A stretch of DNA of 64,000 nucleotides, taken from the NCBI GenBank assembly GCA_024655945.1, contig JANLFK010000011.1, positions 22,021 to 86,020 on the forward strand. The letters run 5' to 3'. The first letter of the stretch is position 1. Each line of letters opens with the position of its first letter. The translations under genes and the position numbers were made by a program. This document shows, one piece after another, positions 1-64,000 of the stretch. The notes beneath the pieces were generated by a model. It was not told the DNA's origin. It made no database searches and worked only from the letters and a program-made list of their open reading frames with translations. Source of the stretch: Candidatus Zhuqueibacterota bacterium (GTDB lineage Bacteria; Zhuqueibacterota; Zhuqueibacteria; JANLFK01; Oleimicrobiaceae).

Positions 1-2
1 TT

Positions 3-1040
3 GCCGTCCAAGTCAGGATAGTCCACCAGCGGCGAGAGATGGGCAGCGGCGGTGATGGACAGCGAGCTGGCAATCATGCATCCCAACATGATTTTCATGC
101 GCAGAGAGCGCGCCATCCAGATCATGCGCAGGGCCTCCTGCAGGCCACCAGCCTTGTCCACCTTGATGTTGATGCCGTCGAACGCCTGCGCCAAGGCAGG
201 AATGTCGTGCGCGCTCTTCACGCTCTCGTCGGCGATGATGGGCAGCGGCGAGCGCTCCCGCACCCAAGCGGTCTCTTCGAGCATGTTGCTGGGCATGGGC
301 TGCTCGACGATTTCCACCCCGTTCTTAGCCAGCCATTCGATCTTTCTGATCGCCACCTCTTTGTCCTTCCAGCCCTCGTTGGCGTCCACCCGGAGCGGTT
401 TGTCGGTCACGCTGCGAATGGCTGCTAAGATCTCTTCGTCGTTAGGCCCGCCCATCTTCGCTTTGAGCAGCGGGTAGGGCTCTGCCTCGCGCACTTTCTG
501 CTTGATCACCTCCGGCGTGTCGATGCCGATGGAGAAAGTGGTGCCCGGCGCCTTCTTAGGGTCCAGGCCAAGGAACCGATAGAAGGGGAGTCCGAGCTTC
601 TTAGCGATCCATTCCATCAGCGCCATGTCCATGGCCGCCTTGGCTGCGGTTTGGCCTTCGCAGACCTTCTGGATGGCCTCTCCCACGTCCACGAAGGTCC
701 AGGGATTGCAACTTTCGAGAATGGGGCGCGCCAACTCGATGGTCTGGATGGTGGACTCGAGCGTTTCGCCGTAGCGGACGTTGTGTGCCGCCTCGCCCAG
801 GCCAAAGATGCCATCCTTCTCAAGCTTGACAAAGACATTGTCCTTGTAGGTACTGGTGTTGCGGCTCAACGTCCAGGCGTGCTGCAGCTGGAGGCGGATG
901 GTCTTGTACGTCAGCGTGAAGGAGCCTGACGATGAGGTGCATCCCGTTGCTCCGAGGGTGCTCATTCCGGCACCGAGGGCCCCAGCGGCCAAGACCGCCT
1001 TGCCGCTTTTCTCAAAGAATTCCTTGCGCGACATGAGCAT
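3..1040 (-). CDS. Dipeptide epimerase (L-Ala-D/L-Glu epimerase-like, enolase superfamily) with N-terminal Tat/lipoprotein-like signal; runs off the left edge
   Basis: Translated by hand (not in ORF track): MLMSRKEFFEKSGKAVLAAGALGAGMSTLGATGC...; KxK (LLKAKMG), DANE, EQP, ADES and NIK enolase-superfamily motifs; AGGAG RBS upstream of ATG 1040. Confidence 0.85.
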   Translation of the reverse strand, partial: MLMSRKEFFEKSGKAVLAAGALGAGMSTLGATGCTSSSGSFTLTYKTIRLQLQHAWTLSRNTSTYKDNVFVKLEKDGIFGLGEAAHNVRYGETLESTIQTIELARPILESCNPWTFVDVGEAIQKVCEGQTAAKAAMDMALMEWIAKKLGLPFYRFLGLDPKKAPGTTFSIGIDTPEVIKQKVREAEPYPLLKAKMGGPNDEEILAAIRSVTDKPLRVDANEGWKDKEVAIRKIEWLAKNGVEIVEQPMPSNMLEETAWVRERSPLPIIADESVKSAHDIPALAQAFDGINIKVDKAGGLQEALRMIWMARSLRMKIMLGCMIASSLSITAAAHLSPLVDYPDLDG

Positions 1041-1095
1041 GCTTTCTCCTCCTGAGTGACAACATAGGAGCCGAGCTCCGCAAGCTCCCTTTGTA

Positions 1096-1123
1096 AAGAT
1101 AGGGAATATTTTCGAAAAGGCAA
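1096..1123 (-). promoter_or_regulatory. Candidate sigma70 promoter for the epimerase
   Basis: Minus strand TTGCCT-N16-TATCTT, about 55 nt upstream of the start. Confidence 0.4.
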
Positions 1124-1186
1124 GGAAAATCTATTCAGTTGACGGCAACTGCTTGGCGAAGGCAGCATGGGGAGTGGCTCTCGCCC

Positions 1187-1579
1187 TCAAAGCTGGATGG
1201 GGAGCGGGCCGAGAATGCCCCGGTTGAGCAGCAGGAGAATGCCCAGCGTGTAGAGCAGGGTGGTCACCACCACGGTGAGCCATTTGCGTCCAGCAAAGTA
1301 GGAGCCGAACAGCTCCTTGCCGCCAAGGTGAAGGAGGGCAAAGCCAGCCAAATTGGAGAGCCAATAGAAACCTACGAAGAGCACCGAGAAGCTGGCGGGG
1401 ATGAGGCGCTCCACCATGCTGGCGAGCAGCCACGCCAAGGGGATATTGAGCGCCGCATCGTTCCACCAGGAAAGAGGTGACAGCAAGTAGCCAAGGCCCA
1501 CCAACAGCCCGCCGCGCAGTCGGACGCGCAGCGGGCGCGAGGTGACCCTTGCCCATACACGTTTCAGCGAGGCCGTCAT
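1187..1579 (-). CDS. Hypothetical membrane protein
   Basis: Three to four hydrophobic segments; LLSPLSWWND..LNIPLA motif; start moved to MTASLKRV. Confidence 0.6.
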   Translation of the reverse strand: MTASLKRVWARVTSRPLRVRLRGGLLVGLGYLLSPLSWWNDAALNIPLAWLLASMVERLIPASFSVLFVGFYWLSNLAGFALLHLGGKELFGSYFAGRKWLTVVVTTLLYTLGILLLLNRGILGPLPIQL

Positions 1580-1669
1580 CTGTGGGCAAGGGAGAGCGTG
1601 CGTGCCGGTGCTCTCCCATGTTCCATCTCTCAGGGCCATCTTTCCTGCGTGCAGGGGATTGGACCGAAT

Positions 1670-2347
1670 TCAGGAGCTCACAAGCTCCGGCTGTCGTTCA
1701 ATGGCGGGGCCGGGCACGCTGTCTTCGCAAACCGGCGGCGCGGGCTTAGCCACAAGGTCGGCAGGGGCCACTATGCCGCCGGAAACGACTAACTTCAAGG
1801 CCCGTTCCACGGAGATCCGCAGGCGGACCACCTGCTCGGCAGGGAAGGCCACCAGCCAGCCTGTGGTCGGTACTGGGACGCGTGGAATGAACACGTTGTA
1901 GAGGTGCAGCACACCTCCCTCCTCCGGCCGCCTGGTCTCGCTGGTGATAAAGCCATAGGCAAAGACCCCCTTGCGGGGATACTCCACCATCACTACCTCC
2001 TTGAAGAGGAGCTTGTTAGGATGGGACACGGCCTGCGTGATCTCCTTCGCCGCCGTGTAGATGCTGCTCACCACCGGAATCCTTTGCAAAAAGCCCTCCA
2101 GCCAGGAAATAGTGCGCCGCCCGGCAAGGTTGGCAGTGAGGAGACCAACAGAGAGCACCACCAGCCCGGTGACCAACACCCCAAAACCCGGGATGTCCCG
2201 GCCGAACAACTGTTCCGGCAGAGGACCGACCAGCCCATCGACGGCGCCGAAGAGGAACTTCAATGCCAGCACGGTGGCCACCAGGGGGACCGTTACCAGG
2301 AGTCCCGCCACGAACCTATCGCCTACTTTTCTTAGAAGCTGCCGCAC
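1670..2347 (-). CDS. DUF502 domain membrane protein
   Basis: FVAGLLVTVPLVAT N-terminus, RIPVVSSIY, VEYPRKG, VFIP..P.PTTG motifs. Confidence 0.85.
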   Translation of the reverse strand: MRQLLRKVGDRFVAGLLVTVPLVATVLALKFLFGAVDGLVGPLPEQLFGRDIPGFGVLVTGLVVLSVGLLTANLAGRRTISWLEGFLQRIPVVSSIYTAAKEITQAVSHPNKLLFKEVVMVEYPRKGVFAYGFITSETRRPEEGGVLHLYNVFIPRVPVPTTGWLVAFPAEQVVRLRISVERALKLVVSGGIVAPADLVAKPAPPVCEDSVPGPAIERQPELVSS

Positions 2348-3095
2348 GTCCCCACCTCACCGACGTTCCACTTTGTGTGCCTATTTGACCTGCAGAGCCT
2401 TGCTCTGCTCATTGATAATTCGCAACTCTCGTGCCGCAGGTTCCGCCAGTTGCTCAAAAAGCCTCAGATCAATGCTAGGCCAAACGCAGGCAACGGCAAA
2501 CGTGCCCTTCGCGGCAAATCGTACCATTCGGGCAAGCTTCTTTTCGCCAAAGCGACCAGCACCGCCGCCGATCTCCTACCTGGCCGCTCTATTTGGGGCG
2601 TCGCAGCCCGCAGTAGCCTCTAGGAAACCACGTGCCAGCACCAGCGCCGCGCACGAGCGCCCCTCCTATCCCAGTCGTACAGCCAGCGCGAGACGCACTG
2701 GGCATCGAAGCCTCCAGCTGAGGCAAGGAATGCCTCTTTGCGTCCCAATCCTTGGCGCCTCGTCGTTCATGGCTCCGGCTAAAGTCCGTTGTGATTGGTG
2801 ATTTTCCAACCAGGGGCTCCAGAATGGCGATCTAAATTTACACAGGTCCGCAGTCGGAATCAACGGGAATCTTGCCCCCAACTCATCCCATGAGGCGGAA
2901 TCATGAAGGAAGGCAACCTCAAACCGAAACTCGTGCTTTGTCTCGGACGCCGAGGTACGCCGGGAGGGAAGGGATGCGTTGGCCTCGACAAAATTCCCCT
3001 TGCAGAAATGCCCGTTTTTTCCTAAATAGATGCGCCAGCGCTGCAGGTGGAGGAGCGGTTTTGTGTGCATTCGACCCAAACCATGGAGGATGGTC

Positions 3096-3977
3096 ATGCT
3101 TGGGAAAGTGGAGCAGGCCCGGCGCGGTCCTGGCCAAGGCCGGGCAGTGATGGTGACGGGGTGTTCGACGGGGATCGGTCGCGCGGTTGCCCTCCACCTT
3201 GCCGCGCGCGGATTCACCGTGTTACCCACGGTCAGGCGGCTGGAGGATGCCGAGGACCTCAGCCGCAGCGGGCCGGGAATCTTCCCTATCTGCCCTTTGG
3301 ATCTGAGCAACCCGCAGCAGGTGGCGGAGGCCGCCCGGAAAGTGACCACAGTGCTTGAGGAGCAACATCTCCCTGGCCTCTATGCCCTCGTGAACAATGC
3401 CGGCGGTGGTGCAATCGCCCCTTTGGAGCTGCTGGATGTGGCCATCCTGCGCCGCGAGTTGGAGACCAGAGTGGTAGGCCCGCTGGCGCTCCTGCAGGCG
3501 CTGCTGCCTGCGGTCCGTGCTGCACGCGGGCGTGTGCTGTGGATCGTTACACCCGGGCTACTTCCTATCCCGTTCGTGGGGAGTATCCACGTGTGCGACT
3601 TTGCCGTCAATTGCTTGGCGCGCACGCTGCGTTTGGAGCTGAGGCCCTGGAGCATTCCTGCGATTCTGGTGCGCTGTGGCGGCATAAAGACGCCGGCGGT
3701 CAGTCGCACTGCCCGACAGCTGGAACAAAGCCTCAGAGAGTGGCCGGCCGAGCGCGCCCAGCTGTATGCGGCTGGCCTGCGGCATGAGCTCGAACAGCTC
3801 GCTGAGTTCGACCGCAAACGGAGTGAGCCGGAGGTGGTTGCAGCGACGGTGTTCAGGGCGCTCATTGCGAAGCGCCCACGTTCGCGCTACACGGTGGGGT
3901 TCATGGCGCGGACAGCAGCCCTGGCGGAGCTTTTGCCCCAGGTGGCGGTGGATAAAATCATGGCGTGGCGCGGCTAA
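3096..3977 (+). CDS. SDR family oxidoreductase with atypical catalytic residues
   Basis: TGCSTGIG and LVNNAG motifs; GGAGG RBS at about 3085. Confidence 0.85.
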
Positions 3978-4032
3978 TGCTGCTTTTGCTCGCGCTTGGG
4001 ATGGTGTTGAACAGCATGAGGACGGGAGAAGC

Positions 4033-4845
4033 ATGATCCAAGAGTGGTTCGTGAACCTGAATCCCGTGGCCCAGGCTTTGGTGGCTACCTGCGGCACGTG
4101 GTTTGTGACCGCCCTAGGCGCAGCTGTGGTTTTGCTGGTGCGAGGGGTGAACCAGAAAGTCCTGGACAGCATGCTTGGCTTCGCGGCCGGAGTGATGATT
4201 GCCGCCAGCTTCTGGTCACTGCTCGCACCGGCCATCGAGATGGCTGCTGAGCAAGGAGGGCCGGCGTGGATTCCCGCTGCCGCAGGCTTTCTCCTGGGCG
4301 CAGGCTTTCTCTGGGTGGTGGACCGCATCTTGCCCCATCTGCACGTGGGTTATCCGATGGAAGAGGCAGAGGGGCTGAAGACCGCCTGGCAACGAAGCGT
4401 CCTCCTCGTCTTGGCGATCACCCTCCACAATATCCCCGAGGGGCTGGCGGTTGGCGTGGCTTTTGGAGCCGCAGGCCAAGGTTTAACTGCGGGCCTTGCC
4501 GGTGCCGTCGCCTTGGCACTGGGGATCGGTCTGCAAAACTTCCCGGAAGGCACGGCCGTCTCCGCCCCCTTGCGCCGAGAGGGGATGAGCGCCGGGCGGA
4601 GCTTCTTTTGGGGGCAACTTTCGGGAGTGGTTGAGCCCGTCGCAGGCGTACTTGGAGCCATGGCCGTCGTTGCTGTGAAATCGCTCCTGCCCTATGCCCT
4701 GGCCTTTGCCGCCGGCGCCATGATCTACGTGGTTGTCGAAGAACTCATCCCTGAGTCACAGCTGGGCAAACACACCCATTTGGCCACGGGTGGATTGGTG
4801 GTCGGCTTTGTCACAATGATGGTGCTGGACGTGGCGCTGGGCTGA
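4033..4845 (+). CDS. ZIP family divalent metal transporter (ZupT/GufA-like)
   Basis: [34 protein letters not shown] motifs; multiple TM helices. Confidence 0.92.
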
Positions 4846-4936
4846 GACCGACTCGTTTGTGCCTAAGCCATGGGTGGTGCGTGGCGGGGCAAGTGCCTTC
4901 GAGGCGCAGGGCAGGACGGCCCTTTGGCGGGATGCT

Positions 4937-5683
4937 TCACAGCCCCCAGCCGCCGGCGACCTCAATGACGGTGCCGGTGATGTAGGAGGCCGCCGGCGAG
5001 GCGAGGAACACGACCGCGCTTGCCACCTCCGCCGCGCTTGCCAGGCGACCTGCGGGGATGCGGGCGGCAAGCTCTCTGGCCTGGGCTTCGGATACCTGAG
5101 GCCCATAGACAAACCCTGGCGCGACCATGTTGACCGTGACGCCGTGACCGGCCTCCTGCTTGGCCAGGGAACGCGTGAGGGACAAGAGGGCCGCCTTGGC
5201 GACGGCATGGGCCCCAATCTGCGCGAAGCCATGCCCAGCTTCCAAGCCTGCCAAGCCCAGGTTCACGATACGTCCATGCCTGCGGCGACGCATACCCGAC
5301 AGTGCAGCCTTGCACAACAAGAAGGCGCTGGTCACGTTGGTTTCCAACATCTCCTGCCATTCCGCTGCCGTTGTCTCTACTAACGGTTTCTGCAAGAAGT
5401 GGCCAACGACGTTGATCAGAATGTCCAGACGGCCAAACCGTCTCTCGACTTCTGCAATCAGGGCGAGGGTCTGGTGCTCGCTGGTCACATCTGCCTGCAC
5501 GGTCAGAGCGCGACGCCCCATGCGCAGTGCTTCCTGCGCCAAGTCTTCTGCCTTCTGCTTGTTTTCGCAGAAACCGATGGCGACATCGGCTCCGGACCGA
5601 GCTAAGCTCATGGTCACGGCGCTTCCGATGCACCCGGTGGCCCCGGTGATCAACGCTACTTGACCGTCGAGTTGGAGGTTCAT
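4937..5683 (-). CDS. SDR family oxidoreductase (FabG/pteridine reductase-like)
   Basis: ITGATGCIG, LDILINVVG, VNMVAPG, YITGTVIEVAGG. Confidence 0.85.
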   Translation of the reverse strand: MNLQLDGQVALITGATGCIGSAVTMSLARSGADVAIGFCENKQKAEDLAQEALRMGRRALTVQADVTSEHQTLALIAEVERRFGRLDILINVVGHFLQKPLVETTAAEWQEMLETNVTSAFLLCKAALSGMRRRRHGRIVNLGLAGLEAGHGFAQIGAHAVAKAALLSLTRSLAKQEAGHGVTVNMVAPGFVYGPQVSEAQARELAARIPAGRLASAAEVASAVVFLASPAASYITGTVIEVAGGWGL

Positions 5684-5767
5684 CTGCAGACCATTGGTGT
5701 GTGGCGAGCAGCGGGAGGCGTGGCAGTGCCGCGGCCCGGGCTGCACTCAGCGCCTCTGGCCAGAGGG

Positions 5768-7756
5768 CTACTCTTGCCGCGGCTCTTCTTCATTCAGCGG
5801 CTGTGCCGACATGACGTGGCGGTCGAACCAGGAGAGTGCCCGCTCCACCCAATGGACCACGTGCGCTGGCTCGTTGCCAAGGTTGTGCCCCTCCCGGGGA
5901 TAGAGCACCAGCTCCACGCTCTTGCCAAGAGCGCTGAGCGCATCTCGCATGTCGATGGCCTCCTGGGAGCGGACCTCTGCGTCCTGTATGCCGTGCAGCA
6001 GGAGCGCTGGCGTCTCGATGAACTTGGCGTAAAGAGCTGGCAAACGTTCAATGTACGGCTTGCCTTCCTGCCAGTAGTTGGTGCCCAAGTAGGTTTTGCC
6101 CCATGCGGCACGCGCCGGGCTCGTGCAATGGCTCAACAAGTTGAATATGCCGCCCATGGCGACTGCAGCACGAAAACGGTCGGTCTGGGTGGTGGCCCAA
6201 TTGACCATGTAGCCCCCATAGCCGATGCCCAGGATGCCCATGCGCACAAAATCGCCGATGCCGATGTCGTCCAAGTACATCACCGCCGCCATGAGGTCGC
6301 GGTAGTCACCGCCGCCGATGTCCAGACGGCAGGCCTGCCCGAACTTCTCGGTGTAGCCCGCGCTTCCCCGCGGGTTGGGCGCCGCCACCAAGTAGCCTCG
6401 GTTGGCAAAGACCTGGAACAGCAATTCCTGGCGCAGGGTATTCACAAAACGTTGGTGGGGTCCATCGTGCACGAAAAGGAGCACCGGACAGCGAATGCCG
6501 GGAACATATCCCACCGGGTAGACCACCACCATTTCTAACTCGTACCCTTCGTTCTGATAGCGGATCACCGTTTGGTTGCCGAGGGAGAAGGGGGCAAGTT
6601 GGGCGGAAAAGTCAGTGAGCTTCTGGAGTTTGCCCTTGCGGTGCACGAAAACCTCGGGCAGGGTGCGGCTGTCTTCCCGCAGGTAGGCGTAGACCTGGCC
6701 CTCTGTCGCCACGCTCAAGCTGCTTACCACGCCGTTGCCTCTGACCACATCCGCGATGCGCCGCGTCGCAGGGAAGACCTGGTAAAGGTAGGTGTGCATC
6801 CCGGCCGGGACGGTCACGTAGACGGATTTGCCATCCCTGGCCCACACCGGGTCACCGACTGCCAAGTCGAGGCGTTCGGTCAGAATCGTTATTCTGCCAG
6901 TGACCAGGTCGATGACGGCCAATTCTGCCTGGCTGCAGAGGGGGTCCGGTGCGGGTCTGGTCAGGCACGCCAGCGAGAGGCCGTCAGGAGAAAAGCGCGG
7001 CGCTGCCGCTGGCCCGGGCAGAGTGGTCAGCTCACGCACTTCGCCGGTCTCCAGGTCCCGCAGGTGTAGACTGCCCCACGGCGCGGTCGTGCCCTCGTCC
7101 TCTGTGCAACAGGCGACTAGCGTGCCGTCCGGCGAGAGGTCAAAGTCGGTGACGCGCGGCCCCAGCGCCATTACTCGACGCCGCTCGCCCTCTGGCACAG
7201 TGGCCATCCACAGCTCATCCACAGGCGTGACCGCCGGCCATACCAGGGGGTCATTGGCAGGCGAGGCAAGTGAGGAGGATGGCCGGGCCACGTAGTAGAG
7301 ACAGTCACCGGTGGCTGCCCACCGGTGGGCGACCACTCGCTCCCCTGCGCTTAGGCACGAGGCCTCGCCACCGTCCGCAGGAATGACCCAGAGGCGCACA
7401 ATGCGACCGGCAGAGGCGTTGGCGCCAGCGGAGGAGCGGTCAGACAAGAAGGCAATGAAACTGCCGTCCGGCGACCAGGAGGGTGCCACCTCCCGGCCGT
7501 CGCCGGTGGTGAGCTGGCGTGGGTCTTCCTGGTCATCGCCAATCAGCCACAGATGTGAAAGGAACCTCTGTCTGGCAAAATCGGCCTCCCTGAGCACATA
7601 CACCAAGCGCGTGCTGTCCGGGGAGAGGGCCACTTGTTCGGGGTAGCGCAGCGAGACGACATCGGTTGCCGTCAGCGGCTTCTGCCCCCATGCAGGCCCC
7701 GCTACCTGCGGTGCCCACGCCGCGAACCAGATGACTGCCACCCCGACGACTCTCAT
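5768..7756 (-). CDS. S9 family peptidase-like secreted protein (beta-propeller plus alpha/beta hydrolase); nucleophile Ser replaced by Gly
   Basis: Signal peptide, SPDG (PD40-like) repeats, NPRGSAGY, HG..D and EGH triad residues; GIGYGG where GxSYGG is expected. Confidence 0.85.
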   Translation of the reverse strand: MRVVGVAVIWFAAWAPQVAGPAWGQKPLTATDVVSLRYPEQVALSPDSTRLVYVLREADFARQRFLSHLWLIGDDQEDPRQLTTGDGREVAPSWSPDGSFIAFLSDRSSAGANASAGRIVRLWVIPADGGEASCLSAGERVVAHRWAATGDCLYYVARPSSSLASPANDPLVWPAVTPVDELWMATVPEGERRRVMALGPRVTDFDLSPDGTLVACCTEDEGTTAPWGSLHLRDLETGEVRELTTLPGPAAAPRFSPDGLSLACLTRPAPDPLCSQAELAVIDLVTGRITILTERLDLAVGDPVWARDGKSVYVTVPAGMHTYLYQVFPATRRIADVVRGNGVVSSLSVATEGQVYAYLREDSRTLPEVFVHRKGKLQKLTDFSAQLAPFSLGNQTVIRYQNEGYELEMVVVYPVGYVPGIRCPVLLFVHDGPHQRFVNTLRQELLFQVFANRGYLVAAPNPRGSAGYTEKFGQACRLDIGGGDYRDLMAAVMYLDDIGIGDFVRMGILGIGYGGYMVNWATTQTDRFRAAVAMGGIFNLLSHCTSPARAAWGKTYLGTNYWQEGKPYIERLPALYAKFIETPALLLHGIQDAEVRSQEAIDMRDALSALGKSVELVLYPREGHNLGNEPAHVVHWVERALSWFDRHVMSAQPLNEEEPRQE

Positions 7757-8979
7757 CTCCAGGCCTCCTTCTTGTGCTGACGCAAGGGCAACACAATCCG
7801 CATGGTCGTGCCCACCCCCACTTTGGTCTCTTTGATGAATAGCCTGCCGTGATGATATTCCTCAACGATGCGTTTGGCAAGGTTTAACCCGAGCCCCCAG
7901 CCGCGTCTCTTGGTGCTGAATCCCGGCTTGAAGATTGCCCGCCTGTGGCGAGGTGGGATCCCTTTGCCATCGTCCTTGACGTCGATGTAGACAGCATCGC
8001 CTCGGTCCGTGAGGCCCACGGAGATCTGTACCATGCCGCGGCTCTCCTGCACCGCCTCCAACGCATTCTTCGCCAAGTTCTCCACCACCCATTCCAGCAA
8101 ATCACGATTGACCGCAACGGGTGGCACCTCCGCGTAGTCCACGATGATCTGCGTCCTGTGTCCCATCTGCGGCAGGCGGCGGCGCAGATAGCTGACGACG
8201 TCGGCCACGATTTCCTGGACTGCCTGTGGTTTCAACTCCTGGTCGGCGCCGATTTGCGAAAAGCGTGCCGCCACCTTCTCCAAGCGCTGCACGTCTCTGC
8301 TCATCTCAACGGCGGTGCGCTGCACCTCCTCAAGGCTGGTGCTCTGCCTGATGAGGTCCAGCCAGCCCATCAATGAGGAGATCGGCGTGCCGAGTTGATG
8401 GGCGGTTTCCTTAGCCATCCCCACCCAGAGGAAGCGCTGCTCGCTTCGCTTGATGGAGCTGTAGCCCACAAAGGCCACCAACACCACCAGTCCGACCACG
8501 GCAATCTCCACATAGGGCAGGTAGCGCAGCTGGGTGATGAGCCGCGAGTCCCCGTAGTAGATGTACCCCAAATCCTGCCCCTGGGCACGAATCACAATGG
8601 GCTTGTTCTCGCGTGCCATGGTGCGCACCATCTTCCTCACCTTGGCAAGGGCGGCTGGCGATCGGTCGCTATCGTCTACACCCACATTCTTCCAGTACTG
8701 CGGCTCATGGTGCACATCGGTCTGGATGGCCGGAAAGTTGATGCGCATGATGACTTCTTCAAAGAAAAAGTTCATAAGTTCACTGCTGTGTTCGTCGTTC
8801 TCGGCGCCGATGATTTTCTCATAGGTGTTTGCCCAGAGGGTGACGATCTGACGGGCATCGGCGCGAAGCCTGTCGACCAGCTGTTGGGTGTAGAGCAGCA
8901 ACACCGCCACTGCCGCGGCGACCAAGACGAAGAGCAGACCCTTGAAGGGACCAGTGCGCGTGTAGATGCTGTTGGCCAT
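7753..8979 (-). CDS. Membrane sensor histidine kinase
   Basis: H-box AKETAHQLGTPISSL, N-box ENLAKNALEA, G1 DDGKGI, F/G2 FKPGFSTKRRGWGLGL; two TM helices; start moved to MANSIYTR. Confidence 0.92.
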   Translation of the reverse strand: MANSIYTRTGPFKGLLFVLVAAAVAVLLLYTQQLVDRLRADARQIVTLWANTYEKIIGAENDEHSSELMNFFFEEVIMRINFPAIQTDVHHEPQYWKNVGVDDSDRSPAALAKVRKMVRTMARENKPIVIRAQGQDLGYIYYGDSRLITQLRYLPYVEIAVVGLVVLVAFVGYSSIKRSEQRFLWVGMAKETAHQLGTPISSLMGWLDLIRQSTSLEEVQRTAVEMSRDVQRLEKVAARFSQIGADQELKPQAVQEIVADVVSYLRRRLPQMGHRTQIIVDYAEVPPVAVNRDLLEWVVENLAKNALEAVQESRGMVQISVGLTDRGDAVYIDVKDDGKGIPPRHRRAIFKPGFSTKRRGWGLGLNLAKRIVEEYHHGRLFIKETKVGVGTTMRIVLPLRQHKKEAWR

Positions 8980-8993
8980 GGCTCCAGCTTTCG

Positions 8994-11498
8994 CTACTTT
9001 GTAGGCGGTGCCGCGGCGCGCCGGCGCTGCAGGTAGGGCGGAACGGTGCTGTAGGCCACTACGCCTGCGGCCAAAAGCAAGCCCACAATGCTCACCATCA
9101 GCCCAAGGCGGAACGAGGCTGGCCGGAAGGCGAAGTGGATGCGGTGGTGCCCAGGTTGCAGGAAGAGGCCGCGCAGAATGTAGTTGGTCTTGTAGATGCG
9201 CACCGCACGACCGTTGTCGTAAGCCTTCCATCCTGCGGGGTAAAAGACCTCGCTCACCACCAGCAGCGTCGGCCAGGCAACCTCGGCCTCGAGGTGGATG
9301 TCGTGGAGGTCGTACGAGCTGACCTGCACGCGATTCTCCGCCGCAGGTGCGATGGCAAAGGGTGGCTGCTCCTCGACGATCGCCATGCGATGTGGGTCAA
9401 ACTTCCCGCTCTTCATGAACTCGAAGATACGATTGCGGCCAGAGACGACCACCACGCTGTCGACAAAAAAGGCGCGCGGCAAGGCCCCGGTGTTCAGGTA
9501 GACCCCAGGCATGTCGTCCAGAACCTTGCGGAATTGCTCGTCGCGCAGGTCGTAATAGGAAATGACGTATTTGACGTTGAGCATGTCCAGGAAGGCGCGG
9601 TCAGTGACGATGCGTTGTGGCGAAATCGTGCCCGGCGCTACCGGCTGCAGCATTGGCCTGCCCTGGTGGGAAACAAGACGCCAATACTTGGCAAAAAGCG
9701 GCGGGATGCCAGGGAAGGTGCGCTGGTCAAGGCCGCTCTCCTCAATGAACTCCTGGTAGATGCGCAGCTTGGCCGCGTGGTAGCCGAACACACTCTGGAT
9801 CTTGTGGTACATGTACCAGTTGGGCGTGCGATTGTCCGGCGCCGCATAGATGCGGAAAGGCTCCTTGTCGCTCTGCAGGAACCTCACCGCTTCGTTTCTT
9901 GCAAAATAGGCATTTTCGTCAGCTCTTGGCCTAGCCTTGATGATCCGCGCGTCCACCAGGTAGAGGTCCACAACCGCTACAACGATGACCACCGTCGCCA
10001 TCAGCGCTCTCCCTACCTGGCGCCGCAGGTACAGATGCACCATGCCGGCACTCACCGCGGTGAAAAAGAGCGTCAGAAACGCGTCCAGCAGTGCCCGGTT
10101 GTAGGCGTGCGCGCGAACATCCACCGTCAATTTCCGCGGCAAGCTTCCTGCCAAGGAGATGTACAAGCCCTTGCCTACAAGCAAGAAGAAAAACAGCACC
10201 CCGACCACCGCGAGGAAAACGGCACTGTAGGTGGAGACTGCACGCCAACGCTGAGCAGGCACTTTGTCCTGGGCAAGCATCAGCACCTCATGCAGGCCGA
10301 TGCCGGCGAGCAGCAGCATGGCAATGTCCAAGACGATGTGGATCATGCTCGGCACGCGGAAGCTGCTGAAGAAGGGCAGGAGGTGAAACATCGGCTTGTA
10401 CAGAATGGGGAAGTGCTGACCAAAAGAGACTAACAGTGAGAGGAGGGCCACCACCGCGAGGAAGATCGTGTTCCGGTCCCGGCGCAGCACCAGAGCCATA
10501 CCCGCAAAGAAAAGGACCACTACGCCGAAATAGAGCGGGTAGTCGGTGAAGGGCATCTTGCCCCAGTAGGTCTCGCCGCCAAAGCCCAAGAACGACGGCA
10601 CCACAAAGGTGACCATCTCCAGCGGGGAGAATGACCAGGCAGTGGCATAGTCGTAGTCCAGTGCCCCTTCAGCGCCGCCACGGATGGAATAGTGGGAGTA
10701 TTCGTACACCGGCAGGGTCAGCACCGCCGAGAGCATGACGCCCAAGATCCCGGCCGCTGCCAGCAGGGCTGCGCTCTGCCAGACCGGTTTCCATCCCTGG
10801 CGCGCTCGCAAAGCAAGGATGCTCCGGTAGACGAAGAACAGGATGATGAGGAGGGCCGTGTAGTACGACACCTGCAGGTGGGCCCTGAGCAGTTGAAAGC
10901 CGATCGCCAGTCCGAGGAGAGCTGCATACAGAGGTTGGCGCTTGGTGACCACCAGCTCGGTGAGGTAAAGGATGAGCGGGATCAGCACCAAGGTCAGGAA
11001 CTTGGTATTGTGGCCAAAGGCGGTAAAGGCGACGTACTGCGGCACAAATACCACGGACAAGCCCGCAAAAATGGCCGCCAGCGGGTGCACCTTCCAATGG
11101 CGGAGGAGCAAGAAAATGAGGCTCCCGAACAGCAAATAGTTGAGTAAAATGAAGAGGAACGGCGGCAGTTGCAGCAGTCCAAGGACGGACTTGACCGCCG
11201 AGTCGATGGGGTTCACGCGGGGGGCGCTGAGCAGGCTGCCGTAGGAAGGCATGCCGCTGAAAATATACGGCGTCCACAGCGGGAATATCCCGCGCCTCAG
11301 CGCATCTTTGACGAACGGCGCGGTGGCGTCGGCCGTCAGCTTGTCCGGCGGCAGGAGCGTCTTGCCGAAAAAGAGGATCTGACCGTACACCACACAGAGC
11401 AGCACGACCATGACCGCCAGCAGCACCAAGAGAGGCCGTCGCTCGCCAGCTGAAGGTCGAGTTTGTGGCGTGGTCTGCATCGGTTTCTTCTTGGCCAT
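8994..11498 (-). CDS. YfhO-family polytopic membrane protein (putative GT-C glycosyltransferase)
   Basis: PLWTPYIFSGMP, FSSFRVP, YLNTGALPRAFFV, SEVFYPAGWKA, NYILRGLFLQPGHHRI motifs. Confidence 0.85.
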   Translation of the reverse strand: MAKKKPMQTTPQTRPSAGERRPLLVLLAVMVVLLCVVYGQILFFGKTLLPPDKLTADATAPFVKDALRRGIFPLWTPYIFSGMPSYGSLLSAPRVNPIDSAVKSVLGLLQLPPFLFILLNYLLFGSLIFLLLRHWKVHPLAAIFAGLSVVFVPQYVAFTAFGHNTKFLTLVLIPLILYLTELVVTKRQPLYAALLGLAIGFQLLRAHLQVSYYTALLIILFFVYRSILALRARQGWKPVWQSAALLAAAGILGVMLSAVLTLPVYEYSHYSIRGGAEGALDYDYATAWSFSPLEMVTFVVPSFLGFGGETYWGKMPFTDYPLYFGVVVLFFAGMALVLRRDRNTIFLAVVALLSLLVSFGQHFPILYKPMFHLLPFFSSFRVPSMIHIVLDIAMLLLAGIGLHEVLMLAQDKVPAQRWRAVSTYSAVFLAVVGVLFFFLLVGKGLYISLAGSLPRKLTVDVRAHAYNRALLDAFLTLFFTAVSAGMVHLYLRRQVGRALMATVVIVVAVVDLYLVDARIIKARPRADENAYFARNEAVRFLQSDKEPFRIYAAPDNRTPNWYMYHKIQSVFGYHAAKLRIYQEFIEESGLDQRTFPGIPPLFAKYWRLVSHQGRPMLQPVAPGTISPQRIVTDRAFLDMLNVKYVISYYDLRDEQFRKVLDDMPGVYLNTGALPRAFFVDSVVVVSGRNRIFEFMKSGKFDPHRMAIVEEQPPFAIAPAAENRVQVSSYDLHDIHLEAEVAWPTLLVVSEVFYPAGWKAYDNGRAVRIYKTNYILRGLFLQPGHHRIHFAFRPASFRLGLMVSIVGLLLAAGVVAYSTVPPYLQRRRAAAPPTK

Positions 11499-11574
11499 CA
11501 CTGTACCTCGTTTGGCGTTCGTGCGCCGCGGCGCGCGGGCGATGACGCTGCACACGGCGCTGAGTGGGGATCAT

Positions 11575-12180
11575 CTATGGCACCGCTATCCCCAATGCGC
11601 GAAGCTCTCCCACCAGGGCATCGCGTCCCGGGTAGAGGAAGGCGGCCATGCCCACCGAGCGGGCGGCGAGCACATTGGGTTCAAGGTCGTCGATGAACAG
11701 CGCCTCAGCCGGGGCACAGCCGGCCCTGGCCAAGGCAGTGGTGAAGATTGCCGGGTCGGGTTTGGCCAGGTGCTCGCGGAACGAAAGCACGGCGGGCCGC
11801 ATGCCGGCCACGGCCTCGATGTGACGCGCAATCCACTCGTAATGGGCCACGTTGGTATTGCTGATGGCCCCGACCTGGAGGCGGCCGTCCAGCTGGGTGA
11901 TGAGCCGCACGACCTCCTGATTGGGGGTGAAGATGTCACTGAAGGCGCGCACGAACTGCTCCTCTTCCATCCTGAGTTGCAGCGCCTGGAGCGCCCAGCT
12001 GGCGTACTCCCTGGTGGAGGTTAGACCGAGCTCGTATTTCTTCGTCTCCGGCGACTCGAGAAGAAGTCGCTCAATCTGCGCAGGTTCGTAAGGACTGAAC
12101 TTGGCAAGCCGCTGCACCGCAAGGTCGAAGTGGACGTTGACCACCACGCCCCCAAGGTCAAAGAAGACGGTTTTGATCAT
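11575..12180 (-). CDS. HAD family phosphatase (YihX-like)
   Basis: FFDLGGV, SNTN, KPDPAIF, FIDD motifs; start moved to MIKTVFF. Confidence 0.88.
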   Translation of the reverse strand: MIKTVFFDLGGVVVNVHFDLAVQRLAKFSPYEPAQIERLLLESPETKKYELGLTSTREYASWALQALQLRMEEEQFVRAFSDIFTPNQEVVRLITQLDGRLQVGAISNTNVAHYEWIARHIEAVAGMRPAVLSFREHLAKPDPAIFTTALARAGCAPAEALFIDDLEPNVLAARSVGMAAFLYPGRDALVGELRALGIAVP

Positions 12181-12244
12181 TCCTCTACCACTGGCAGAAA
12201 GGTCATTGGCATTCGGCTTCCGCTCTGCGCGATCCTCGCGGCCA

Positions 12245-12273
12245 AAGTTACAAAAGGGGCGGCGAAAAGTCAA
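12245..12273 (-). promoter_or_regulatory. Candidate sigma70 promoter for the HAD-yfhO-kinase block
   Basis: Minus strand TTGACT-N17-TAACTT. Confidence 0.55.
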
Positions 12274-12737
12274 GGGAAACGTCCATGCTCGACGATTTTC
12301 CCCCTGGGGTGCCAGTGGTCGGCGGTGAGCTGCAGGTGCCTCACTGCCTCCTGTCGATGCCACAACTGGGCTGCCCCTGGCATGTCGCACGCCGGCATAG
12401 GCGGGGGGCGTCGGCGGCATAGCAGCCGGACATCGGAGAGCACCGGAGTACGGCTGCCCAGCACGCCTCCCCCGGATGCCCCCGACCTTGTGCCACGACC
12501 CCGCAAAGGAGACGAGCCAAACAGTCTGTTCGCCCACGCGCTACTGACCTTCGCGCAGGTACTCTGCCGATTCCAGGGTTGACTTGGGGCCTCTTAGCCG
12601 TAGGCGCGCCTCGGCGCTACCTCGCCGCTGAACCCCGCACGCCATTGCCGGAACCGCGCACCAGGCTGCTCATGATGAGCCGTCCCGCACCGCGTTCCTC
12701 TCCTGCCGGTGAAAACGAGCAAAGGTCGGCGGATGCT

Positions 12738-15227
12738 TTACCGCCTCACCTGCAGCTCCGCCCAGTCCGCATGGTCATAGTCGATGCCGTCGCCGCCGTC
12801 GGCCACCTGCAGGCGCAGAATGTGCACGCCGCCTATTGCTACCTGCATCCTTTGGGGCGGCTGACCGCCGCGCATGAGGCCGCTGCGCCAGAGGAGCCGT
12901 CCGTCGCCGAATACCTCAAAGACCACAGAACCGCGTCCCTTGGGCACCTCGTCATCCACACCGACCCAGCCCTCCAGTGTGGTGAAGCTGGCTCCGAGTC
13001 GATAGACGATCTCGGAGGCGGCGTGGGTGCCGATCCCCTTGGCAAATCTTCGGCCGGCGATGCTCAGGTTTCTCCCCTCCACGCTGGCATCCATCTGCAC
13101 CGCCGCCCAGCCGCATGTGGCGCGAAGCGCTCGAGCGTCGGAGAGCCATACTTGCTCCGGAGCGGTGAGAACCCCCTCCAGGTCGATGCTCGCCAATTCA
13201 CTGCGTGTGCCATCCTGCCAGACGGTTGCCACCGAGACGACGTTTGTCGCGCTCAGGTCCAGGTTCCGCAACTCCACGCGCGCAAGAGGCGTGAAGCCGA
13301 GGAGCTTACCGTTGAAATAGACAAGGTACCCACAGTTCAAGCTGTAGACAGGATTCCAGCTCACCTCCGCGCAATCGAGTCCTATCTGCCTGGCGCGTAG
13401 TTGGCGCGGGGTCTCCACCGGAAAGGAATAGCACTCGGCCGGCTCAAATGTCACCTGCCAACGTACCTGCTGTGAGGCCGAACTGACGAAGGAACAGGTT
13501 GCCCACCCCTGGTGGTTGGTCACCTCCATTGTCCGACCGGCGACCTTTGCCTCCTTGATGCGGAACGTGCGCCCGCTCCTGGGGAAGGCAAAGCGGAGCT
13601 CATAGCGGTCGCCCGCGACAACCTCGCTCTTCCCGGAGTAGACAAGCCTCGATGAGTCGTAGGAGACTTCGCACAGGTCGACCCATCCCTGGGTGATGTG
13701 GCGATTAGTCGAGATGAGTTGCGGGCGTTCCTCTGCGGGAACCAGCGTGAGCACGCGGCACGAGGCCGGGTCCAGATGGACGAAAATGCCGTTCTCCCAG
13801 CAGCCCACGTACTCCTCCGCCCAAAAGTCGTACACGTGCATCGGGCTGTCTTCTGGCAGGCCGAGCTCCGCCCAGGAAAGGTAGAGGCACACCGGGTTGC
13901 GCTCGTCGTAGTTGAAAAGACCCACCACGTCGTAGTGCCTCCCCAGATGGTTGACCTTGAGGTCCCAAATCTGCTTGTTGGCCTGCGAGGGGAAGAGGTC
14001 CAAGGGACGGATGTCGACCGCCGGGAAGACGCGCTTGAGTATCTCCACTCGCTCTGGCGGGAGGTCGGGCATGCGGTCGCTGGCCATGAGCGCTTGTCCG
14101 GTCAGGCCCTGCAGTGTGCTCCAGGCGCGCGCCATGTCCAGGGGGAGTGGCGGCCGGAGGAGCATCACGTCTGGGTCGCAGTACCAGACCATGTTGTGCA
14201 GGAAGTACCAGCGCATGGTGGCCTGCACGGCCGTCAGGAAGCCGCGCCAGTCGCAGACCACGTCGCCACCGGTGCGCGAGCCGTTCATGATGCCCATGCC
14301 AGGCAGCGGTATCCCCCAACAGCCGAGCAAGTAGCTGTCCGGCCCGATGGCCTGGCGGATGGTGCGCAGCGTCTGCCGGTAGAGTTCCTCCGGCGCGCCC
14401 GCCGCCGGATTCGCCATGAACTGTTGCTTCTTGCGGTACTCGTCAATGACGATCGGCTGCCCATCGATTTTGAAGTAGGTGTATCCCCACTTCTGCAAAG
14501 TAGCAAAGAGGTTCTCTAAGTAGGCGTGTCCTCTTGGCGTAGAGGGGTCCACTAAGTACTTCCCTTCCCAGGTATCGGAAGCACTGCTACCGTCGGACTT
14601 CAGCAGGAAAGCCCCGGACTGCTTGACCACCTCCTCGTTGCTCTGGCCGTGCGGTGCTAACCAGAGGCCGGGCTCTAAGCCCTGTTTCTTGATGAAAGTG
14701 GCAAGTTTGTCCATCCCTTCGGGGAACCGCTTGTCGATGGTGGTCCAATCACGGTTTTCGCCCATGCCGTGGCCGGTGCCCTGCCAGCCATCGTCGATCT
14801 GGCAGTAGCGCGCACCAAAAGGCTTGAGGTGCGCGCCTAACCAGGCGGCATTCTGCCGCACCTCTTCGGCGTTGATCTCTTGGTAGTAGAAATACCACGA
14901 ACACCACCCCGAGGGCGCCAGGGGGAAGCGGCTCTTGTCCAAGGGCTGGTAGAAGGTGATGCCGTGGCGCTGGCGGAAATAGTCCTTAATTTCCGTCCCA
15001 TCCCTGAGACGCACCACGTCCTCCTCCGGGTAGAAAATGCCATCGGCAAGAGGCGTCTCCACAGGCCCCAAGGTCATCACGAAGAGGTCGGGCTGGGCAC
15101 TGTCGGTCGTCCGACATGGCACCGGCCTGGGCCAGGCGAGCTCTACCTCACTTCTTGGAGTGCGCCGTGAGCAAGACAGAGCAACCAGGCCTGCCAGGCT
15201 GAGAGCAAGTGGTAGGTATTTCAGCAT
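12738..15227 (-). CDS. Alpha-galactosidase-like glycoside hydrolase (GH36/GH27 clan D) lipoprotein with C-terminal NPCBM/NEW2 domain
   Basis: Lipobox LVALSC; GWCSW, QIDDGWQ, YFKIDG, SRTGGD, DPD motifs; C-terminal KGIGTHA...VGVDD...FEVFGDG...DHADWA. Confidence 0.85.
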   Translation of the reverse strand: MLKYLPLALSLAGLVALSCSRRTPRSEVELAWPRPVPCRTTDSAQPDLFVMTLGPVETPLADGIFYPEEDVVRLRDGTEIKDYFRQRHGITFYQPLDKSRFPLAPSGWCSWYFYYQEINAEEVRQNAAWLGAHLKPFGARYCQIDDGWQGTGHGMGENRDWTTIDKRFPEGMDKLATFIKKQGLEPGLWLAPHGQSNEEVVKQSGAFLLKSDGSSASDTWEGKYLVDPSTPRGHAYLENLFATLQKWGYTYFKIDGQPIVIDEYRKKQQFMANPAAGAPEELYRQTLRTIRQAIGPDSYLLGCWGIPLPGMGIMNGSRTGGDVVCDWRGFLTAVQATMRWYFLHNMVWYCDPDVMLLRPPLPLDMARAWSTLQGLTGQALMASDRMPDLPPERVEILKRVFPAVDIRPLDLFPSQANKQIWDLKVNHLGRHYDVVGLFNYDERNPVCLYLSWAELGLPEDSPMHVYDFWAEEYVGCWENGIFVHLDPASCRVLTLVPAEERPQLISTNRHITQGWVDLCEVSYDSSRLVYSGKSEVVAGDRYELRFAFPRSGRTFRIKEAKVAGRTMEVTNHQGWATCSFVSSASQQVRWQVTFEPAECYSFPVETPRQLRARQIGLDCAEVSWNPVYSLNCGYLVYFNGKLLGFTPLARVELRNLDLSATNVVSVATVWQDGTRSELASIDLEGVLTAPEQVWLSDARALRATCGWAAVQMDASVEGRNLSIAGRRFAKGIGTHAASEIVYRLGASFTTLEGWVGVDDEVPKGRGSVVFEVFGDGRLLWRSGLMRGGQPPQRMQVAIGGVHILRLQVADGGDGIDYDHADWAELQVRR

Positions 15228-15254
15228 GACGTCCTCCAGGTTACACGACGAAGC

Positions 15255-16103
15255 TTAACACTTCAACGCACCGCTGGTCATCCCCCTGATGAAGGCCTTC
15301 GTCGTCAGCGCAAACAGCAGCAGCAAGGGGAGAGAGGCGATGACGTAGCCTGCAAAGAGCGCCGGGTACTGGCACCCGTAGAGCGAAGTATTGTAGGCCA
15401 GCAGGCCCACCGGGAGCACGAACTTACGCGCGTCGTTGAGCGTGACGAAGGGCCACATGAACTCGTTCCACGCCCAGAGCAGATTCATGATCGCCACCAC
15501 GCTCAGCATCGGCCGCGACAGCGGCAGCACCACATGCCAGAAGATGCGCAACTCGCTCGAACCGTCCACCGTGGCCGCGTCAAAAAGGTCTCGGGGAATG
15601 GCCTCAAAGCAGGAGCGCAACAAGAAGATGGCAAAGACCTGTCCCCCGCTCACATATGGCAGAATGAGCGCTAAATGGGAGTTGAGCAGCCCTAATTGCC
15701 GCACCACCATGAATGCCGGCACTAAGGTGAGCACCGAAGGGACCATGAGGACGGCAATCAAGGCCAAGAACAGGGCATTGCGCCCGGGAAACGTGAAGCG
15801 GGCGAACACATAGGCGGTGATCGAGGATAACACCAGCACACCGGCCACCGCGGCGCCGCTCACCAAGATGCTGTTGAGAAGGTACTGCCGGACGGTCTGC
15901 CATCCGTCCACGTAGTTTGCCCAATGGATCGGCGAGGCAAGCCCCCAGAAGTCGCGGTAGAACTGCGGGATGCTCTTTAGAGAGGTCAGAATCATCACGG
16001 CAAAAGGCAAGAAGGTGAAGGTCACCGCCACCAGAAGCACGGCGTGAGCCGGGATATGCCCAGCGGAAAAGAGACCTCGTGGGCGACAACGCCTCGTCCT
16101 CAC
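15255..16103 (-). CDS. Carbohydrate ABC transporter permease (MalG-like)
   Basis: EAA loop (DAATVDGSS), WNEFMWP; GTG start overlaps the upstream stop. Confidence 0.9.
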   Translation of the reverse strand: MRTRRCRPRGLFSAGHIPAHAVLLVAVTFTFLPFAVMILTSLKSIPQFYRDFWGLASPIHWANYVDGWQTVRQYLLNSILVSGAAVAGVLVLSSITAYVFARFTFPGRNALFLALIAVLMVPSVLTLVPAFMVVRQLGLLNSHLALILPYVSGGQVFAIFLLRSCFEAIPRDLFDAATVDGSSELRIFWHVVLPLSRPMLSVVAIMNLLWAWNEFMWPFVTLNDARKFVLPVGLLAYNTSLYGCQYPALFAGYVIASLPLLLLFALTTKAFIRGMTSGALKC

Positions 16104-16975
16104 GCGATCTCCTCCTGTTTCATGAAGCGCAAGTTGAGCACCGTGAGTCCCAACATTGCCAGGAAGAGCACCACCCCGATGCTGCAGGCATAGCCCATCT
16201 CGTTGAAAGAGAAGCCGCACAGGTACATCCACAGGCCAGGCACCATCGTCGTGTAGCCCGGCCCGCCGCGGGTGAGGATGAGGAAGAGCTCGTAGCCTTG
16301 CATGGTGCCAATCATGGTCAGCACCACGATTACTCGCATCTGCCCTAAGAGCAGCGGGAGCTCGATGCGCCAGAAGCGCCACCACCAGCCTGCTCCCTCC
16401 AAGCGCGCCGACTCTAACAGCGAATCGGGGATGTTGAGCAGGCCTGCGTAGAAAACCAGCAAGGCAAAGCCGGAGACAAAGGGGAAGCCAACGCCTATCA
16501 GCGCTCCAAGTGCCGTTTGCGGGTTACTGAGCCATCCCTTACTGAGGCCGGACAGCCCCAGTGCCTGCAGCAGCGCTGTCAGCAGCCCACCATCAGCATA
16601 GATGAACTGCCACAGCAAGATGACCACTATGGCCGGCACCACCATCGGTATCACAAAGAGCACGCGGTAGAAATAGCGCCAGGCTTCGCGTCGCAGGTGA
16701 AAGATCAACACCGCCACCGCCAAGGGCACGGCAAGCTTGATGGTCAGGTTAGCCACCATGACCAACGCGAGATTGGCGAAGGCCTTCCACATGACGGCGT
16801 CGTGCACCAGGCGGGCGAAGTTGCTGAGTCCCGTGTATTCCTCCACGCCGCCGGGGTCCCAACGATAGAAACTGTGGAAAAAGGCGCTGACGATCGGCCA
16901 GTAGTTGAACACCACCAGCAGCGCAAAGCTGGGCAGCAGCGCTATGTAGATGCCCCGTGGGGCTCGTCGCGTCAC
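16100..16975 (-). CDS. Carbohydrate ABC transporter permease (MalF-like)
   Basis: GLSNFARL, EAA loop ESARLEGAG, LTRGGPG. Confidence 0.9.
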   Translation of the reverse strand: MTRRAPRGIYIALLPSFALLVVFNYWPIVSAFFHSFYRWDPGGVEEYTGLSNFARLVHDAVMWKAFANLALVMVANLTIKLAVPLAVAVLIFHLRREAWRYFYRVLFVIPMVVPAIVVILLWQFIYADGGLLTALLQALGLSGLSKGWLSNPQTALGALIGVGFPFVSGFALLVFYAGLLNIPDSLLESARLEGAGWWWRFWRIELPLLLGQMRVIVVLTMIGTMQGYELFLILTRGGPGYTTMVPGLWMYLCGFSFNEMGYACSIGVVLFLAMLGLTVLNLRFMKQEEIA

Positions 16976-18615
16976 GGTGCCCTCCTTGCCGAGAGCAGGC
17001 GGGCTTCTGCCTCAGGCGACCACTCCGGAAGGCCCTCTGGTTCCGGCCAGCCGTTCTCGGCGATCAGGCGTTCGGCCGTTTCGCGGAAGTAGCGACCCAT
17101 CTCCTGCATCAGTTCATCCAGGCTGATGCCATCCTGCAAATAGAGCTCGATCATCCGCTGGTGGTGGTCAGTGAAGCGATGGCCAAGGGAATAGTTCCAC
17201 TTAGTAGTGCAATAGCGCCTGGTGACGATCTCTGCGAAAGGGGCCAACGAGGGTGGCAGAGGTGCACCCACAATGTGCGGCACGAAGAGCCCCGCCTCGT
17301 TCACCACGCGGGCGTTGTTCTCCGGTGTGGTCAGGAACATGAGAAAGTCAATCACCGCGTCCAGTTCAGCGTCGTCGACGGCGCGCCGGGTGACGTGGAA
17401 TTGCATTCCTGCCCCGCCAATGACGCACTGGTCCACTCCGCAGCAGTATGGCGAGTGGTCTCGATGAATGGGCGGCGGGTAGAACACACCCCAGTGGAAA
17501 TTGACCATTGGGTCCATCCGCAGGCGGCGCACGAACCAGGAGCCGTTCCAGACCATTGCCGCCTTCTGGGTGAGAAACAGGCGAGCGCCGTCGGTGGTGG
17601 CAAAGTCACGCTGCCAGTAGGTGCGCCATTCCCGCAGCAGGCGCCAGACCTCGCGAAAGCGCGGATTGTCCGGGGCAAACCACCCCTTCTTCAGCAACCA
17701 GCACAACTCCTCCGGCAGGAGATAGCCTCGGTAGTATTCCTCCTCCAATGGCGATGCCTTCTTGTAGTCGATGATGTCCAACAGCTCGAAGTAGCACTGG
17801 TCAAAGATGAGGTCTTGCGCCCAGTCGTAGTGCATGTTCGTGGCGATGACCAGGGGGAGGTAGCCGGCCGCAGGGAGGTTCTTCTGTAGAGTGAGGAACT
17901 CCGGCCAGGTGCGAGGCAACCTGAGGTTAAGACGGGCGAATATGTCCTGGTTGTAAAAGATGCCGGTTTCTACAAGGTCGTAGACCACGCAGTAGAGTTT
18001 GCCATCCGGCGCGCGTTTGGCCTCTGTGAGGGGGCGCATGGCGAAGAGGTCGCGCCAGTGTTGGTTGCCTGGCACATAGGGATTGGGGAGGTCGAGGTAG
18101 GGATCTAACGGCACCCACCAGCCTTTGTTCTGCTCGATGTCGGGCCAGACTGCCTCGGTGTTGAGCTGGACGATCTCGGGGGCTACGCCGCCGAGCAGTT
18201 GCGTCCGCACCCACTCGCCCTCTGAGCCCCCTGACAGCATGAGCTGCGTGAGGAATTCTATGGTGACCTCAGGGTGCAGACGTTCGTATTCGTCTGCCAG
18301 TTCGCGCAATGCGCGCAGCGGCGGCCCCACTGCCTGCGGAGAGCCGCCGGGGCGATACTCTCCGGCCGCCACCTGGATGAGGTGGGGCCTCTCCGGATTC
18401 AGGGAGCGCCCGTACAGGGGCGGCTCCTTCCAACGCCAGTCGTCGCCAGGGTTACCGCCACGATTGGTACTGCACCCGCCTGCCAGGAGGATGCTCATGA
18501 GCAAGTGGCAGATGCCCACCAGGCCGGCACTTCTCACGCCACACGCTCCCTTCGCACGTTCGCCGCTGCTCTCCCTTGCTAGTGCATCCGGAGCGAAAGT
18601 ATCACATGGGCGCAC
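16972..18615 (-). CDS. Carbohydrate ABC transporter solute-binding (lipo)protein; true start probably near 18537
   Basis: LLAGGC lipobox-like, IFYNQDIF, P.TWPEF, AAMVWNGSW; precedes two permeases. Confidence 0.85.
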   Translation of the reverse strand: MRPCDTFAPDALARESSGERAKGACGVRSAGLVGICHLLMSILLAGGCSTNRGGNPGDDWRWKEPPLYGRSLNPERPHLIQVAAGEYRPGGSPQAVGPPLRALRELADEYERLHPEVTIEFLTQLMLSGGSEGEWVRTQLLGGVAPEIVQLNTEAVWPDIEQNKGWWVPLDPYLDLPNPYVPGNQHWRDLFAMRPLTEAKRAPDGKLYCVVYDLVETGIFYNQDIFARLNLRLPRTWPEFLTLQKNLPAAGYLPLVIATNMHYDWAQDLIFDQCYFELLDIIDYKKASPLEEEYYRGYLLPEELCWLLKKGWFAPDNPRFREVWRLLREWRTYWQRDFATTDGARLFLTQKAAMVWNGSWFVRRLRMDPMVNFHWGVFYPPPIHRDHSPYCCGVDQCVIGGAGMQFHVTRRAVDDAELDAVIDFLMFLTTPENNARVVNEAGLFVPHIVGAPLPPSLAPFAEIVTRRYCTTKWNYSLGHRFTDHHQRMIELYLQDGISLDELMQEMGRYFRETAERLIAENGWPEPEGLPEWSPEAEARLLSARRAP

Positions 18616-18638
18616 GGGGAGAGGTCAGTCTTGATTCA

Positions 18639-18729
18639 AATTTAGCAACTTTCCGGTCTTAGTCAAGCGAGAAAACGCCACCTTGCCCGGCAGAAAACAG
18701 TTGCATTCGTCGGTGAAGATGCATAACTT
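18639..18729. promoter_or_regulatory. Divergent sigma70-like promoters (ABC operon and PPIase)
   Basis: Minus: TTGACT(18661-66)-N16-TAAATT; plus: TTGCAT(18701-06)-N17-TAACTT. Confidence 0.5.
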
Positions 18730-18778
18730 TGCCAAACGCGACGGAGCGAAGAACCGAGGCCACACAAGGAGGAGAAGC

Positions 18779-19792
18779 ATGAAGCGTATCGGTGTGAGCA
18801 TACTGCTGGTGGCACTGACCTTTGCGGCCTGTACGAGGCCTCGCACGGAAAAACTGCAGCCGAACACCGCCGCCTATGCATTGGCGAGCGACCTGAGCAA
18901 GTCGCTGCCCTTCCTTGATCCGAACAAGAACCGTACGCTGGTCAAGACGCGCCACTTCCGGGTGACCGTTGGTGATGTGATGGAATATCTGGTCAACAAG
19001 ATGGGCGACAGCGCCGGGAGTCTCCGCACCATGCAGCTGGAGAGGGTCAAAGAGACCGTCACGCGCACCGCCGAGTCTTTGGCAGAACAGCGCCTGCTGC
19101 TTCGTGCCGCACAAAGGGAAGGAATTTCCGTTTCGGCCTCTCAGGTGGATAGCGTGCTGCAGTCTCAGTATGAGCGCTTTGGCGGTGCAGAGCAATATGC
19201 CTTGCTCTTGCAGCGCTCGGGCGTGAGCCTGGACTTTCTGCGGAATGACACCCGCAACTCGCTCTTGGTCACTCGCTATTTGGACCGAGTATTAGCGCCA
19301 GTCGCGACTCCCAGCGAGGAGGAAATCCGCCAGGCGTACGAGGAAGAGCGCTATGCGACGATCCGCCACATCCTTTTCCTCACCCAGGGGCACGTGGAGG
19401 AGGAAAAGCCAGAGATCCGCGCTAAGGCGGAGGCGGTCTTGGCGCGTGCCCGCGCGGGCGAGGACATGGCGGAATTGGCCCGGCTCTACTCTGAGGACGA
19501 GGAGACCAAGGACAAAGGCGGCTTGGTGGTTGACGTGCCGCGTGGGGAGATGCTCGACCCCCTTGACCAGGCGGCGTTTTCGCATCGCATAGGCGAGGTG
19601 AGCGACTTGATCGAGGTGCCCTACGGCTACCACATCTTGCAGGTGGTGGAGCGGAAGAAGGACCCGCGTCCCTTGGAAGACATGCGCCCGTTTCTGGTGA
19701 GCGAATGCAAGGCCAAGAAGCGGGTACCAGCCTACCAACAGCTCATGACCAAGCTGCGCCAGGAAGCGCGCTGGTGGGCGGCCAAGGTGTGA
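18779..19792 (+). CDS. Peptidyl-prolyl cis-trans isomerase lipoprotein (PrsA/SurA parvulin type)
   Basis: Lipobox LTFAAC; HILF, LARLYSED, GG.V, AAFS, SDLIEVPYGYHILQV; AGGAGG RBS. Confidence 0.9.
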   Translation: MKRIGVSILLVALTFAACTRPRTEKLQPNTAAYALASDLSKSLPFLDPNKNRTLVKTRHFRVTVGDVMEYLVNKMGDSAGSLRTMQLERVKETVTRTAESLAEQRLLLRAAQREGISVSASQVDSVLQSQYERFGGAEQYALLLQRSGVSLDFLRNDTRNSLLVTRYLDRVLAPVATPSEEEIRQAYEEERYATIRHILFLTQGHVEEEKPEIRAKAEAVLARARAGEDMAELARLYSEDEETKDKGGLVVDVPRGEMLDPLDQAAFSHRIGEVSDLIEVPYGYHILQVVERKKDPRPLEDMRPFLVSECKAKKRVPAYQQLMTKLRQEARWWAAKV

Positions 19793-19840
19793 TTGTGTCG
19801 CACCGTTGGGGCGATCTTCCGGCCAGCTACACCCCATAGC

Positions 19841-19871
19841 CAAAAGGCACGCCCGCAAGAGGACGTGCCTT
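19841..19871 (-). terminator. Hairpin terminator between convergent PPIase and corrinoid genes
   Basis: AAGGCACG...CGTGCCTT stem, followed by TTTT on the minus strand. Confidence 0.55.
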
Positions 19872-19919
19872 CGTGTTCGTGGAGATTGCCCGCAAGTCGG
19901 ATGAACGCACCGGGGCCGC

Positions 19920-20552
19920 TCAGGCCACCATGGTCTTGACGACTTCCACAGCGGAGGCGGCATCTGGGGCATAGCCGTCGGCGCCGATCTCGTCGGCGTA
20001 GCTCTGGGTGACCGGCGCTCCGCCGATGATCACCTTGAAGCGGTCTCTGGCCCCATGTTCTTGCAGGGCGGCAATGACGTTTTTCATGTTCACCATGGTG
20101 GTGGTCAACAGGGCCGAGAGGCCGATAACCTGGGCCTGCCGCCCTTCTGCTGTGGCAATGAACTTGTCCGGGCTCACATCCACCCCAAGGTCGATGACCT
20201 CGAAGCCGGCGCCTTCGAGCATCATGCCCACTAGGTTCTTGCCTATGTCGTGCAAGTCACCCTTTACCGTTCCCAACACGCACCGGCCAATGGGTTTGAC
20301 GCCCGTCTCCACGAGCTTCGGTCTGAGGATGGCCATGGCCCCCTTCATCGCCCTGGCGGCAATCAGCACCTCAGGCACGTAGAACTCGTTGTTCTTGAAC
20401 TTTTCCCCCACCACATTCATGCCGGCGATCAAACCCTTGTTGAGGATTTCGGCAGGAGGGATCCCCTCGGCCAGTGCCCGACTCGTGAGCCGCTCGGCAT
20501 CGGGCAGCTTGCCGCGAATGATGCTTTCGCTCAGTTCTTGGAGTACCTTCAT
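19920..20552 (-). CDS. Corrinoid (B12-binding) protein, methyltransferase-cognate type
   Basis: B12 cap domain (GMNVVGEKF...VPEV) plus GDLHDIGKNLV (DxHxxG), SALLTTT, IIGGAP. Confidence 0.93.
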   Translation of the reverse strand: MKVLQELSESIIRGKLPDAERLTSRALAEGIPPAEILNKGLIAGMNVVGEKFKNNEFYVPEVLIAARAMKGAMAILRPKLVETGVKPIGRCVLGTVKGDLHDIGKNLVGMMLEGAGFEVIDLGVDVSPDKFIATAEGRQAQVIGLSALLTTTMVNMKNVIAALQEHGARDRFKVIIGGAPVTQSYADEIGADGYAPDAASAVEVVKTMVA

Positions 20553-20624
20553 GACATGGGTCCTTTCAACTCGTTACCGCTTCAATGTTGACGTCCGTTG
20601 CCTCAAATCCTGGTCGCCTATCGC

Positions 20625-21419
20625 TCACAATGAAGCCAAGGTGCGCTGCAGCCATTCAGCACTTTGCCGCGATTTTTCCAGAAGTGGTTCGCAGTGTGTC
20701 TCCAAGGTGACGTGGTGCAGGGCGCGATCGCGCGCCAGCTCTTTCAGTTGCCCGGTGTAGTCAATTTCGCCTTGGCCCACGGCCACCGCCTTGCAACCCT
20801 CCGCCGTGGTCACATAGTCCTTGATGTGCATGTTGACCACCCAATCGCGAAGGGCACGATAACCGTCGGGATAGGGCCGTTCGCCGCCGGTGAAGGAGTT
20901 GCCCGGGTCCCAGTTGGCCATGAGGTGCGGGGAGTTGATGGCCTGCAGCACGCGGGCGGTGCCGCTACCGGTATCGCACCAAAAGCCCGGTTCATTTTCC
21001 ACCGCCAAGACGAAGCCGTGCTCCTCTGCCCGTCGCGTGAGCCGTCCGAAGAGATCCAGCACCTGTTGGTAGCCGTTCTCGTCGCCTGGCGCGCGCATGA
21101 TGCCGAAGGTGATGATGAGATTGGTACCCACCCGCTCGGCGAGAGCCATCGAGTCGTCGAATACCTTGCCGATTTCCCGCTGCAAGCCCTCCCGGTCGTG
21201 CAAGGTCAGCTTGAATATGCCGGGCGAGACGGCGGTGATGTTGATGCCACGCTCCTTCTTCATGGCCAGGATGACCTGCAAATCCGCCTCGCTGATGTAC
21301 GGCACCCGCCCGCTGCGCACACAGCGAAGCTCATAGTCCTCGATTCCCCAACTCAACCCGTGGGATACCGCTTCTCTGAAGTCCAGGCTGATTTCGTCCG
21401 AGACAATGCCGAGCTTCAT
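20625..21419 (-). CDS. Sugar phosphate isomerase/epimerase (xylose isomerase-like TIM barrel)
   Basis: ENE, WDPGN, HIKD, LETH metal-binding motifs; start moved to MKLGIVSDEIS. Confidence 0.88.
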   Translation of the reverse strand: MKLGIVSDEISLDFREAVSHGLSWGIEDYELRCVRSGRVPYISEADLQVILAMKKERGINITAVSPGIFKLTLHDREGLQREIGKVFDDSMALAERVGTNLIITFGIMRAPGDENGYQQVLDLFGRLTRRAEEHGFVLAVENEPGFWCDTGSGTARVLQAINSPHLMANWDPGNSFTGGERPYPDGYRALRDWVVNMHIKDYVTTAEGCKAVAVGQGEIDYTGQLKELARDRALHHVTLETHCEPLLEKSRQSAEWLQRTLASL

Positions 21420-21465
21420 CCTTCTCTCAGTCAGGGTTCGCCACCTCATGGCAACTTTGAGTTCA

Positions 21466-21494
21466 AAAATACAAAAAAATTTTCCCCTCGTCAA
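21466..21494 (-). promoter_or_regulatory. Candidate sigma70 promoter for the TIM-barrel and corrinoid genes
   Basis: Minus strand TTGACG-N17-TATTTT in an AT-rich stretch. Confidence 0.55.
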
Positions 21495-21774
21495 CCGAAA
21501 GTTCCTCTCTCTCTTCGCCTTGAGGAGCTCCCGGCGATGCCTACGTGGTGAGGCCCCTATGGCGGCAGACCGCCGAGGTCGGCAGGGCGGCGAAAGCCGG
21601 TGAGGAGTCGGTGCTGGAAGGTCGGGGCTGTGTGCAGCGCGCCCATATTCGTCACAAGTCAGCTCTGGCGGGCGCAGGTCACCGAACCCTTGAGGCTCGC
21701 GCTTCTCGATGGAGGAGGGCCCCGCCGGTTCATGCGACAGGCGCACTGCTCCGCAGAGTCCAAGGATTTCCCTC

Positions 21775-21813
21775 TGAAACTTTCCGCCCCAGGAGTCATC
21801 TAAGCAATGACTC
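21775..21813 (+). promoter_or_regulatory. Candidate ECF-sigma promoter overlapped by an inverted repeat
   Basis: TGAAACTT-N16-TCTAA resembles ECF AAC/TCTAA promoters; GAGTCAT-N7-ATGACTC overlaps the -10. Confidence 0.4.
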
Positions 21814-21985
21814 TTGGTAAAGCCCATGGCCGAGTGGGTCGCCGTTAGGCCCGAGGAGGGTTAGCCGCGCCATGGCCCTGCTTGCAGGCTGCGGCTGGCG
21901 CGTGGACGCAGGAAGCTCAGGCCTGCGCCTGGTGAGTAGGGCCATGGAGAATGGCGGCATGCAGTCTCACACGGAGGAATACATC

Positions 21986-22498
21986 ATGAGGACTGTAACT
22001 GTGCGCGTCGTCACCGTGATGGCACTGACGTTCTTGTCGGTGGGGGTTCTGGCAGTAGCCGCCCGGGCACAACAGCAGAGGACCAAGGCCTACGACTTTG
22101 CGCTCAAGGACCTGGACGGCAAGGTGCACCGCCTTTCGGACTATCGGGGCAAAGTGGTAATCGTGGACTTCTGGGATACCTGGTGTCCGCCTTGCCGCAA
22201 AGAAATCCCGGAGTTTGCGGAACTGCATAAGGCCTATGGCGACAAGGGTCTTGTCATGATCGGGGTGGCCGGAGGCCGCTACGGCGTGGAGGCGGTACGC
22301 TCCTTTGTGCACCAGAATCGCGTGCCGTACGTGAACCTGCTTGCCAATGATGAGGTGTACAAGGGCTTCGGACCCATCGATGCGATCCCGACGACCTTTG
22401 TGATTGACCAACAAGGGTACGTGTACCAGAAGTACGTGGGTTACACGCCAAAGGAAGTGTTCGAGCGGGACATTAAAAACCTACTTGCTCGCCCGTAA
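21986..22498 (+). CDS. TlpA/ResA-family thiol-disulfide oxidoreductase (exported)
   Basis: Signal peptide; FWDTWCPPCRKEIP (CxxC); IPTTFVIDQQG. Confidence 0.92.
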   Translation: MRTVTVRVVTVMALTFLSVGVLAVAARAQQQRTKAYDFALKDLDGKVHRLSDYRGKVVIVDFWDTWCPPCRKEIPEFAELHKAYGDKGLVMIGVAGGRYGVEAVRSFVHQNRVPYVNLLANDEVYKGFGPIDAIPTTFVIDQQGYVYQKYVGYTPKEVFERDIKNLLARP

Positions 22499-22536
22499 TC
22501 CGGAAAGGATGAGCGGTGAGGAAACACGAACGCGCG

Positions 22537-22749
22537 ATGCCGCTTGTCGGCAGAGACACGTCAATCGAAAACCTGGTGAGTCGTTATCCGCGCTCGGTGC
22601 GCTTTCTCATGGAGAAGGGCATCAAGTGTCTGGCCTGTGGTGAGCCAATATGGGGCACCGTGGCCAGCAGCGCCCGCGCCAAAGGGTTTTCTGAGGAGCA
22701 GATCGATGCTCTGGTTCAGGAACTGAACACGTTTATCAGCGAAGGGTAG
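22537..22749 (+). CDS. DUF1858 domain small protein
   Basis: I..LV..YP....FL...GIKCLACG pattern, about 70 aa. Confidence 0.7.
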   Translation: MPLVGRDTSIENLVSRYPRSVRFLMEKGIKCLACGEPIWGTVASSARAKGFSEEQIDALVQELNTFISEG

Positions 22750-22752
22750 AGT

Positions 22753-23184
22753 ATGCGGGCAGTGGTCAGACAGGTACAAGGGCTGAGCTTTGTGGGCAAG
22801 GCGGACTCGAACCATTGGGTGGTGATGGACGCTACCCAGAAGGTCGGCGGCAACGATGCCGGCTCACGACCCATGGAACTCGTGCTCATGGCCTTGGCAG
22901 GGTGCACGGGCATGGACGTGGCGTCGATTCTCGAGAAGATGCGTGTCACTCTCGACGACTTTTGGATGGAATTGGAAGCCGACCAATGCGCTGAGCATCC
23001 CAAGGTGTTTACGGCTATCCGCCTCAAGTACGTGTTGGTGGGCGAGCAGGTGCCTCGCGAGGCGGTGGACCGCGCCATCGAGCTCTCGCAGAGCACCTAC
23101 TGCTCGGTGTCTGCCATGCTGCGCAAGGCGTGTGACATATCGAGCGAAGTGGAGATTCGACAATCTAACAAGAACAGGAGGTAG
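22753..23184 (+). CDS. OsmC/Ohr family protein (YhfA-like)
   Basis: RPMELVLMALAGC...YCSVSAML (two conserved Cys). Confidence 0.9.
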   Translation: MRAVVRQVQGLSFVGKADSNHWVVMDATQKVGGNDAGSRPMELVLMALAGCTGMDVASILEKMRVTLDDFWMELEADQCAEHPKVFTAIRLKYVLVGEQVPREAVDRAIELSQSTYCSVSAMLRKACDISSEVEIRQSNKNRR

Positions 23185-23187
23185 CAG

Positions 23188-23526
23188 ATGGGAAAGACTG
23201 TAGAACTGACCGACAGCAATTTTGCAGCGGAGGTAACCGATTACAAGGGAGTGGTCCTGGTGGATTTTTGGGCCGAGTGGTGTGGTCCCTGCCGTATGGT
23301 CGGGCCGGTCGTTGAGAAGATTGCCGAGGACTATGCAGGTCGGCTCAAGGTGGGAAAGCTCAACGTCGACCTCCATGGCAGGGCCGCCTTGACCTACGGA
23401 GTCACAGGCATTCCGACGCTGATTCTGTTCAAAGATGGGCAGGTGGTTGACAAGATCGTCGGTGCTGTCCCGGAAAAAGAGTTGAAGAAGATGGTGGATG
23501 GCCACCTCGCGCCTGCTGCTCATTGA
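23188..23526 (+). CDS. trxA: Thioredoxin
   Basis: DFWAEWCGPC, GIPTLILFKDG. Confidence 0.96.
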   Translation: MGKTVELTDSNFAAEVTDYKGVVLVDFWAEWCGPCRMVGPVVEKIAEDYAGRLKVGKLNVDLHGRAALTYGVTGIPTLILFKDGQVVDKIVGAVPEKELKKMVDGHLAPAAH

Positions 23527-23643
23527 GTGGGGCGCGAGCTATCAGGCGCCTTCGCCGCATGGGGCCGATTTTGCGCTTGCATTTCTGATTGCTTTTGCTT
23601 ACCTTGCAAGCGGCAATCAGGTCGGACCTTGCGGTGAAGGCGT

Positions 23644-24234
23644 ATGGTTTTGGTGCAGGAAAGCGAAGCGGAGCTCATTGAGCGGGCAAAAGCCGGCGAC
23701 CGTGCGGCGCAGGCGGCGATCGTCAGAAGGTACGAGCAGATGGTCTACAACGTGGCCCTCCGCCTGACCGGGAACGCTGATGAAGCAGAAGGGGTGATGC
23801 AGGAGACGTTCCTGAAGGTGTTGGAGGCGTTGCCTACCTTTCGCGGCGACGCGCAGCTGGGCACCTGGATCTACCGCATCGCGACCAACTATGCGCTCAT
23901 GCAGCTGCGCAAACGCAAAGTGCCAACCTATTCCCTGGAGGAGTACAACCTCGACGAGAGTCGCGACCTTGCCTCCTTCAATCGTTCGCTGGGGGACAAT
24001 CCTGAGGCGCTGGTGCTCAATGCGGAACTGCGCGCAGTGATGGAGGAGGCCATCGAGGCATTGCCGGCCAAGTACAAGACGGCATTCGTGCTGAAGGATA
24101 TGGAAGGTTTGCCTCTGCAACAGATTGCCGAAATGCTCAATCTGAACGTGGCAACGGTAAAGACGCACATCCATCGTGCGCGACTCTTCCTGCGCGATCG
24201 CCTGGCTGACTATGTGGAGAGAAGGAAGAAGTGA
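23644..24234 (+). CDS. ECF RNA polymerase sigma factor
   Basis: AEGVMQETFLK, FRGDAQLGTWIYRIATN, region 4 IAEMLNLNVATVKTHIHRAR. Confidence 0.93.
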   Translation: MVLVQESEAELIERAKAGDRAAQAAIVRRYEQMVYNVALRLTGNADEAEGVMQETFLKVLEALPTFRGDAQLGTWIYRIATNYALMQLRKRKVPTYSLEEYNLDESRDLASFNRSLGDNPEALVLNAELRAVMEEAIEALPAKYKTAFVLKDMEGLPLQQIAEMLNLNVATVKTHIHRARLFLRDRLADYVERRKK

Positions 24235-24470
24235 ACGGCAACTGTCTTACCAAATTGGAGGATATCTGCGCAGCGTTGGACGAAGAGGTAGACTCCGAGC
24301 GCTGCCAAATCATCAAGAGGCATTTGGCCGCCTGCCCCCACTGTTGCGCCGTCGTGGACTCCATCCGCAAGACGGTGCGCCTTTTTCAATGCCTGCCCAA
24401 GGCAGACGTGCCGGAGGAGGTGGATCTTGGCCTTTGGCGCGTCTTGAACCTGGAAAGGCCGGAGGGGTGA
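24231..24470 (+). CDS. Zinc-finger anti-sigma factor (zf-HC2/ZAS), soluble
   Basis: HLAACPHC (HxxxCxxC); overlaps the sigma stop codon; no TM segment. Confidence 0.88.
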   Translation: MNGNCLTKLEDICAALDEEVDSERCQIIKRHLAACPHCCAVVDSIRKTVRLFQCLPKADVPEEVDLGLWRVLNLERPEG

Positions 24471-24697
24471 TGCCAACCGCAGGACGCGTGCTATCCCCGG
24501 GGCGAGGTAACCTTCTGACCCTCCCCACAGAATAAAGCCTTTCCATAGCAGCCGGCCCTTCTCAAGAGTAGGGAAACAATCACCGGCGGCCGATGAAGCT
24601 TTCCGCGCCATTGTTACATCTCGTTTGTTCTGACTTCCCGTCGTGACCAGGTGCTGCATACGACTTGTGCTGTGCAGAGCCGCTCCGTTCAAGCCGC

Positions 24698-25348
24698 CTA
24701 TTGCCGCGCCTCCCATACACTCCGGTCAATTTCCATCACCCGGCGTTCCCAGCGCAGTTTGCCCTCGCCCTGCAGCCTGCGCAGTACCCGGGACAGGGTC
24801 TCGGGTGTGGCACCGATAGCCGCCGCGACGGTTTTCTTGGAAAGTGGCGAGACCACGCGTGTGGTGCAGCCAAACTGCTCCTCCAAGAAGCACCAGAGGC
24901 GCTCCTCCACATCGGCCGCCGAGCGCTGCGCCATTTGCTCGGTCAGGAAACGGAGCTTCTTAAGGAGGTTGCCGATGAATTCGTTCCGGAATCGCTCCTG
25001 CTCCAATAGACAGTGAAACTGTACCCTGGGCAGAAGGTAGAGAGTACTCTCCCGCAAGGCCACCGCACTCGCCGGGTAACGCTCCTGCTCGAAGAGAATG
25101 GCCTCCGCGAACATCTCGCCAGGTTTGACCACCTTGATCACCACCTCACGTCCATCCGGAGCGGTCTTGTAGAGCTGAACCGCCCCGCTGACAAGGATGT
25201 AGAGTGAGTAGGCCTTCTCCCCTTCTGAGAAGAGGATCTGCCCCTTGTCCACCTTCTTGGGCAGGCATATCTGGGCGATGGCACGAATGCTCTCCGCGGA
25301 GAAGTGTTGAAACAGACCGATACGGGTGAGCATTTGCTCGGGGTCCAT
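24698..25348 (-). CDS. Crp/Fnr family transcriptional regulator (HcpR/Dnr-like)
   Basis: cNMP-binding domain (GEMFAEA...YPASAVA) plus HTH IGATPETLSRVL; no Fnr N-terminal Cys cluster. Confidence 0.92.
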   Translation of the reverse strand: MDPEQMLTRIGLFQHFSAESIRAIAQICLPKKVDKGQILFSEGEKAYSLYILVSGAVQLYKTAPDGREVVIKVVKPGEMFAEAILFEQERYPASAVALRESTLYLLPRVQFHCLLEQERFRNEFIGNLLKKLRFLTEQMAQRSAADVEERLWCFLEEQFGCTTRVVSPLSKKTVAAAIGATPETLSRVLRRLQGEGKLRWERRVMEIDRSVWEARQ

Positions 25349-25391
25349 CTCTCCTCCGGTCACAAGGGCCGTGCAAGAAAGTTGCATTCTC

Positions 25392-25433
25392 TTGACCAAA
25401 ATCAAGGAATTCCTCATGCGCGCGGCATAAATT
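25392..25433 (+). promoter_or_regulatory. Fnr/Dnr-type box and -10 element (class II promoter) for the NO-response operon
   Basis: TTGAC-CAAA-ATCAA (25392-25405) versus consensus TTGAT-N4-ATCAA; TAAATT at 25428-33 places the box at about -41.5. Confidence 0.7.
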
Positions 25434-25478
25434 TACCACAACAAAAGGAAAAATGCCATGCGAAAGTGGAGAGACGCC

Positions 25479-26342
25479 GTGAAGCGCAACATCATCACCA
25501 TCGACGAGGAAAAGTGCACTGGCTGCGGCTTGTGCATCCCCAACTGTCCGGAAGGGGCACTGCAGATCATCGACGGGAAGGCGCGCCTGGTGAGCGACCT
25601 TTTCTGCGATGGTCTGGGAGCCTGCATCGGTCATTGTCCGGAAGGGGCGATTACTGTGCTCGAGCGGGAAGCAGGGGAATACGACGAGCGCGCCGTCATG
25701 GCCACCATTGTGGCCAAAGGGCCCGCAACCGTCGCGGCGCATCTGAAGCACCTGGCAGAACATGGCCAGGAAGAGTACCTGCGCACGGCCCTTGCTTACT
25801 TGAGGGAGCACAACCTTCCAGTCCCGGCTGATGTTGCCCTGGCGGCGCAGCCGCCGGCCGGGTGTCCGGGATCGCGCTCCTTAGGATTTGCGCCCATTGC
25901 CGAGGAGGTTCCTGGCGCGCCCCAACCTTCGCAACTCAGGCAATGGCCCGTGCAGCTGCACCTCGTCGCCCCGCGTGCCCCCCATTTCCAGGGCAGTGAT
26001 TTTCTCTTGGCGGCGGACTGTGTGGCCTACGCCATGGGCGATTTCCACCGCCAGCACTTACGCGGACGCACCCTTGCTATCGCCTGCCCAAAGTTGGATG
26101 AAGAACAGGAGATCTATTTGGAAAAACTACGCGTGCTCATCGATGAGGCCAAGATCAAGTCTCTGACGGTGATGGTCATGCAGGTGCCGTGTTGCAGTGG
26201 CCTGGTACGCCTGGCTCTGCGTGCCGCTGAAGAGGCGCGTCGAAAAATTGAGGTCAAGTACATCGTGGTCGGTCTGCGGGGCGAAGTGCTGCAACAGGAC
26301 AGTTTGGCCCCGGGTGCCCTGCAGCGCCGCGCCGCCGGATGA
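25479..26342 (+). CDS. 4Fe-4S dicluster protein (hcp-associated type)
   Basis: CTGCGLCIPNCP and CDGLGACIGHC; C-terminal QWPVQL, AADC, CPKLD, VPCC. Confidence 0.88.
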   Translation: MKRNIITIDEEKCTGCGLCIPNCPEGALQIIDGKARLVSDLFCDGLGACIGHCPEGAITVLEREAGEYDERAVMATIVAKGPATVAAHLKHLAEHGQEEYLRTALAYLREHNLPVPADVALAAQPPAGCPGSRSLGFAPIAEEVPGAPQPSQLRQWPVQLHLVAPRAPHFQGSDFLLAADCVAYAMGDFHRQHLRGRTLAIACPKLDEEQEIYLEKLRVLIDEAKIKSLTVMVMQVPCCSGLVRLALRAAEEARRKIEVKYIVVGLRGEVLQQDSLAPGALQRRAAG

Positions 26343-26353
26343 GGAGGAGGGCA

Positions 26354-26686
26354 ATGACTTCTGTGCAACGCGAAGAGCCAAAGTGGCCTGCGGAGTTGGC
26401 CGCCTTGGTGCAGTACCAGCCCGCAGCCATCGTGAGCAGGGCCATAGTGCAGGCGGCAGGTGGTTCGGTGACCTTGTTTGCTTTCGACGAGGGGCAACAT
26501 CTGAGCGAGCACACTGCTCCATTCGACGCATTGGCGCACGTGCTTGAGGGCGCGGCGACCGTTGTCATCAGTGGAGTGGCCTATCAGGTGGAGGCGGGCC
26601 AGGCCATCCTCATGCCGGCCAACAAGCCACATGCTGTTCAGGCGCAGCAGCACTTCAAGATGGTGCTGACGATGATAAGGTCGTGA
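26354..26686 (+). CDS. Cupin domain protein
   Basis: TLFAFDEGQHLSEHTAPFDA...MPANKPHAV. Confidence 0.88.
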   Translation: MTSVQREEPKWPAELAALVQYQPAAIVSRAIVQAAGGSVTLFAFDEGQHLSEHTAPFDALAHVLEGAATVVISGVAYQVEAGQAILMPANKPHAVQAQQHFKMVLTMIRS

Positions 26687-26888
26687 CCAGCCGACAGCAG
26701 AAAAAGAACCCGCGATCTCAGAGGGACGCACAGAGTGGCGGACGAGTGTGGCCATGACCATCTGGCCGCCGATCTCTGTCACGCAGCGGCTCTGACAAGT
26801 ACGCTGCCCTGGAGGCGGGCCGGAAGGGCAAGCTGGGCGCGGAGGCAAGCGCGAGCTGTCGCGGGCACAGAGCCAAGGGGAGGAAAGG

Positions 26889-27434
26889 ATGAGACCAACG
26901 GAGACATTAGTCGAGGAGCATCGAATAATTCTCGTGGTGCTGGAGGCAGCAGAGCGGGAAGCGACGCGCATCGAAGCGACCGCCAAGGTGGACAACCCCC
27001 GGCTCGAGCAGCTGTCAGATTTCTTCCGCAACTTCGCCGATGCCTGCCATCATCGCAAGGAGGAAGAGCACCTCTTCAAGCTCCTCAAGAAGAAGCCACC
27101 GCTGCGCGGGCCTGTGGCGGTGATGCTGCAGGAGCACGAGATGGGCAGGGGTTTCCTCCGGAGTGTCAAGGAAGGACTGGCTGCTTGGGCGCAGGGCAAT
27201 CCTGCGGGAGCCATGCAGGTGGTGGAGGGCCTGCGCAGCTACGCGGAGCTCCTGCGCGCCCACATCGATAAGGAGAACCAGGTGTTGTTCCCCATGGCCG
27301 ATAGGGTCCTTACCCCAGCCGAGCAAGAGCAGCTTACCGTGACCTTCGAGAGGGTGGAGAAAGAGGAAGTCGGCGAAGGGGTGCACGAGCAGTATCACCG
27401 CATGGCGCTTCAGCTGGCGGAGGGTAAGCCCTGA
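26889..27434 (+). CDS. Hemerythrin/HHE domain protein
   Basis: EEH, HHRKEEEHLF, QEHEMGR, HIDKENQVLF di-iron ligand pattern. Confidence 0.9.
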   Translation: MRPTETLVEEHRIILVVLEAAEREATRIEATAKVDNPRLEQLSDFFRNFADACHHRKEEEHLFKLLKKKPPLRGPVAVMLQEHEMGRGFLRSVKEGLAAWAQGNPAGAMQVVEGLRSYAELLRAHIDKENQVLFPMADRVLTPAEQEQLTVTFERVEKEEVGEGVHEQYHRMALQLAEGKP

Positions 27435-27702
27435 AGGAGAAGAGGCGTGCCGGCGAGAGAGGAGCCGGAGGCGCCCGTCTCGTGTTGAGCAACGGCACGT
27501 AGTGTGCGGCAGGATCGCTATTCTGGAGGGACCAGGTTGGATGGTGGCAAAAGCCGTTAGTCCGTTTGCGCGGCCCGCGCCCGGTCTGCCCATCAGGCGC
27601 GGTGCACCGCCTTTGCGGCGCCCCACCAGGGCAGAAGCGGCGCGCTTTCCCATCGTCGCCAGAGAATTTATCGAGAGGACGCGGGCCGAGCAGACTCTTC
27701 TG

Positions 27703-28701
27703 GTGAACAGGCGACTCTACCACTTAGACTGGATGGCCGAGCGCCATTTCGTCTTGGCAGGGGCGACCGGCCACGGGCTTGGTGGAGCCTTAGCCGTGGC
27801 GACTCTGTTCCGTTTGGGGCGTCGCGGTAGCCTGACCGTCATCTCGCGCGATTTGTCCCTGTCGGTCGGGTACCAGAGCGGTCTTCTGATGCAACAGATG
27901 GCTGAGCAGTTGGGCCTCGGTGAGCGCTTCCACTGGTTGAACGACGGACTGGCCACCTCAGGGGAGGCATTCGAGCGCATTGTGGCCGCTTTGCGGCAGG
28001 CTCGCGCCACCGCGGTGGTGTACATCAACACCGTAGCCTCGGCCAGCTCGGGGCTATTGCCGGGATTGCCTCCTGTGTACGTCAAGGACATTGATCGCGA
28101 TGGCCTCTTCCAATGGCAACTGGAACCGCTCAGCGAGAAGGCCATCGAGACCACCAAGTACGTCATGGGCACACTGGCGGTGCAGTTTCCGATGGCGCTG
28201 GAAAAAGCAGGTATTCACGTGGAAGTGAGCGCCTTTGCCGATTGGCGCGGCAGCCTGGACCACTGCAGCCGCAACCCCGCTGTCCCGGAGTACGGCCGTC
28301 ATGGGCCCTATTCCACCAGCCTCTTCCTGCCGAAGGACATCATCCAGGCGGCCACCAGAGCAGCGTACAAGACCTCACGCAAGGTAATCGACGTCTTCTT
28401 CCCCGTGATGAAGACGCGGGCCCTGTCCTACATCCCCGGCGGCAGGCTCATGGCGCTGCTGTATGACGAGCTGCGCCGCCGCGAAGAGCTCCCCTTCATC
28501 GACATCCCAGAGCTGGCGGTAGCCTTCCTCGACAGGGTTGGCCGCGCGCTCGACAAAGGTGTGGACAACCTCTTCCCACGCCTCGATCTCCATGAGGCCT
28601 CTCTGGACTTTTGGTTCTACGAAGTGATGCAGCGCCTCACCATGGACGAGAACGACGAGTTCTTCTACAAACGGTGGATTCGCGATGACTGGGACGAATA
28701 G
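27703..28701 (+). CDS. Hypothetical protein; divergent FabV/trans-2-enoyl reductase-like Rossmann fold
   Basis: VLAGATGHGLG, EPLSEKAIETTKYVMG, KTRALSYIPG and PRLDLHE resemble FabV motifs in the same order; start uncertain (ORF opens at 27502). Confidence 0.55.
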   Translation: MNRRLYHLDWMAERHFVLAGATGHGLGGALAVATLFRLGRRGSLTVISRDLSLSVGYQSGLLMQQMAEQLGLGERFHWLNDGLATSGEAFERIVAALRQARATAVVYINTVASASSGLLPGLPPVYVKDIDRDGLFQWQLEPLSEKAIETTKYVMGTLAVQFPMALEKAGIHVEVSAFADWRGSLDHCSRNPAVPEYGRHGPYSTSLFLPKDIIQAATRAAYKTSRKVIDVFFPVMKTRALSYIPGGRLMALLYDELRRREELPFIDIPELAVAFLDRVGRALDKGVDNLFPRLDLHEASLDFWFYEVMQRLTMDENDEFFYKRWIRDDWDE

Positions 28702-28764
28702 ATTGCCTGCCGCCCCGCAAAGCGATGGCCGGTCCTTGGCGAGAAGCTGACGAGGAGGAAAGCA

Positions 28765-30180
28765 ATGCATCTATCAGCATCAACTCGGGTGGGAGAGCTC
28801 CTGAAGGAGCACCCCTTTTTGCTCGATTTCCTGGTGAGTCGATCGGAGAAGTTCAAGCTGCTGACGAACCCACTGCTGCGGCGCACCGTGGGACAGGTGG
28901 CTACCCTTGCGCAGGTGGCGGCCATCGGCAATATCGAGCTGGGAACATTGCTGGCGGAGATAGCCGGGGAGATCAAGCGCCAGACCGGCCAAGAGGTGAC
29001 GTTGGATACCTCAGCGGTGCCACCAGTGACCGTCACCGACCCCGCACATCGGATTGAGATGCTCAAGGCCATCATTGCCGACTTGCACGAAGGGCGGGAC
29101 ATTGCCACTGCCCGGCAGCGCTTCCGCGAGCTCATCAAGGACGTCGAGCCGAGCGAGATGGCGGCCATGGAGCAGAAGCTCATCGAAGAGGGGATGCCCG
29201 AGGCAGAAGTCAGGCGTTTGTGTGACGTGCATGTGGAGGTGTTCAAAGAGGCTTTGGAACGCCACGAACTGCCCGGTGCACACCTTCATGCAGGAGAACC
29301 GCGCCTTAGAGGGACTCGTGCAACAGGTCAGGGAGCTCACCGCACACCCGTCCCCTCCCCGCGACGCGCTGCCCAGGCTCGCCACCCTGGTGGACGAGTT
29401 GCGCAAAGTAGACCTCCACTACCTGCGGAAGGAGAACCAGCTTTTCCCGCTGCTGGAGAAACACGAGGTGAGCGGGCCGTCGCAAGTCATGTGGGCCATT
29501 CACGACGATATTCGCGGACAGCTCAAAAAATGTGCACAAATGTTAGAGGCGGGGGACACGGCAGAGGCAATCGCTCTGCTGGCCCGCGCTTCCCAAGAGA
29601 TAGCCGACATGATTTACAAGGAAGAACACATCTTATTCCCCCGGCTTTGGAACTCGGCTCCCGAGGAGTGGGTGCGGGTGAAGGCAGGCGAGGAAGAGAT
29701 CGGCTTTGCCTGGATTGCCCCACCGCCGCCCTGGCAGCCGAAAGCTGAGGAACCCCCTCCCTTTGCAGCAGCCGCTCAGGCGTGGAAGTTCGACACCGGC
29801 CACCTGACCCCTGAGCAGGCCAACCTCATCCTCACGCACTTGCCAGTTGACCTTTCGTTGTCAACGAGCGCGACGAGGTCGTCTACTACTCGGCCACGCG
29901 CGAACGCCTCTTTCCGCGCAGTCCTGGGGTGATCGGCCGCAAGGTGCAAAAGTGCCACCCACCGAAGAGCGTGCACATCGTGCAGCAGATCCTTGACGAT
30001 TTTCGTAGCGGCAAGAAGGACGTGGCCGAGTTTTGGATCACCGCGCATGGGCGCTTCATCCATATCCGCTACTTTGCGGTGCGCGACCGCGCAGGAGTCT
30101 ATCGTGGTTGCCTCGAAGTGACGCAGGACGTGACCGGCATTCGCGCGCTCACAGCCGAAAAGCGACTGCTGGACTGGTGA
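28765..30180 (+). pseudogene. DUF1858-DUF438-hemerythrin-PAS protein, broken by at least two frameshifts
   Basis: Three overlapping ORFs (28765, 29054, 29929) carry consecutive domains (IADLHEG...EQKLI...LCDVH; HYLRKENQLFPLLE; IGRKVQKCHPPKS); shifts near 29275 and 29858. Confidence 0.8.
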
Positions 30181-30254
30181 TGACAGGTTCGGCGGGTACC
30201 TTGTGGCGATGCCCTGTCCGAGCGAGGTAGAACAGCAACTGAAGGAGGTGCACA

Positions 30255-32531
30255 ATGTCCATCGCAAAGTTGAAATGGGCAGCCATTGCCGCCTTCGTGG
30301 TAGCGATGGCAGTGCTGTTGGGTGGTGGACTGGCGGCAAAACGGCAGCTTGCCCCCTATCCGGGCACGGTGACCGATGCGGAGGGGAGAGCCCTCTTCAC
30401 ACGGGCGGACATACTGCATGGCCAGGAGGTCTACCAACGCCATGGCCTAATGGACCATGGCAGTGTGTGGGGGCATGGTTCGCAGCGCGGGCCGGAATTC
30501 TCGGCCCTTACCCTACACCTCATCGGCGAGGCCCTGCGCGAGGAGGCAGCATTCCAGGAATTCGGGCGCGCATACGCCGAACTGGGCCAGGCAGAGAGGG
30601 AACTGGTCGACTTGAAGACCAAGTGGGAGGTCAAGGAGAATCGTTACGATCCTCAGGCGGACAGGCTGGTGCTTTCGCCCACCCAGATCAAGGCCTTGGC
30701 GCGCGTGGAGCAGTACTGGGACAAGGTGTTAGGAGAGGGGGAACTTCGCTACGGCTTCCTGCCGCAAACGGTCAAGGACGCCGCCGACCGGCAGCAGGTC
30801 GCCCGCTTTTTCTTCTGGACTGCATGGGTTGCCTCGGTGCAGCGTCCTGGGGAGGACTACTCCTACACCAACAACTGGCCTCCCGATCGCAGCGTGGGCA
30901 ACACTGCCACCACGAACGTCTACCTCTGGACGCTGGGCGGCATCTTCTCCCTGTTCATCGTGTTGGGGCTGTTCATCTATTGGGTGCACCACCACGAGCT
31001 TTGGTACGGCGAGGCGCGTGGCGTGCCCTTAGCGGAGAAACTCATCGACATGCCGCTCACGCCGAGCCAGTTCCGGGCGGCAAAGTTCTTCCTCGTGGTC
31101 ATCCTTCTGTTCCTCCTGCAGACTACGTTCGGCGGACTACTTGCCCACTACACGGTGCATCCGCGCAACTTCTACGTGTCGTGGATCGCCAAGGTGATGC
31201 CGTACAGTTGGGCAAAGAGCTGGCATCTGCAACTGGCCATCTTCTGGATCGCCACCACCTGGGTGGCCTCCGCCATCTACTTGGCGCCCATTCTGGGCGG
31301 GCGCGAGCCGAAGCGTCAAGGTCTCCTGGTGAACATCCTGTTCATCGCAGTGCTCGCCGTTGCCCTGGGTAGCCTGTTTGGCGAGGTGGCAGGCATCAAG
31401 GGGTTGCTGGGCAAGGCGTGGTTCTGGCTCGGACACCAAGGGTGGGAGTATCTTGAGCTTGGCCGGGTGTGGCAGATCCTGCTTTTCGTGAGCCTCATCG
31501 CCTGGCTGCTCATCGTCTACCGCGCGGTGGCTCACCACCTCCGGCTGAAGCACAAGGACGAGTTCACCGCGCTGATCTGGTTCTACCTCCTCAGTGCCAT
31601 CCTGGTGGTGGGCTTTTTCGGCTTTGGCCTCACGTACGGCCGGGGCACGCACCTGACGCTGGCCGACTACTGGCGCTGGTTCGTGGTGCACATCTGGGTG
31701 GAGAGCATTTTCGAGTTTTTCGGCGTGGCTGTAATCTCCACCCTGCTGGTGGCCATGGGCCTGGTGACGGCGAAGGCGGCGCTGCGGGTGGCATACTTTA
31801 CCGCCGCCCTTGTCTTCCTCACCGGGATCATCGGCACTGCCCACCATTACTTCTGGTACGGCGGTCCCTCCTTCTGGCTGGGGTGGGGCGCTGTCTTCTC
31901 CTCCATGGAGCCTGTGCCGCTCTTCGGTCTGGTGGTGCGGGCACTGATGGAGTACAAGGCAGTGAGGGGACAGGGACAGGAGTTCCCCTACCGCTGGCCT
32001 TTCTACTTCCTGGTTGCCTCTTCTTTCTGGAACTTTCTCGGGGCCGGCGTGTTCGGGTTCCTGATCAATCTGCCCATTGTCAACTACTTCGAGCACGGCA
32101 CCTATCTGACGATGAATCACGGCCACACGGCCTTGTTCGGCACTTATGGCATGTTGTCCATCGCGCTGCTGCTTTTCTCGTGGCGTGGCCTGGTGGACAA
32201 GGCGCGATGGAATGATCGCCTGCTTGGGCTGTCCTTCTGGGGTTTGAACGGTGGCCTGCTTTTGATGGCCCTGGCCACCCTGTTGCCGGTGGGTATCATG
32301 CAGGCGTGGACAAGCTTCAAGGAGGGGCTGTGGGTGGCGCGCGACGCCTCCTTCTTCGAACGTGGGCCGGTGGTGTTGCTGGGACAGCTGCGCATGATTC
32401 CCGATTTGCTCATCATTCTCTTCGGGGTGGTTCCACTGGCTTACTTCTTGTTCTCCACGTACCCGAGGCTAAAGCCACCCGCTATCAAGGCCGGGGAATC
32501 GGTGTGGAAGGAGCTGGGAACGGAGCTCTGA
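30255..32531 (+). CDS. norZ: Quinol-dependent nitric oxide reductase (qNOR)
   Basis: 758 aa; GSVWGHGS, SWHLQLAIFW, HIWVES, GTAHHYFW, MEPVPL, NHGHTALFG. Confidence 0.93.
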   Translation: MSIAKLKWAAIAAFVVAMAVLLGGGLAAKRQLAPYPGTVTDAEGRALFTRADILHGQEVYQRHGLMDHGSVWGHGSQRGPEFSALTLHLIGEALREEAAFQEFGRAYAELGQAERELVDLKTKWEVKENRYDPQADRLVLSPTQIKALARVEQYWDKVLGEGELRYGFLPQTVKDAADRQQVARFFFWTAWVASVQRPGEDYSYTNNWPPDRSVGNTATTNVYLWTLGGIFSLFIVLGLFIYWVHHHELWYGEARGVPLAEKLIDMPLTPSQFRAAKFFLVVILLFLLQTTFGGLLAHYTVHPRNFYVSWIAKVMPYSWAKSWHLQLAIFWIATTWVASAIYLAPILGGREPKRQGLLVNILFIAVLAVALGSLFGEVAGIKGLLGKAWFWLGHQGWEYLELGRVWQILLFVSLIAWLLIVYRAVAHHLRLKHKDEFTALIWFYLLSAILVVGFFGFGLTYGRGTHLTLADYWRWFVVHIWVESIFEFFGVAVISTLLVAMGLVTAKAALRVAYFTAALVFLTGIIGTAHHYFWYGGPSFWLGWGAVFSSMEPVPLFGLVVRALMEYKAVRGQGQEFPYRWPFYFLVASSFWNFLGAGVFGFLINLPIVNYFEHGTYLTMNHGHTALFGTYGMLSIALLLFSWRGLVDKARWNDRLLGLSFWGLNGGLLLMALATLLPVGIMQAWTSFKEGLWVARDASFFERGPVVLLGQLRMIPDLLIILFGVVPLAYFLFSTYPRLKPPAIKAGESVWKELGTEL

Positions 32532-32538
32532 GCTGAGG

Positions 32539-32574
32539 CGGGGAGGCCGGCAGCGATGGGCCGCGGCCTCCCCG
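32539..32574 (+). terminator. GC-rich hairpin after qNOR
   Basis: 11-bp stem CGGGGAGGCCG/CGGCCTCCCCG; no U-tract. Confidence 0.35.
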
Positions 32575-32607
32575 TCCGAATCGATCACATCAGAATGTGA
32601 GTGTCAT

Positions 32608-33027
32608 ATGGTGAGACGAGCTGGCAATCGCCTTCTGCGTGAAGAGCGGACCGTTGCGGTCATGATCGGCATCTATTGTGCCGGCGCACACGGCAGCCGG
32701 GTCGGTTTGTGCGCCGAGTGTAAGGAGGTCTTGGCCTATGCTCGGCAGCGCGTGGCGCGATGCCCCTTTGGGGCAGAGAAGCCTACCTGCGCCAAATGCG
32801 TCGTGCACTGCTTTCGCCAGGACATGCGGGCCAGGATCCGTGCGGTGATGCGCTATGCCGGGCCGCGCATGCTTTTTCGCCACCCTGTGCTTGCGTTCTT
32901 CCATCTGTTGGACAGGCGGCGAGGCGCCCCACAACTGCCCCTGGCAGAGGGCGCGAAGGACTCAAAGCTATGCGAGCCACAGGGAGCAGCGGCCAATCGG
33001 TTCACGGTCACGCAAGAAAGTGCTTGA
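32608..33027 (+). CDS. Nitrous oxide-stimulated promoter family protein (YgbA-like)
   Basis: TVAVMIGIYC...LC.EC...YA..R...CPFG..KPTC.KC..HC...M...MRYAGPRML.RHP. Confidence 0.9.
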   Translation: MVRRAGNRLLREERTVAVMIGIYCAGAHGSRVGLCAECKEVLAYARQRVARCPFGAEKPTCAKCVVHCFRQDMRARIRAVMRYAGPRMLFRHPVLAFFHLLDRRRGAPQLPLAEGAKDSKLCEPQGAAANRFTVTQESA

Positions 33028-33052
33028 CAAGCTTGTGGCTTTTGAGTATATT
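33024..33052 (+). promoter_or_regulatory. Sigma70 promoter of the aro/trp/his supra-operon
   Basis: TTGACA-N17-TATATT. Confidence 0.8.
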
Positions 33053-33074
33053 TACCGCAACAAAGGTAACAGGT

Positions 33075-33170
33075 ATGGCTACTTCTCAGGTACAGCGAGA
33101 TCTCTCCCATCACTGGTTTTGGTACTGGTATTATCATATCAGTGGTGGGAGGAATTTGTCCCTGACCTGA
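33075..33170 (+). CDS. Attenuator leader peptide MATSQVQRDLSHHWFWYWYYHISGGRNLSLT
   Basis: AAAGG RBS at 33062-66; ten consecutive His/Trp/Phe/Tyr codons at 33108-33137; lies between the promoter and the terminator. Confidence 0.85.
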   Translation: MATSQVQRDLSHHWFWYWYYHISGGRNLSLT

Positions 33171-33239
33171 AGTACTACCAAGCATAGCAAGAGGCAAATT
33201 CAGCCCACCACAGAGCAGCGTGGTGGGCGTTTTGTTTTT
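33105..33239 (+). promoter_or_regulatory. Transcription attenuator with mutually exclusive 1:2, 2:3 and 3:4 stems
   Basis: Segment 1 TCCCATCACTG (33105-15) pairs with segment 2 CAGTGGTGGGA (33140-50, one G-U); segment 2 GTGGTGGG pairs with segment 3 CCCACCAC (33204-11); segment 3 pairs with segment 4 as the terminator. Confidence 0.85.
33203..33239 (+). terminator. Intrinsic terminator of the leader
   Basis: GCCCACCAC-agagcagc-GTGGTGGGC followed by GTTTTGTTTTT. Confidence 0.85.
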
Positions 33240-33451
33240 CTGGCCATGCCACTTGGAGCGTCGTTGGCAGCCCTTTGCGATTCGCCACGGATAGGCGCGA
33301 GCATCCCGGCTGTAACCTGCCGGTGTCTGCGGCCTGTGCCTTCGTTCGTGGTTTCTGAGAGACTGCTCATGTCCACCGACGCCGCGCGGCGCGGCCGTGG
33401 CGATAGATGGCTGACCAATGGTGACCTGGAGTGCTTCACGGGAGGGATGCA

Positions 33452-33712
33452 GTGGAAGATCCCCTTGTCGCCGCAAGAAAGAGAATCGACGACATCGATA
33501 GTGCGATCATCGCGCTGCTGAACGAGCGGGCGCGCTGCGCCCTCAGCATTGGCGCCATCAAGCGGGAGCGGGGCCTTCCGGCTCGCGACGCAGCGCGGGA
33601 GGCAACCATCTTGGCGCGCGTGGAGAGGGAATCGGGAGGCCCCCTGGCGGGTTCTTCGCTCCGCCGGATTTTTGCAGAAATCGTCGCTGCATGTCGCAGC
33701 TTGCAGGAATAG
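33452..33712 (+). CDS. Chorismate mutase (AroQ class, CM_2)
   Basis: RKRIDDIDSAIIALLNERARCA..IGAIK...D..RE; GGAGG RBS before GTG 33452. Confidence 0.9.
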   Translation: MEDPLVAARKRIDDIDSAIIALLNERARCALSIGAIKRERGLPARDAAREATILARVERESGGPLAGSSLRRIFAEIVAACRSLQE

Positions 33713-33728
33713 CCAAGCAGGAGGTGAC

Positions 33729-34562
33729 GTGGCCCAAGCCAATGACCAGCTGAAGATAGGCGAGTTGCCCCGCCTGACCATTCTTCCCATCGAGGACGTG
33801 CTCTTTCACGAGGAGCCAGATGAGGAGCGAGCGACGCTGCTCACCGCAAAACTCGAGAAGGAGGGGGTGCTGAGGAACCCGCCTATCGTCGCCGATGTCA
33901 ACGGCGCCAGGCGACGCATCCTGCTTGATGGCGCCAATCGGCTGACGGCCCTGCGCACCCTTGGCTTCCGGCATGTGTTGGTGCAGGAAATCGATCTGTT
34001 TGACCCTGGCCTGGTCATTTCCCAATGGCACCACGCCGTGGAGCGCCTGGACAGGTCCTATTTCCAGCAGAGACTGGCCGAGATCGACGGGCTCATGGTC
34101 AGCGAGGAGGCTTTTTCGGAAGGCGGTGCCATCGCCCGCCTGCAGTTTCCCGACCGCTCCCACTTGCACCTCTGTGCCGACGGGGACATCTTCCACCTTG
34201 TCCGCCTGCTTGCACAGGTGACCAGCCTGTATCACGGCTCGGCGTACATGGACCGCGTGAGTTACACCAACCTCGAACACCTGCAGCGCAACTATGCCGA
34301 GTTCAGCGCTCTGGTTTCTTTCCGCACCTTTAGCAAAGATGAAATAGTCGAGCTCACGACGAACAACGCCAAAGTGCCGAGCGGCATCACCCGTGTGGTG
34401 GTGCCCAAGCGGGCTCTGTTCTTCAATCTCCCCCTGGAGGTTTTGGCCAGAGGCGCTAGCACTGCGGAACTGCATCAGTGGCTCCAACGGCATTTGGCCG
34501 ACAAGATCAGGAGCAAGTCTATCCGCTTCTACCAGGAACCGACCTTTATCTTCGACGAGTAG
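33729..34562 (+). CDS. SbnI/SerK-like ParB/Srx-fold free L-serine kinase (putative)
   Basis: [53 protein letters not shown] match the motif order recalled for S. aureus SbnI. Confidence 0.75.
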
Positions 34563-34615
34563 CTGACCCTGGGCGCGCCCAGGAAGGAACTGTACCAAAA
34601 CGTGAGGAGTGCGCA

Positions 34616-35977
34616 ATGGACAGAGTCAAGTACCAGCTGGATGAGAAGGAGGTGCCGCGGCAATGGTACAACATCCAGGCCGATCTCCCGGAGCCGCTGC
34701 CGCCGGTTCTTCATCCGGCAACTGGCAAGCCCGTAGGTCCGGATGACCTGGCACCGCTCTTCCCCGTGGCGCTCATCACGCAGGAGGTGAGCACCGAGCG
34801 CTGGATCGACATTCCCGAAGGGGTGCGGGAGGTGTACGCACTCTGGCGCCCAACGCCGTTGTACAGGGCCAGACGACTGGAGAAAGCATTGGATACGCCG
34901 GCGCGGATCTTCTACAAGTACGAGGGGGTGAGCCCAGCAGGCAGTCACAAGCCGAACACCGCAGTTGCCCAGGCCTACTACAATGCCAAGGAAGGCATCA
35001 AGCGGATTACCACCGAGACAGGTGCTGGACAGTGGGGGAGTGCGCTGGCGCTGGGCGGTATGTTCTTCGGGGTGGAAGTGAAAATCTACATGGTGGCGAT
35101 AAGCTATCGGCAGAAGCCTTATCGCCGCATTCTCATGGAGACATGGGGGGCTACCTGCATCCCCAGTCCCAGCAATGAGACCAAGGCCGGTCGAGCGGTG
35201 CTGGCCCGCGATCCCGACAGCCCGGGCAGCCTGGGCATCGCTATTAGCGAGGCGGTGGAGGAGGCTGTCACCCGCGACGACACCCACTACTCTTTGGGCA
35301 GTGTGCTCAACCACGTGCTGCTGCATCAGACTGTCATCGGCTTGGAAGCAAGACGGCAGATGGAGCTGGCAGGCTACTATCCGGATGTCATCGTCGGTTG
35401 CATCGGCGGGGGCTCCAATGCGGCCGGGCTGTACCTGCCCTTCTTGAAGGACAAGATCGACGGGGCGCAGCCGCACCTCCGGGTGATCAACGTGGAGCCA
35501 GCCAGTTGCCCCACGGTCACCAAGGGCCTGTACGCCTACGACTTTGGCGACAGTGCCGGCCTGACCCCGCTGCTGAAGATGTACACCTTAGGTCACGACT
35601 TTGTGCCGCCGCCAGTACACGCGGGTGGTCTGCGCTACCATGGCATGGCGCCGATTGTGTGCCACCTGCATCGCTTAGGGCTGGTGGAGGCGCGGGCCGT
35701 CAATCAGGTGGACACGTTCCAGGCAGGAGTGACCTTTGCCCGTCATGAGGGAATTGTCCCGGCCCCGGAGAGCAACCACGCCATTCGCGTGGTCATCGAC
35801 GAAGCACTGCGCTGCAAGGAGGAGGGGAAGGCACGCACCATTCTTTTCAACCTTAGCGGCCATGGCCACTTCGACATGGCGGCCTACGAGAGCTTCCTGG
35901 GCGGCAAGTTGCGGGACTATGAGTATCCGGAAGAACAAGTGGCGGAGGCGCTCAAGCGTCTGCCTGTCGTATCCTGA
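34616..35977 (+). CDS. trpB2: TrpB2-type tryptophan synthase beta chain (TrpB-like PLP enzyme)
   Basis: [26 protein letters not shown] (PLP Lys), [33 protein letters not shown]; about 453 aa. Confidence 0.93.
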
Positions 35978-36010
35978 GCGCCTTCGACCGCGCGATCCGG
36001 AGGAAGCCCC

Positions 36011-37036
36011 ATGGTTGTGGTGATGGACGACAACGCCACCCCGGAAGAGATCCAGGCGGTGGAGGACAAGCTGGTTGCCCTTGGTTTTCGGGTGCATCGC
36101 TCTACCGGGGTGAACCGTACCATCCTCGGTGCCATCGGTGACAAGCGAGGGGTAGACACGCGCGTCCTGGAGGTGATGCGTGGAGTGCATGAGGTGCTGC
36201 GCGTCACCGAGCCGTACAAGCTGGCCAGCCGCGCTTTTCACCCGTTGGACACGGTGGTGCGCGTGAGGGACGTTGAGGTGGGGGGCGAGGAGGTGGTGGT
36301 GATGGCCGGTCCCTGCGCGATAGAGAGCGAGGCGCAGATTGACGAGGTGGCCGGCTTGGTCAAGAAGGCTGGGGCGCGCGTGCTCCGTGGTGGGGCCTTC
36401 AAGCCGCGCACCTCGCCTTACAGCTTTCAAGGCCTGGGCGAAGAAGGGTTGCGCTTCCTGCGCAACGCAGCGCAGGCACATGGTCTGGCGGCGGTCTCTG
36501 AGCTCATCGAGGCTCGCGACGTGGAGATGGTGGCCTTGTACGTGGATCTTCTCCAGATTGGCGCGCGCAACATGCAGAATTTTCCCCTGCTCAAAGAGGC
36601 AGGTCGAGCTGGCAAGCCAGTGCTCCTAAAGAGGGGCATGGCGGCCACCATCGAGGAGTGGCTCATGGCAGCCGAGTACATCATGGCCGCTGGCAACTCG
36701 CAGGTCATCCTGTGCGAACGGGGCATTCGCACCTTTGAGACCTACACGCGCAACACCATGGACATTTCGGCAATACCGGTGGTGAAAAAGCGGAGTCATT
36801 TGCCCATCATCGCTGACCCCAGCCACGGCACTGGCCTGCGCGACAAGGTGGCGCCCATGGCCCGCGCGGCGGTGGCGGCCGGAGCCGATGGACTGCTGGT
36901 CGAAGTGCACCCGCGTCCCGACGAGGCACTCTCCGATGGCGCACAGTCCCTGCTGCCGGAGCAGTTTGCGCATCTGATGGAGGAGCTGCGCATCATCGCC
37001 TGGGCCATTGGCAGGAGGGTGGCGGAGCCGCAATGA
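36011..37036 (+). CDS. aroF: DAHP synthase, type I-beta, with N-terminal regulatory domain
   Basis: [49 protein letters not shown]. Confidence 0.95.
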
Positions 37037-38151
37037 GCGACACTACCCAACAAAAGGCGCCCAGGCGCGTGGCGATCATCGGCATCGGGGTGATTGGCGG
37101 CTCGTTGGCCATGGCCGTCAAGCGCAAACTACCAACGGTGGAGATCTTGGCCAGCGATGAGGAGCCGATCGTTGCTCTGGGGAGAGAACTTGGCGCCATC
37201 GACCGAGGGTTCGCCAAGGAAGAGGTGGAGCGATGCGTGGCACAGGCCGACGTCGTGGTGTTGGCGACGCCCATTGCGGAGATCCTGCGCCTCTTGCCAA
37301 GGGTGGCAGCGGCAGTCCGACCTGGCACCATAGTCACCGATGTCGGAAGCAGCAAGCGCACGATAGTACAGGCAGCCGAAGCCGTGTTCCCTTCTGGCTG
37401 CTACTTTGTGGGCGGTCACCCGATGGCTGGCTCGGAACGCCAAGGCCTGCGCGGAGCCGATCCCCTCATGTTCGACAACGCAGTGTGGGTGCTCACGCCG
37501 GCTGCCAAGACCCCTGCGCGTGTGGTGCGTTCCCTGGGCAGCCTCTTAGAGCAGGTTGGGGCCAAGGTGCTCATTGTCAGCCCGCTGTTGCACGACCGGG
37601 TAGCGGCGGCGGTTAGCCACCTGCCCCAGCTTCTGGCCGTGGCGCTGATGAATATGGTCGCCCGGCATCAATCCGACATGCCCCACCTGCTGAAGTTGGC
37701 GGCAGGCGGATTCCGGGACATGACGCGCATCGCCTCCAGTCCCTACCGCATGTGGGCGGACGTGCTTGCCACCAACGTCGAGCAGATCGTGCCCTTTGTG
37801 GACGAGTACATCGCCGAGCTGCAGCGCCTCCGCAGCAGGCTCCTGGCCGGGGATTTGGCAGGAGAGTTCGACAGTGCTGCCCGCAGCAGGCTGTCCATTC
37901 CGCGCGACACAAAGGGCTTTCTGAAGCCCCACTATGACCTCATCGTCCAGGTGGAAGATCGGCCCGGGGTGATTGCGGCGATGGCCGGGGCACTGGCCGC
38001 CGAGGAGATCAACATCAAGGACATCGAGGTGCTGAAGGTGCGGGAGGGCGATGCCGGCAGCATCCGCATGGCCTTCGAGTCGGAGGCCTGTCGCACGCGC
38101 GCCGCGACGCTCATTGGCCGCCTGGGTTACCGGACGCGCAGGGTGGAGTGA
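37033..38151 (+). CDS. tyrA: Prephenate dehydrogenase with C-terminal ACT domain
   Basis: [52 protein letters not shown]. Confidence 0.93.
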
Positions 38152-38155
38152 GGCC

Positions 38156-39436
38156 ATGGACCGGGAGATCAGAGGAGGCGGTGCGCTGCGCGGCACGGTG
38201 AGGGTGCAAGGGGACAAGTCGATTTCCCATCGGGCCCTGATTTGTGGCGCCATAGCCGAGGGCCGGACGCACATCCGCAACCTTTGCCCGGGCAAGGACG
38301 TGCAGAGCACGATAGCGTGTCTGCAAGCCTTAGGAGTGCCGATCCGGGTGTGCGGGAGCGAGGCCAGCGTGGACGGCGTGGGCCTGCGCGGTTTGCGGCC
38401 GCCGCCCGCCGTACTCGACGCGGGCAATTCCGGGACGACCATGCGACTCCTTGCCGGCGTTCTGGCCGGTCAGCAGTTTGCCGCCTCCCTCACCGGGGAT
38501 GAGTCACTCCGGCGGCGGCCCATGGCGCGCGTCATCGAGCCCTTGGCCATGATGGGCGCGCGCATCGAATCTATGCCCGGAGGCTTCGCACCGCTGCGCA
38601 TTCAGGGCGGCAAGCTCACGGCCATCTCCTATGCAATGCCGGTTGCCAGCGCTCAAGTCAAATCGGCGGTGCTGTTGGCCGGCCTCTTTGCCGAAGGCAC
38701 AACCGAGGTCGTGGAGCCAGCGCCCACGCGTGACCACACCGAGCGCATGCTGCCCCACTTCGGCGTGGCAGTAAGCGTGGACCGCAGAGCGGTGGCCGTA
38801 CGTGGGCCGGCACGGCTGCAGGGCGCCAGCGTGGAGGTACCGGGGGACATATCTTCGGCAGCCCTTCTCCTGGCAGCGGCCGCGGTGGTGGAAGGGTCCG
38901 CTTTGCGGGTCGAAAAAGTAGGCGTCAATCCGACCCGCAGCGGCCTGCTCGAGGTTTTGAGGAAGATGGGCGCGCGGATAGTTCTCGAAGAACAGGCGGA
39001 GGCCTGGGAGCCGGTGGCCGATCTCCTTGTAGAGGCAGGTTCGCTGCGTGCCGTGGAAATCGACGGTGCGCTTGTCCCGCGCCTGATTGACGAGCTGCCG
39101 GTGCTGGCGGTGGTGGCCACCCAGGCCGAAGGGGAGACTCGCATCCAAGGCGCAAGAGAGTTGCGCGTGAAGGAGAGTGACCGCATCCGGGCTGTGGCCG
39201 CCAATCTCAGGGCCATGGGCGCCGAGGTGCAGGAGCTCGAAGACGGGCTCGTCATCCCCGGACCTCAGAAGCTGAAGGGGGCCGCGGTGGACAGCTTCGG
39301 CGACCACCGCATCGCCATGAGCTTTGCGGTTGCCGGGTTGCTCGCCCACGGCCCGACTGTGATCCGCCACGCCGAGTGCGTGGATATCTCCTTTCCTGGC
39401 TTCTTCGACTTGCTCGAGGAGCTGCGCCGTGGCTGA
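38156..39436 (+). CDS. aroA: EPSP synthase
   Basis: GDKSISHRA, GNSGTTMR, SAQVKSA, RDHTERML, IDELP, LRVKESDRI, DHRIAM. Confidence 0.96.
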   Translation: MDREIRGGGALRGTVRVQGDKSISHRALICGAIAEGRTHIRNLCPGKDVQSTIACLQALGVPIRVCGSEASVDGVGLRGLRPPPAVLDAGNSGTTMRLLAGVLAGQQFAASLTGDESLRRRPMARVIEPLAMMGARIESMPGGFAPLRIQGGKLTAISYAMPVASAQVKSAVLLAGLFAEGTTEVVEPAPTRDHTERMLPHFGVAVSVDRRAVAVRGPARLQGASVEVPGDISSAALLLAAAAVVEGSALRVEKVGVNPTRSGLLEVLRKMGARIVLEEQAEAWEPVADLLVEAGSLRAVEIDGALVPRLIDELPVLAVVATQAEGETRIQGARELRVKESDRIRAVAANLRAMGAEVQELEDGLVIPGPQKLKGAAVDSFGDHRIAMSFAVAGLLAHGPTVIRHAECVDISFPGFFDLLEELRRG

Positions 39437-40307
39437 CGCGCACACCCAGACGCTCGGGCTCATCGGCGATCCTGTGGACCATTCCCTTTCGCCTCTACTG
39501 CATGGGAACTTGATTCACGTCCTTGGCGTGAACTGTTGCTACCATGCCTTCCGGGTGCGCCGCGAGGAGCTGGCCGAGGCTGTGGCCGGGCTAAGGGCGC
39601 TCGGCGTGAGGGGGGTCAATGTCACCATCCCGCACAAAGAGGCGGTCTTGCCGCTGCTGGACGAGGTTTCCCCAGAGGCCCGGGCAGTGGGGGCCGTGAA
39701 TGTCATCGTCAACCAGCAGGGACGACTGCTTGGGTACAATTCGGACACTGCCGGGGTGGAACTGGCCCTGAGGCGGCGTGGGGTGGACGTGCGTGGCTGC
39801 AAGGTCGTGGTACTGGGCGCGGGGGGCGCCGCGCGCGCGGTGGTGTGGGTGCTGGCGCAGATGGGGGCGGCAGCTGTGCACATCCACAGCCGCACACCGA
39901 CCCGAGGAGAACGACTTGCCAGCGAATTGGCCGAATCGTGCGGCAAGACTGAGCTGACCGTGTTCCCGTGGGAGGAAGCTGCTCTCGCCCGGAGTCTGGA
40001 GGGTGCGGCGCTCCTGGTCAACGCGACGCCCTGCGGCATGTGGCCCCGGCATCACGAATCGCCCGTGACGGGCAATTTCCTCGGCAAGGGCATAGTGGTG
40101 TTCGACTTAGTTTACAATCCCCTGCACACTCGCTTGCTGCGGGAGGCGGCAGGACGCGGGGCGCAGACCATACCCGGCCTGGACATGCTCATCTTCCAAG
40201 CGGTGGAGGCGATGGCACTCTGGACCGGCCGCCGTCCGGCAAAGGAGGGCGAATTCATGACCGAGATGCGCACATTTCTCAGCAAGGAACTGCAGGGTTA
40301 TGCGTAG
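39429..40307 (+). CDS. aroE: Shikimate dehydrogenase
   Basis: HSLSP, NVTIPHKE, GAVN, NSD, GAGGAARA, MLIFQA. Confidence 0.95.
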   Translation: MADAHTQTLGLIGDPVDHSLSPLLHGNLIHVLGVNCCYHAFRVRREELAEAVAGLRALGVRGVNVTIPHKEAVLPLLDEVSPEARAVGAVNVIVNQQGRLLGYNSDTAGVELALRRRGVDVRGCKVVVLGAGGAARAVVWVLAQMGAAAVHIHSRTPTRGERLASELAESCGKTELTVFPWEEAALARSLEGAALLVNATPCGMWPRHHESPVTGNFLGKGIVVFDLVYNPLHTRLLREAAGRGAQTIPGLDMLIFQAVEAMALWTGRRPAKEGEFMTEMRTFLSKELQGYA

Positions 40308-41490
40308 ACTGCGGTACTTCACTGCAGGCGAGTCGCACGGCAAGGCACTGGTAGGCATTCTGGAGGGGATGCCCGCCCAGGTGCCGGTGCGCAGGGAGGA
40401 GATTGACCGCCAATTGCGTCGTCGGCAAGCGGGCTACGGGAGAGGCGGTCGCATGGCCATCGAACAGGACCGCGTGGAGATTGTTGCCGGCGTGCGCGCA
40501 GGGTACACCACCGGCGCTCCGGTAGCACTCATCGTAGCCAATCGGGACTGGCAGAATTGGCAGGAGGTCATGGCTGTAGAAGCATGTGGCCAACGACCTG
40601 AGCCGGTGACGGTGCCGCGCCCGGGTCACGCGGACCTTGCCGGTGCCCTCAAGTACGGGCATGCCGACCTGCGCGACGTCATCGAGCGGGCCAGCGCCCG
40701 CGAGACCGCTATGCGGGTAGCGTTGGGAGCGATCGCCGGCGAGCTTCTGGAACAAGTGGCTATTGGCGTGGTCAGCCACGTCACGGCCATTGCTGGTCAC
40801 TGGAGTCGCTGGCAAGCGACGGATGAGACGCCGGCAGCTGCTGGTCGCCGTGCTCTGCAGTGGTGCCGCAGAGTGTGGGCGCAGGCGGACAAATCGCCGG
40901 TGCGCTGCCTGGATCCTGAGGACGAGAAGCGCATGATCGCAGCAATCGATGAGGCACGCGAGGCGGGCGACTCCGTCGGTGGCGTGCTCGAAGTGGTGGC
41001 TGTGGGCGTGCCCCCGGGACTCGGCAGCTATGTGCACTGGGACCGCCGCCTGGACGGGCGCTTGGCCATGGCAGTGATGTCGATTCCCGGCATCAAGAGT
41101 GTTGAGATCGGCCTGGGGTCGAAAGCCGCAGACCTGCGCGGTTCGCAAGTCCACGATGAGATCAGCCCCCGGCCGCGGCGCAGGCTAGCACGGGCCAGCA
41201 ACCGGGCAGGCGGCATCGAGGGCGGCGTGAGCAACGGCCAGCCCATCGTGCTGCGCGCTGCCATGAAACCGATACCGACGCTTGCCCGCCCCTTGCGTTC
41301 TGTGGACTTGCGCGATGGCAAGCCCGAGGCGGCTCTTCGTGAGCGGGCAGATGTGTGTGCGGTCCCGGCGGCTGCGGTGGTCGCAGAGGCCATGGTCAAA
41401 CTGGTGCTTGCCGATGCCATCTTGGAAAAGTTCGGCGGCGACTCACTGCCTGAACTGCTTGCAGCCTATGAGCGCGCCACGGTCCGGTAA
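40300..41490 (+). CDS. aroC: Chorismate synthase
   Basis: TAGESHG, RPGHAD, ERASARETA, SNRAGGIEGG, MKPIPT, RADVC. Confidence 0.96.
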   Translation: MRRLRYFTAGESHGKALVGILEGMPAQVPVRREEIDRQLRRRQAGYGRGGRMAIEQDRVEIVAGVRAGYTTGAPVALIVANRDWQNWQEVMAVEACGQRPEPVTVPRPGHADLAGALKYGHADLRDVIERASARETAMRVALGAIAGELLEQVAIGVVSHVTAIAGHWSRWQATDETPAAAGRRALQWCRRVWAQADKSPVRCLDPEDEKRMIAAIDEAREAGDSVGGVLEVVAVGVPPGLGSYVHWDRRLDGRLAMAVMSIPGIKSVEIGLGSKAADLRGSQVHDEISPRPRRRLARASNRAGGIEGGVSNGQPIVLRAAMKPIPTLARPLRSVDLRDGKPEAALRERADVCAVPAAAVVAEAMVKLVLADAILEKFGGDSLPELLAAYERATVR

Positions 41491-42013
41491 CCTCTACCTC
41501 ATCGGCTTCATGGGCGCAGGCAAGAGCAGCCTCGGCCGAGCCCTTGCCGCACGCCTGGGCATGACCTTTGTCGACACCGACCAGCTCGTCGAGCAACTGA
41601 CCGGACGCCGCATCGCCGACATTTTCGCTCAAGAAGGTGAAGGTCATTTTCGGCAGCTCGAGCGGCAGGTGATCCAAATCGTGAGCAGCCGTAGCGGCCA
41701 GGTGGCTGCAGTCGGCGGGGGCGCGGTCATGGATAGCGAAAACTGGCGACGGCTGCAAGGGAGTGGGACCACCGTGTACCTCGAATGCACCGCCTCACTC
41801 TTGGCCCGCCGACTTGCCGAGGACAGAGTGCGTCCGCTGCTACGGGGACTTGAGGGAGAGGAGCGTTCCCGGGCCATTGCAGGCCTGTTGGCGGAGCGGG
41901 AGCCGCGTTACCGCCAGGCGCAGGTGGTTCTGCGTGTGCACGAAAAGAGCACGACCGAAGCCCTGGTGAGTCGACTGCTGGTGGTGTTGGGGAAACAGGA
42001 TGGAGACGATTGA
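41468..42013 (+). CDS. aroK: Shikimate kinase
   Basis: LIGFMGAGKS P-loop, DTD, GEGHFR..E, GGG, RPLL. Confidence 0.94.
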   Translation: MSAPRSGNLYLIGFMGAGKSSLGRALAARLGMTFVDTDQLVEQLTGRRIADIFAQEGEGHFRQLERQVIQIVSSRSGQVAAVGGGAVMDSENWRRLQGSGTTVYLECTASLLARRLAEDRVRPLLRGLEGEERSRAIAGLLAEREPRYRQAQVVLRVHEKSTTEALVSRLLVVLGKQDGDD

Positions 42014-43094
42014 GGTCAAAGTAGGCACCGGCTCCTACCCGGTGCACGTCGAAATGGGCCTGCTCGCACGGGTGGGGGAACTGCTCGCCCCTTGCCTGGT
42101 GGGCCGGCGTGTTGCGCTGGTCACCGATAGCCACGTGGCTCCCCTCTACGGCCCGCAAGTGAGCCCGAGTCTCCGGGCAGCCGGGGTGGAAGTGACCCAG
42201 TACGCCGTGCCTGCGGGTGAGGCGTCCAAGTCGCTGCGCTCCTGCCAGTGGCTGTGGGGAAAGCTTATAGAGGACCGGCTCGATCGCAGTGCCACGGTGG
42301 TCGCGCTTGGTGGAGGGGTGGTTGGCGACCTGGCAGGATTTGTGGCATCAACGTACCTGCGTGGGGTGCGCTTGGTGCAGATTGCCACCACCCTCATTGC
42401 ACAAGTAGATAGCGCATTGGGCGGCAAGACGGGGATCAATCACCCGGCCGCAAAGAACGTCATCGGGACCTTCTATCATCCGTGCTGCGTGCTCATCGAC
42501 CCGACTGTGCTCGCGACTTTGAAGAGGCGCGATCTGCGTGCGGGATTTGCTGAAGTGCTCAAATATGCCATCGTCGCCCACCCAGCGCTGTTCCAGGTGT
42601 TGCAGGAGAAGTTGGAGGCCTTGCTGAGTTTCCAGGACGAGAAAGCTCTTGCCTGGGTGATCAGTGAATGTTGCCAGGTGAAAGCGCGCATCGTCAGCAG
42701 AGACGAGCGCGAGCAGGGGATGCGGCGGGTGCTCAACTTTGGCCATACCATCGGGCATGCCCTGGAGGCCGCCACCAGGTTCAGGGTGCTCCGTCACGGC
42801 GAGGCGGTGCTCGTGGGCATGCGTGGGGCAGCTTGGCTGTCCGCGCAAAGGGGGCTTTTAGCGGATGAGCAGTTCCGAGCGGTCATCAAGCTCCTGAATC
42901 GGCTGCCGTGCTCAGTGGATCTGTCGCGCGTAGCCCCTTCCGCAGTGATGGAATTTGTCGCTGCCGACAAGAAGCATTATGCCCGGGCGCTGCACTTTGT
43001 GGGTTTGCGGGGCATCGGCTGGCCGCAGGTCATTACCGACGTGACGGAGCAGGAACTCATGGCCGCCATCGCGTATGCCTTGGGCAGGAGGTGA
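42000..43094 (+). CDS. aroB: 3-dehydroquinate synthase
   Basis: GEASKS, GGGVVGD, QVDSALGGKTGIN, LNFGHTIGHALE, HGEAV, DKK. Confidence 0.96.
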   Translation: METIEVKVGTGSYPVHVEMGLLARVGELLAPCLVGRRVALVTDSHVAPLYGPQVSPSLRAAGVEVTQYAVPAGEASKSLRSCQWLWGKLIEDRLDRSATVVALGGGVVGDLAGFVASTYLRGVRLVQIATTLIAQVDSALGGKTGINHPAAKNVIGTFYHPCCVLIDPTVLATLKRRDLRAGFAEVLKYAIVAHPALFQVLQEKLEALLSFQDEKALAWVISECCQVKARIVSRDEREQGMRRVLNFGHTIGHALEAATRFRVLRHGEAVLVGMRGAAWLSAQRGLLADEQFRAVIKLLNRLPCSVDLSRVAPSAVMEFVAADKKHYARALHFVGLRGIGWPQVITDVTEQELMAAIAYALGRR

Positions 43095-43097
43095 CGG

Positions 43098-43553
43098 ATG
43101 AGGGTCCTCGTCCTCCACGGGCCGAACCTGAATCTGCTCGGCGAGCGTGAGCCGCACATCTACGGCACCATGACGCTGCGTGGGCTCAACGCACTCATCA
43201 GGAGGCACGCACGCACCCTCGGTGTGCGGGTCAAGATCGCGCAATCCAACCACGAAGGCCGGCTCATCGACCTCATTCAGCGGCGGCGAAAATGGGCAGA
43301 CGGCATTCTGATCAACCCCGGCGCTCTGACTCATTACAGCTACGCGCTGCGGGACGCCCTCGCAGCGGTGGCGCTGCCGGTAGTTGAGGTGCACCTGTCG
43401 GACATCCACGCGCGAGAGGAGTTCCGACGCGTCTCGGTGATTGCGCCGGTGTGTGTTGCGCAAATTGTCGGGTTGGGAGCCGACGGTTACCTGGGCGGCT
43501 TGGAGGAGCTGGTACGGGTCATCACCGGAAGAGGAAAGCATGCGCAAGATTAG
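43098..43553 (+). CDS. aroQ: Type II 3-dehydroquinate dehydratase
   Basis: [35 protein letters not shown]. Confidence 0.96.
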
Positions 43554-44394
43554 GCTGGTCATTCCCAAAGGTCGCATCCACAATGGCGTGGTGCAGCTTC
43601 TCACCGACGCGGGCTTTGTCTTGCGGGAAAACGACCGGCAGTACGTGCCGGCCGTCAACGACCCGGAGCTGCAGGTGAAGATTATGAAGCCGCAAAACAT
43701 CGCCCAACTTGTCGAGCTCGGCTCCCACGATTGCGGCTTCACCGGCCTGGATTGGATCGTGGAGACCGGGGCGCAGGTGGAAGAACTCCTGGACCTGCGC
43801 CTGGATCCGGTGAGCATTGTCGCGGCGGTGCCGGCGCAGCTCAAGACCGCAGAGCTGCGCAGCCGCCGTCTGGTCGTTGCCTCCGAGTATGAGCGCATTT
43901 CCCGTCAGTTCCTCAGCGAGCAGGGGTACGACTTTATTCTCCTCCGCACCTACGGTGCCACCGAGGCATTTCCGCCGGAAGACGCCGACATGATTATCGA
44001 TAACACCGCCACCGGCCAGACGCTCCGAGAACACGGGTTGCGCATCGTGGCCACGGTGATGGAGTCTTCGACCCGGTTCATCGCCAATGCCCGCGTCATG
44101 CAAGACGAGCGCACGCGGGAAAAGATCGAAGAGTTGGTGATGCTCTTTACGGCGGTGCTCAACGCGCGCGAGAGGGTGATGTTGGAGATGAATGTGCCGG
44201 CGGAAAGGCTGGAGGCGGTGGTGCGCCTGCTTCCCTGCATGCGAGCGCCGACAATCTCGCAGCTGTACGGAGAGCAGGGGTACGCAGTCAAGGCAGCCGT
44301 GCGCCGCTCTGAGATTATCCGCCTCGTCCCTCTGCTCAAGAAGATGGGTGCCACGGACATTCTCGAGTACGAGTTCAAGAAGGTCATCATATGA
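43540..44394 (+). CDS. hisG: ATP phosphoribosyltransferase (long form)
   Basis: [40 protein letters not shown]-terminal domain. Confidence 0.93.
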
Positions 44395-45446
44395 GCCTCA
44401 TCAAACAGCGGGTGCGGGAGCTGTCGCGCTACGAGGTGCCGCAAGATGCGCAGATGGTTAAGCTCAACCAGAATGAGTTCCCCCGCGACGTGCCGGACCA
44501 ATTCAAGAGGGAAATTCTGGCGCGTTTGGCCGCTGCCTCGTGGCAGCGCTACCCGGATGGAGAGGCAGGGGCGTTGGTGACAGCCATCGCGGCCTATGCC
44601 GGGGTGCCCGCCGAGTGCGTGCTGGTGGGGAACGCCTCAAACGAGCTCATCCAAACGGTGATTTCCGCAACGTGTGAGAGTGGCGACACCATCGTCACCG
44701 TCACTCCTGGCTTTGCCGTTTACAGTCGAGTGGCCCGCATCTTGGGAGCATGTGTACGGGAAGTACCACTTCGGGCGGACTTTAGTTGCGACCCTGAGGC
44801 GCTGGTGGCTGCTGCTCATGGGGCGCGCCTGGTCATCTTCGCCACACCGAACAATCCCACCGGCACCTGGATGGCCGTTTCCGACATCGAGGAGCTGGTT
44901 GCACGGGTGGACTGCCTGGTCTGCGTGGATGAGGCCTACTTCGAGTTCCACGGTGAGACCGCCTTGCCCCTGCTGCGCAGCTACAGCAACCTCGTTCTGT
45001 TGCGCACATTCTCCAAAGCCTTGCGGCTGGCAGGCGCGCGGCTTGGCTATCTTCTGGGGCCGCCGCAAGTGGTGGCCGAGCTGGCAAAGGCGCGGCTGCC
45101 CTTCTCGGTGGGTATCCTGCAGCAGATCGCCGGCGAGGTGATGCTGGCGCACCGCAAGTTGCTGGAAAAGGAGATCCAGGAAGTGGTGTGCCAGAGGGAA
45201 GAGCTCCTGGCGGTGCTGCCGAGCATTTCTGGGGTCCAGGCAGTGCCCTCGCGCGCGAACTTTGTGCTCTTCCGCCACCAGGCCGTGCCCGCGGCGACGC
45301 TTTTCTCTGCCTTACGCCGGCGCGGCGTCTTGGTGCGATCCTTCGGGGACGCCTTGAGCGACTGGCTGCGCGTCACCGTTGGCACTCCTGCCGAGAACCA
45401 GGCGTTCTTGGCAGCCCTGCGGGCTTCGCTTGTGGAGTTGGCATGA
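44391..45446 (+). CDS. hisC: Histidinol-phosphate aminotransferase
   Basis: LNQNE, RYPD, PNNPTG, DEAYFEF, RTFSKALRLAGARLGY, RVTVG. Confidence 0.94.
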   Translation: MSLIKQRVRELSRYEVPQDAQMVKLNQNEFPRDVPDQFKREILARLAAASWQRYPDGEAGALVTAIAAYAGVPAECVLVGNASNELIQTVISATCESGDTIVTVTPGFAVYSRVARILGACVREVPLRADFSCDPEALVAAAHGARLVIFATPNNPTGTWMAVSDIEELVARVDCLVCVDEAYFEFHGETALPLLRSYSNLVLLRTFSKALRLAGARLGYLLGPPQVVAELAKARLPFSVGILQQIAGEVMLAHRKLLEKEIQEVVCQREELLAVLPSISGVQAVPSRANFVLFRHQAVPAATLFSALRRRGVLVRSFGDALSDWLRVTVGTPAENQAFLAALRASLVELA

Positions 45447-46123
45447 AGGCCGTGCTCTTCGATATGGACGGGGTGCTCGTGGAGGTGTCCGGTTCCTATC
45501 GGCGGGCCATCGCGGCGACGGTGGAGCACTTTTCGGGAATGGCCATTTCGCCTGCGCAGATCCAGGCGTACAAGGACGCCGGAGGCTGCAACAACGACTG
45601 GGAGCTGACGCGCCGAGTCTTGCACGACCAGGGCGTGGATGTCCCTCTGCAAGAGATCGTCAGCGTGTTCCAGGAATTCTACCTGGGGCGCAACTTTGAC
45701 GGGCTGATCACCAATGAGCAGTGGCTCTTGCGTGCGGAGGTGGCCATGCGGTTGGCTGGTCGATACGCGCTGGGCGTGGTGACTGGCAGACCCCGCCGCG
45801 AAGCAGCCTGGACACTGCAGCGCGCCGGCATGCAGCACCTCTTTGGCGCAGTGGTGACCATGGATGACCTGCCCTGGGACCGACAGAAGCCCCACCCGGA
45901 TGGCTTGTACCTTGCCTTGGCCAAGTTGGGTGCACAAGAGGGTTGGTACGTGGGCGACACCGTCGACGACATCGTTGCGGCCAGAGCGGCGAAGGTGGTG
46001 CCCATCGCCGTGCTCGCCAACCAGCTGGGAGAAGAAGGCGCAGCCTGCATGGCCCTGCTGCGCGGCCACGGCGCGGCAGCAGTCATCCCGGATGTGAACT
46101 GCATAGAGGAGGTGCTCAGGTGA
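45443..46123 (+). CDS. HAD-superfamily hydrolase, probable histidinol-phosphate phosphatase
   Basis: FDMDGVL, NNDW, VTGRP, KPHPD, GDTVDD; located between hisC and monofunctional hisB. Confidence 0.75.
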   Translation: MKAVLFDMDGVLVEVSGSYRRAIAATVEHFSGMAISPAQIQAYKDAGGCNNDWELTRRVLHDQGVDVPLQEIVSVFQEFYLGRNFDGLITNEQWLLRAEVAMRLAGRYALGVVTGRPRREAAWTLQRAGMQHLFGAVVTMDDLPWDRQKPHPDGLYLALAKLGAQEGWYVGDTVDDIVAARAAKVVPIAVLANQLGEEGAACMALLRGHGAAAVIPDVNCIEEVLR

Positions 46124-46725
46124 AGCGCAGCGCCCGCGCGGAGCGGCGCAGCCGCGAGACTGAGGTTATCGTCGAACTTAGCATCGACGGCAAGGGACAG
46201 GCGCACGTCACAACCCCCATCGGCTTGCTCACGCACATGCTCGAGACCTTTGCCAAGCACGGGCTCTTTGACCTCACCCTCAGCGCCAGCGGCGACCTGC
46301 ACGTGGACCAGCACCACCTGCTCGAGGACTGCGGGCTGGTATTGGGCAAGGCCTTTGCCCAGGCTTTGGGCGACAAGCGCGGCATCAACCGCGCCGGCTA
46401 CTTCGTCTACCCCATGGACGAGGCACTGGCCGTGGTGGCCGTGGACATCGGCGGCCGCCCTTACCTGCAGTACGATGTCCACTTCAGTCGCCAATTTTGC
46501 GGCGACCTCGACTCGGACCTGCTGGAAGACTTTTTCTATGCCTTCGCCGTGCAATTGGGAGGCAACGTGGTGGTACGCATGCCCTATGGCCGCAGCGACC
46601 ACCACAAGATGGAGGCCATCTTCAAGGCCTTCGCCAAGGCCCTCGCCATGGCTTGCCAGGTCAATCCTCGCGCCGCTGGTGAGGTCCCCAGCACAAAAGG
46701 ACTGATCGATGACCGGGATAGTTGA
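46120..46725 (+). CDS. hisB: Imidazoleglycerol-phosphate dehydratase
   Basis: HML, DQHHLLED, PMDEAL, SDHHKMEAIFKAF, PSTKG. Confidence 0.95.
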   Translation: MKRSARAERRSRETEVIVELSIDGKGQAHVTTPIGLLTHMLETFAKHGLFDLTLSASGDLHVDQHHLLEDCGLVLGKAFAQALGDKRGINRAGYFVYPMDEALAVVAVDIGGRPYLQYDVHFSRQFCGDLDSDLLEDFFYAFAVQLGGNVVVRMPYGRSDHHKMEAIFKAFAKALAMACQVNPRAAGEVPSTKGLIDDRDS

Positions 46726-47329
46726 CTATGGCGCCGGCAACCTGCGCTCGGTGAGCGAAGCCCTATCCTACCTGGGCGTGGAGCACCGGCTTGTTCGTGG
46801 CGCGCAGGAATTGGAGCTCGCGGACAGGTTGATCTTACCCGGCGTGGGCTCGTTCGGGCACGCGGTTGAGCACCTCCATGCGGCGGGCCTCTTTGGCGCC
46901 CTGCGGGCCTGGCTGGACGCTGGCCGCCCCTACTTAGGCATCTGTTTAGGTCTGCAGCTGCTGCTGGAGGGGAGCGAGGAGTCGCCCGGCGCAGCTGGCT
47001 TTGGCTTTCTCAGAGGCACATGCCGCCGTTTCCAAGGACGGCGCGTGCCGCAGATCGGCTGGAACAACGTGGAGTTCAAGGCCGACTGCCCTCTGTTCGC
47101 CGGGCTTGTCCCTGGTGAGTATTTCTACTTTGTGCACAGCTACTCGGCCGTGCCTGAGGACACGCTCAAGGTCGTTGGGTGGACCGAGTACGGCATCCGC
47201 TACGCCTCCGCGGTGGGCGTCGGCCAGGTGTGGGCGGTCCAGTTCCACCCCGAAAAGAGCGGTCGAGCCGGCCTGACTGTCCTCAAGAACTGGCTCGAGC
47301 GCTGTGCCGGCGCCGGCCACGGCGGCTGA
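46709..47329 (+). CDS. hisH: Imidazole glycerol phosphate synthase, glutaminase subunit
   Basis: DYGAGNL, PGVG, GICLGLQ, VPQIGWN, YFVHSY, QFHPEKS. Confidence 0.95.
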   Translation: MTGIVDYGAGNLRSVSEALSYLGVEHRLVRGAQELELADRLILPGVGSFGHAVEHLHAAGLFGALRAWLDAGRPYLGICLGLQLLLEGSEESPGAAGFGFLRGTCRRFQGRRVPQIGWNNVEFKADCPLFAGLVPGEYFYFVHSYSAVPEDTLKVVGWTEYGIRYASAVGVGQVWAVQFHPEKSGRAGLTVLKNWLERCAGAGHGG

Positions 47330-47790
47330 AGGGCAGATAGAGGCCTCTCCGTGTCGCTACAAGGCACTGCAGTCGCGTCGCTGACCGCAGAGGGCAGAGC
47401 ATTCGTCGGGGAGCCGCGTGGCTGCCGGCAAGTTCCACCTTTTGCGCACGTACCCCTCTTCTTGCGGCGCGAAGGCCCTTCCGGCATGGGGAGCTGCCCA
47501 CGGATCCCGCCTCATTGCGGCGCATGGCCAACGTGACCAGTAAGCTCCAGGTTGCCCTCCGGTTGCCCTGCATCGAGAAGACTCTCTTCAGACAAGAAAC
47601 GGTGTCCCGCCCTCGAGTTTCCGGCTGAGCAAGTGTTCGGCACCGTCGCCAACCTCGCGCTCCAGCCCCTTGCACAACTGAGCTTGGAAAAGGCCACCTC
47701 GTTGCCGAGACGTCGCGAACGCGCTGCCGGCGCCAAAGCACGCCCCCTACACGACGAACCGCAGCTCCCAGCGCACGTGCCGAAAATTCT

Positions 47791-47819
47791 TTGCAAAGCT
47801 TTCCCGGTTTTGCTATATT
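47791..47819 (+). promoter_or_regulatory. Candidate sigma70 promoter for nfnAB
   Basis: TTGCAA-N17-TATATT. Confidence 0.55.
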
Positions 47820-47878
47820 CCATCCTTCGCTGCGGTAGGGTGCAGGAGCGCAGTGGGATGGAAGCAAGAGGAGCCGGT

Positions 47879-50162
<2,284 letters not shown>

Positions 50163-50171
50163 GTGAGCGGG

Positions 50172-50591
50172 CTACCACCCTCGCAAGCGCTCGAGGCGGC
50201 GACGTTCCTTCTTGGTAGGACGACCCTTGAATGGCGGGCGCACGCGCCGCGCCCGTTGGTAGAGCTCCAGAAGCTCCTGCGATTCCGGGGAAAGCTCTTG
50301 CTGATGTTCGCGGTACAGTTCCCGCGCCTTTTCGGCTGAGAGGCTTTTCGCCGTCACCTGGAGCACATCGAACGTGCGATAGAGGTGCTTGTGCTTCACG
50401 GTGACCGTATCCCCGGCCCGGATCGCCTTCGCAGGTTTTGCCACTTGGCCGTTCACCTTGACCTTCCCCTCTTCGCAGCTCTTGGCCGCCTGCGCGCGCG
50501 TCCTGAAGATGCGCGCCACCTTGAGCCATTTGTCAAGGCGCACGCTTTCCTGCCCTTGGACGGGGTGCTGTTGGTCTGCTTTCTCGCTCAT
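50172..50591 (-). CDS. hslR: S4 RNA-binding protein, Hsp15-like
   Basis: RLDKWLKVARIFRTR, GRPTKKERR. Confidence 0.9.
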   Translation of the reverse strand: MSEKADQQHPVQGQESVRLDKWLKVARIFRTRAQAAKSCEEGKVKVNGQVAKPAKAIRAGDTVTVKHKHLYRTFDVLQVTAKSLSAEKARELYREHQQELSPESQELLELYQRARRVRPPFKGRPTKKERRRLERLRGW

Positions 50592-50798
50592 GGGTGACTT
50601 CACCATCTATGCTCGAGCTCTTGTCGCAATTGATCCGCAGTAGGTGGTCGAGTTCGCCACTGGCGCAGAGCTTTGCAATACGCCCTCCTTCGGCGTCAGG
50701 ACGTTTTCTACAAAGACCAACCAACCCTGGCGCGGGCCCAGCGGCCAGAGGCGGGCACCGGACTGCCCCTTGCTATGCCGACCTGTAATGCATCCTCC

Positions 50799-51253
50799 CT
50801 AACCGTGAGTGTTGTACCCCAATGCGGCATCCAGGCCAGAAACAAATGACCCATAGTTTCCCTCACGCAGGAACTGGAAGAAAGCATCATAATCCCGCAG
50901 CCTCAGGAAATGGAAAGAGTAGCGGCATTCGCCCTGCTGCTGATTCAGCGTCTCAAAATGCTGACGAGCATAACGGTACTTGCCCTTGTTCTCGTCCGAA
51001 GGGCCGTCTATTTCCTCGTCACCTTTGATTTCCACGACCAGAATGTCGTTGCCTTTCTTGATGAAAACTCTGGGTTGAAGTAGCCGCGCTTGGGATGCTC
51101 GCCTTTGCGCCAGGCATACTCGATTTCGTAGAATCCTTGATCGGTGGATTTGATCCAGGCATCTATCGCGGAGGCGTTTTCAGGTCTGATCAACTGTCGC
51201 ACGAAATCGCGTTCCGGCCTGCGCTCGGCCAGGACGATGTTCAACTGGGGCAT
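50799..51253 (-). pseudogene. C-terminal remnant of a restriction-endonuclease-like (type III Res-type) PD-(D/E)xK domain, frameshifted
   Basis: Two overlapping ORFs join to ...GYFNPE(F)FIKKGNDILVVEIKG...ENKGK; 1-nt loss in a T run near 51070; no upstream helicase portion. Confidence 0.55.
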
Positions 51254-51307
51254 TGGAACCTCTCTTGCGAGTCCAGATTTGCACTTGTGTGCAACTCCTC
51301 GGCCAAG

Positions 51308-51337
51308 AATTGCACCTTTCGGCCGAAAAGTGCAATT
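51308..51337. repeat. 30-bp near-perfect palindrome, copy 1
   Basis: AATTGCACCTTTCGGCCGAAAAGTGCAATT (one mismatch). Confidence 0.8.
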
Positions 51338-51349
51338 TCACCTCATGTC

Positions 51350-51847
51350 TTATTCATCGTGGATGATCCGCAAAATCTCGGCAGCCATGTAGGTCTTGCC
51401 ATACGTCGTCTCTTCCGCCGGGCGGAGGATGCCAGCGCTCACCAGTTTTTCTACATTCTTTTGCGCGCCATGATAAGAACCAACCCGGAGCAAGCGTTGG
51501 GCCTGTGGAGTCGTAAGAACTGGGTTAGCAGAAAGCGAATCCGCCAGGCGTAAAGCCAGAACAGAGGTCCGCGCCTGGGCGAGGCGGCCGTGCCATCCTT
51601 CCTGCAAGTCCTGCAGTCTCCTGGCGCGCCTCAGGGCATTACCTGCCTGCTCGGCCACACCGCGCAGGAAAAAGAGCAGCCAATCACGCCACGCGCCCCG
51701 TTCGCTTACCCCCAAGAGCAGGTCATAGTAATCCTGGCGGTGGCGATAAAAATAGGCGCTCAGGTAGAGCATCGGCAGCGGCAACAGTCCCCACTGCACC
51801 AGCAACAGCCAGATGAGCAAGCGGCCGATGCGGCCGTTGCCGTCCAC
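51350..51847 (-). pseudogene. Fic family protein, 5'-truncated (end of Fic motif plus C-terminal HTH), copy 1
   Basis: PFVDGNGRIGR, LYLSAYF..HRQDYYDLL...W..W..FFL; in-frame stop eight codons upstream of the motif. Confidence 0.8.
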
Positions 51848-51886
51848 GAAGGGGCTGTGCTGTTGTGGAAGCGTTCAGGGTTCACA
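51672..51886. repeat. 215-bp identical direct repeat, copy 1 (partner at 53975-54189)
   Basis: Base-by-base comparison at offset 2303. Confidence 0.9.
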
Positions 51887-52048
51887 GAAAGGCCTCATCT
51901 CCCCCAGAAAGGGCGGCAGCCGCGAGGCGCGCGCGTCGGCGCTCTCCTCGAGGCCGGCGGTCTCTAGCTTCGAGGCGATCAGACGGGCGCGACGGTTATT
52001 GGGACACCCGGCTGTCCCAAATTGTCCAATATGTCCGATAAATGTCCG

Positions 52049-53473
52049 TTATCGAGCCAGGACATAGCGTCTCCCCTTCTTTTCGCCTTGCGCCTTCAGC
52101 AAGCCTTTGTCCACAAGGGCCTGGAGGTCACGCTGGACGGTTTTGGCCGTGACATCTGGAAAGAGTCGGTGGAGTTCGCCGATCGAAGCACTCTGGCGAC
52201 TGCGCAATGTCGCACCAATCTGAATCTGTCGCTCGCTCAGCCCCGTCGCCCGCAGCCGTTCGGGGGTGGAGGGGTCCTGGCTGAAGACCACACGAACCCC
52301 ACCCTGCCAGTTTTGGAACTCCGGGTCCGGCAAGCCCTGTTCGCGGCAGAGTTGCACGATGCGCGTGGTGCCCGTGCCCCAGCGCTCGATGATGCCGGCG
52401 AAGTAAAAGGCCTGCGCAAGCAGCGGATTGCGCAACACCGAACCGTGCGGGCCGTACAGCGCCTCCGGCGTGAGCGGCGGCGGCAGTTCGCCCGGACTCC
52501 AGATGTCCAGGCGGTCTTCTTCCATCCGAATCTGAACGTCCGCCGGATAGGTGTAATCGCGATGAATCAGGGCGTTGACCACCGCCTCCCGCAGGGCATC
52601 CAGGGGATACTCCCACACCTCGCGGCGCTGCAAGCCCTCCGGCGAAGGCTCTTCCACGCGGATGTCGAAGCGCACCTTGAGCACCTGACGGAAGCGCTCC
52701 ATCGCGCCATCGAGCTGTTGCCAGAGCGTGCCTTGAAAGTCGTGGCTATCGAGAATCTGCGTTCCCCGGAAAAGCCCAATCCGCACCTGCGCCAGGGGAA
52801 AGAGCTGCTGCGGGCGCCGGGCAAAGAGCAAGACCGCCGCGTTGGTGAGCTCCCCTTCGCTGACCAGGCCGAGATTCTTCAGAACCGCCTGCGGCTGCGC
52901 CGGGTCAATGTGGGGCAACCTGGGGCGCGCAAGCCGGGCAAAATAGTTCACCGATTCTTCGTCCAGCTCGCCGAAGCCCCATTCGCTGGCGAAACTGTCC
53001 CAGGTACGCCCGGAGCGCTTCAGGATATGGCGCGCTAACTCCTCGGGGGCGAAATCGCGGTTGGTTGTGCCGACGCGCCGCAAATAACGCCCGCCCAAGG
53101 CGACTAAGCACGACGTCGGTTCCACGCTGATGCGGATAACCTCGCGCCCCTCCATTGGCACGACTTCGATGGACGGCGTAATCCCCAAGTGCGCAGCAAT
53201 CAGATTGGCGATGCGCTGCAATTCCCGGTCATCTGCCCGAGCGCCCACCACCTCGCCGTCGTCCTGAACGCCCATCAGGAGCAGACCGCCGTCGGTGTTG
53301 GCAAAGGCCGCCAGGTCGTCCAGAGCGCGTTCGGTCCACTGACGCTTCCATTCCACATTCTGGCTCTCCGGCAAGGAGCATTTGGGCGTGGTCAAGGCTC
53401 CAGATTGAGCATCTTCAGAGGGTTGCCAACTTACCGAAAGCTGGCAGTCCTCAACCCTCACGCGCAAATCCAC
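52049..53473 (-). CDS. AlbA_2 (Schlafen-like) plus HATPase_c_4 plus wHTH protein; likely start TTG 53374
   Basis: ESQNVEWK, AAFANTDGG.LLMGVQDDG, ALREAVVNALIHRDY, LRNPLLA, IERWGTG, C-terminal HTH. Confidence 0.88.
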   Translation of the reverse strand: MDLRVRVEDCQLSVSWQPSEDAQSGALTTPKCSLPESQNVEWKRQWTERALDDLAAFANTDGGLLLMGVQDDGEVVGARADDRELQRIANLIAAHLGITPSIEVVPMEGREVIRISVEPTSCLVALGGRYLRRVGTTNRDFAPEELARHILKRSGRTWDSFASEWGFGELDEESVNYFARLARPRLPHIDPAQPQAVLKNLGLVSEGELTNAAVLLFARRPQQLFPLAQVRIGLFRGTQILDSHDFQGTLWQQLDGAMERFRQVLKVRFDIRVEEPSPEGLQRREVWEYPLDALREAVVNALIHRDYTYPADVQIRMEEDRLDIWSPGELPPPLTPEALYGPHGSVLRNPLLAQAFYFAGIIERWGTGTTRIVQLCREQGLPDPEFQNWQGGVRVVFSQDPSTPERLRATGLSERQIQIGATLRSRQSASIGELHRLFPDVTAKTVQRDLQALVDKGLLKAQGEKKGRRYVLAR

Positions 53474-53610
53474 CGCTCCAGCTCGCGCGGGTTGCCCTGC
53501 ACTTACGGGGTGGAATGTCGCACGCCCGCCAGATGTCGTTGGCCACGGTTTCGCGGGTTGGGGCGTGGAGCATGGGTCGGCATTGTACTAAACGTTAGTT
53601 CTGTGCTTCG

Positions 53611-53642
53611 GAATCATACTTTTCGGCCGAAAAGTATAATTC
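53611..53642. repeat. 32-bp near-perfect palindrome, copy 2
   Basis: GAATC-ATACTTTTCGGCCGAAAAGTAT-AATTC; perfect 22-bp core at 53616-53637. Confidence 0.8.
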
Positions 53643-54150
53643 ATTGTCCGGGCACCGGCTCTTCTCCGATCACGTTCATGATCTCAGACGCCACGTACGT
53701 CTTGCCACGGCTCGCGTCGCCAAGCAACCGCAGGATGCCCGCCTCAATAAGCTTCTCCACGTTGCGCTGTGCACTGGGATAGGTGACGTCGAGCAAACGG
53801 GCCGCCCGCGGTATGGTCAAGATCGGCGTGTCGAACAAAGCATCTACCAGACGCATCAGCAGCGCTGAAAAACGTGCCTGGGCCAGGTTCTGATGCCATT
53901 GCTCGCGTAAATCCTGCAACCTGGGGGCGCGCCTCAGGGCATCTCCCGCCTGCTCGGCCACCCCACGCAGGAAGAAGAGCAGCCAATCACGCCACGCGCC
54001 CCGTTCGCTTACCCCCAAGAGCAGGTCATAGTAATCCTGGCGGTGGCGATAAAAATAGGCGCTCAGGTAGAGCATCGGCAGCGGCAACAGTCCCCACTGC
54101 ACCAGCAACAGCCAGATGAGCAAGCGGCCGATGCGGCCGTTGCCGTCCAC
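53641..54150 (-). pseudogene. Fic family protein, 5'-truncated, copy 2
   Basis: Same start and motif as copy 1; C-terminal HTH diverged. Confidence 0.8.
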
Positions 54151-54189
54151 GAAGGGGCTGTGCTGTTGTGGAAGCGTTCAGGGTTCACA
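53975..54189. repeat. 215-bp identical direct repeat, copy 2
   Basis: Identical to 51672-51886. Confidence 0.9.
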
Positions 54190-54197
54190 AAACAACC

Positions 54198-54458
54198 TCA
54201 CCGAATGGCCTGCATCAGCCCCCTGATCTCGCGCGACTCGGCTGGGTCGCAGGCACTGAGTGCGCGCAGGGTCTTGAATTTGCGCAACAGTTCGCGGTCC
54301 AGACCCACGGCGCTTGAGCCTTCCACACCTGTGCGGATAAGAATAGCCAAAAGTTCGGCGTTGCTCAAGGTGTGAGCGCCGTGCTTGAGCAGTTTTTCTC
54401 GTGGCCGGTCTTCTTCAGGCCAACTGGTGATGGCCCTTGCGTACAGTTTGTTCCTCAT
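54198..54458 (-). pseudogene. radC: RadC N-terminal (UPF0758) fragment lacking the JAB domain
   Basis: [32 protein letters not shown]; stops after 86 aa next to the repeat. Confidence 0.85.
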
Positions 54459-54503
54459 GTCCTGTCTTGAAGCCCCTCGCTGAAAAACCCCCGCAGCTTC
54501 CCG

Positions 54504-57500
54504 CTACCCGGACTGGCCCGCTTTCCTCTCGTTTATCTCCTTGATGCGCTCCCTCGCTACCCGGCCGAAGCTGCTGGCACTGCCCTCTTCGCGCTCGATG
54601 CGTTGGAAGATGCGGCGCGCGTCGTCCAGCTTGCCAAGGCGCATGTACGCCAGCCCCGATTCGTACATCGCGGTGACAGCCCAGGGGAGCTTCGATGGCG
54701 GGGAAAGGTACTTCACCTTCATGAGCTCGACGATGGCCTCGGTGTATCTCCCCATCTCCAAGTAGCATTTGCCGATCCAGTACTGGATTTCCGGCTCGGT
54801 CTCCTTGCTGGCGTAGGGCTTCAGGTCCCGAAAGTGCTCTATTGCCCGCTCGTACTCTTTGAGGTTCTTCAGGCAGGTGCCTATCTGCATTTTGCGCGCA
54901 AAGGCGTCATCGGCGCGCGGAAAGCCCTGCAGGTACTGGCGAGCAAAGGCGATGGCACGGTCCCACATGCCCAGGCGATCCGCCGCGTCGATCAGGTAGC
55001 CCAAGGCAAGCGCACGCATGGCAGAGTCAATGCGCGGCACCGCCAAGGCCTTCTGGAAGGCAAGGAACGCGTTCTCAAACTGCCCATTCTTGAAGTAGAA
55101 ATCACCCAGGTTCACATAGGCGGTGGCTGTCAAGGGACTGTTGGGGTACTTGGCGGGGACGCCGGCGAGGATGTTCAGCGCCTCGTCTGGTTGGTTCATG
55201 ATCAGGGAGAGCTTGCCCAATCCGATGTCCCCCCAGGCTGCCGTCTCTGCGTTCTTGACATCCCGCGCCGCGCGGAAGGCTTTTTCCGCCTGCTTAAAGT
55301 CCTTTTGGCGGATAAAGAACTCGCCTTCCTCGTAGGCAAAAAGGGCACGATTGGCGTCGTCGCGATATGCTTTCAGATATTTCTCGGCCTCGGCGGTGGC
55401 CCGGGGGCGGTCATCGAGCCTGAACAGGGAAATGACCAGCTTGGGCCCTGCCACTCGCCGCACCGAGTCCGCTGGCACATCCTTGATCAACTCCTGGTAC
55501 TCGGCTGCCGCACTGCGATAGTCGCCGTTGCGAAAGAGCAGGTCAGCTGTGCGCAGCCGGGCGGAGACCTTTGCGCTCGGCGAAGCAGCCGGCAGCGAGC
55601 TGGCTTGACGCAAGAAGGTGAGGGCTCTCTCCCGGTCACCTCTTTCCTCGGCCATCGTGGCAAGAAGGGCGAGGGCCTGCGCAACCTGCGGGTTGCTTGC
55701 TGCCTCCCGCACAAACTCCACCAGCAGTGCTTCCGCTTCTCGCGAGCGGCCAAGATGGTGGTAGGCGGTGCCTAGACGGAGTTTCAGTTCCGGCGGGTCG
55801 GCATCCGGCGCCTCAGAAAGCGAAATGTCGCTTGCTCTCTTCTCCCGCACACGCTGGAGGAGCTCGGCGGCCGCCTTGTGCTTCTCCTGGCGGATGAGAA
55901 GATCGGCAAGCCGCACCTCCGCGCTGTCCGCCACCGGTGCATAGGAGCAGTCGTTGAGGACGCGCTCGTACAGTTTTTCTGCCTCGCCGAAGCGATTGCC
56001 GGCCTCAGCCAGGGCGGCGGCCAACATCATCGCCTGCGCACCTCGCCGGGTGCGCGGCAGGCGCTCGATGATGGTTTTCAGGGCTGTCCCGGCAGCCGCC
56101 GTGTCGCGAGCGGCCAGCGATCCTTGCGCCACCAGCCAATGACAGCGGGCGCGCAGCTCGTCGTCGCCAGCAAGGCGAGCTGCGTCGCTGGCGAAGGTGC
56201 GAACAAGAAAGGCCAGGCTGTCGGCTTGTGGGCCCTGCTCAAGCAGCAGACTGGCCTTCTCGGCCAGCAACTCGGCGCGCAGGGGACTCTGGGCAGGGAC
56301 GACCGCCAGGGCAGCGTCCAGGTCCGCTAGCCAGCGCGGCACGTCAAGCGGAGAGAGCTTGGTCATTTTGCGCAGTCCGAGCAGCCCGCGCACTGCGGCA
56401 AGTCTTTCGTGGGTATCGCTGGAGGTGGCGATGGCCTTGCGATAGAAAGTGGCGGCACTGTCCACCAGCGCCCCGAGAGCACTCTGGTGGGCCGAAAGAT
56501 AAGCTGAGGCAGCCAGCCCATGGTAGCAAGTGGCCAGGCTCAACAAGAGCGTGGCGGAAGCAGCAGTGGTGTCCTGCGCGTAGAGGTGCCGATAGAGCGC
56601 CCGGGCGGTAGCATAGTCCCGCAGCGATTCCAAGTACAGCGCGCCCACGTCGACAGGCACTCGGTCGCGATCTTGGCCGCTGGCCAGCCGGACCACTTGC
56701 AGCGCCAGCGAAGATGAAGCCTTGCGGTAGTCCGCAACAAGGAAGGAACGGAGCAACAAGGCTTTGTACGCCGCCTCATCGGCTAAAGGCGAGGCCGGAA
56801 ACTGGCCGGCGTAGTTCTCGTAGGCATCGGCTGCTGCTGCATAGTCGCCCAGGTCTTGATAACAGCGCGCCAAACTCAAGGAAACCTCGTCCGCGAACTG
56901 GCTCTGCGGGAATTGGGTGAGAAAGCCCAGGAGCTTGTGCATCTCCTGTCTGGAGCAGCCTGTGTCCTCTTGACTGAGCTGGGCATCGAAGAAGGCGATG
57001 TCGTCCAGAAAGGGGCTATTGGGAAAGCGGGCGCTGAACTGGGCCGCGCGCGCGTGTGCTGCTTCCGCTTCTCCAAGGGAAGCCGACGCCCGCATCGCGC
57101 CGATGGTGGCTGCCGCTATGGCCCGTTCGCAGGCCCGCCGCTCGCCGACAGGGAGGGCGCGCACCGCATCAAAGTGCTGGCGGGCAGCGGCAAATTGTGC
57201 CAACTGCAACGCGGCGTTGCCCGCCCCAAGCCACGCCTCAGCGCGAAGAGAATCCCCTGGCGCCAAAGAACTGGCTAACTCAAATGCCGCCAGGGCCTCT
57301 CTTGCCGAACCGGCGCGCAGCAGGCTTTGCCCCTTGAGCAGGGTGGAGCGCGCTTTCAGCTCCTTGTCGCCGGCAAACTGCGTAGCCCTTTCCGCAAAGC
57401 GCGCCGATTCCGCATATTCGCCGCGACCTTGCAGGATGTCCCCCAGGAGGAAGGCAGCAGTGGCGGTTGCCACCGAGTCGACTGTTGCTTCGGCCACCTG

Positions 57501-58214
57501 CCTGAGGATCCGCTCGGACTCGGTGAACTGGCCGAGGCGATCGAGTATTTCTGCCTTCAGGGCCAGGGCTCGGACAGTCGTGCTCTTCTTGAGGTCCGGG
57601 GTGATCAACTTCTCGGCTTCGGCGAGCGCTTCTTCATGCTGGCCAAGATGGAACAACGCCGTGGCCAGCAGCAGACGTGCTTCTTCGCGCATCGCGCTTG
57701 TCGGATACTTGTCCAGCAGCAGGCCGGCCACACGCTCGCCGTCGGCATACTCGCCAGCTTTCTGATAGAGGCGCGCGGCACGCAGCAGGCCCTCTGGCGC
57801 AAGGGAACTGCCCGGGGCAAAGGCCGCCACGCGTTCAAAGGCCAAAGCCGCCTGGTGGAGCTGCGCCAGCGCCTCGTGAGTTTGGCCCTGCTGGAAGAGG
57901 AACTGGTCCAGGAGGGCAGAGCCGGGAAAGCGCAGCAAGGCATCGCGCCCGGTGCGCAGCGCTGCCTCGTGCTGCCCGGACAAGAACAAGGCACGACATG
58001 CCTGCAACAGGGCCTGCGGTGCCTTGGGGCTTGTCGGGTAGCGGTCGGCATAGCGCTGGTACTGCAGCGCTGCGAGGTCGTAGAGTTTGTCGGTGAAGAG
58101 CCTGTCCGCGTAGGCCAGGTCTTCTGCCTCACTCATTATCTGGGCAATGCTGCCCGCGCTCCAGAGCAGACCTAACGCCACCACTACTGCGTGGAGGGGA
58201 TATCTCGTGTGCAT
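54504..58214 (-). CDS. Large secreted tetratricopeptide-repeat protein
   Basis: Signal peptide; repeated TPR-like units (YQRYADRYPTSPKA, FLTQFPQSQFADE, KYPNSPL) over 1236 aa. Confidence 0.85.
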   Translation of the reverse strand: MHTRYPLHAVVVALGLLWSAGSIAQIMSEAEDLAYADRLFTDKLYDLAALQYQRYADRYPTSPKAPQALLQACRALFLSGQHEAALRTGRDALLRFPGSALLDQFLFQQGQTHEALAQLHQAALAFERVAAFAPGSSLAPEGLLRAARLYQKAGEYADGERVAGLLLDKYPTSAMREEARLLLATALFHLGQHEEALAEAEKLITPDLKKSTTVRALALKAEILDRLGQFTESERILRQVAEATVDSVATATAAFLLGDILQGRGEYAESARFAERATQFAGDKELKARSTLLKGQSLLRAGSAREALAAFELASSLAPGDSLRAEAWLGAGNAALQLAQFAAARQHFDAVRALPVGERRACERAIAAATIGAMRASASLGEAEAAHARAAQFSARFPNSPFLDDIAFFDAQLSQEDTGCSRQEMHKLLGFLTQFPQSQFADEVSLSLARCYQDLGDYAAAADAYENYAGQFPASPLADEAAYKALLLRSFLVADYRKASSSLALQVVRLASGQDRDRVPVDVGALYLESLRDYATARALYRHLYAQDTTAASATLLLSLATCYHGLAASAYLSAHQSALGALVDSAATFYRKAIATSSDTHERLAAVRGLLGLRKMTKLSPLDVPRWLADLDAALAVVPAQSPLRAELLAEKASLLLEQGPQADSLAFLVRTFASDAARLAGDDELRARCHWLVAQGSLAARDTAAAGTALKTIIERLPRTRRGAQAMMLAAALAEAGNRFGEAEKLYERVLNDCSYAPVADSAEVRLADLLIRQEKHKAAAELLQRVREKRASDISLSEAPDADPPELKLRLGTAYHHLGRSREAEALLVEFVREAASNPQVAQALALLATMAEERGDRERALTFLRQASSLPAASPSAKVSARLRTADLLFRNGDYRSAAAEYQELIKDVPADSVRRVAGPKLVISLFRLDDRPRATAEAEKYLKAYRDDANRALFAYEEGEFFIRQKDFKQAEKAFRAARDVKNAETAAWGDIGLGKLSLIMNQPDEALNILAGVPAKYPNSPLTATAYVNLGDFYFKNGQFENAFLAFQKALAVPRIDSAMRALALGYLIDAADRLGMWDRAIAFARQYLQGFPRADDAFARKMQIGTCLKNLKEYERAIEHFRDLKPYASKETEPEIQYWIGKCYLEMGRYTEAIVELMKVKYLSPPSKLPWAVTAMYESGLAYMRLGKLDDARRIFQRIEREEGSASSFGRVARERIKEINERKAGQSG

Positions 58215-58303
58215 GTGCTTTCTTGCCTTTCATGAAGGAAGACGAGACAAACGTCGGCCGTGCGGGACCTTGTTGGGTGGCGCGCCCATAGATGGCCACG
58301 GCC

Positions 58304-58888
58304 TCACACAGCGGCAAACTGTACGGCGCCGCTCGGCCACGGGGGCGCCTGCCTGATGGCCTCCAACACCTTCGCTGGCTCGTCGACAACGGTCCACATC
58401 TGGCGGTGACGCGGGTCCATGAATCGCTCGGCAATGCATCGCTCGAAAAGTTGCAGCAGGGGGTCAAAGAAGCCGCACGTGTTGAGCATCACGATGGGGC
58501 CGAGGTACAGGCCAAGCCGCTTCAGCGAGATCGCTTCGAGCAATTCCTCCAGCGTGCCGGAACCACCTGGCAAGGCTACCAGAGCGTCGGCCTGGGCGCG
58601 CATGAGCTCTTTGCGCTCGTTCATGCTCTGCACCACGATCAACTGGCTCACCCCCTTGTGCGCCCACTCCCTTTCCACCATGAAAGCCGGAATCACCCCC
58701 ACGACTTGCCCGCCGCGCGACAGAGCGCCGTCGGCGACCGCGCCCATTAAGCCCGCTGCGCCCCCGCCGTAGACGAGGGTAATCCGTTGCTCGGCCAAGA
58801 GTTGGCCCAGTTCGTAGGCAGGGCGGAGGTAGCCTTCGTCAAGTCTGCTGCTTGAGGCACAGAAGACACAAGCTCGCTCGATCATCAA
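58304..58888 (-). CDS. LOG family nucleotide phosphoribohydrolase (TIGR00730-like)
   Basis: VFCASS, YGGG..GLMG, ERK, LPGGSGTLEEL. Confidence 0.92.
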   Translation of the reverse strand: MMIERACVFCASSSRLDEGYLRPAYELGQLLAEQRITLVYGGGAAGLMGAVADGALSRGGQVVGVIPAFMVEREWAHKGVSQLIVVQSMNERKELMRAQADALVALPGGSGTLEELLEAISLKRLGLYLGPIVMLNTCGFFDPLLQLFERCIAERFMDPRHRQMWTVVDEPAKVLEAIRQAPPWPSGAVQFAAV

Positions 58889-58946
58889 CTTCCTGTCACC
58901 TTCGCTTCAGTAAGCCGAGAGAGGCAGCTGGCGCGCACAGCTACCG

Positions 58947-60335
58947 TCAGCGTTGCATGGACGCTTCAATTTCCTCGACCGTCTTGGGAATGGGCTTGCC
59001 CAACACGCGATGGCCGGTGCGGGTGATGAGCACGTCATCTTCGATCCTGATGCCGCCGAAGCCGAGATGGCGCTCCACCCGCGCGTAGTTGATGAAGGCG
59101 CGGTGCTTCTTGGCCGCCTTCCATTGCCCGACCAGCTCCGGTATGAAGTAGACACCCGGCTCCACGGTGATAACATACCCGGGCTGCAGTCTCTTGGCAA
59201 GGCGCAGGTAAGCCAGACCGAACTGCTCACTGCGCTTGAACTCTTCGTCGTACCCTACAAAGTCCTCGCCGAGGTTCTCCATGTCGTGGACGTCCAGGCC
59301 GAGCATGTGGCCCAGGCCGTGCGGAAAAAACAGTGCATGGGCGCCAGCTTCCACTGCTGCGTCCGGGTCGCCTTTCATGAAGCCGAGCTGGCGGAGGCCA
59401 TCGGCAATGACGCGCGCCGCAGTCAGGTGGGCATCACGATTCGGCACCCCAGGTGCCATGATGGCGATGGCTTTCTCCTGCGCGGTCGCCACCACCTGGT
59501 AGATGTCCTTCTGAAATGGAGTGAACTTGCCGCTCACCGGGTAGGTCCTGGTGATGTCGCTGGCGTAGTGGTTGGGCGACTCGGCGCCCGAATCGAAAAC
59601 TACCAGCTGCCCGGCCTCCAGGCGATGAGCGTGCGAGTGGCCATGGAGGATCTCCCCATGGGTCGTGAAGATGGTGGGGAAGGCAGTCATGGAACCCCGT
59701 GCCTGCACCGACCCCTCGATGGGCCCTACCACTTCGCGCTCGTAGAGGCCGGGGGCGATCAAGCGCACGGCCTGCTGGTACATCTCGTAGCTGATGGCCA
59801 GGGCCTTTTCGATCTCCGCCACTTCCTGCGCCGACTTGACCGAGCGCTGTGCTACGACGGCGCGGACGAATTCTCGCGAGCACGCGGAGTTGACCCATGG
59901 GGCGCGCGTTCCAGTGAGCCGCTCGATCGTTAATTGGTTCTCGCTCCGGTACTGCGGGAGGTAGTGAATCCTCTGTCCCTGTTGCAAGGCGCGCTGCGTC
60001 CACTTCTCTAACTCCGCGACAGGCCTGGTCGTGCTCACCCCCACTTGTGCTGCCCGGTCGGCCATGGAGGGCTGCGGCCCCATCCACACAATGTCGTCGA
60101 CCCCATAGTCGTCGCCGAACAGCACCTCCTGGTCGGCCTCGATGTCGATCACCGCAGCCAAGCCTGGGAAGTCAAGGCCCCAGTAGTACAAGAAGGTGCT
60201 GTCCTGTCGAAAGGGGTAGGTGTTGGCGCGGTAGTTCATGGGCAATTCGTCATTGCCAAGGAAGAGGAGAAGCCCGGAGCCCATCCTCTTCTTGAGCGCC
60301 TTGCGTCGCTGCACGTAGACCTCTGCATCAAACAT
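58947..60335 (-). CDS. pepP: Xaa-Pro aminopeptidase (M24B)
   Basis: FRQDSTFLYYWG, DSGAE...YASDITRT, HGLGHMLGLDVHD, TVEPG, GGIRIEDD. Confidence 0.93.
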   Translation of the reverse strand: MFDAEVYVQRRKALKKRMGSGLLLFLGNDELPMNYRANTYPFRQDSTFLYYWGLDFPGLAAVIDIEADQEVLFGDDYGVDDIVWMGPQPSMADRAAQVGVSTTRPVAELEKWTQRALQQGQRIHYLPQYRSENQLTIERLTGTRAPWVNSACSREFVRAVVAQRSVKSAQEVAEIEKALAISYEMYQQAVRLIAPGLYEREVVGPIEGSVQARGSMTAFPTIFTTHGEILHGHSHAHRLEAGQLVVFDSGAESPNHYASDITRTYPVSGKFTPFQKDIYQVVATAQEKAIAIMAPGVPNRDAHLTAARVIADGLRQLGFMKGDPDAAVEAGAHALFFPHGLGHMLGLDVHDMENLGEDFVGYDEEFKRSEQFGLAYLRLAKRLQPGYVITVEPGVYFIPELVGQWKAAKKHRAFINYARVERHLGFGGIRIEDDVLITRTGHRVLGKPIPKTVEEIEASMQR

Positions 60336-60382
60336 TGCTGCTCCCTCTGCTGTGTGTTCTGGCCGTAGTGCTGCTCACTGCC

Positions 60383-62752
60383 TCAAAAGGCCGTATGCTC
60401 GGTGCGGCGGATGATTTCATTCTGGAGTTCGCTGCTCAGGTCCACAAAATAGTCGCTGTAGCCAGCCACGCGGACGATCAGGTCGCGGTACTTTTCCGGC
60501 TCCCTCTGCGCCTTCCGCAAGGTGTCAGCAGTGACGACGTTGAACTGCACGTGGTGGCCGTCCATAGCAAAATAGGCGCGGATGAGGGCGGCCAAGGCAG
60601 CAACACCGCGCTGATCGGCCAGGAGCTGCGGCGTGAACTTTTGATTCAACAAGGTGCCGCCGGTGCGCAGGTGGTCGATCTTGCCTGCCGATTTGAGCAC
60701 CGCCGTGGGGCCACGACGATCGGCCCCTTGCACCGGAGAAATCCCCTCAGAAAGCGGCTCGCTGGCCTTTCGCCCGTCCGGCGTAGCCCCGGTCACGCTG
60801 CCGAAGTAGACATGCACGGTGGTCGGCAAGAGATTGATGCGGTAGTGCCCGCCCTTGGTGTTGGGCCGGCCGTCGACGGCGGCAAAGAACAGGTTGAACA
60901 CGCGCACGGCGAGCTCATCTGCATAGTTATCGTCATTCCCATACTTGGGCGTCTGATTCACGAGCCGCTGGCGCAAGACCTCGTGGCCGGCGAAGTTGCT
61001 GGCCAGGGCAGTGAGCAACTCGCCCATGGTGCAGGTGTGATGGTCGAACACATGGTACCGCAGCGCAGCCAGGCAGTCGGTAATGCTGCCCAGTCCCACC
61101 CCTTGGATGTACGAACTGTTGTAGCGCGCGCCGCCATCTTGATAGTCCTTGCCTTTGCGGATGCAGTCATCGATGAGCAGGGAGAGAAAGGGGGCGGGCA
61201 GGTACTGTGCATAGAGGCGCTCGATGATGCGGTTGCCTTTGATCTTGACATCGATGAAATACCGCAGTTGTCTGCCATAGGCGGCAAACAGCTCGTCAAA
61301 GGTGGAAAAGCTCTGCGGCTCGCCGGTACGCAGGCCGATGAGCTGGCCGGTGCGCGGATCCCGCCCGTTGTTCAGGGTGAGTTCCAGAATCTTCACCAGG
61401 TTGAAGTAACCAGTGAGGATGTAGCTCTCTTTGCCAAAAGCGCCGGCCTCCACGCAGCCGCTTGCGCCGCCATTGCGGGCATCCACCAAGGACTTGCCCT
61501 GCCGCACCAGTTCCTGGACGATGGCGTCGGTGTTGAAAATGGAGGGCTGCCCGAAGCCGGTCTTCACTATCTGCAGGGCACGGTGCAGAAACTGCTCAGG
61601 CGTCTTCTTGCTGATTTGCACCATGGAGCTTGGCTGCAGAAGGCGCATCTCCTCGATCACGTCCAGAAGCAGGTAGGAAAGCTCGTTCACCGCATCCGCG
61701 CCGTCCTGGTCGACGCCTCCCAAGTTGATGAGGCAAAAGTCGGTGTACGTGCTGCTCTCCAAGGCCGTGACGCCGACCTTTGGCGGAGCAGGTTGGTTAT
61801 TGAACTTGATCCAGAAGGCCTGCAGCAGCTCGCGCGCCTGCTCACGCGTCAGCACTCCCCTCTCCAAGTCCCGCTTGTAGAAAAGATACAGGTGGCGATC
61901 TAACCGTCCGGGGTTGAAGGAGTCCCAGGTATTCATCTCGGTGATGACGCCTATGTGGACGAACCAGTAGTACTGGAGCGCCTCCCAGAAGGTGCGCGGT
62001 GGGTGGGCCGGTACGTGGCTGCAGATGGCAGCAATCTGCTCGAGCTCTTGCCGCCGGGTCGGGTCATTTTCCGCTGCAGCCAACTGGCGGGCACGGCGCG
62101 CATGGCGACGCGCGAAGGCTATCAATGCGTCTGCGGCGATGGCCATGGCGCGAAGCTCCTCGCGCTTGGCAAACGCTTCCGGGTCGTGGTAAAAGTCGAG
62201 GGCGGCGATCTGCGCCCTTATCAGTCGCTTGAAATCCAGCAGGCCCAGCCGGTAGATTTTGTCGTCCAGCACGGTGTGGCCAGGGGCCCGCTGTTCCATG
62301 AACTCGGTGAACACCCCCGCTTCGTAGGCCTGGCGCCAAGCCGTGTCCATTTCGGCGAAGATGCGCTCGCGCATGGTGCGTCCCCGCCAGAAGGGGATGA
62401 TGACCTGTTCGTAGGCCTGGCGCGTGGCCTCGTCGACCACGAACGAGATTTTGGGGCGAGTGTGGAGAACCACGAGGTCGGCTAAGCTGTGCGTGCAGAT
62501 TTCCGGGTAGGTGGGTGTGGCCTTGGGTGCCGGGCCGCGCTCGCCCACGATGAGCTCGCCCTCATTGATGCAAATAGCCTTGTGCGTGAGGATGTGGGCA
62601 AAGGCCAACGCCCTGGCCACTGGCACCGAGACGCGCTCGGCCTGGCCCGACTTGTAGAAATCCGTCAGCAACAAGGCGCGCTCGGCGGACAAGCGGGGCA
62701 CAGCGTTGAGGCTCTGCTCGCGCAACCTCGCAATGCGTTCGGTCGTGGCCAC
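60383..62752 (-). CDS. hypD: Glycyl radical enzyme, probable trans-4-hydroxy-L-proline dehydratase
   Basis: RVAGYS radical motif; EFMEQRAPGH, ESSTYTDF, SGCVE, TGYFN, NLLPTT match recalled HypD active-site segments; GTG 62752 with AGGAGG RBS. Confidence 0.8.
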   Translation of the reverse strand: MATTERIARLREQSLNAVPRLSAERALLLTDFYKSGQAERVSVPVARALAFAHILTHKAICINEGELIVGERGPAPKATPTYPEICTHSLADLVVLHTRPKISFVVDEATRQAYEQVIIPFWRGRTMRERIFAEMDTAWRQAYEAGVFTEFMEQRAPGHTVLDDKIYRLGLLDFKRLIRAQIAALDFYHDPEAFAKREELRAMAIAADALIAFARRHARRARQLAAAENDPTRRQELEQIAAICSHVPAHPPRTFWEALQYYWFVHIGVITEMNTWDSFNPGRLDRHLYLFYKRDLERGVLTREQARELLQAFWIKFNNQPAPPKVGVTALESSTYTDFCLINLGGVDQDGADAVNELSYLLLDVIEEMRLLQPSSMVQISKKTPEQFLHRALQIVKTGFGQPSIFNTDAIVQELVRQGKSLVDARNGGASGCVEAGAFGKESYILTGYFNLVKILELTLNNGRDPRTGQLIGLRTGEPQSFSTFDELFAAYGRQLRYFIDVKIKGNRIIERLYAQYLPAPFLSLLIDDCIRKGKDYQDGGARYNSSYIQGVGLGSITDCLAALRYHVFDHHTCTMGELLTALASNFAGHEVLRQRLVNQTPKYGNDDNYADELAVRVFNLFFAAVDGRPNTKGGHYRINLLPTTVHVYFGSVTGATPDGRKASEPLSEGISPVQGADRRGPTAVLKSAGKIDHLRTGGTLLNQKFTPQLLADQRGVAALAALIRAYFAMDGHHVQFNVVTADTLRKAQREPEKYRDLIVRVAGYSDYFVDLSSELQNEIIRRTEHTAF

Positions 62753-62831
62753 GACTTGGTCGCTCCTCCTGGTCATTGGTCGGGCGGGGTAGCTGCCCCG
62801 GCGCCCCAGGCAAAGATAGAAAAATACGCCC

Positions 62832-63932
62832 TCAAATGCCACACGTTTTTAACACCTTCCCCTCGGTGGTCAGGTACTGCCGCATCTGCGCCACGGCCAG
62901 GCAGGCGTGGGCTGGCACGATGATGAGCAGGTCGCCGGGCTGCACCTTGCGCACAAAGTGGCCCTCCGCCTTGACGATGCCGTGTTCCTGAGAGAGTGCC
63001 GCCACATAGGCCTCCGGCACCAGCGGTCCCCAGCCGCGGTCCGCAGGCAGGGCAACCAGGCCATACAGGGTGCGTTTGCCGTCGCTCACTGCATCTTTGG
63101 AGAAATGGACCGCCCCTCCCCAAATCACCAGCTCGTCGCGCTCTTCGTGCCGCGCCACTACCGGACATGCCACCGCCACCGCCAGGTCACGCTCGCTGCA
63201 GGTGCCCAGGCACAGCTGCATGGCATCGTAGAAGACAAAGTTTCCGGGACGCACCTCGTCCACCGCGCCGAAATGGTCGACCACGCTGCAGCAGGGCGTG
63301 TCTCCTGTGGAGAGCTCAAGATCGGTGAACCCCACTGCCTGCAGACGCTGGCGCGCGCCGTTTAGGCGTGCCACGCTCTCCTGGTAAATGGCGACGATCT
63401 CTTCGTGGGAGCGCGCCCGATAGGCATGCCCGGCATGGGTGAGGAGACCGCGCAGGCGGAGGTTCGGCGAGCGCTCGATCTCTTCGGCCAGGGTGGTCAG
63501 GCGCGTCGCATCGTCCCAGGCCAGGCCAGTCCGTCCATAGCCGACATCCACCTTGATCCAGGCATCGGCGGTGGCCTTCATTTGCTCGCGCAACGCCCAC
63601 ACACTCTTGGTGGATTCCACCACCAGCCCGAGCCGAACCTTGCGAGCGAGGCTGTTGATCTCGTCGAGTTGGCACAGGTTGACCGGGAAGGCAATCGTTA
63701 TGTCACGCCAGCCGTCACGGGCGAAATACCAGGCCATGTCCACGGACGAGACGGTGATGGCCTGCACGCCATAGTCCCGAAACCAGCGCCCGATGCGCGT
63801 CGACTGGTGCGTCTTGAAGTGCGGGCGGAAGCGCACGCCGCTCCGCTGCGCTTTTGTTGCCATGCGTTCGATGTTCTGCCGTGCCCGCTGCACATTGAGG
63901 AGCAAAGTGGGCCGGCGCAACTCCTTGCTCAC
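62832..63932 (-). CDS. Fold-type III PLP enzyme, DSD1/D-threonine aldolase family
   Basis: FRPHFKTH (PLP Lys), KVDVGYGRTG, THAGH, RPGNFVFYD, SQEHG, VPAHAC. Confidence 0.88.
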   Translation of the reverse strand: MSKELRRPTLLLNVQRARQNIERMATKAQRSGVRFRPHFKTHQSTRIGRWFRDYGVQAITVSSVDMAWYFARDGWRDITIAFPVNLCQLDEINSLARKVRLGLVVESTKSVWALREQMKATADAWIKVDVGYGRTGLAWDDATRLTTLAEEIERSPNLRLRGLLTHAGHAYRARSHEEIVAIYQESVARLNGARQRLQAVGFTDLELSTGDTPCCSVVDHFGAVDEVRPGNFVFYDAMQLCLGTCSERDLAVAVACPVVARHEERDELVIWGGAVHFSKDAVSDGKRTLYGLVALPADRGWGPLVPEAYVAALSQEHGIVKAEGHFVRKVQPGDLLIIVPAHACLAVAQMRQYLTTEGKVLKTCGI

Positions 63933-64000
63933 GATAAGTACCTCCTTGCCTTGGGTCGTCCCGTTTGCGCGGGGTCAATGCATCTGGCGGATGCGCACCT

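Follow-up and report, generated by a model that had tools for sequence, protein, structure and literature searches.

A predicted leader-peptide attenuator with interleaved Trp, Tyr, His and Phe codons upstream of an aromatic and histidine supra-operon in KSB1 bacteria

The window, the 64-kb stretch of DNA analysed here, has at positions 33024–33239 a promoter, a short open reading frame (ORF) and a set of alternative RNA stems that probably represent a classical leader-peptide attenuator of a ~14-kb transcript, recoded from a Trp-only ancestor and sensing Trp, probably together with Tyr and His. The proposal that leader-peptide attenuation controls a supra-operon of ~14 kb, made in the original prediction, is strongly supported, since the promoter, ORF and switch are kept in eight lineages, the leader is homologous to a covarying Trp-leader family, and the modeled stall geometry is correct. 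Sensing of Trp is well supported by the invariance of the three Trp codons and by descent from Trp-only leaders. Sensing of Tyr and His is plausible. Sensing of Phe is doubtful and may contribute weakly or not at all, because there is a single Phe codon, it is common to the Trp-only leaders L088 and L018, and the operon is without pheA. The OR gate for four amino acids that had been predicted is thus kept for Trp, is plausible for Tyr and His and is questionable for Phe. We infer the response to each amino acid from the anatomy of the leader, its conservation, homology and covariation, and stall geometry in silico.

The promoter, ribosome binding site, 31-codon ORF and ten-codon run are all present where the original prediction placed them, and all features described here are on the plus strand. 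The promoter is of the sigma-70 type with 11 of 12 consensus matches and a 17-nt spacer between the hexamers. The -35 hexamer TTGACA (positions 33024–33029) is nearly invariant in seven clade sequences, with one T for C in L004, and the -10 hexamer TATATT (positions 33047–33052) is invariant in the clade alignment. The spacers vary among these seven sequences while the hexamers stay in place. A Shine-Dalgarno-like AAAGG (positions 33062–33066) is found 8 nt 5' of the ATG, and relatives with a diverged 5' UTR have a GGAG at the equivalent distance from the start. The leader ORF extends from the ATG at 33075 to the TGA at 33170 and encodes MATSQVQRDLSHHWFWYWYYHISGGRNLSLT. The control-codon run CAT CAC TGG TTT TGG TAC TGG TAT TAT CAT (positions 33108–33137) translates as HHWFWYWYYH and has three Trp, three Tyr, three His and one Phe in ten codons. 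In a six-frame scan of the whole 64-kb window, 10-residue segments with at least eight W, H, F or Y occur in the leader ORF only, and the chance expectation of a 10/10 segment is 4.5e-6. The leader thus has the arrangement of an attenuator, with a Shine-Dalgarno sequence and short ORF just 3' of a promoter, biosynthetic genes downstream on the same strand and a cluster of codons for amino acids made by the regulated genes, Phe being the one for which the operon has no dedicated pheA.

The first structural gene encodes a chorismate mutase (CM, CM_2 type; positions 33452–33712), for which the GTG start was picked on account of a GGGAGGG Shine-Dalgarno sequence. It is followed by genes for a ParB-fold SbnI/SerK-like putative L-serine kinase (positions 33729–34562), TrpB2, a TrpB-like PLP enzyme (positions 34616–35977), a DAHP synthase with an N-terminal ferredoxin-like domain (positions 36011–37036) and TyrA, a prephenate dehydrogenase with an ACT domain (positions 37033–38151). 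The genes aroA, aroE, aroC, aroK, aroB and aroQ overlap or abut (positions 38156–43553), and hisG, which overlaps the end of aroQ, begins a last group with hisC, a HAD (TIGR01548) phosphatase gene, hisB and hisH (positions 43540–47329). The aro, tyrA, CM, trpB2 and his genes named in the original prediction are present, but the his pathway in the operon is limited to these five genes and pheA is absent from it. A single transcript of ~14 kb would run from the promoter at 33024–33052 through CM, the serK-like gene, trpB2, the DAHP synthase gene, tyrA, aroAECKBQ and hisG-C-(HAD)-B-H. A second regulatory element in the ~220-nt spacer preceding the CM gene is unlikely, as there is no Rfam match and the spacer ranges from 87 to 351 nt across the clade.

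Secondary structure modeling of the leader reveals the four segments of a transcription attenuator. Segment 1, the 5' arm of the anti-antiterminator (positions 33104–33117), spans the codons L-S-H-H-W, and segment 2 (positions 33138–33151) pairs either with segment 1 or, through its core GTGGTGGG at 33142–33149, with segment 3. The 1:2 stem had been predicted as 11 bp (33105–33115 with 33140–33150); it is present but longer, with 14 bp including G·U pairs and a delta G of -27.2 kcal/mol, and it overlaps the control codons. The two proximal His codons are set by complementarity to segment 2 (CAUCAC with GUGGUG). The antiterminator and the terminator with its U-tract are as first described. In the antiterminator, GTGGTGGG at 33142–33149 pairs with CCCACCAC at 33204–33211, and an additional inner helix formed by 33152–33160 and 33193–33201 lengthens the hairpin. 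Four relatives within the clade (L004, L083, L086 and L089) have G in place of an A in the 3' arm of this inner helix, which keeps a G·U pair. The terminator consists of segment 3 (positions 33203–33211, GCCCACCAC) and segment 4 (positions 33220–33228, GTGGTGGGC), which form a stem of 9 bp with seven G-C pairs, followed by the U-tract GTTTTGTTTTT (positions 33229–33239); it is situated between the ORF and the first structural gene. The antiterminator hairpin has a delta G of -30.5 kcal/mol, compared with -19.3 kcal/mol for the terminator, and the two are mutually exclusive. Folding of the full-length transcript shows the terminator to be thermodynamically favoured, so read-through would depend on kinetics. 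The folding check suggested with the original prediction, on 33059–33245, gives a z-score of -5.6, and none of 200 shuffled sequences folds as well.

Stalling was modeled by folding only the RNA 3' of the ribosome while the A site was moved codon by codon. Masked folding of the whole transcript was dropped because, with the ribosome at codon 33129, it let segment 1 pair across it, an arrangement that is implausible on steric grounds. The model gives the complete 8-bp antiterminator core for an A site placed at any codon of the series H, H, W, F, W, Y, W and Y (positions 33108–33131). The core decays over the next two codons, Tyr at 33132–33134 being partially permissive and His at 33135–33137 not permissive, and it is absent in the model from the Ile codon at 33138 onward. 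Thus in the constrained folds a ribosome stalled on the control codons frees segment 2, whereas one at or near the stop codon does not. The caveat originally attached to the distal codons is borne out in the model, where a ribosome stalled at the last Tyr or last His would occlude segment 2. In the proposed mechanism, a ribosome that reaches the ORF stop would cover segment 2 or allow it to re-pair with segment 1, and the terminator (positions 33203–33228 with the U-tract) would form. With the A site stalled on 33108–33131 (H H W F W Y W Y), segment 1 would be occupied and segment 2 free; the long 2:3 antiterminator (-30.5 kcal/mol) would then form before segment 4 is transcribed and RNA polymerase would read through.

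The evolutionary background of the leader is a family of Trp-only leaders, with WWW or WWWW runs, delineated upstream of serK-like–trpB2 gene pairs in KSB1 and Gemmatimonadota metagenome-assembled genomes (MAGs). A W-run leader is found 5' of serK-like–trpB2 in 35 of 39 loci, compared with 3.3% of random windows and one of 30 SerK homologues without trpB2. An HMM built from 35 Trp-only leaders, with no sequence of the window clade included, matches the window at 33127–33233 (nhmmer E=9.3e-8, HMM positions 38–146 of 148), and this is the sole significant match in the 64 kb. RNAalifold on the 35-sequence family recovered the terminator alone, and the antiterminator was therefore tested explicitly. 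The family terminator has 95.7% of cells paired and 35 double-change cells, with none of 500 shuffles as high. The 2:3 antiterminator has 81% paired and 31 double-change cells, again with none of 500 shuffles as high, while slid controls give 35–56%. Segment 2 and the terminator arm change together across lineages, as in GCAGCGGG/CCCGCTGC, CATAGTGGG/CCCACTATG, TTTAGTGGG/CCCACTAA and GTGGTGGG/CCCACCAC. Clade members have a terminator, as do 40 of the 42 scanned members of the family; it was undetected in L002 and L038. Between the W run and segment 2, a possible small hairpin is 70.6% paired in the family, and slid controls reach 57%. A segment 1 located 5' of the W run is unsupported as a feature of the whole family, the mean longest helix being 6.5 nt compared with 6.0 in shuffles.

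The window leader resembles the family in the distance from run to terminator (157 nt, with 148–168 nt in the family) and in having segment 2 inside the ORF, where it encodes ..SG(G)R.. and copies the terminator 3' arm. It differs in several respects. The window has three interleaved Trp codons, and the family three to five that are contiguous or have a single interruption; the strong 14-bp 1:2 stem has no general counterpart in the family; and CM lies between the window leader and serK-like–trpB2, with 13 more genes appended downstream. In the window leader, single Phe or Tyr codons lie between the three Trp codons, with His and Tyr codons on either side, which makes this leader a derived variant and not a typical member of the Trp-only family.

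These data also bear on a reading without attenuation, where the ORF would code for a small aromatic-rich protein, or the region would be an sRNA ending at the terminator or belong to the 3' end of the ygbA-like gene upstream, and the pairings would be fortuitous. Such a reading would agree with the lack of an Rfam family match. At the gathering score there is no match in the whole window, and permissive searches at E<=10 on 32950–33500 and on the Trp-only leader L025 gave no leader or T-box family and only chance matches (such as miRNA and viral pseudoknots). It is very improbable, however, given that the leader has its own conserved promoter, that segments 2 and 3 covary, that the fold is as stable as the z-score indicates, that family peptides have in common only the W run and the stretch encoding segment 2, and that the leaders keep a fixed place 90–350 nt 5' of biosynthetic genes on the same strand.

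Within the window clade, the same operon and leader are found in eight lineages of KSB1/'Oleimicrobiaceae' MAGs, the relatives with the leader being L001, L002, L004, L083–85, L086, L089/90 and L091. All of these keep the leader frame, stop codon and core, while the 5' UTR and N-terminus diverge. The leader core has 0–3 differences per 63 nt, compared with 47–66% identity at the 4-fold sites of the adjacent trpB2. All eight lineages are invariant at the first His, at W, F, W and W, and at the Tyr at 33129. The distal run positions show Y/H interchanges among lineages, L001 has HQ for HH and C for the first Tyr, and L091 has R at the first Tyr. There is one synonymous change in the run, CAC to CAT in L089, and third codon positions are otherwise constant, so the conservation could reflect RNA structure instead of codon identity. 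The conserved runs and covarying stems that were to be sought in relatives are thus present, the run being largely kept in the eight lineages and the terminator and antiterminator covarying at the family level.

Comparison with the nearest Trp-only leaders, L088 and L007, shows how the run was altered: the window has CAC for TGG, TAC for TGG and CAT for TAC, and TAT TAT for CAG/CGG and AAA/AAC. The Phe codon inside the W run is also found in the close Trp-only relatives L088 and L018, and a His just before the W run is found in at least six Trp-only leaders, in whose fetched DNA no aro or his genes were found. Derived Tyr and His codons are seen precisely in the clade whose operon gained tyrA and his genes, and the permissive zone includes at least one invariant codon for each of the two amino acids. 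All mixed-run leaders are in one clade and thus represent a single evolutionary event. A search for an intermediate lineage gave L087 (SerK 60% identical, CM–serK–trpB2), but its sequence ends inside CM, and a metagenome scan with the L087 SerK gave more Trp-only leaders and nothing else. In the proposed origin, a Trp-only attenuator ahead of serK-like–trpB2, as in many KSB1 and Gemmatimonadota genomes, would have been embedded with these genes in a CM/aro/tyrA/his supra-operon in one clade, where two Trp codons and the post-run codons became His and Tyr.

The same comparisons can be read as a functional attenuator that senses Trp only, through its three invariant Trp codons, where His, Tyr and Phe are tolerated because their nucleotides build segment 1 and an A/U-rich 1:2 loop. 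The ancestral family is Trp-only, the HH codons would be forced by the 1:2 pairing, and HWWW and WFW occur in Trp-only leaders (the latter in L018 and L088). L007 and L088 already have the Y-x-H motif ahead of SGR, and there it encodes segment 2. The clade has H to Q, Y to C and Y to R variants, and the near lack of synonymous variation beside saturated 4-fold sites would fit a constraint at the RNA level. On the other hand, all seven non-Trp residues of the run are H, Y or F, which combined are 8.3% of residues in the operon proteins (p^7 ~3e-8), and other A/U-rich codons (Ile, Asn, Lys, Leu) would suit the loop equally well. Interruptions of W runs elsewhere are C, R, A, V, L or P and not Y or H, Tyr and His codons were gained together with tyrA and the his genes, and a sensor for Trp alone would be weakened, without benefit, by the loss of two of its five Trp codons. 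This reading is rather unlikely. The most inclusive form of the multiple-input reading is a leader that integrates the charging of the tRNAs for Trp, Tyr, His and Phe, the products of two unrelated pathways, and that arose by recoding when a two-gene operon fused with CM, aro, tyrA and his genes; it is possible but can be put forward only tentatively.

Codon usage in the run allows another interpretation, a non-specific sensor of translation rate in which slow, rare codons that depend on low-abundance tRNAs give a response to general amino-acid or tRNA stress. Five of the seven His, Tyr and Phe codons of the run are U-ending minor codons, with a usage of 23–31% in the operon genes, and these genes encode Trp, His and Tyr at 1.5–2.5% each, which places the three amino acids among the rarest there. 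One tRNA reads both the U- and C-ending codons of each of His, Tyr and Phe, however, so that its charging would still dominate, and Trp runs throughout the family ahead of a Trp-synthesis gene pair indicate amino-acid specificity. This interpretation is improbable, and sensing of Trp, probably with Tyr and His, is the preferred reading.

The leader has the organization of E. coli trpL, the Trp leader of the Yanofsky model with its 1:2, 2:3 and 3:4 alternatives and an intrinsic terminator before the first gene. In both, a short ORF near the promoter carries Trp control codons, four segments include a terminator ahead of the first gene, and this terminator would be thermodynamically favoured but kinetically pre-empted. 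The window leader has no sequence or covariance-model similarity to trpL (no Rfam match) and belongs to the phylum KSB1; its Trp codons are interleaved with His, Tyr and Phe, and its operon is not trpEDCBA but the common aromatic pathway with CM, tyrA, serK-like–trpB2 and his genes. E. coli thrL (Thr and Ile) and ilvL/ivbL (Ile, Leu and Val) are multivalent leaders, each responding to two or three amino acids as an OR gate based on ribosome stalling. Those amino acids belong to one branched pathway, whereas the window leader joins His with the aromatic amino acids of a separate pathway. The B. subtilis supra-operon aroFBH-trpEDCFBA-hisC-tyrA-aroE is controlled by the TRAP protein, which binds (G/U)AG repeats and responds to Trp only. 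It is similar in placing common aromatic, Trp and Tyr genes and a his-named gene under a 5' attenuator, but its sensor is TRAP, it has hisC only (no hisG/B/H) and it has no leader peptide. A TRAP-like protein site in the window is unlikely, since there are only three UGG triplets and the UGG runs of the family are contiguous and inside a translated ORF. Histidine-aromatic cross-pathway coupling has long been known physiologically in Bacillus. To our knowledge, nearly all characterised leader-peptide attenuators are proteobacterial or actinobacterial and respond to a single amino acid or to those of one branched pathway.

In C. glutamicum, aroR (Phe-Tyr-Phe) is upstream of aroF, and only Phe limitation is described as having an effect (PMC11802643, citing Neshat 2014), so an isolated Phe or Tyr codon may cause little stalling. 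As described there, aroR also has mixed aromatic control codons before a DAHP-synthase operon and is a precedent for a multi-aromatic attenuator of the common pathway; it differs in having no Trp or His codons in that description and in being unrelated in sequence and phylum. The original prediction knew of no leader that joins His with all three aromatic amino acids, and a literature search yielded neither a leader in which His codons stand together with aromatic ones nor a publication about a leader of TrpB2 and serine-kinase genes.

The linkage of the serK-like gene and trpB2 provides genomic support for the idea that TrpB2 uses O-phosphoserine in vivo. As a sizeable family absent from Rfam, the leaders described here would extend leader-peptide attenuation to KSB1 and Gemmatimonadota, and they provide a before-and-after case where the specificity of an attenuator appears to be rewritten by a few codon changes as the operon gains genes. 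The switch may also represent a compact natural multi-input RNA device for synthetic biology. If the His codons are functional, the leader would be a cis-acting link between the supply of histidine and that of the aromatic amino acids. If the leader does read four tRNAs, it would be the first to couple histidine with the aromatic amino acids, and a natural, datable reprogramming of an attenuator by codon substitutions that match the new content of its operon.

The DNA at 33024–33239 contains all the elements of the original prediction. The promoter (TTGACA-17-TATATT, + strand) has 11 of 12 matches and is the top-scoring site in 2.5 kb. A Shine-Dalgarno-like AAAGG is 8 nt 5' of the ATG at 33075, and the 31-codon leader ORF (+ strand, TGA at 33168–33170) has the product MATSQVQRDLSHHWFWYWYYHISGGRNLSLT. 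The terminator hairpin is at 33203–33228 (+ strand), with GTTTTGTTTTT directly after it. The proposed folding check gives -73.4 kcal/mol for the leader region (z = -5.6), and 0 of 200 shuffled sequences are as stable. The GC content is 0.44 at the leader and ~0.62 in flanking DNA. A scan of all 64 kb in six frames shows 10-residue windows with at least 8 W, H, F or Y residues only at the leader ORF; the chance expectation for windows with 10/10 is 4.5e-6. The U-ending minor codons CAT, TAT and TTT make up 5/7 of the His, Tyr and Phe codons of the control codon run (33108–33137), and their usage in operon genes is 23–31%. Slow decoding may have been selected for here, or the excess may just follow from the A/U-rich loop.

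Three hairpins can form. In isolation the anti-antiterminator (1:2) has a delta G of -27.2 kcal/mol, the antiterminator (2:3) -30.5 kcal/mol and the terminator -19.3 kcal/mol. The antiterminator consists of an 8-bp core and a 9-bp inner helix (33152–33160 with 33193–33201). The terminator is present in every minimum-free-energy structure of the full transcript; read-through must therefore be kinetic, as it is in E. coli trp. Ribosome stalling was modeled by folding only RNA 3' of the ribosome, on transcripts that stop before segment 4; the ribosome edge was set at A-site +10, +12 or +14. All eight core antiterminator pairs form with the A site on H, H, W, F, W, Y, W or the first distal Y. At the three edges respectively, the next Y gives 7, 5 and 3 pairs and the last H gives 4, 2 and 0; from Ile onward there are none. 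This decay upholds an earlier caveat that sensitivity may be graded by codon position. In every lineage the permissive zone holds at least one His, three Trp, one Phe and at least one Tyr. The ORF would be translated, ribosomes would stall at each codon type, and read-through would follow; the anatomy, conservation, homology, covariation and in silico geometry behind this model are demonstrated.

Homologues of the chorismate mutase (CM) and SerK-like protein place the window among MAGs of candidate division KSB1/'Ca. Oleimicrobiaceae', some labelled Calditrichota. The order norB-ygbA-leader-CM-serK-trpB2-aro-tyrA-his is common to the relative loci L001, L002, L004, L083–85, L086, L089/90 and L091, as far as each contig extends. 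The conserved H/W/F/Y runs that were to be sought in relatives are present upstream of CM in eight lineages, with few substitutions. The run is HHWFWYWYYH in the window, L002, L004 and L086, HQWFWCWYYH in L001, HHWFWYWYHH in L083–85, HHWFWYWYYY (with a synonymous CAC>CAT change) in L089/90 and HHWFWRWYYH in L091. The first His, all three W, the F and the Tyr at 33129 are the same in every lineage. The promoter hexamers are constant or nearly so (a single -35 change in L004), and the spacer and 5' UTR have diverged. The 63-nt leader core shows 0–3 differences among relatives, whereas 4-fold sites of the adjacent trpB2 are 47–66% identical. The leader is thus under strong purifying selection; third codon positions are frozen too, so constraint on the RNA cannot be told apart from constraint on the codons. 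Two Logan-assembled relatives each carry a single pair-breaking change: the terminator arm of L002 (~1530) reads GTGGCGGGC, and segment 2 of L091 (~9540) has AGT>AGG. Either could be a true polymorphism or an artefact of assembly. A further lineage, L087 (1–2813), has CM-serK-trpB2 with a SerK 60% identical to that of the window; its contig stops within CM, before the leader. It is a possible evolutionary intermediate, and the metagenome scan revealed no closer relatives.

The serK-like-trpB2 pair is kept without aro or his genes in ~45 genome loci (KSB1, Gemmatimonadota and others). Among the 39 with sufficient upstream DNA, 35 have a short ORF with a WWW or WWWW run 100–250 nt upstream of the pair (L005–L044, L056, L066, L075, L081, L088, L092–L094; e.g., L025, 1833–1974). 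Such ORFs occur in 3.3% of random windows from the same loci and near 1/30 SerK homologues without trpB2. Each Trp-only leader is followed by a strong intrinsic terminator. An ORF-internal segment encoding ..SSGR.. repeats the terminator 3' arm and covaries with the 5' arm, e.g., GCAGCGGG/CCCGCTGC, CATAGTGGG/CCCACTATG and TTTAGTGGG/CCCACTAA; the pair in the window clade is GTGGTGGG/CCCACCAC. Across an alignment of 35 sequences, pairing is 95.7% in the terminator and 81% in the antiterminator, each with more than 30 double-change cells. None of 500 shuffles reaches the observed pairing, and slid controls reach 31–56%. The distance from W run to terminator is steady, 148–168 nt in the family and 157 nt in the window. 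An HMM built from Trp-only leaders alone matches window positions 33127–33233 (E = 9.3e-8), its sole significant match in the 64 kb. This match and the common layout show the window leader to be a derived member of the Trp-only family. Neither form has an Rfam match, and no paper describing either was found in the literature.

Relative to the nearest Trp-only leaders, L088 (SWWFWWWQKYSHSGRR) and L007, the window clade has CAC for one TGG and TAC for another, TAT TAT in place of Gln/Arg and Lys/Asn codons, and CAT in place of TAC. Overall, the leader gained His and Tyr codons and lost two of its Trp codons. The gained codons correspond to the added amino-acid-specific branches, tyrA and hisG-H. 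Apart from Trp, the run has seven residues, each of them H, Y or F, which together make up 8.3% of the residues in operon proteins; W-run interruptions in other lineages are C, R, A, V, L or P. Phe has no dedicated operon gene and no gained codon. L088 and L018, which have serK-trpB2 only, also carry the Phe codon; it is thus common to close Trp-only relatives and may predate operon fusion.

The original prediction was a four-amino-acid OR gate. Its observation is confirmed and its interpretation partly supported: the case for attenuation is strong, but that for Phe is weak and the proximal His codons are set by pairing. The proximal CAT CAC is the very sequence needed to pair with GUGGUG of segment 2, and HWWW is also found in Trp-only leaders. 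L001 carries HQ and C, and L091 carries R. L007 and L088 already have Y-x-H before SGR, and there it encodes segment 2. A single Phe codon common to Trp-only relatives, in an operon without pheA, is weak evidence. For C. glutamicum aroR (Phe-Tyr-Phe), Phe limitation alone was of consequence (PMC11802643). Given these points, the leader is very probably an attenuator and very likely senses Trp; that it also responds to Tyr, His or both is somewhat favored, and sensing of all four is doubtful.

The operon is on the + strand, with intergenic gaps of 0–54 nt or overlaps. CM (33452–33712) is the first gene, followed by a ParB-fold SbnI/SerK-like protein (33729–34562), TrpB2 (34616–35977), DAHP synthase, prephenate dehydrogenase with an ACT domain (tyrA), then aroA, aroE, aroC, aroK, aroB and aroQ. 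hisG overlaps aroQ and precedes hisC, a TIGR01548 HAD phosphatase, hisB and, up to 47329, hisH. The HAD protein (45443–46123, between hisC and hisB) is a candidate histidinol-phosphate phosphatase, standing in for the phosphatase domain missing from the monofunctional hisB. The genes pheA, trpEGDCFA and hisA/F/I/D are absent from the operon (33452–47329) and from the other large window ORFs scanned; they would thus be encoded and regulated elsewhere, and the attenuator would govern only part of each pathway. The spacer from terminator to CM start (33240–33451) has no Rfam match and varies in length: ~210–220 nt in the window, in L001 and in L002, against 87 nt (L004), 103 nt (L083) and 351 nt (L086). 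Upstream of the leader are norB and a ygbA-like gene, part of an NO-related cluster (27502–33027: a hemerythrin/DUF438/DUF1858 protein, a norB-like quinol NO reductase and the ygbA-like gene) that keeps synteny with the operon in every relative with a long contig (L001, L004, L083, L086, L089, L091).

The protein directly upstream of TrpB2 (pair at 33729–35977) matches NCBIfam SbnI (3.6e-21) and SerK (6.9e-9) and the SbnI structure PDB 5uje (3e-13). SbnI and the archaeal SerK are L-serine kinases yielding O-phosphoserine. TrpB2 enzymes reportedly favor O-phospho-L-serine, which fits this adjacency and suggests a dedicated serine-kinase/TrpB2 indole-salvage module.

The nearest operon analogue is the B. 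subtilis aromatic supra-operon, which is under TRAP control; for a leader with mixed aromatic codons, the nearest functional precedent is C. glutamicum aroR-aroF. The window leader would work like the trpL, thrL and ilvL attenuators, with all their sequence-testable defining features, and belongs to none of the Rfam leader families. Leader peptides noted in a 2010 survey were almost confined to Proteobacteria, Actinobacteria and a small number of Firmicutes (PMC2965389). The leader is conserved and very probably a genuine leader-peptide attenuator whose mechanism is already known; what is new is its phylum, its parent family and the combination of His with aromatic codons. Its evolutionary context turns the idea that codons were recoded after operon fusion into a testable hypothesis.

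Follow-up and report, generated by a model that had tools for sequence, protein, structure and literature searches.

Gene organization of the locus

In this study, we analysed a 64-kb stretch of DNA (hereafter the window) from a KSB1/Calditrichota-like lineage, in which a gene encoding a SbnI/SerK-like protein lies directly upstream of trpB2. In this lineage the pair is housed in a 16-gene aro/his operon, between the genes for chorismate mutase and DAHP synthase, and all features described below are on the forward (+) strand. A sigma-70-type promoter (TTGACA-17-TATATT, 33024-33052, 11 of 12 consensus matches) precedes a leader region and the first gene of the operon, which encodes a chorismate mutase of the AroQ/CM_2 type (33431-33712; PF01817, 2.9e-22). 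The sbnI-like gene follows (33729-34562); it starts with GTG, has AGGAGG 4 nt upstream and encodes a putative free L-serine kinase of 277 aa that belongs to a distinct TrpB2-linked subfamily. The next gene, trpB2 (34616-35977), begins with an ATG at 34616, has the Shine-Dalgarno sequence AGGGAGGA on its 5' side and encodes a TrpB-like PLP enzyme of 453 aa. Downstream of it, Pfam identified genes for DAHP synthase, TyrA (with ACT), AroA, AroE, AroC, AroK, AroB and AroQ (36011-43553), which overlap or are separated by very short spacers. They are followed by hisG (start unrefined), hisC, a gene for a HAD hydrolase (TIGR01548), hisB and hisH (43441-47329), which belong to the same cluster on this strand.

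When nearly all of the larger ORFs in the window were compared with Pfam, neither trpA/E/G/D/C/F nor siderophore genes were found, in agreement with the preliminary description of this DNA, and TrpA, TrpB1 and TrpRS gave no tblastn match in the 64 kb. We also considered the sbnI-like gene as a stand-in for a missing shikimate kinase; this role was rejected because a normal aroK, with a GAGKS P-loop (about 41480-42013), is present in the same operon.

Leader peptide and attenuator

Upstream of the chorismate mutase gene, a leader peptide ORF (MATSQVQRDLSHHWFWYWYYHISGGRNLSLT, 33076-33171) contains three His, three Trp, one Phe and three Tyr regulatory codons at 33109-33138. It is accompanied by a four-segment attenuator (33104-33238), in which segments 1 (33104-33117), 2 (33138-33151), 3 (33203-33211) and 4 (33220-33228) are followed by a U-run. 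The pairings 1:2, 2:3 and 3:4 have predicted energies of -27.2, -30.2 and -19.3 kcal/mol, respectively. The whole leader fold has a z-score of -4.9 and the antiterminator duplex one of -4.3, and the terminator was found by scanning. The window has the anatomy of a leader-peptide attenuator, in which a short ORF with a run of regulatory codons precedes hairpins that form either the antiterminator or the terminator. A terminator-like site inside the chorismate mutase gene (33644-33667) was taken as chance because the shuffled expectation was 2.2 sites per region. When the window leader and eight loci without Trp-run leaders were compared with Rfam, there was no match at the gathering score; the only sub-threshold match, to a viral pseudoknot, is almost certainly due to chance.

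The relative L001 carries the same leader as the window, which also resembles the Trp-run leaders of other loci, such as NNWWFWWWNISGGRSS in L015. Leader ORFs with WWW or WWWW runs were found upstream of the pair in about 38 loci. A terminator was present in 29 of the 31 leader loci examined, the antiterminator segment covaries between clades, and the z-scores of the antiterminator duplex in relatives are mostly between -3 and -5. The earlier suggestion that Trp codons in a leader control the pair is thus borne out by Trp-run leaders with terminators and antiterminators in many lineages, whereas for the window itself it holds only in part, in that the leader mixes Trp, Phe, Tyr and His codons and heads a whole aro/his operon.

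The SbnI/SerK-like protein

The preliminary description had likened the 277-aa protein to SbnI by a series of motifs (LFHEE, RNPPIV, LDGANR.TAL..LG, ISQWHH, VPSGITR, LADK and RFYQE), all of which are present in the translation of 33729-34562. In phmmer searches against PDB, the protein matched SbnI 5uje with an E-value of 3e-13 (residues 15-260), was aligned with SbnI 5ujd and 6nr6 over residues 16-275, and matched SerK with an E-value of 0.017 over the N-terminal part only. With a family profile built from 24 sequences, both SbnI (1.5e-21) and SerK (1.6e-4) were matched over the full length. The likeness extended to structure: in Foldseek comparisons, an AlphaFold2 model of the protein (pLDDT 86, pTM 0.83) matched both SbnI (E 1e-17, TM 0.8) and SerK (E about 1e-14, TM about 0.76) over its full length, the alignments covering 238-270 columns with TM values of 0.75-0.81. 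Other ParB/Srx/Noc proteins matched only the N-domain of the model, roughly 80 residues. The protein has the two-domain architecture of a ParB/Srx-like nucleotide-binding N-domain and a SerK/SbnI-specific C-domain.

In the alignment, E20 of SbnI and E30 of SerK correspond to E28 of the window protein, and D58 of SbnI, which lies in the DG..R motif, corresponds to D67. We take E20 and D58 of SbnI and E30 of SerK to be catalytic, judging from the names of mutant PDB entries (E30A/Q) and from the roles reportedly assigned in Verstraete 2018. E28 and D67 are invariant in the 24 family members, which are otherwise 45-82% identical, so that both residues singled out in the preliminary description are conserved in a full-length SbnI/SerK-type protein. 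Also invariant in the 24 members is a C-terminal T-R motif common to SerK, SbnI and the TrpB2-linked family.

Identity to the characterized proteins is low (about 22% to SbnI and about 18% to SerK). The scores fell below the cut-offs of both NCBIfam equivalog models, with 75.7 bits for SbnI (NF033589, cut-off 350) and 35.2 bits for SerK (NF053625, cut-off 380, N-terminal part only). By these scores, the protein is a member of a separate subfamily and not a SbnI orthologue; since they are far under the cut-offs, its substrate specificity could differ from that of SbnI and SerK. No Pfam family was matched at E <= 0.01, hence no DUF1015, and members of the TrpB2-linked family are mostly annotated as "hypothetical protein" at NCBI.

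More distant members of the superfamily have other partners. Some carry an N-terminal SerA-like dehydrogenase. Another has a fused ThiS/CysO domain, and its gene precedes those of a CysM-like PLP enzyme and a JAB/Mec-like protease. The members with SerA or CysO fusions are on branches farther away and share 27-34% identity with the window protein. In two loci (L060 and L088), a CBS-type PLP enzyme gene is located directly upstream of the sbnI-like gene.

It is conceivable that the SbnI-like protein is a regulator or an allosteric partner and not an enzyme, namely a nucleotide binder of the ParB fold that acts on DNA or on TrpB2 and controls Trp synthesis, similar to the role reported for SbnI in the sbn operon. 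In its annotation, SbnI is both a transcriptional regulator and an OPS synthase, and TrpB1, which requires the protein partner TrpA, provides a precedent for such a partner. In addition, the ParB-CTPase fold is a common basis of nucleotide-dependent switches, and in one survey of ParB folds a SerK-like protein binds CTP rather than ATP, which counts against a kinase (PMC12704722). Nevertheless, we regard a purely regulatory role as improbable. Control of the operon is already accounted for by the leader attenuator, Pfam revealed no helix-turn-helix or other DNA-binding domain in the 277-aa protein, and the SerA-like and CysO-like fusions point to metabolism. Besides the catalytic Glu and Asp, about 70 positions are invariant across phyla, as expected of an active site.

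TrpB2 and conservation of the gene pair

By its sequence, the product of 34616-35977 is clearly a bona fide TrpB2. It scored 746 bits with NF009057 (cut-off 366) and 664 bits with TIGR01415 (cut-off 519), compared with 156 bits for the TrpB1 model TIGR00263 (cut-off 392), and its PDB matches were at 1e-119 to 4e-134 for TrpB2 entries and about 1e-40 for TrpB1. TrpB2 enzymes are described as dependent on O-phospho-L-serine (OPS) (Busch 2014, as cited in PMC11917138).

To examine the adjacency of the two genes, we took the best 80 loci from 219 species genomes that had a relative; four contigs end early, which left 76 testable loci. A trpB2 gene was found directly downstream of the sbnI-like gene and on the same strand in 69 of these 76, and within 5 kb in two further loci of the same set. 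Gene order and strand are kept in at least seven phylum-level groups, with a median spacer of 57 nt. Among the best 80 loci no conserved neighbour other than trpB2 was detected; trpA, trpB1 and trpS were not found near the pair (trpB1 not within 8 kb), and neither were serA and serC. A fortuitous adjacency of functionally unconnected genes might be suggested by the lack of a sbnI-like neighbour beside most trpB2 genes, but the survey effectively refutes it, because 69 of the 76 loci keep the order and strand while all other neighbours vary. The proposal that the two genes form a functional module is supported by this survey.

A reciprocal survey of 59 close TrpB2 homologues gave a different picture, with a kinase-like gene within 3.5 kb in only two of them and no alternative conserved kinase neighbour. 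Instead, their neighbours were trpB1, trpA, trpE and trpG-like genes, and many were inside trp operons. Frequent kinase neighbours had been expected on the TrpB2 side. The absence of a kinase beside most close homologues implies that TrpB2 is not generally in need of one. Thus, the suggestion that a SbnI-like kinase explains how TrpB2 is supplied with OPS is favoured by the conserved gene order of the paired lineages and does not extend to TrpB2 in general.

The position of the pair within a core aromatic biosynthesis operon in the window lineage raises the question of whether the module performs the last step of the main, de novo route to Trp, in which a free-standing TrpA or another source gives indole and TrpB2 together with the kinase replaces TrpB1. 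The absence of trpB1 from the window and from the vicinity of the pair in the 80 loci, as well as the many close TrpB2 homologues in trp operons, would fit such a role. On the other hand, the cluster of the relative L089 has the order trpB1-trpA-trpS-trpB2-x-sbnI-like, so that at least one genome has both the pair and a canonical synthase. Moreover, TrpB2 encoded outside trp operons is generally considered to scavenge indole, with a sub-micromolar Km (Hettwer and Sterner 2002, cited in later work). We consider a main-route function possible, but doubtful. The label of "indole salvage" used in the preliminary description was not supported either; the location of the L089 pair beside canonical trpB1-trpA-trpS fits an accessory role.

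Another possibility is a kinase or phosphotransferase of different function that is only indirectly linked to TrpB2, such as one acting on another hydroxy-amino acid, a substitute for SerB working in reverse (as proposed for DUF1015 'SerBK') or an enzyme channelling serine into 3-phosphoglycerate. A function in serine assimilation and cysteine synthesis has been put forward for SerK (PMC5120207), DUF1015 proteins, which are remote structural relatives of SbnI, complement serB (bioRxiv 10.1101/2024.10.14.618325), and fusions to SerA-like dehydrogenases occur in part of the superfamily. However, trpB2 is the sole conserved neighbour in the subfamily of the window and the control element senses Trp codons, whereas serA/serC neighbours are lacking in the 80 loci and the SerA- and CysO-fused members are on distant branches. 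Such another role is rather unlikely.

Proposed route to tryptophan and its implications

Considering that the pairing recurs in about 70 genomes of several phyla, usually behind a Trp-sensing leader, the sbnI-like-trpB2 pair probably makes tryptophan, with serine converted to OPS by the putative kinase and OPS condensed with indole by TrpB2, under leader-peptide attenuation. A free L-serine kinase with the SbnI/SerK fold is the most likely identity of the 277-aa protein, and we infer that it would convert L-serine and a nucleotide phosphate donor (ATP or ADP) to OPS. The co-transcribed TrpB2, a PLP-dependent beta-replacement enzyme, would then take over OPS and condense it with indole to L-tryptophan. 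This route would cost one phosphoanhydride bond, and the condensation should be effectively irreversible because phosphate is the leaving group. Indole may come from the environment, from TrpA leakage or from a free-standing TrpA. Leader-peptide attenuation would couple expression of the pair to starvation for aromatic amino acids; in most genomes the pair appears to be a stand-alone operon behind a Trp-codon leader.

An absence of serA and serC, which the preliminary description had associated with the module, is not a precondition for it. In betaproteobacterial loci serB adjoins the pair. There, OPS can probably be drawn from the SerA/SerC route, and having a kinase next to SerB resembles a futile cycle in the absence of regulation.

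The SerA-like, CysO/CysM/Mec and CBS-like partners of other members support OPS supply as a candidate common role of the superfamily. In a broader sense, we lean slightly towards the view that SbnI-like kinases are a widely distributed family (hundreds of clusters at 50% identity) whose members are dedicated to OPS supply and have been recruited repeatedly, through shared operons or gene fusions, by fold-type-II PLP enzymes that use OPS (TrpB2, CysM/CysO, CBS-like enzymes and SbnA). Its TrpB2-linked branch would represent an undescribed, ATP-driven and Trp-starvation-induced two-enzyme route from serine via OPS and indole to tryptophan.

The OPS preference of TrpB2 is known in vitro, while its role and the source of OPS have been vague and it is mostly labelled as a paralogue for "indole salvage". 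The conserved operon of a kinase-like gene and trpB2, which is under Trp regulation, provides genomic support for OPS as the in vivo substrate in the lineages that carry it; if the proposed route is true, the in vitro preference gains physiological meaning. It would also give SbnI/SerK-type kinases a role other than in siderophore and cysteine synthesis and assign a likely function to a family of mostly hypothetical proteins. Prediction of auxotrophies and pathways might be improved for FCB-group phyla (KSB1, Gemmatimonadota, Zixibacteria, Ignavibacteria and others), and for biocatalysis the pair may offer a ready-made irreversible cassette for the synthesis of Trp or Trp analogues.

Comparison with known systems

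SbnI is an ATP-dependent free L-serine kinase that regulates staphyloferrin B synthesis; DNA binding and a regulatory response to heme have also been ascribed to it. The window protein shares with SbnI of Staphylococcus aureus and S. pseudintermedius (5UJD, 5UJE and 6NR6) the two-domain fold (TM about 0.8), the catalytic Glu and Asp, the DG..R nucleotide motif and the C-terminal TR motif, as well as the location of its gene beside that of a fold-type-II PLP beta-replacement enzyme, which is the OPS-using SbnA there and TrpB2 here. It differs in the absence of a siderophore (sbn) context, with a trpB2 neighbour in place of a sbnA/sbnB cluster, in aromatic-codon attenuation as opposed to the iron or heme control of SbnI, and in a strongly conserved C-terminal tail of its own family (KSIRFY.EPTF.FDE). 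SerK of Thermococcus kodakarensis (TK0378; PDB 5X0B and others), an ADP-dependent free serine kinase, has the same fold (TM about 0.76) with the Glu30 equivalent kept, and makes OPS for a downstream PLP enzyme, in cysteine synthesis. However, it is archaeal, functions in cysteine synthesis and serine assimilation, and has dehydrogenase and aminotransferase genes, not trpB2, as genomic partners.

The same logic of a putative kinase feeding OPS to a PLP enzyme is seen in the distant CysO-fused member, which recalls the OPS-dependent cysteine synthesis by CysO-CysM-Mec in Mycobacterium tuberculosis, although the end product there is Cys and not Trp. No serine kinase dedicated to the mycobacterial pathway is known to us. 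DUF1015 'SerBK' (GapMind 2026 preprint) is a proposed serine kinase with remote structural likeness to SbnI that is encoded with serine-pathway genes; it belongs to a different Pfam family, is linked to serA/serC and not to trpB2, and was proposed for serine synthesis or utilisation.

The leader is similar to classical trp, his and phe attenuators of Proteobacteria and Actinobacteria in its short ORF with runs of regulatory codons and in mutually exclusive 1:2, 2:3 and 3:4 hairpins that end in a U-run terminator. Unlike these, it has no Rfam match, precedes sbnI-like-trpB2 in FCB-group phyla and, in the window, combines Trp, Phe, Tyr and His codons at the head of a joint aro/his operon.

Finally, the window TrpB2 is about 55% identical to the crystallised enzymes of S. 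solfataricus and T. maritima (4QYS, 6HUL and 6HTE). The trpB2 genes characterised so far occur as part of trp operons, beside trpA or on their own, whereas the window trpB2 has a kinase-like partner. Besides trp operons, no conserved neighbourhood of trpB2 was detected by Merkl 2007 (PMC1854888), and we found no description of the sbnI-like/trpB2 pairing in the literature searched. The pairing is a new combination of known parts and a second conserved neighbourhood of trpB2, which would be one that was out of reach of earlier surveys.

Identification of the gene pair

The region at 33729-35977 contains two genes, both on one strand. The first (33729-34562, +; GTG start with AGGAGG 4 nt upstream, 277 aa) begins 16 nt after the stop codon of a chorismate mutase gene, and all SbnI-type motifs quoted in the preliminary description were found in its translation. 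The second (34616-35977, +; ATG start preceded by the Shine-Dalgarno sequence AGGGAGGA, 453 aa) is unambiguously trpB2, as had been claimed: it scored above the cut-offs of NF009057 (746 bits, cut-off 366) and TIGR01415 (664 bits, cut-off 519) and far under that of the TrpB1 model TIGR00263, and it matched crystallised TrpB2 enzymes at 1e-119 to 4e-134 versus about 1e-40 for TrpB1.

No Pfam match was obtained for the product of the first gene. In phmmer searches of the PDB, SbnI was matched along nearly the full length of the query (E 3e-13 to 2e-10), and SerK and PF0380 were matched weakly in the N-terminal half only. With a 24-member family profile, the SbnI match improved to 1.5e-21 and SerK was aligned end to end. 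The AlphaFold2 model was confident (pLDDT 86, pTM 0.83). Its top PDB matches were three SbnI entries (E about 1e-17, TM about 0.8), followed by SerK and PF0380 entries (E about 1e-14, TM about 0.76); the remaining ParB, Noc, KorB and sulfiredoxin structures matched about 80 N-terminal residues only (E > 1e-4). E28 aligns with SerK E30/SbnI E20, the catalytic Glu, D67 aligns with SbnI D58, the Asp of the DG..R motif, and a C-terminal T-R dipeptide is common to SerK (TTRH), SbnI (GVTRF) and this family (SGITR). All three features are invariant across the family alignment. The resemblance to SbnI noticed earlier is therefore borne out by profile, fold and the two acidic residues. However, the NCBIfam equivalog scores for SbnI (76 bits, cut-off 350) and SerK (35 bits, cut-off 380) were both below cut-off, and the protein is thus not an orthologue of either. 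Judged from sequence and predicted structure, it is a real SbnI/SerK homologue of a separate subfamily and a putative kinase. Its database relatives are mostly named "hypothetical protein", and a few JGI relatives have been automatically named "L-serine kinase (ATP) / ParB family ... regulator".

Operon context and attenuators

The pair belongs to a set of 16 tightly packed same-strand genes behind a single leader (33024-47329, +), in the order chorismate mutase, SbnI-like, trpB2, DAHP synthase (aroF), tyrA, aroA, aroE, aroC, aroK, aroB, aroQ, hisG, hisC, TIGR01548 HAD hydrolase, hisB and hisH; pheA (prephenate dehydratase) is absent from this cluster. The reported absence of trpA, trpE, trpG, trpD, trpC, trpF and siderophore genes was confirmed for the 64-kb window, which also lacks trpB1. 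Between hisC and hisB, the HAD hydrolase gene (45443-46123) overlaps hisC by 4 nt; its product belongs to the uncharacterised family TIGR01548 and is a candidate histidinol-phosphate phosphatase, an enzyme that is often missing. The operon is closely preceded by a nitric-oxide stress/respiration cluster (24698-33027). Among its products are a regulator of the Crp/Fnr type, a quinol-type nitric oxide reductase of 758 aa, a 4Fe-4S protein, two proteins with hemerythrin domains, one of which weakly resembles YtfE/RIC, and a member of the 'nitrous oxide-stimulated promoter family'. Elsewhere in the window (60383-63932, -), the gene for an 818-aa PFL-like glycyl-radical enzyme directly follows that of an alanine-racemase-N/D-serine-dehydratase-like protein.

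A near-consensus promoter (33024-33052, +) precedes the leader peptide MATSQVQRDLSHHWFWYWYYHISGGRNLSLT (33076-33171, +), and the leader has the full classical attenuator architecture, with 1:2, 2:3 and 3:4 (terminator and U-run) folds of -27.2, -30.2 and -19.3 kcal/mol. Its regulatory stretch, SHHWFWYWYYH, is a mix of His, Trp, Phe and Tyr codons in place of a W run, which fits the aro/his gene content downstream. As a whole, the cluster resembles a joint aromatic and histidine 'supraoperon' headed by an attenuator for several amino acids.

Among the relatives, a short ORF containing a W-codon run (such as NWWWWR, WCWWWR, RWWWR and HWWWC) lies upstream of the kinase gene at about 38 loci from several phyla, and 29 of 31 such loci examined carry a strong terminator (9-12 bp stem and U-run) that starts 23-42 nt past the leader stop. 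A segment within the leader just past the W run (consensus AG(C/T)(A/G)G(C/T)GGGAGGA) is computed to pair with the 5' arm of the terminator (duplexes of -14 to -26 kcal/mol, z mostly -3 to -5), and the two antiterminator sides covary by clade (CCCACT/AGTGGG versus CCGCTGCAG/CTGCAGCGG). The order W runs, AGCAGCGGGAGGA-like segment and terminator recurs 100-300 nt 5' of the sbnI-like gene in loci L002-L059 (e.g., L022 345-506 and L009 7782-7886) of KSB1, Gemmatimonadota and related phyla, L002 having two such leaders in tandem. No Rfam family matched these leaders. Control by Trp codons, as originally suggested, is supported at many loci; in the window itself it would be part of a mixed W/F/Y/H signal.

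Conservation of the pairing

When one genome was scanned for each species, relatives of the kinase gene were detected in 219 genomes, and the best 80 loci were taken. These represent KSB1, Calditrichota, Gemmatimonadota, Zixibacteria, Ignavibacteria, Marinimicrobia, Eisenbacteria/Krumholzibacteriia and Comamonadaceae-type Betaproteobacteria, as well as a single Anaerolineae MAG and a single Acidimicrobiia MAG. The adjacency is conserved from the kinase side across several phyla: trpB2 lies directly 3' on the same strand in 69 of the best 80 loci (median spacer 57 nt). At four others the contig breaks off with the kinase gene, at two trpB2 is located within 5 kb, and at five no trpB2 is present in the flank at hand. 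All-against-all clustering of adjacent ORFs in the best 80 loci revealed no other widely conserved neighbour, and the aro-operon context was found again only in the closest relative (L001, 84% identical).

The view from TrpB2 is different. We sampled the 80 closest TrpB2 homologues on JGI metagenome contigs (63-78% identical, as near as, or nearer than, the kinase-linked TrpB2), 59 of which had enough flank. Only two of these 59 have the kinase gene within 3.5 kb of trpB2. Thirteen have trpB1 and/or trpA beside it, and W-type leaders are rare in this set. The association is one-sided, conserved from the kinase but not the TrpB2 side. The kinase is therefore accessory to some TrpB2 genes only, and the explanation offered for the supply of O-phosphoserine (OPS) does not extend to TrpB2 in general. 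In L128 (Ga0315275_10008942, 2944-3111), a leader of the same type (…NRWWWCPPLSSGRSV…) directly precedes trpB2 without an sbnI-like gene, the kinase having been either lost or never gained. On a 178-kb contig (L089 1-5840), the order trpB1-trpA-trpS(TrpRS)-trpB2-(134-aa MGMT-like DNA_binding_1 protein)-sbnI-like implies that the pair can coexist with a canonical synthase.

The lack of a phosphorylated serine pathway is not a requirement. At three Comamonadaceae-type loci (L062, L067 and L070), serB, encoding phosphoserine phosphatase (L070 10339-11076, -; TIGR00338 217 bits), is convergent immediately past trpB2 and followed by mfd. Indolepyruvate-oxidoreductase-like iorA/iorB are located upstream, and W-run leaders are absent at these loci.

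Proposed mechanism and novelty

Under aromatic amino-acid starvation, the ribosome would stall in the leader, favoring the 2:3 antiterminator and read-through of the operon. The kinase would then convert abundant serine to OPS, and TrpB2 would condense captured indole with OPS, yielding Trp and releasing phosphate. The route may serve either indole salvage or main Trp synthesis. With its own kinase, it might not depend for OPS on the small steady-state pool that SerB keeps low, and the kinase might also pull the reaction forward. A sub-micromolar indole affinity is attributed to TrpB2 in papers citing Hettwer and Sterner (2002), and an OPS preference has been reported (Busch 2014, as cited in PMC11917138).

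We found no paper in the open literature linking a serine kinase to TrpB2. A recent ParB-CTPase fold survey (PMC12704722) covers SerK and SbnI in none but their known roles, the serine kinases proposed beside serA/serC in a GapMind 2026 preprint belong to another family, DUF1015, and Merkl (2007) explicitly reported no second conserved trpB2 neighbourhood (PMC1854888). The parts are known. Apparently undescribed are the pairing of the kinase with TrpB2, the control of the pair by a Trp attenuator and its place within an aro/his operon.

Relationship to other OPS-related systems

An exhaustive profile search yielded 317 representatives of 50%-identity clusters at E <= 1e-30 and 812 at E <= 1e-10, most of which resemble a branch without a trpB2 link. 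In several proteins (e.g., P0197, P0213 and P0247, about 585-603 aa), the SbnI-like domain follows a full-length D-2-hydroxyacid (SerA-type) dehydrogenase in a single polypeptide. The gene for one such fusion (L084 601-2361) has a class-V aminotransferase fragment upstream, a layout that is possibly a serine-assimilation cassette (Ser to OPS to 3-phosphohydroxypyruvate to 3-phosphoglycerate) and that echoes the serK-dehydrogenase-aminotransferase clusters of Desulfurococcales (PMC5120207). At two Gemmatimonadota loci, a CysK/CysM-like cysteine synthase homologue is convergent just 3' of trpB2 (L044 8925-10175; L046 3513-4613, minus strand) and could be a second OPS consumer.

P0200 (L085 3318-5825, L086 857-3364) combines a ThiS/CysO-like with the SbnI-like domain, and located 3' are genes for a 317-aa PLP enzyme of the CysM type, a protease of the JAB/Mec type and a regulator of the Rrf2 family. 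This arrangement is that of the CysO/CysM/Mec route to cysteine, which depends on OPS, and the locus is a candidate for a self-sufficient thiocarboxylate pathway of this type with its own putative serine kinase. In L060 and L088, the SbnI-like gene is directly 3' of a gene for a cystathionine-beta-synthase-type PLP enzyme. The dehydrogenase, CysO/CysM/Mec and cystathionine-beta-synthase-type partners point to phosphoserine metabolism and support an OPS-supplying role. Including SbnI-SbnA, the recurring theme is a putative kinase of the SbnI fold beside a fold-type-II PLP beta-replacement enzyme.
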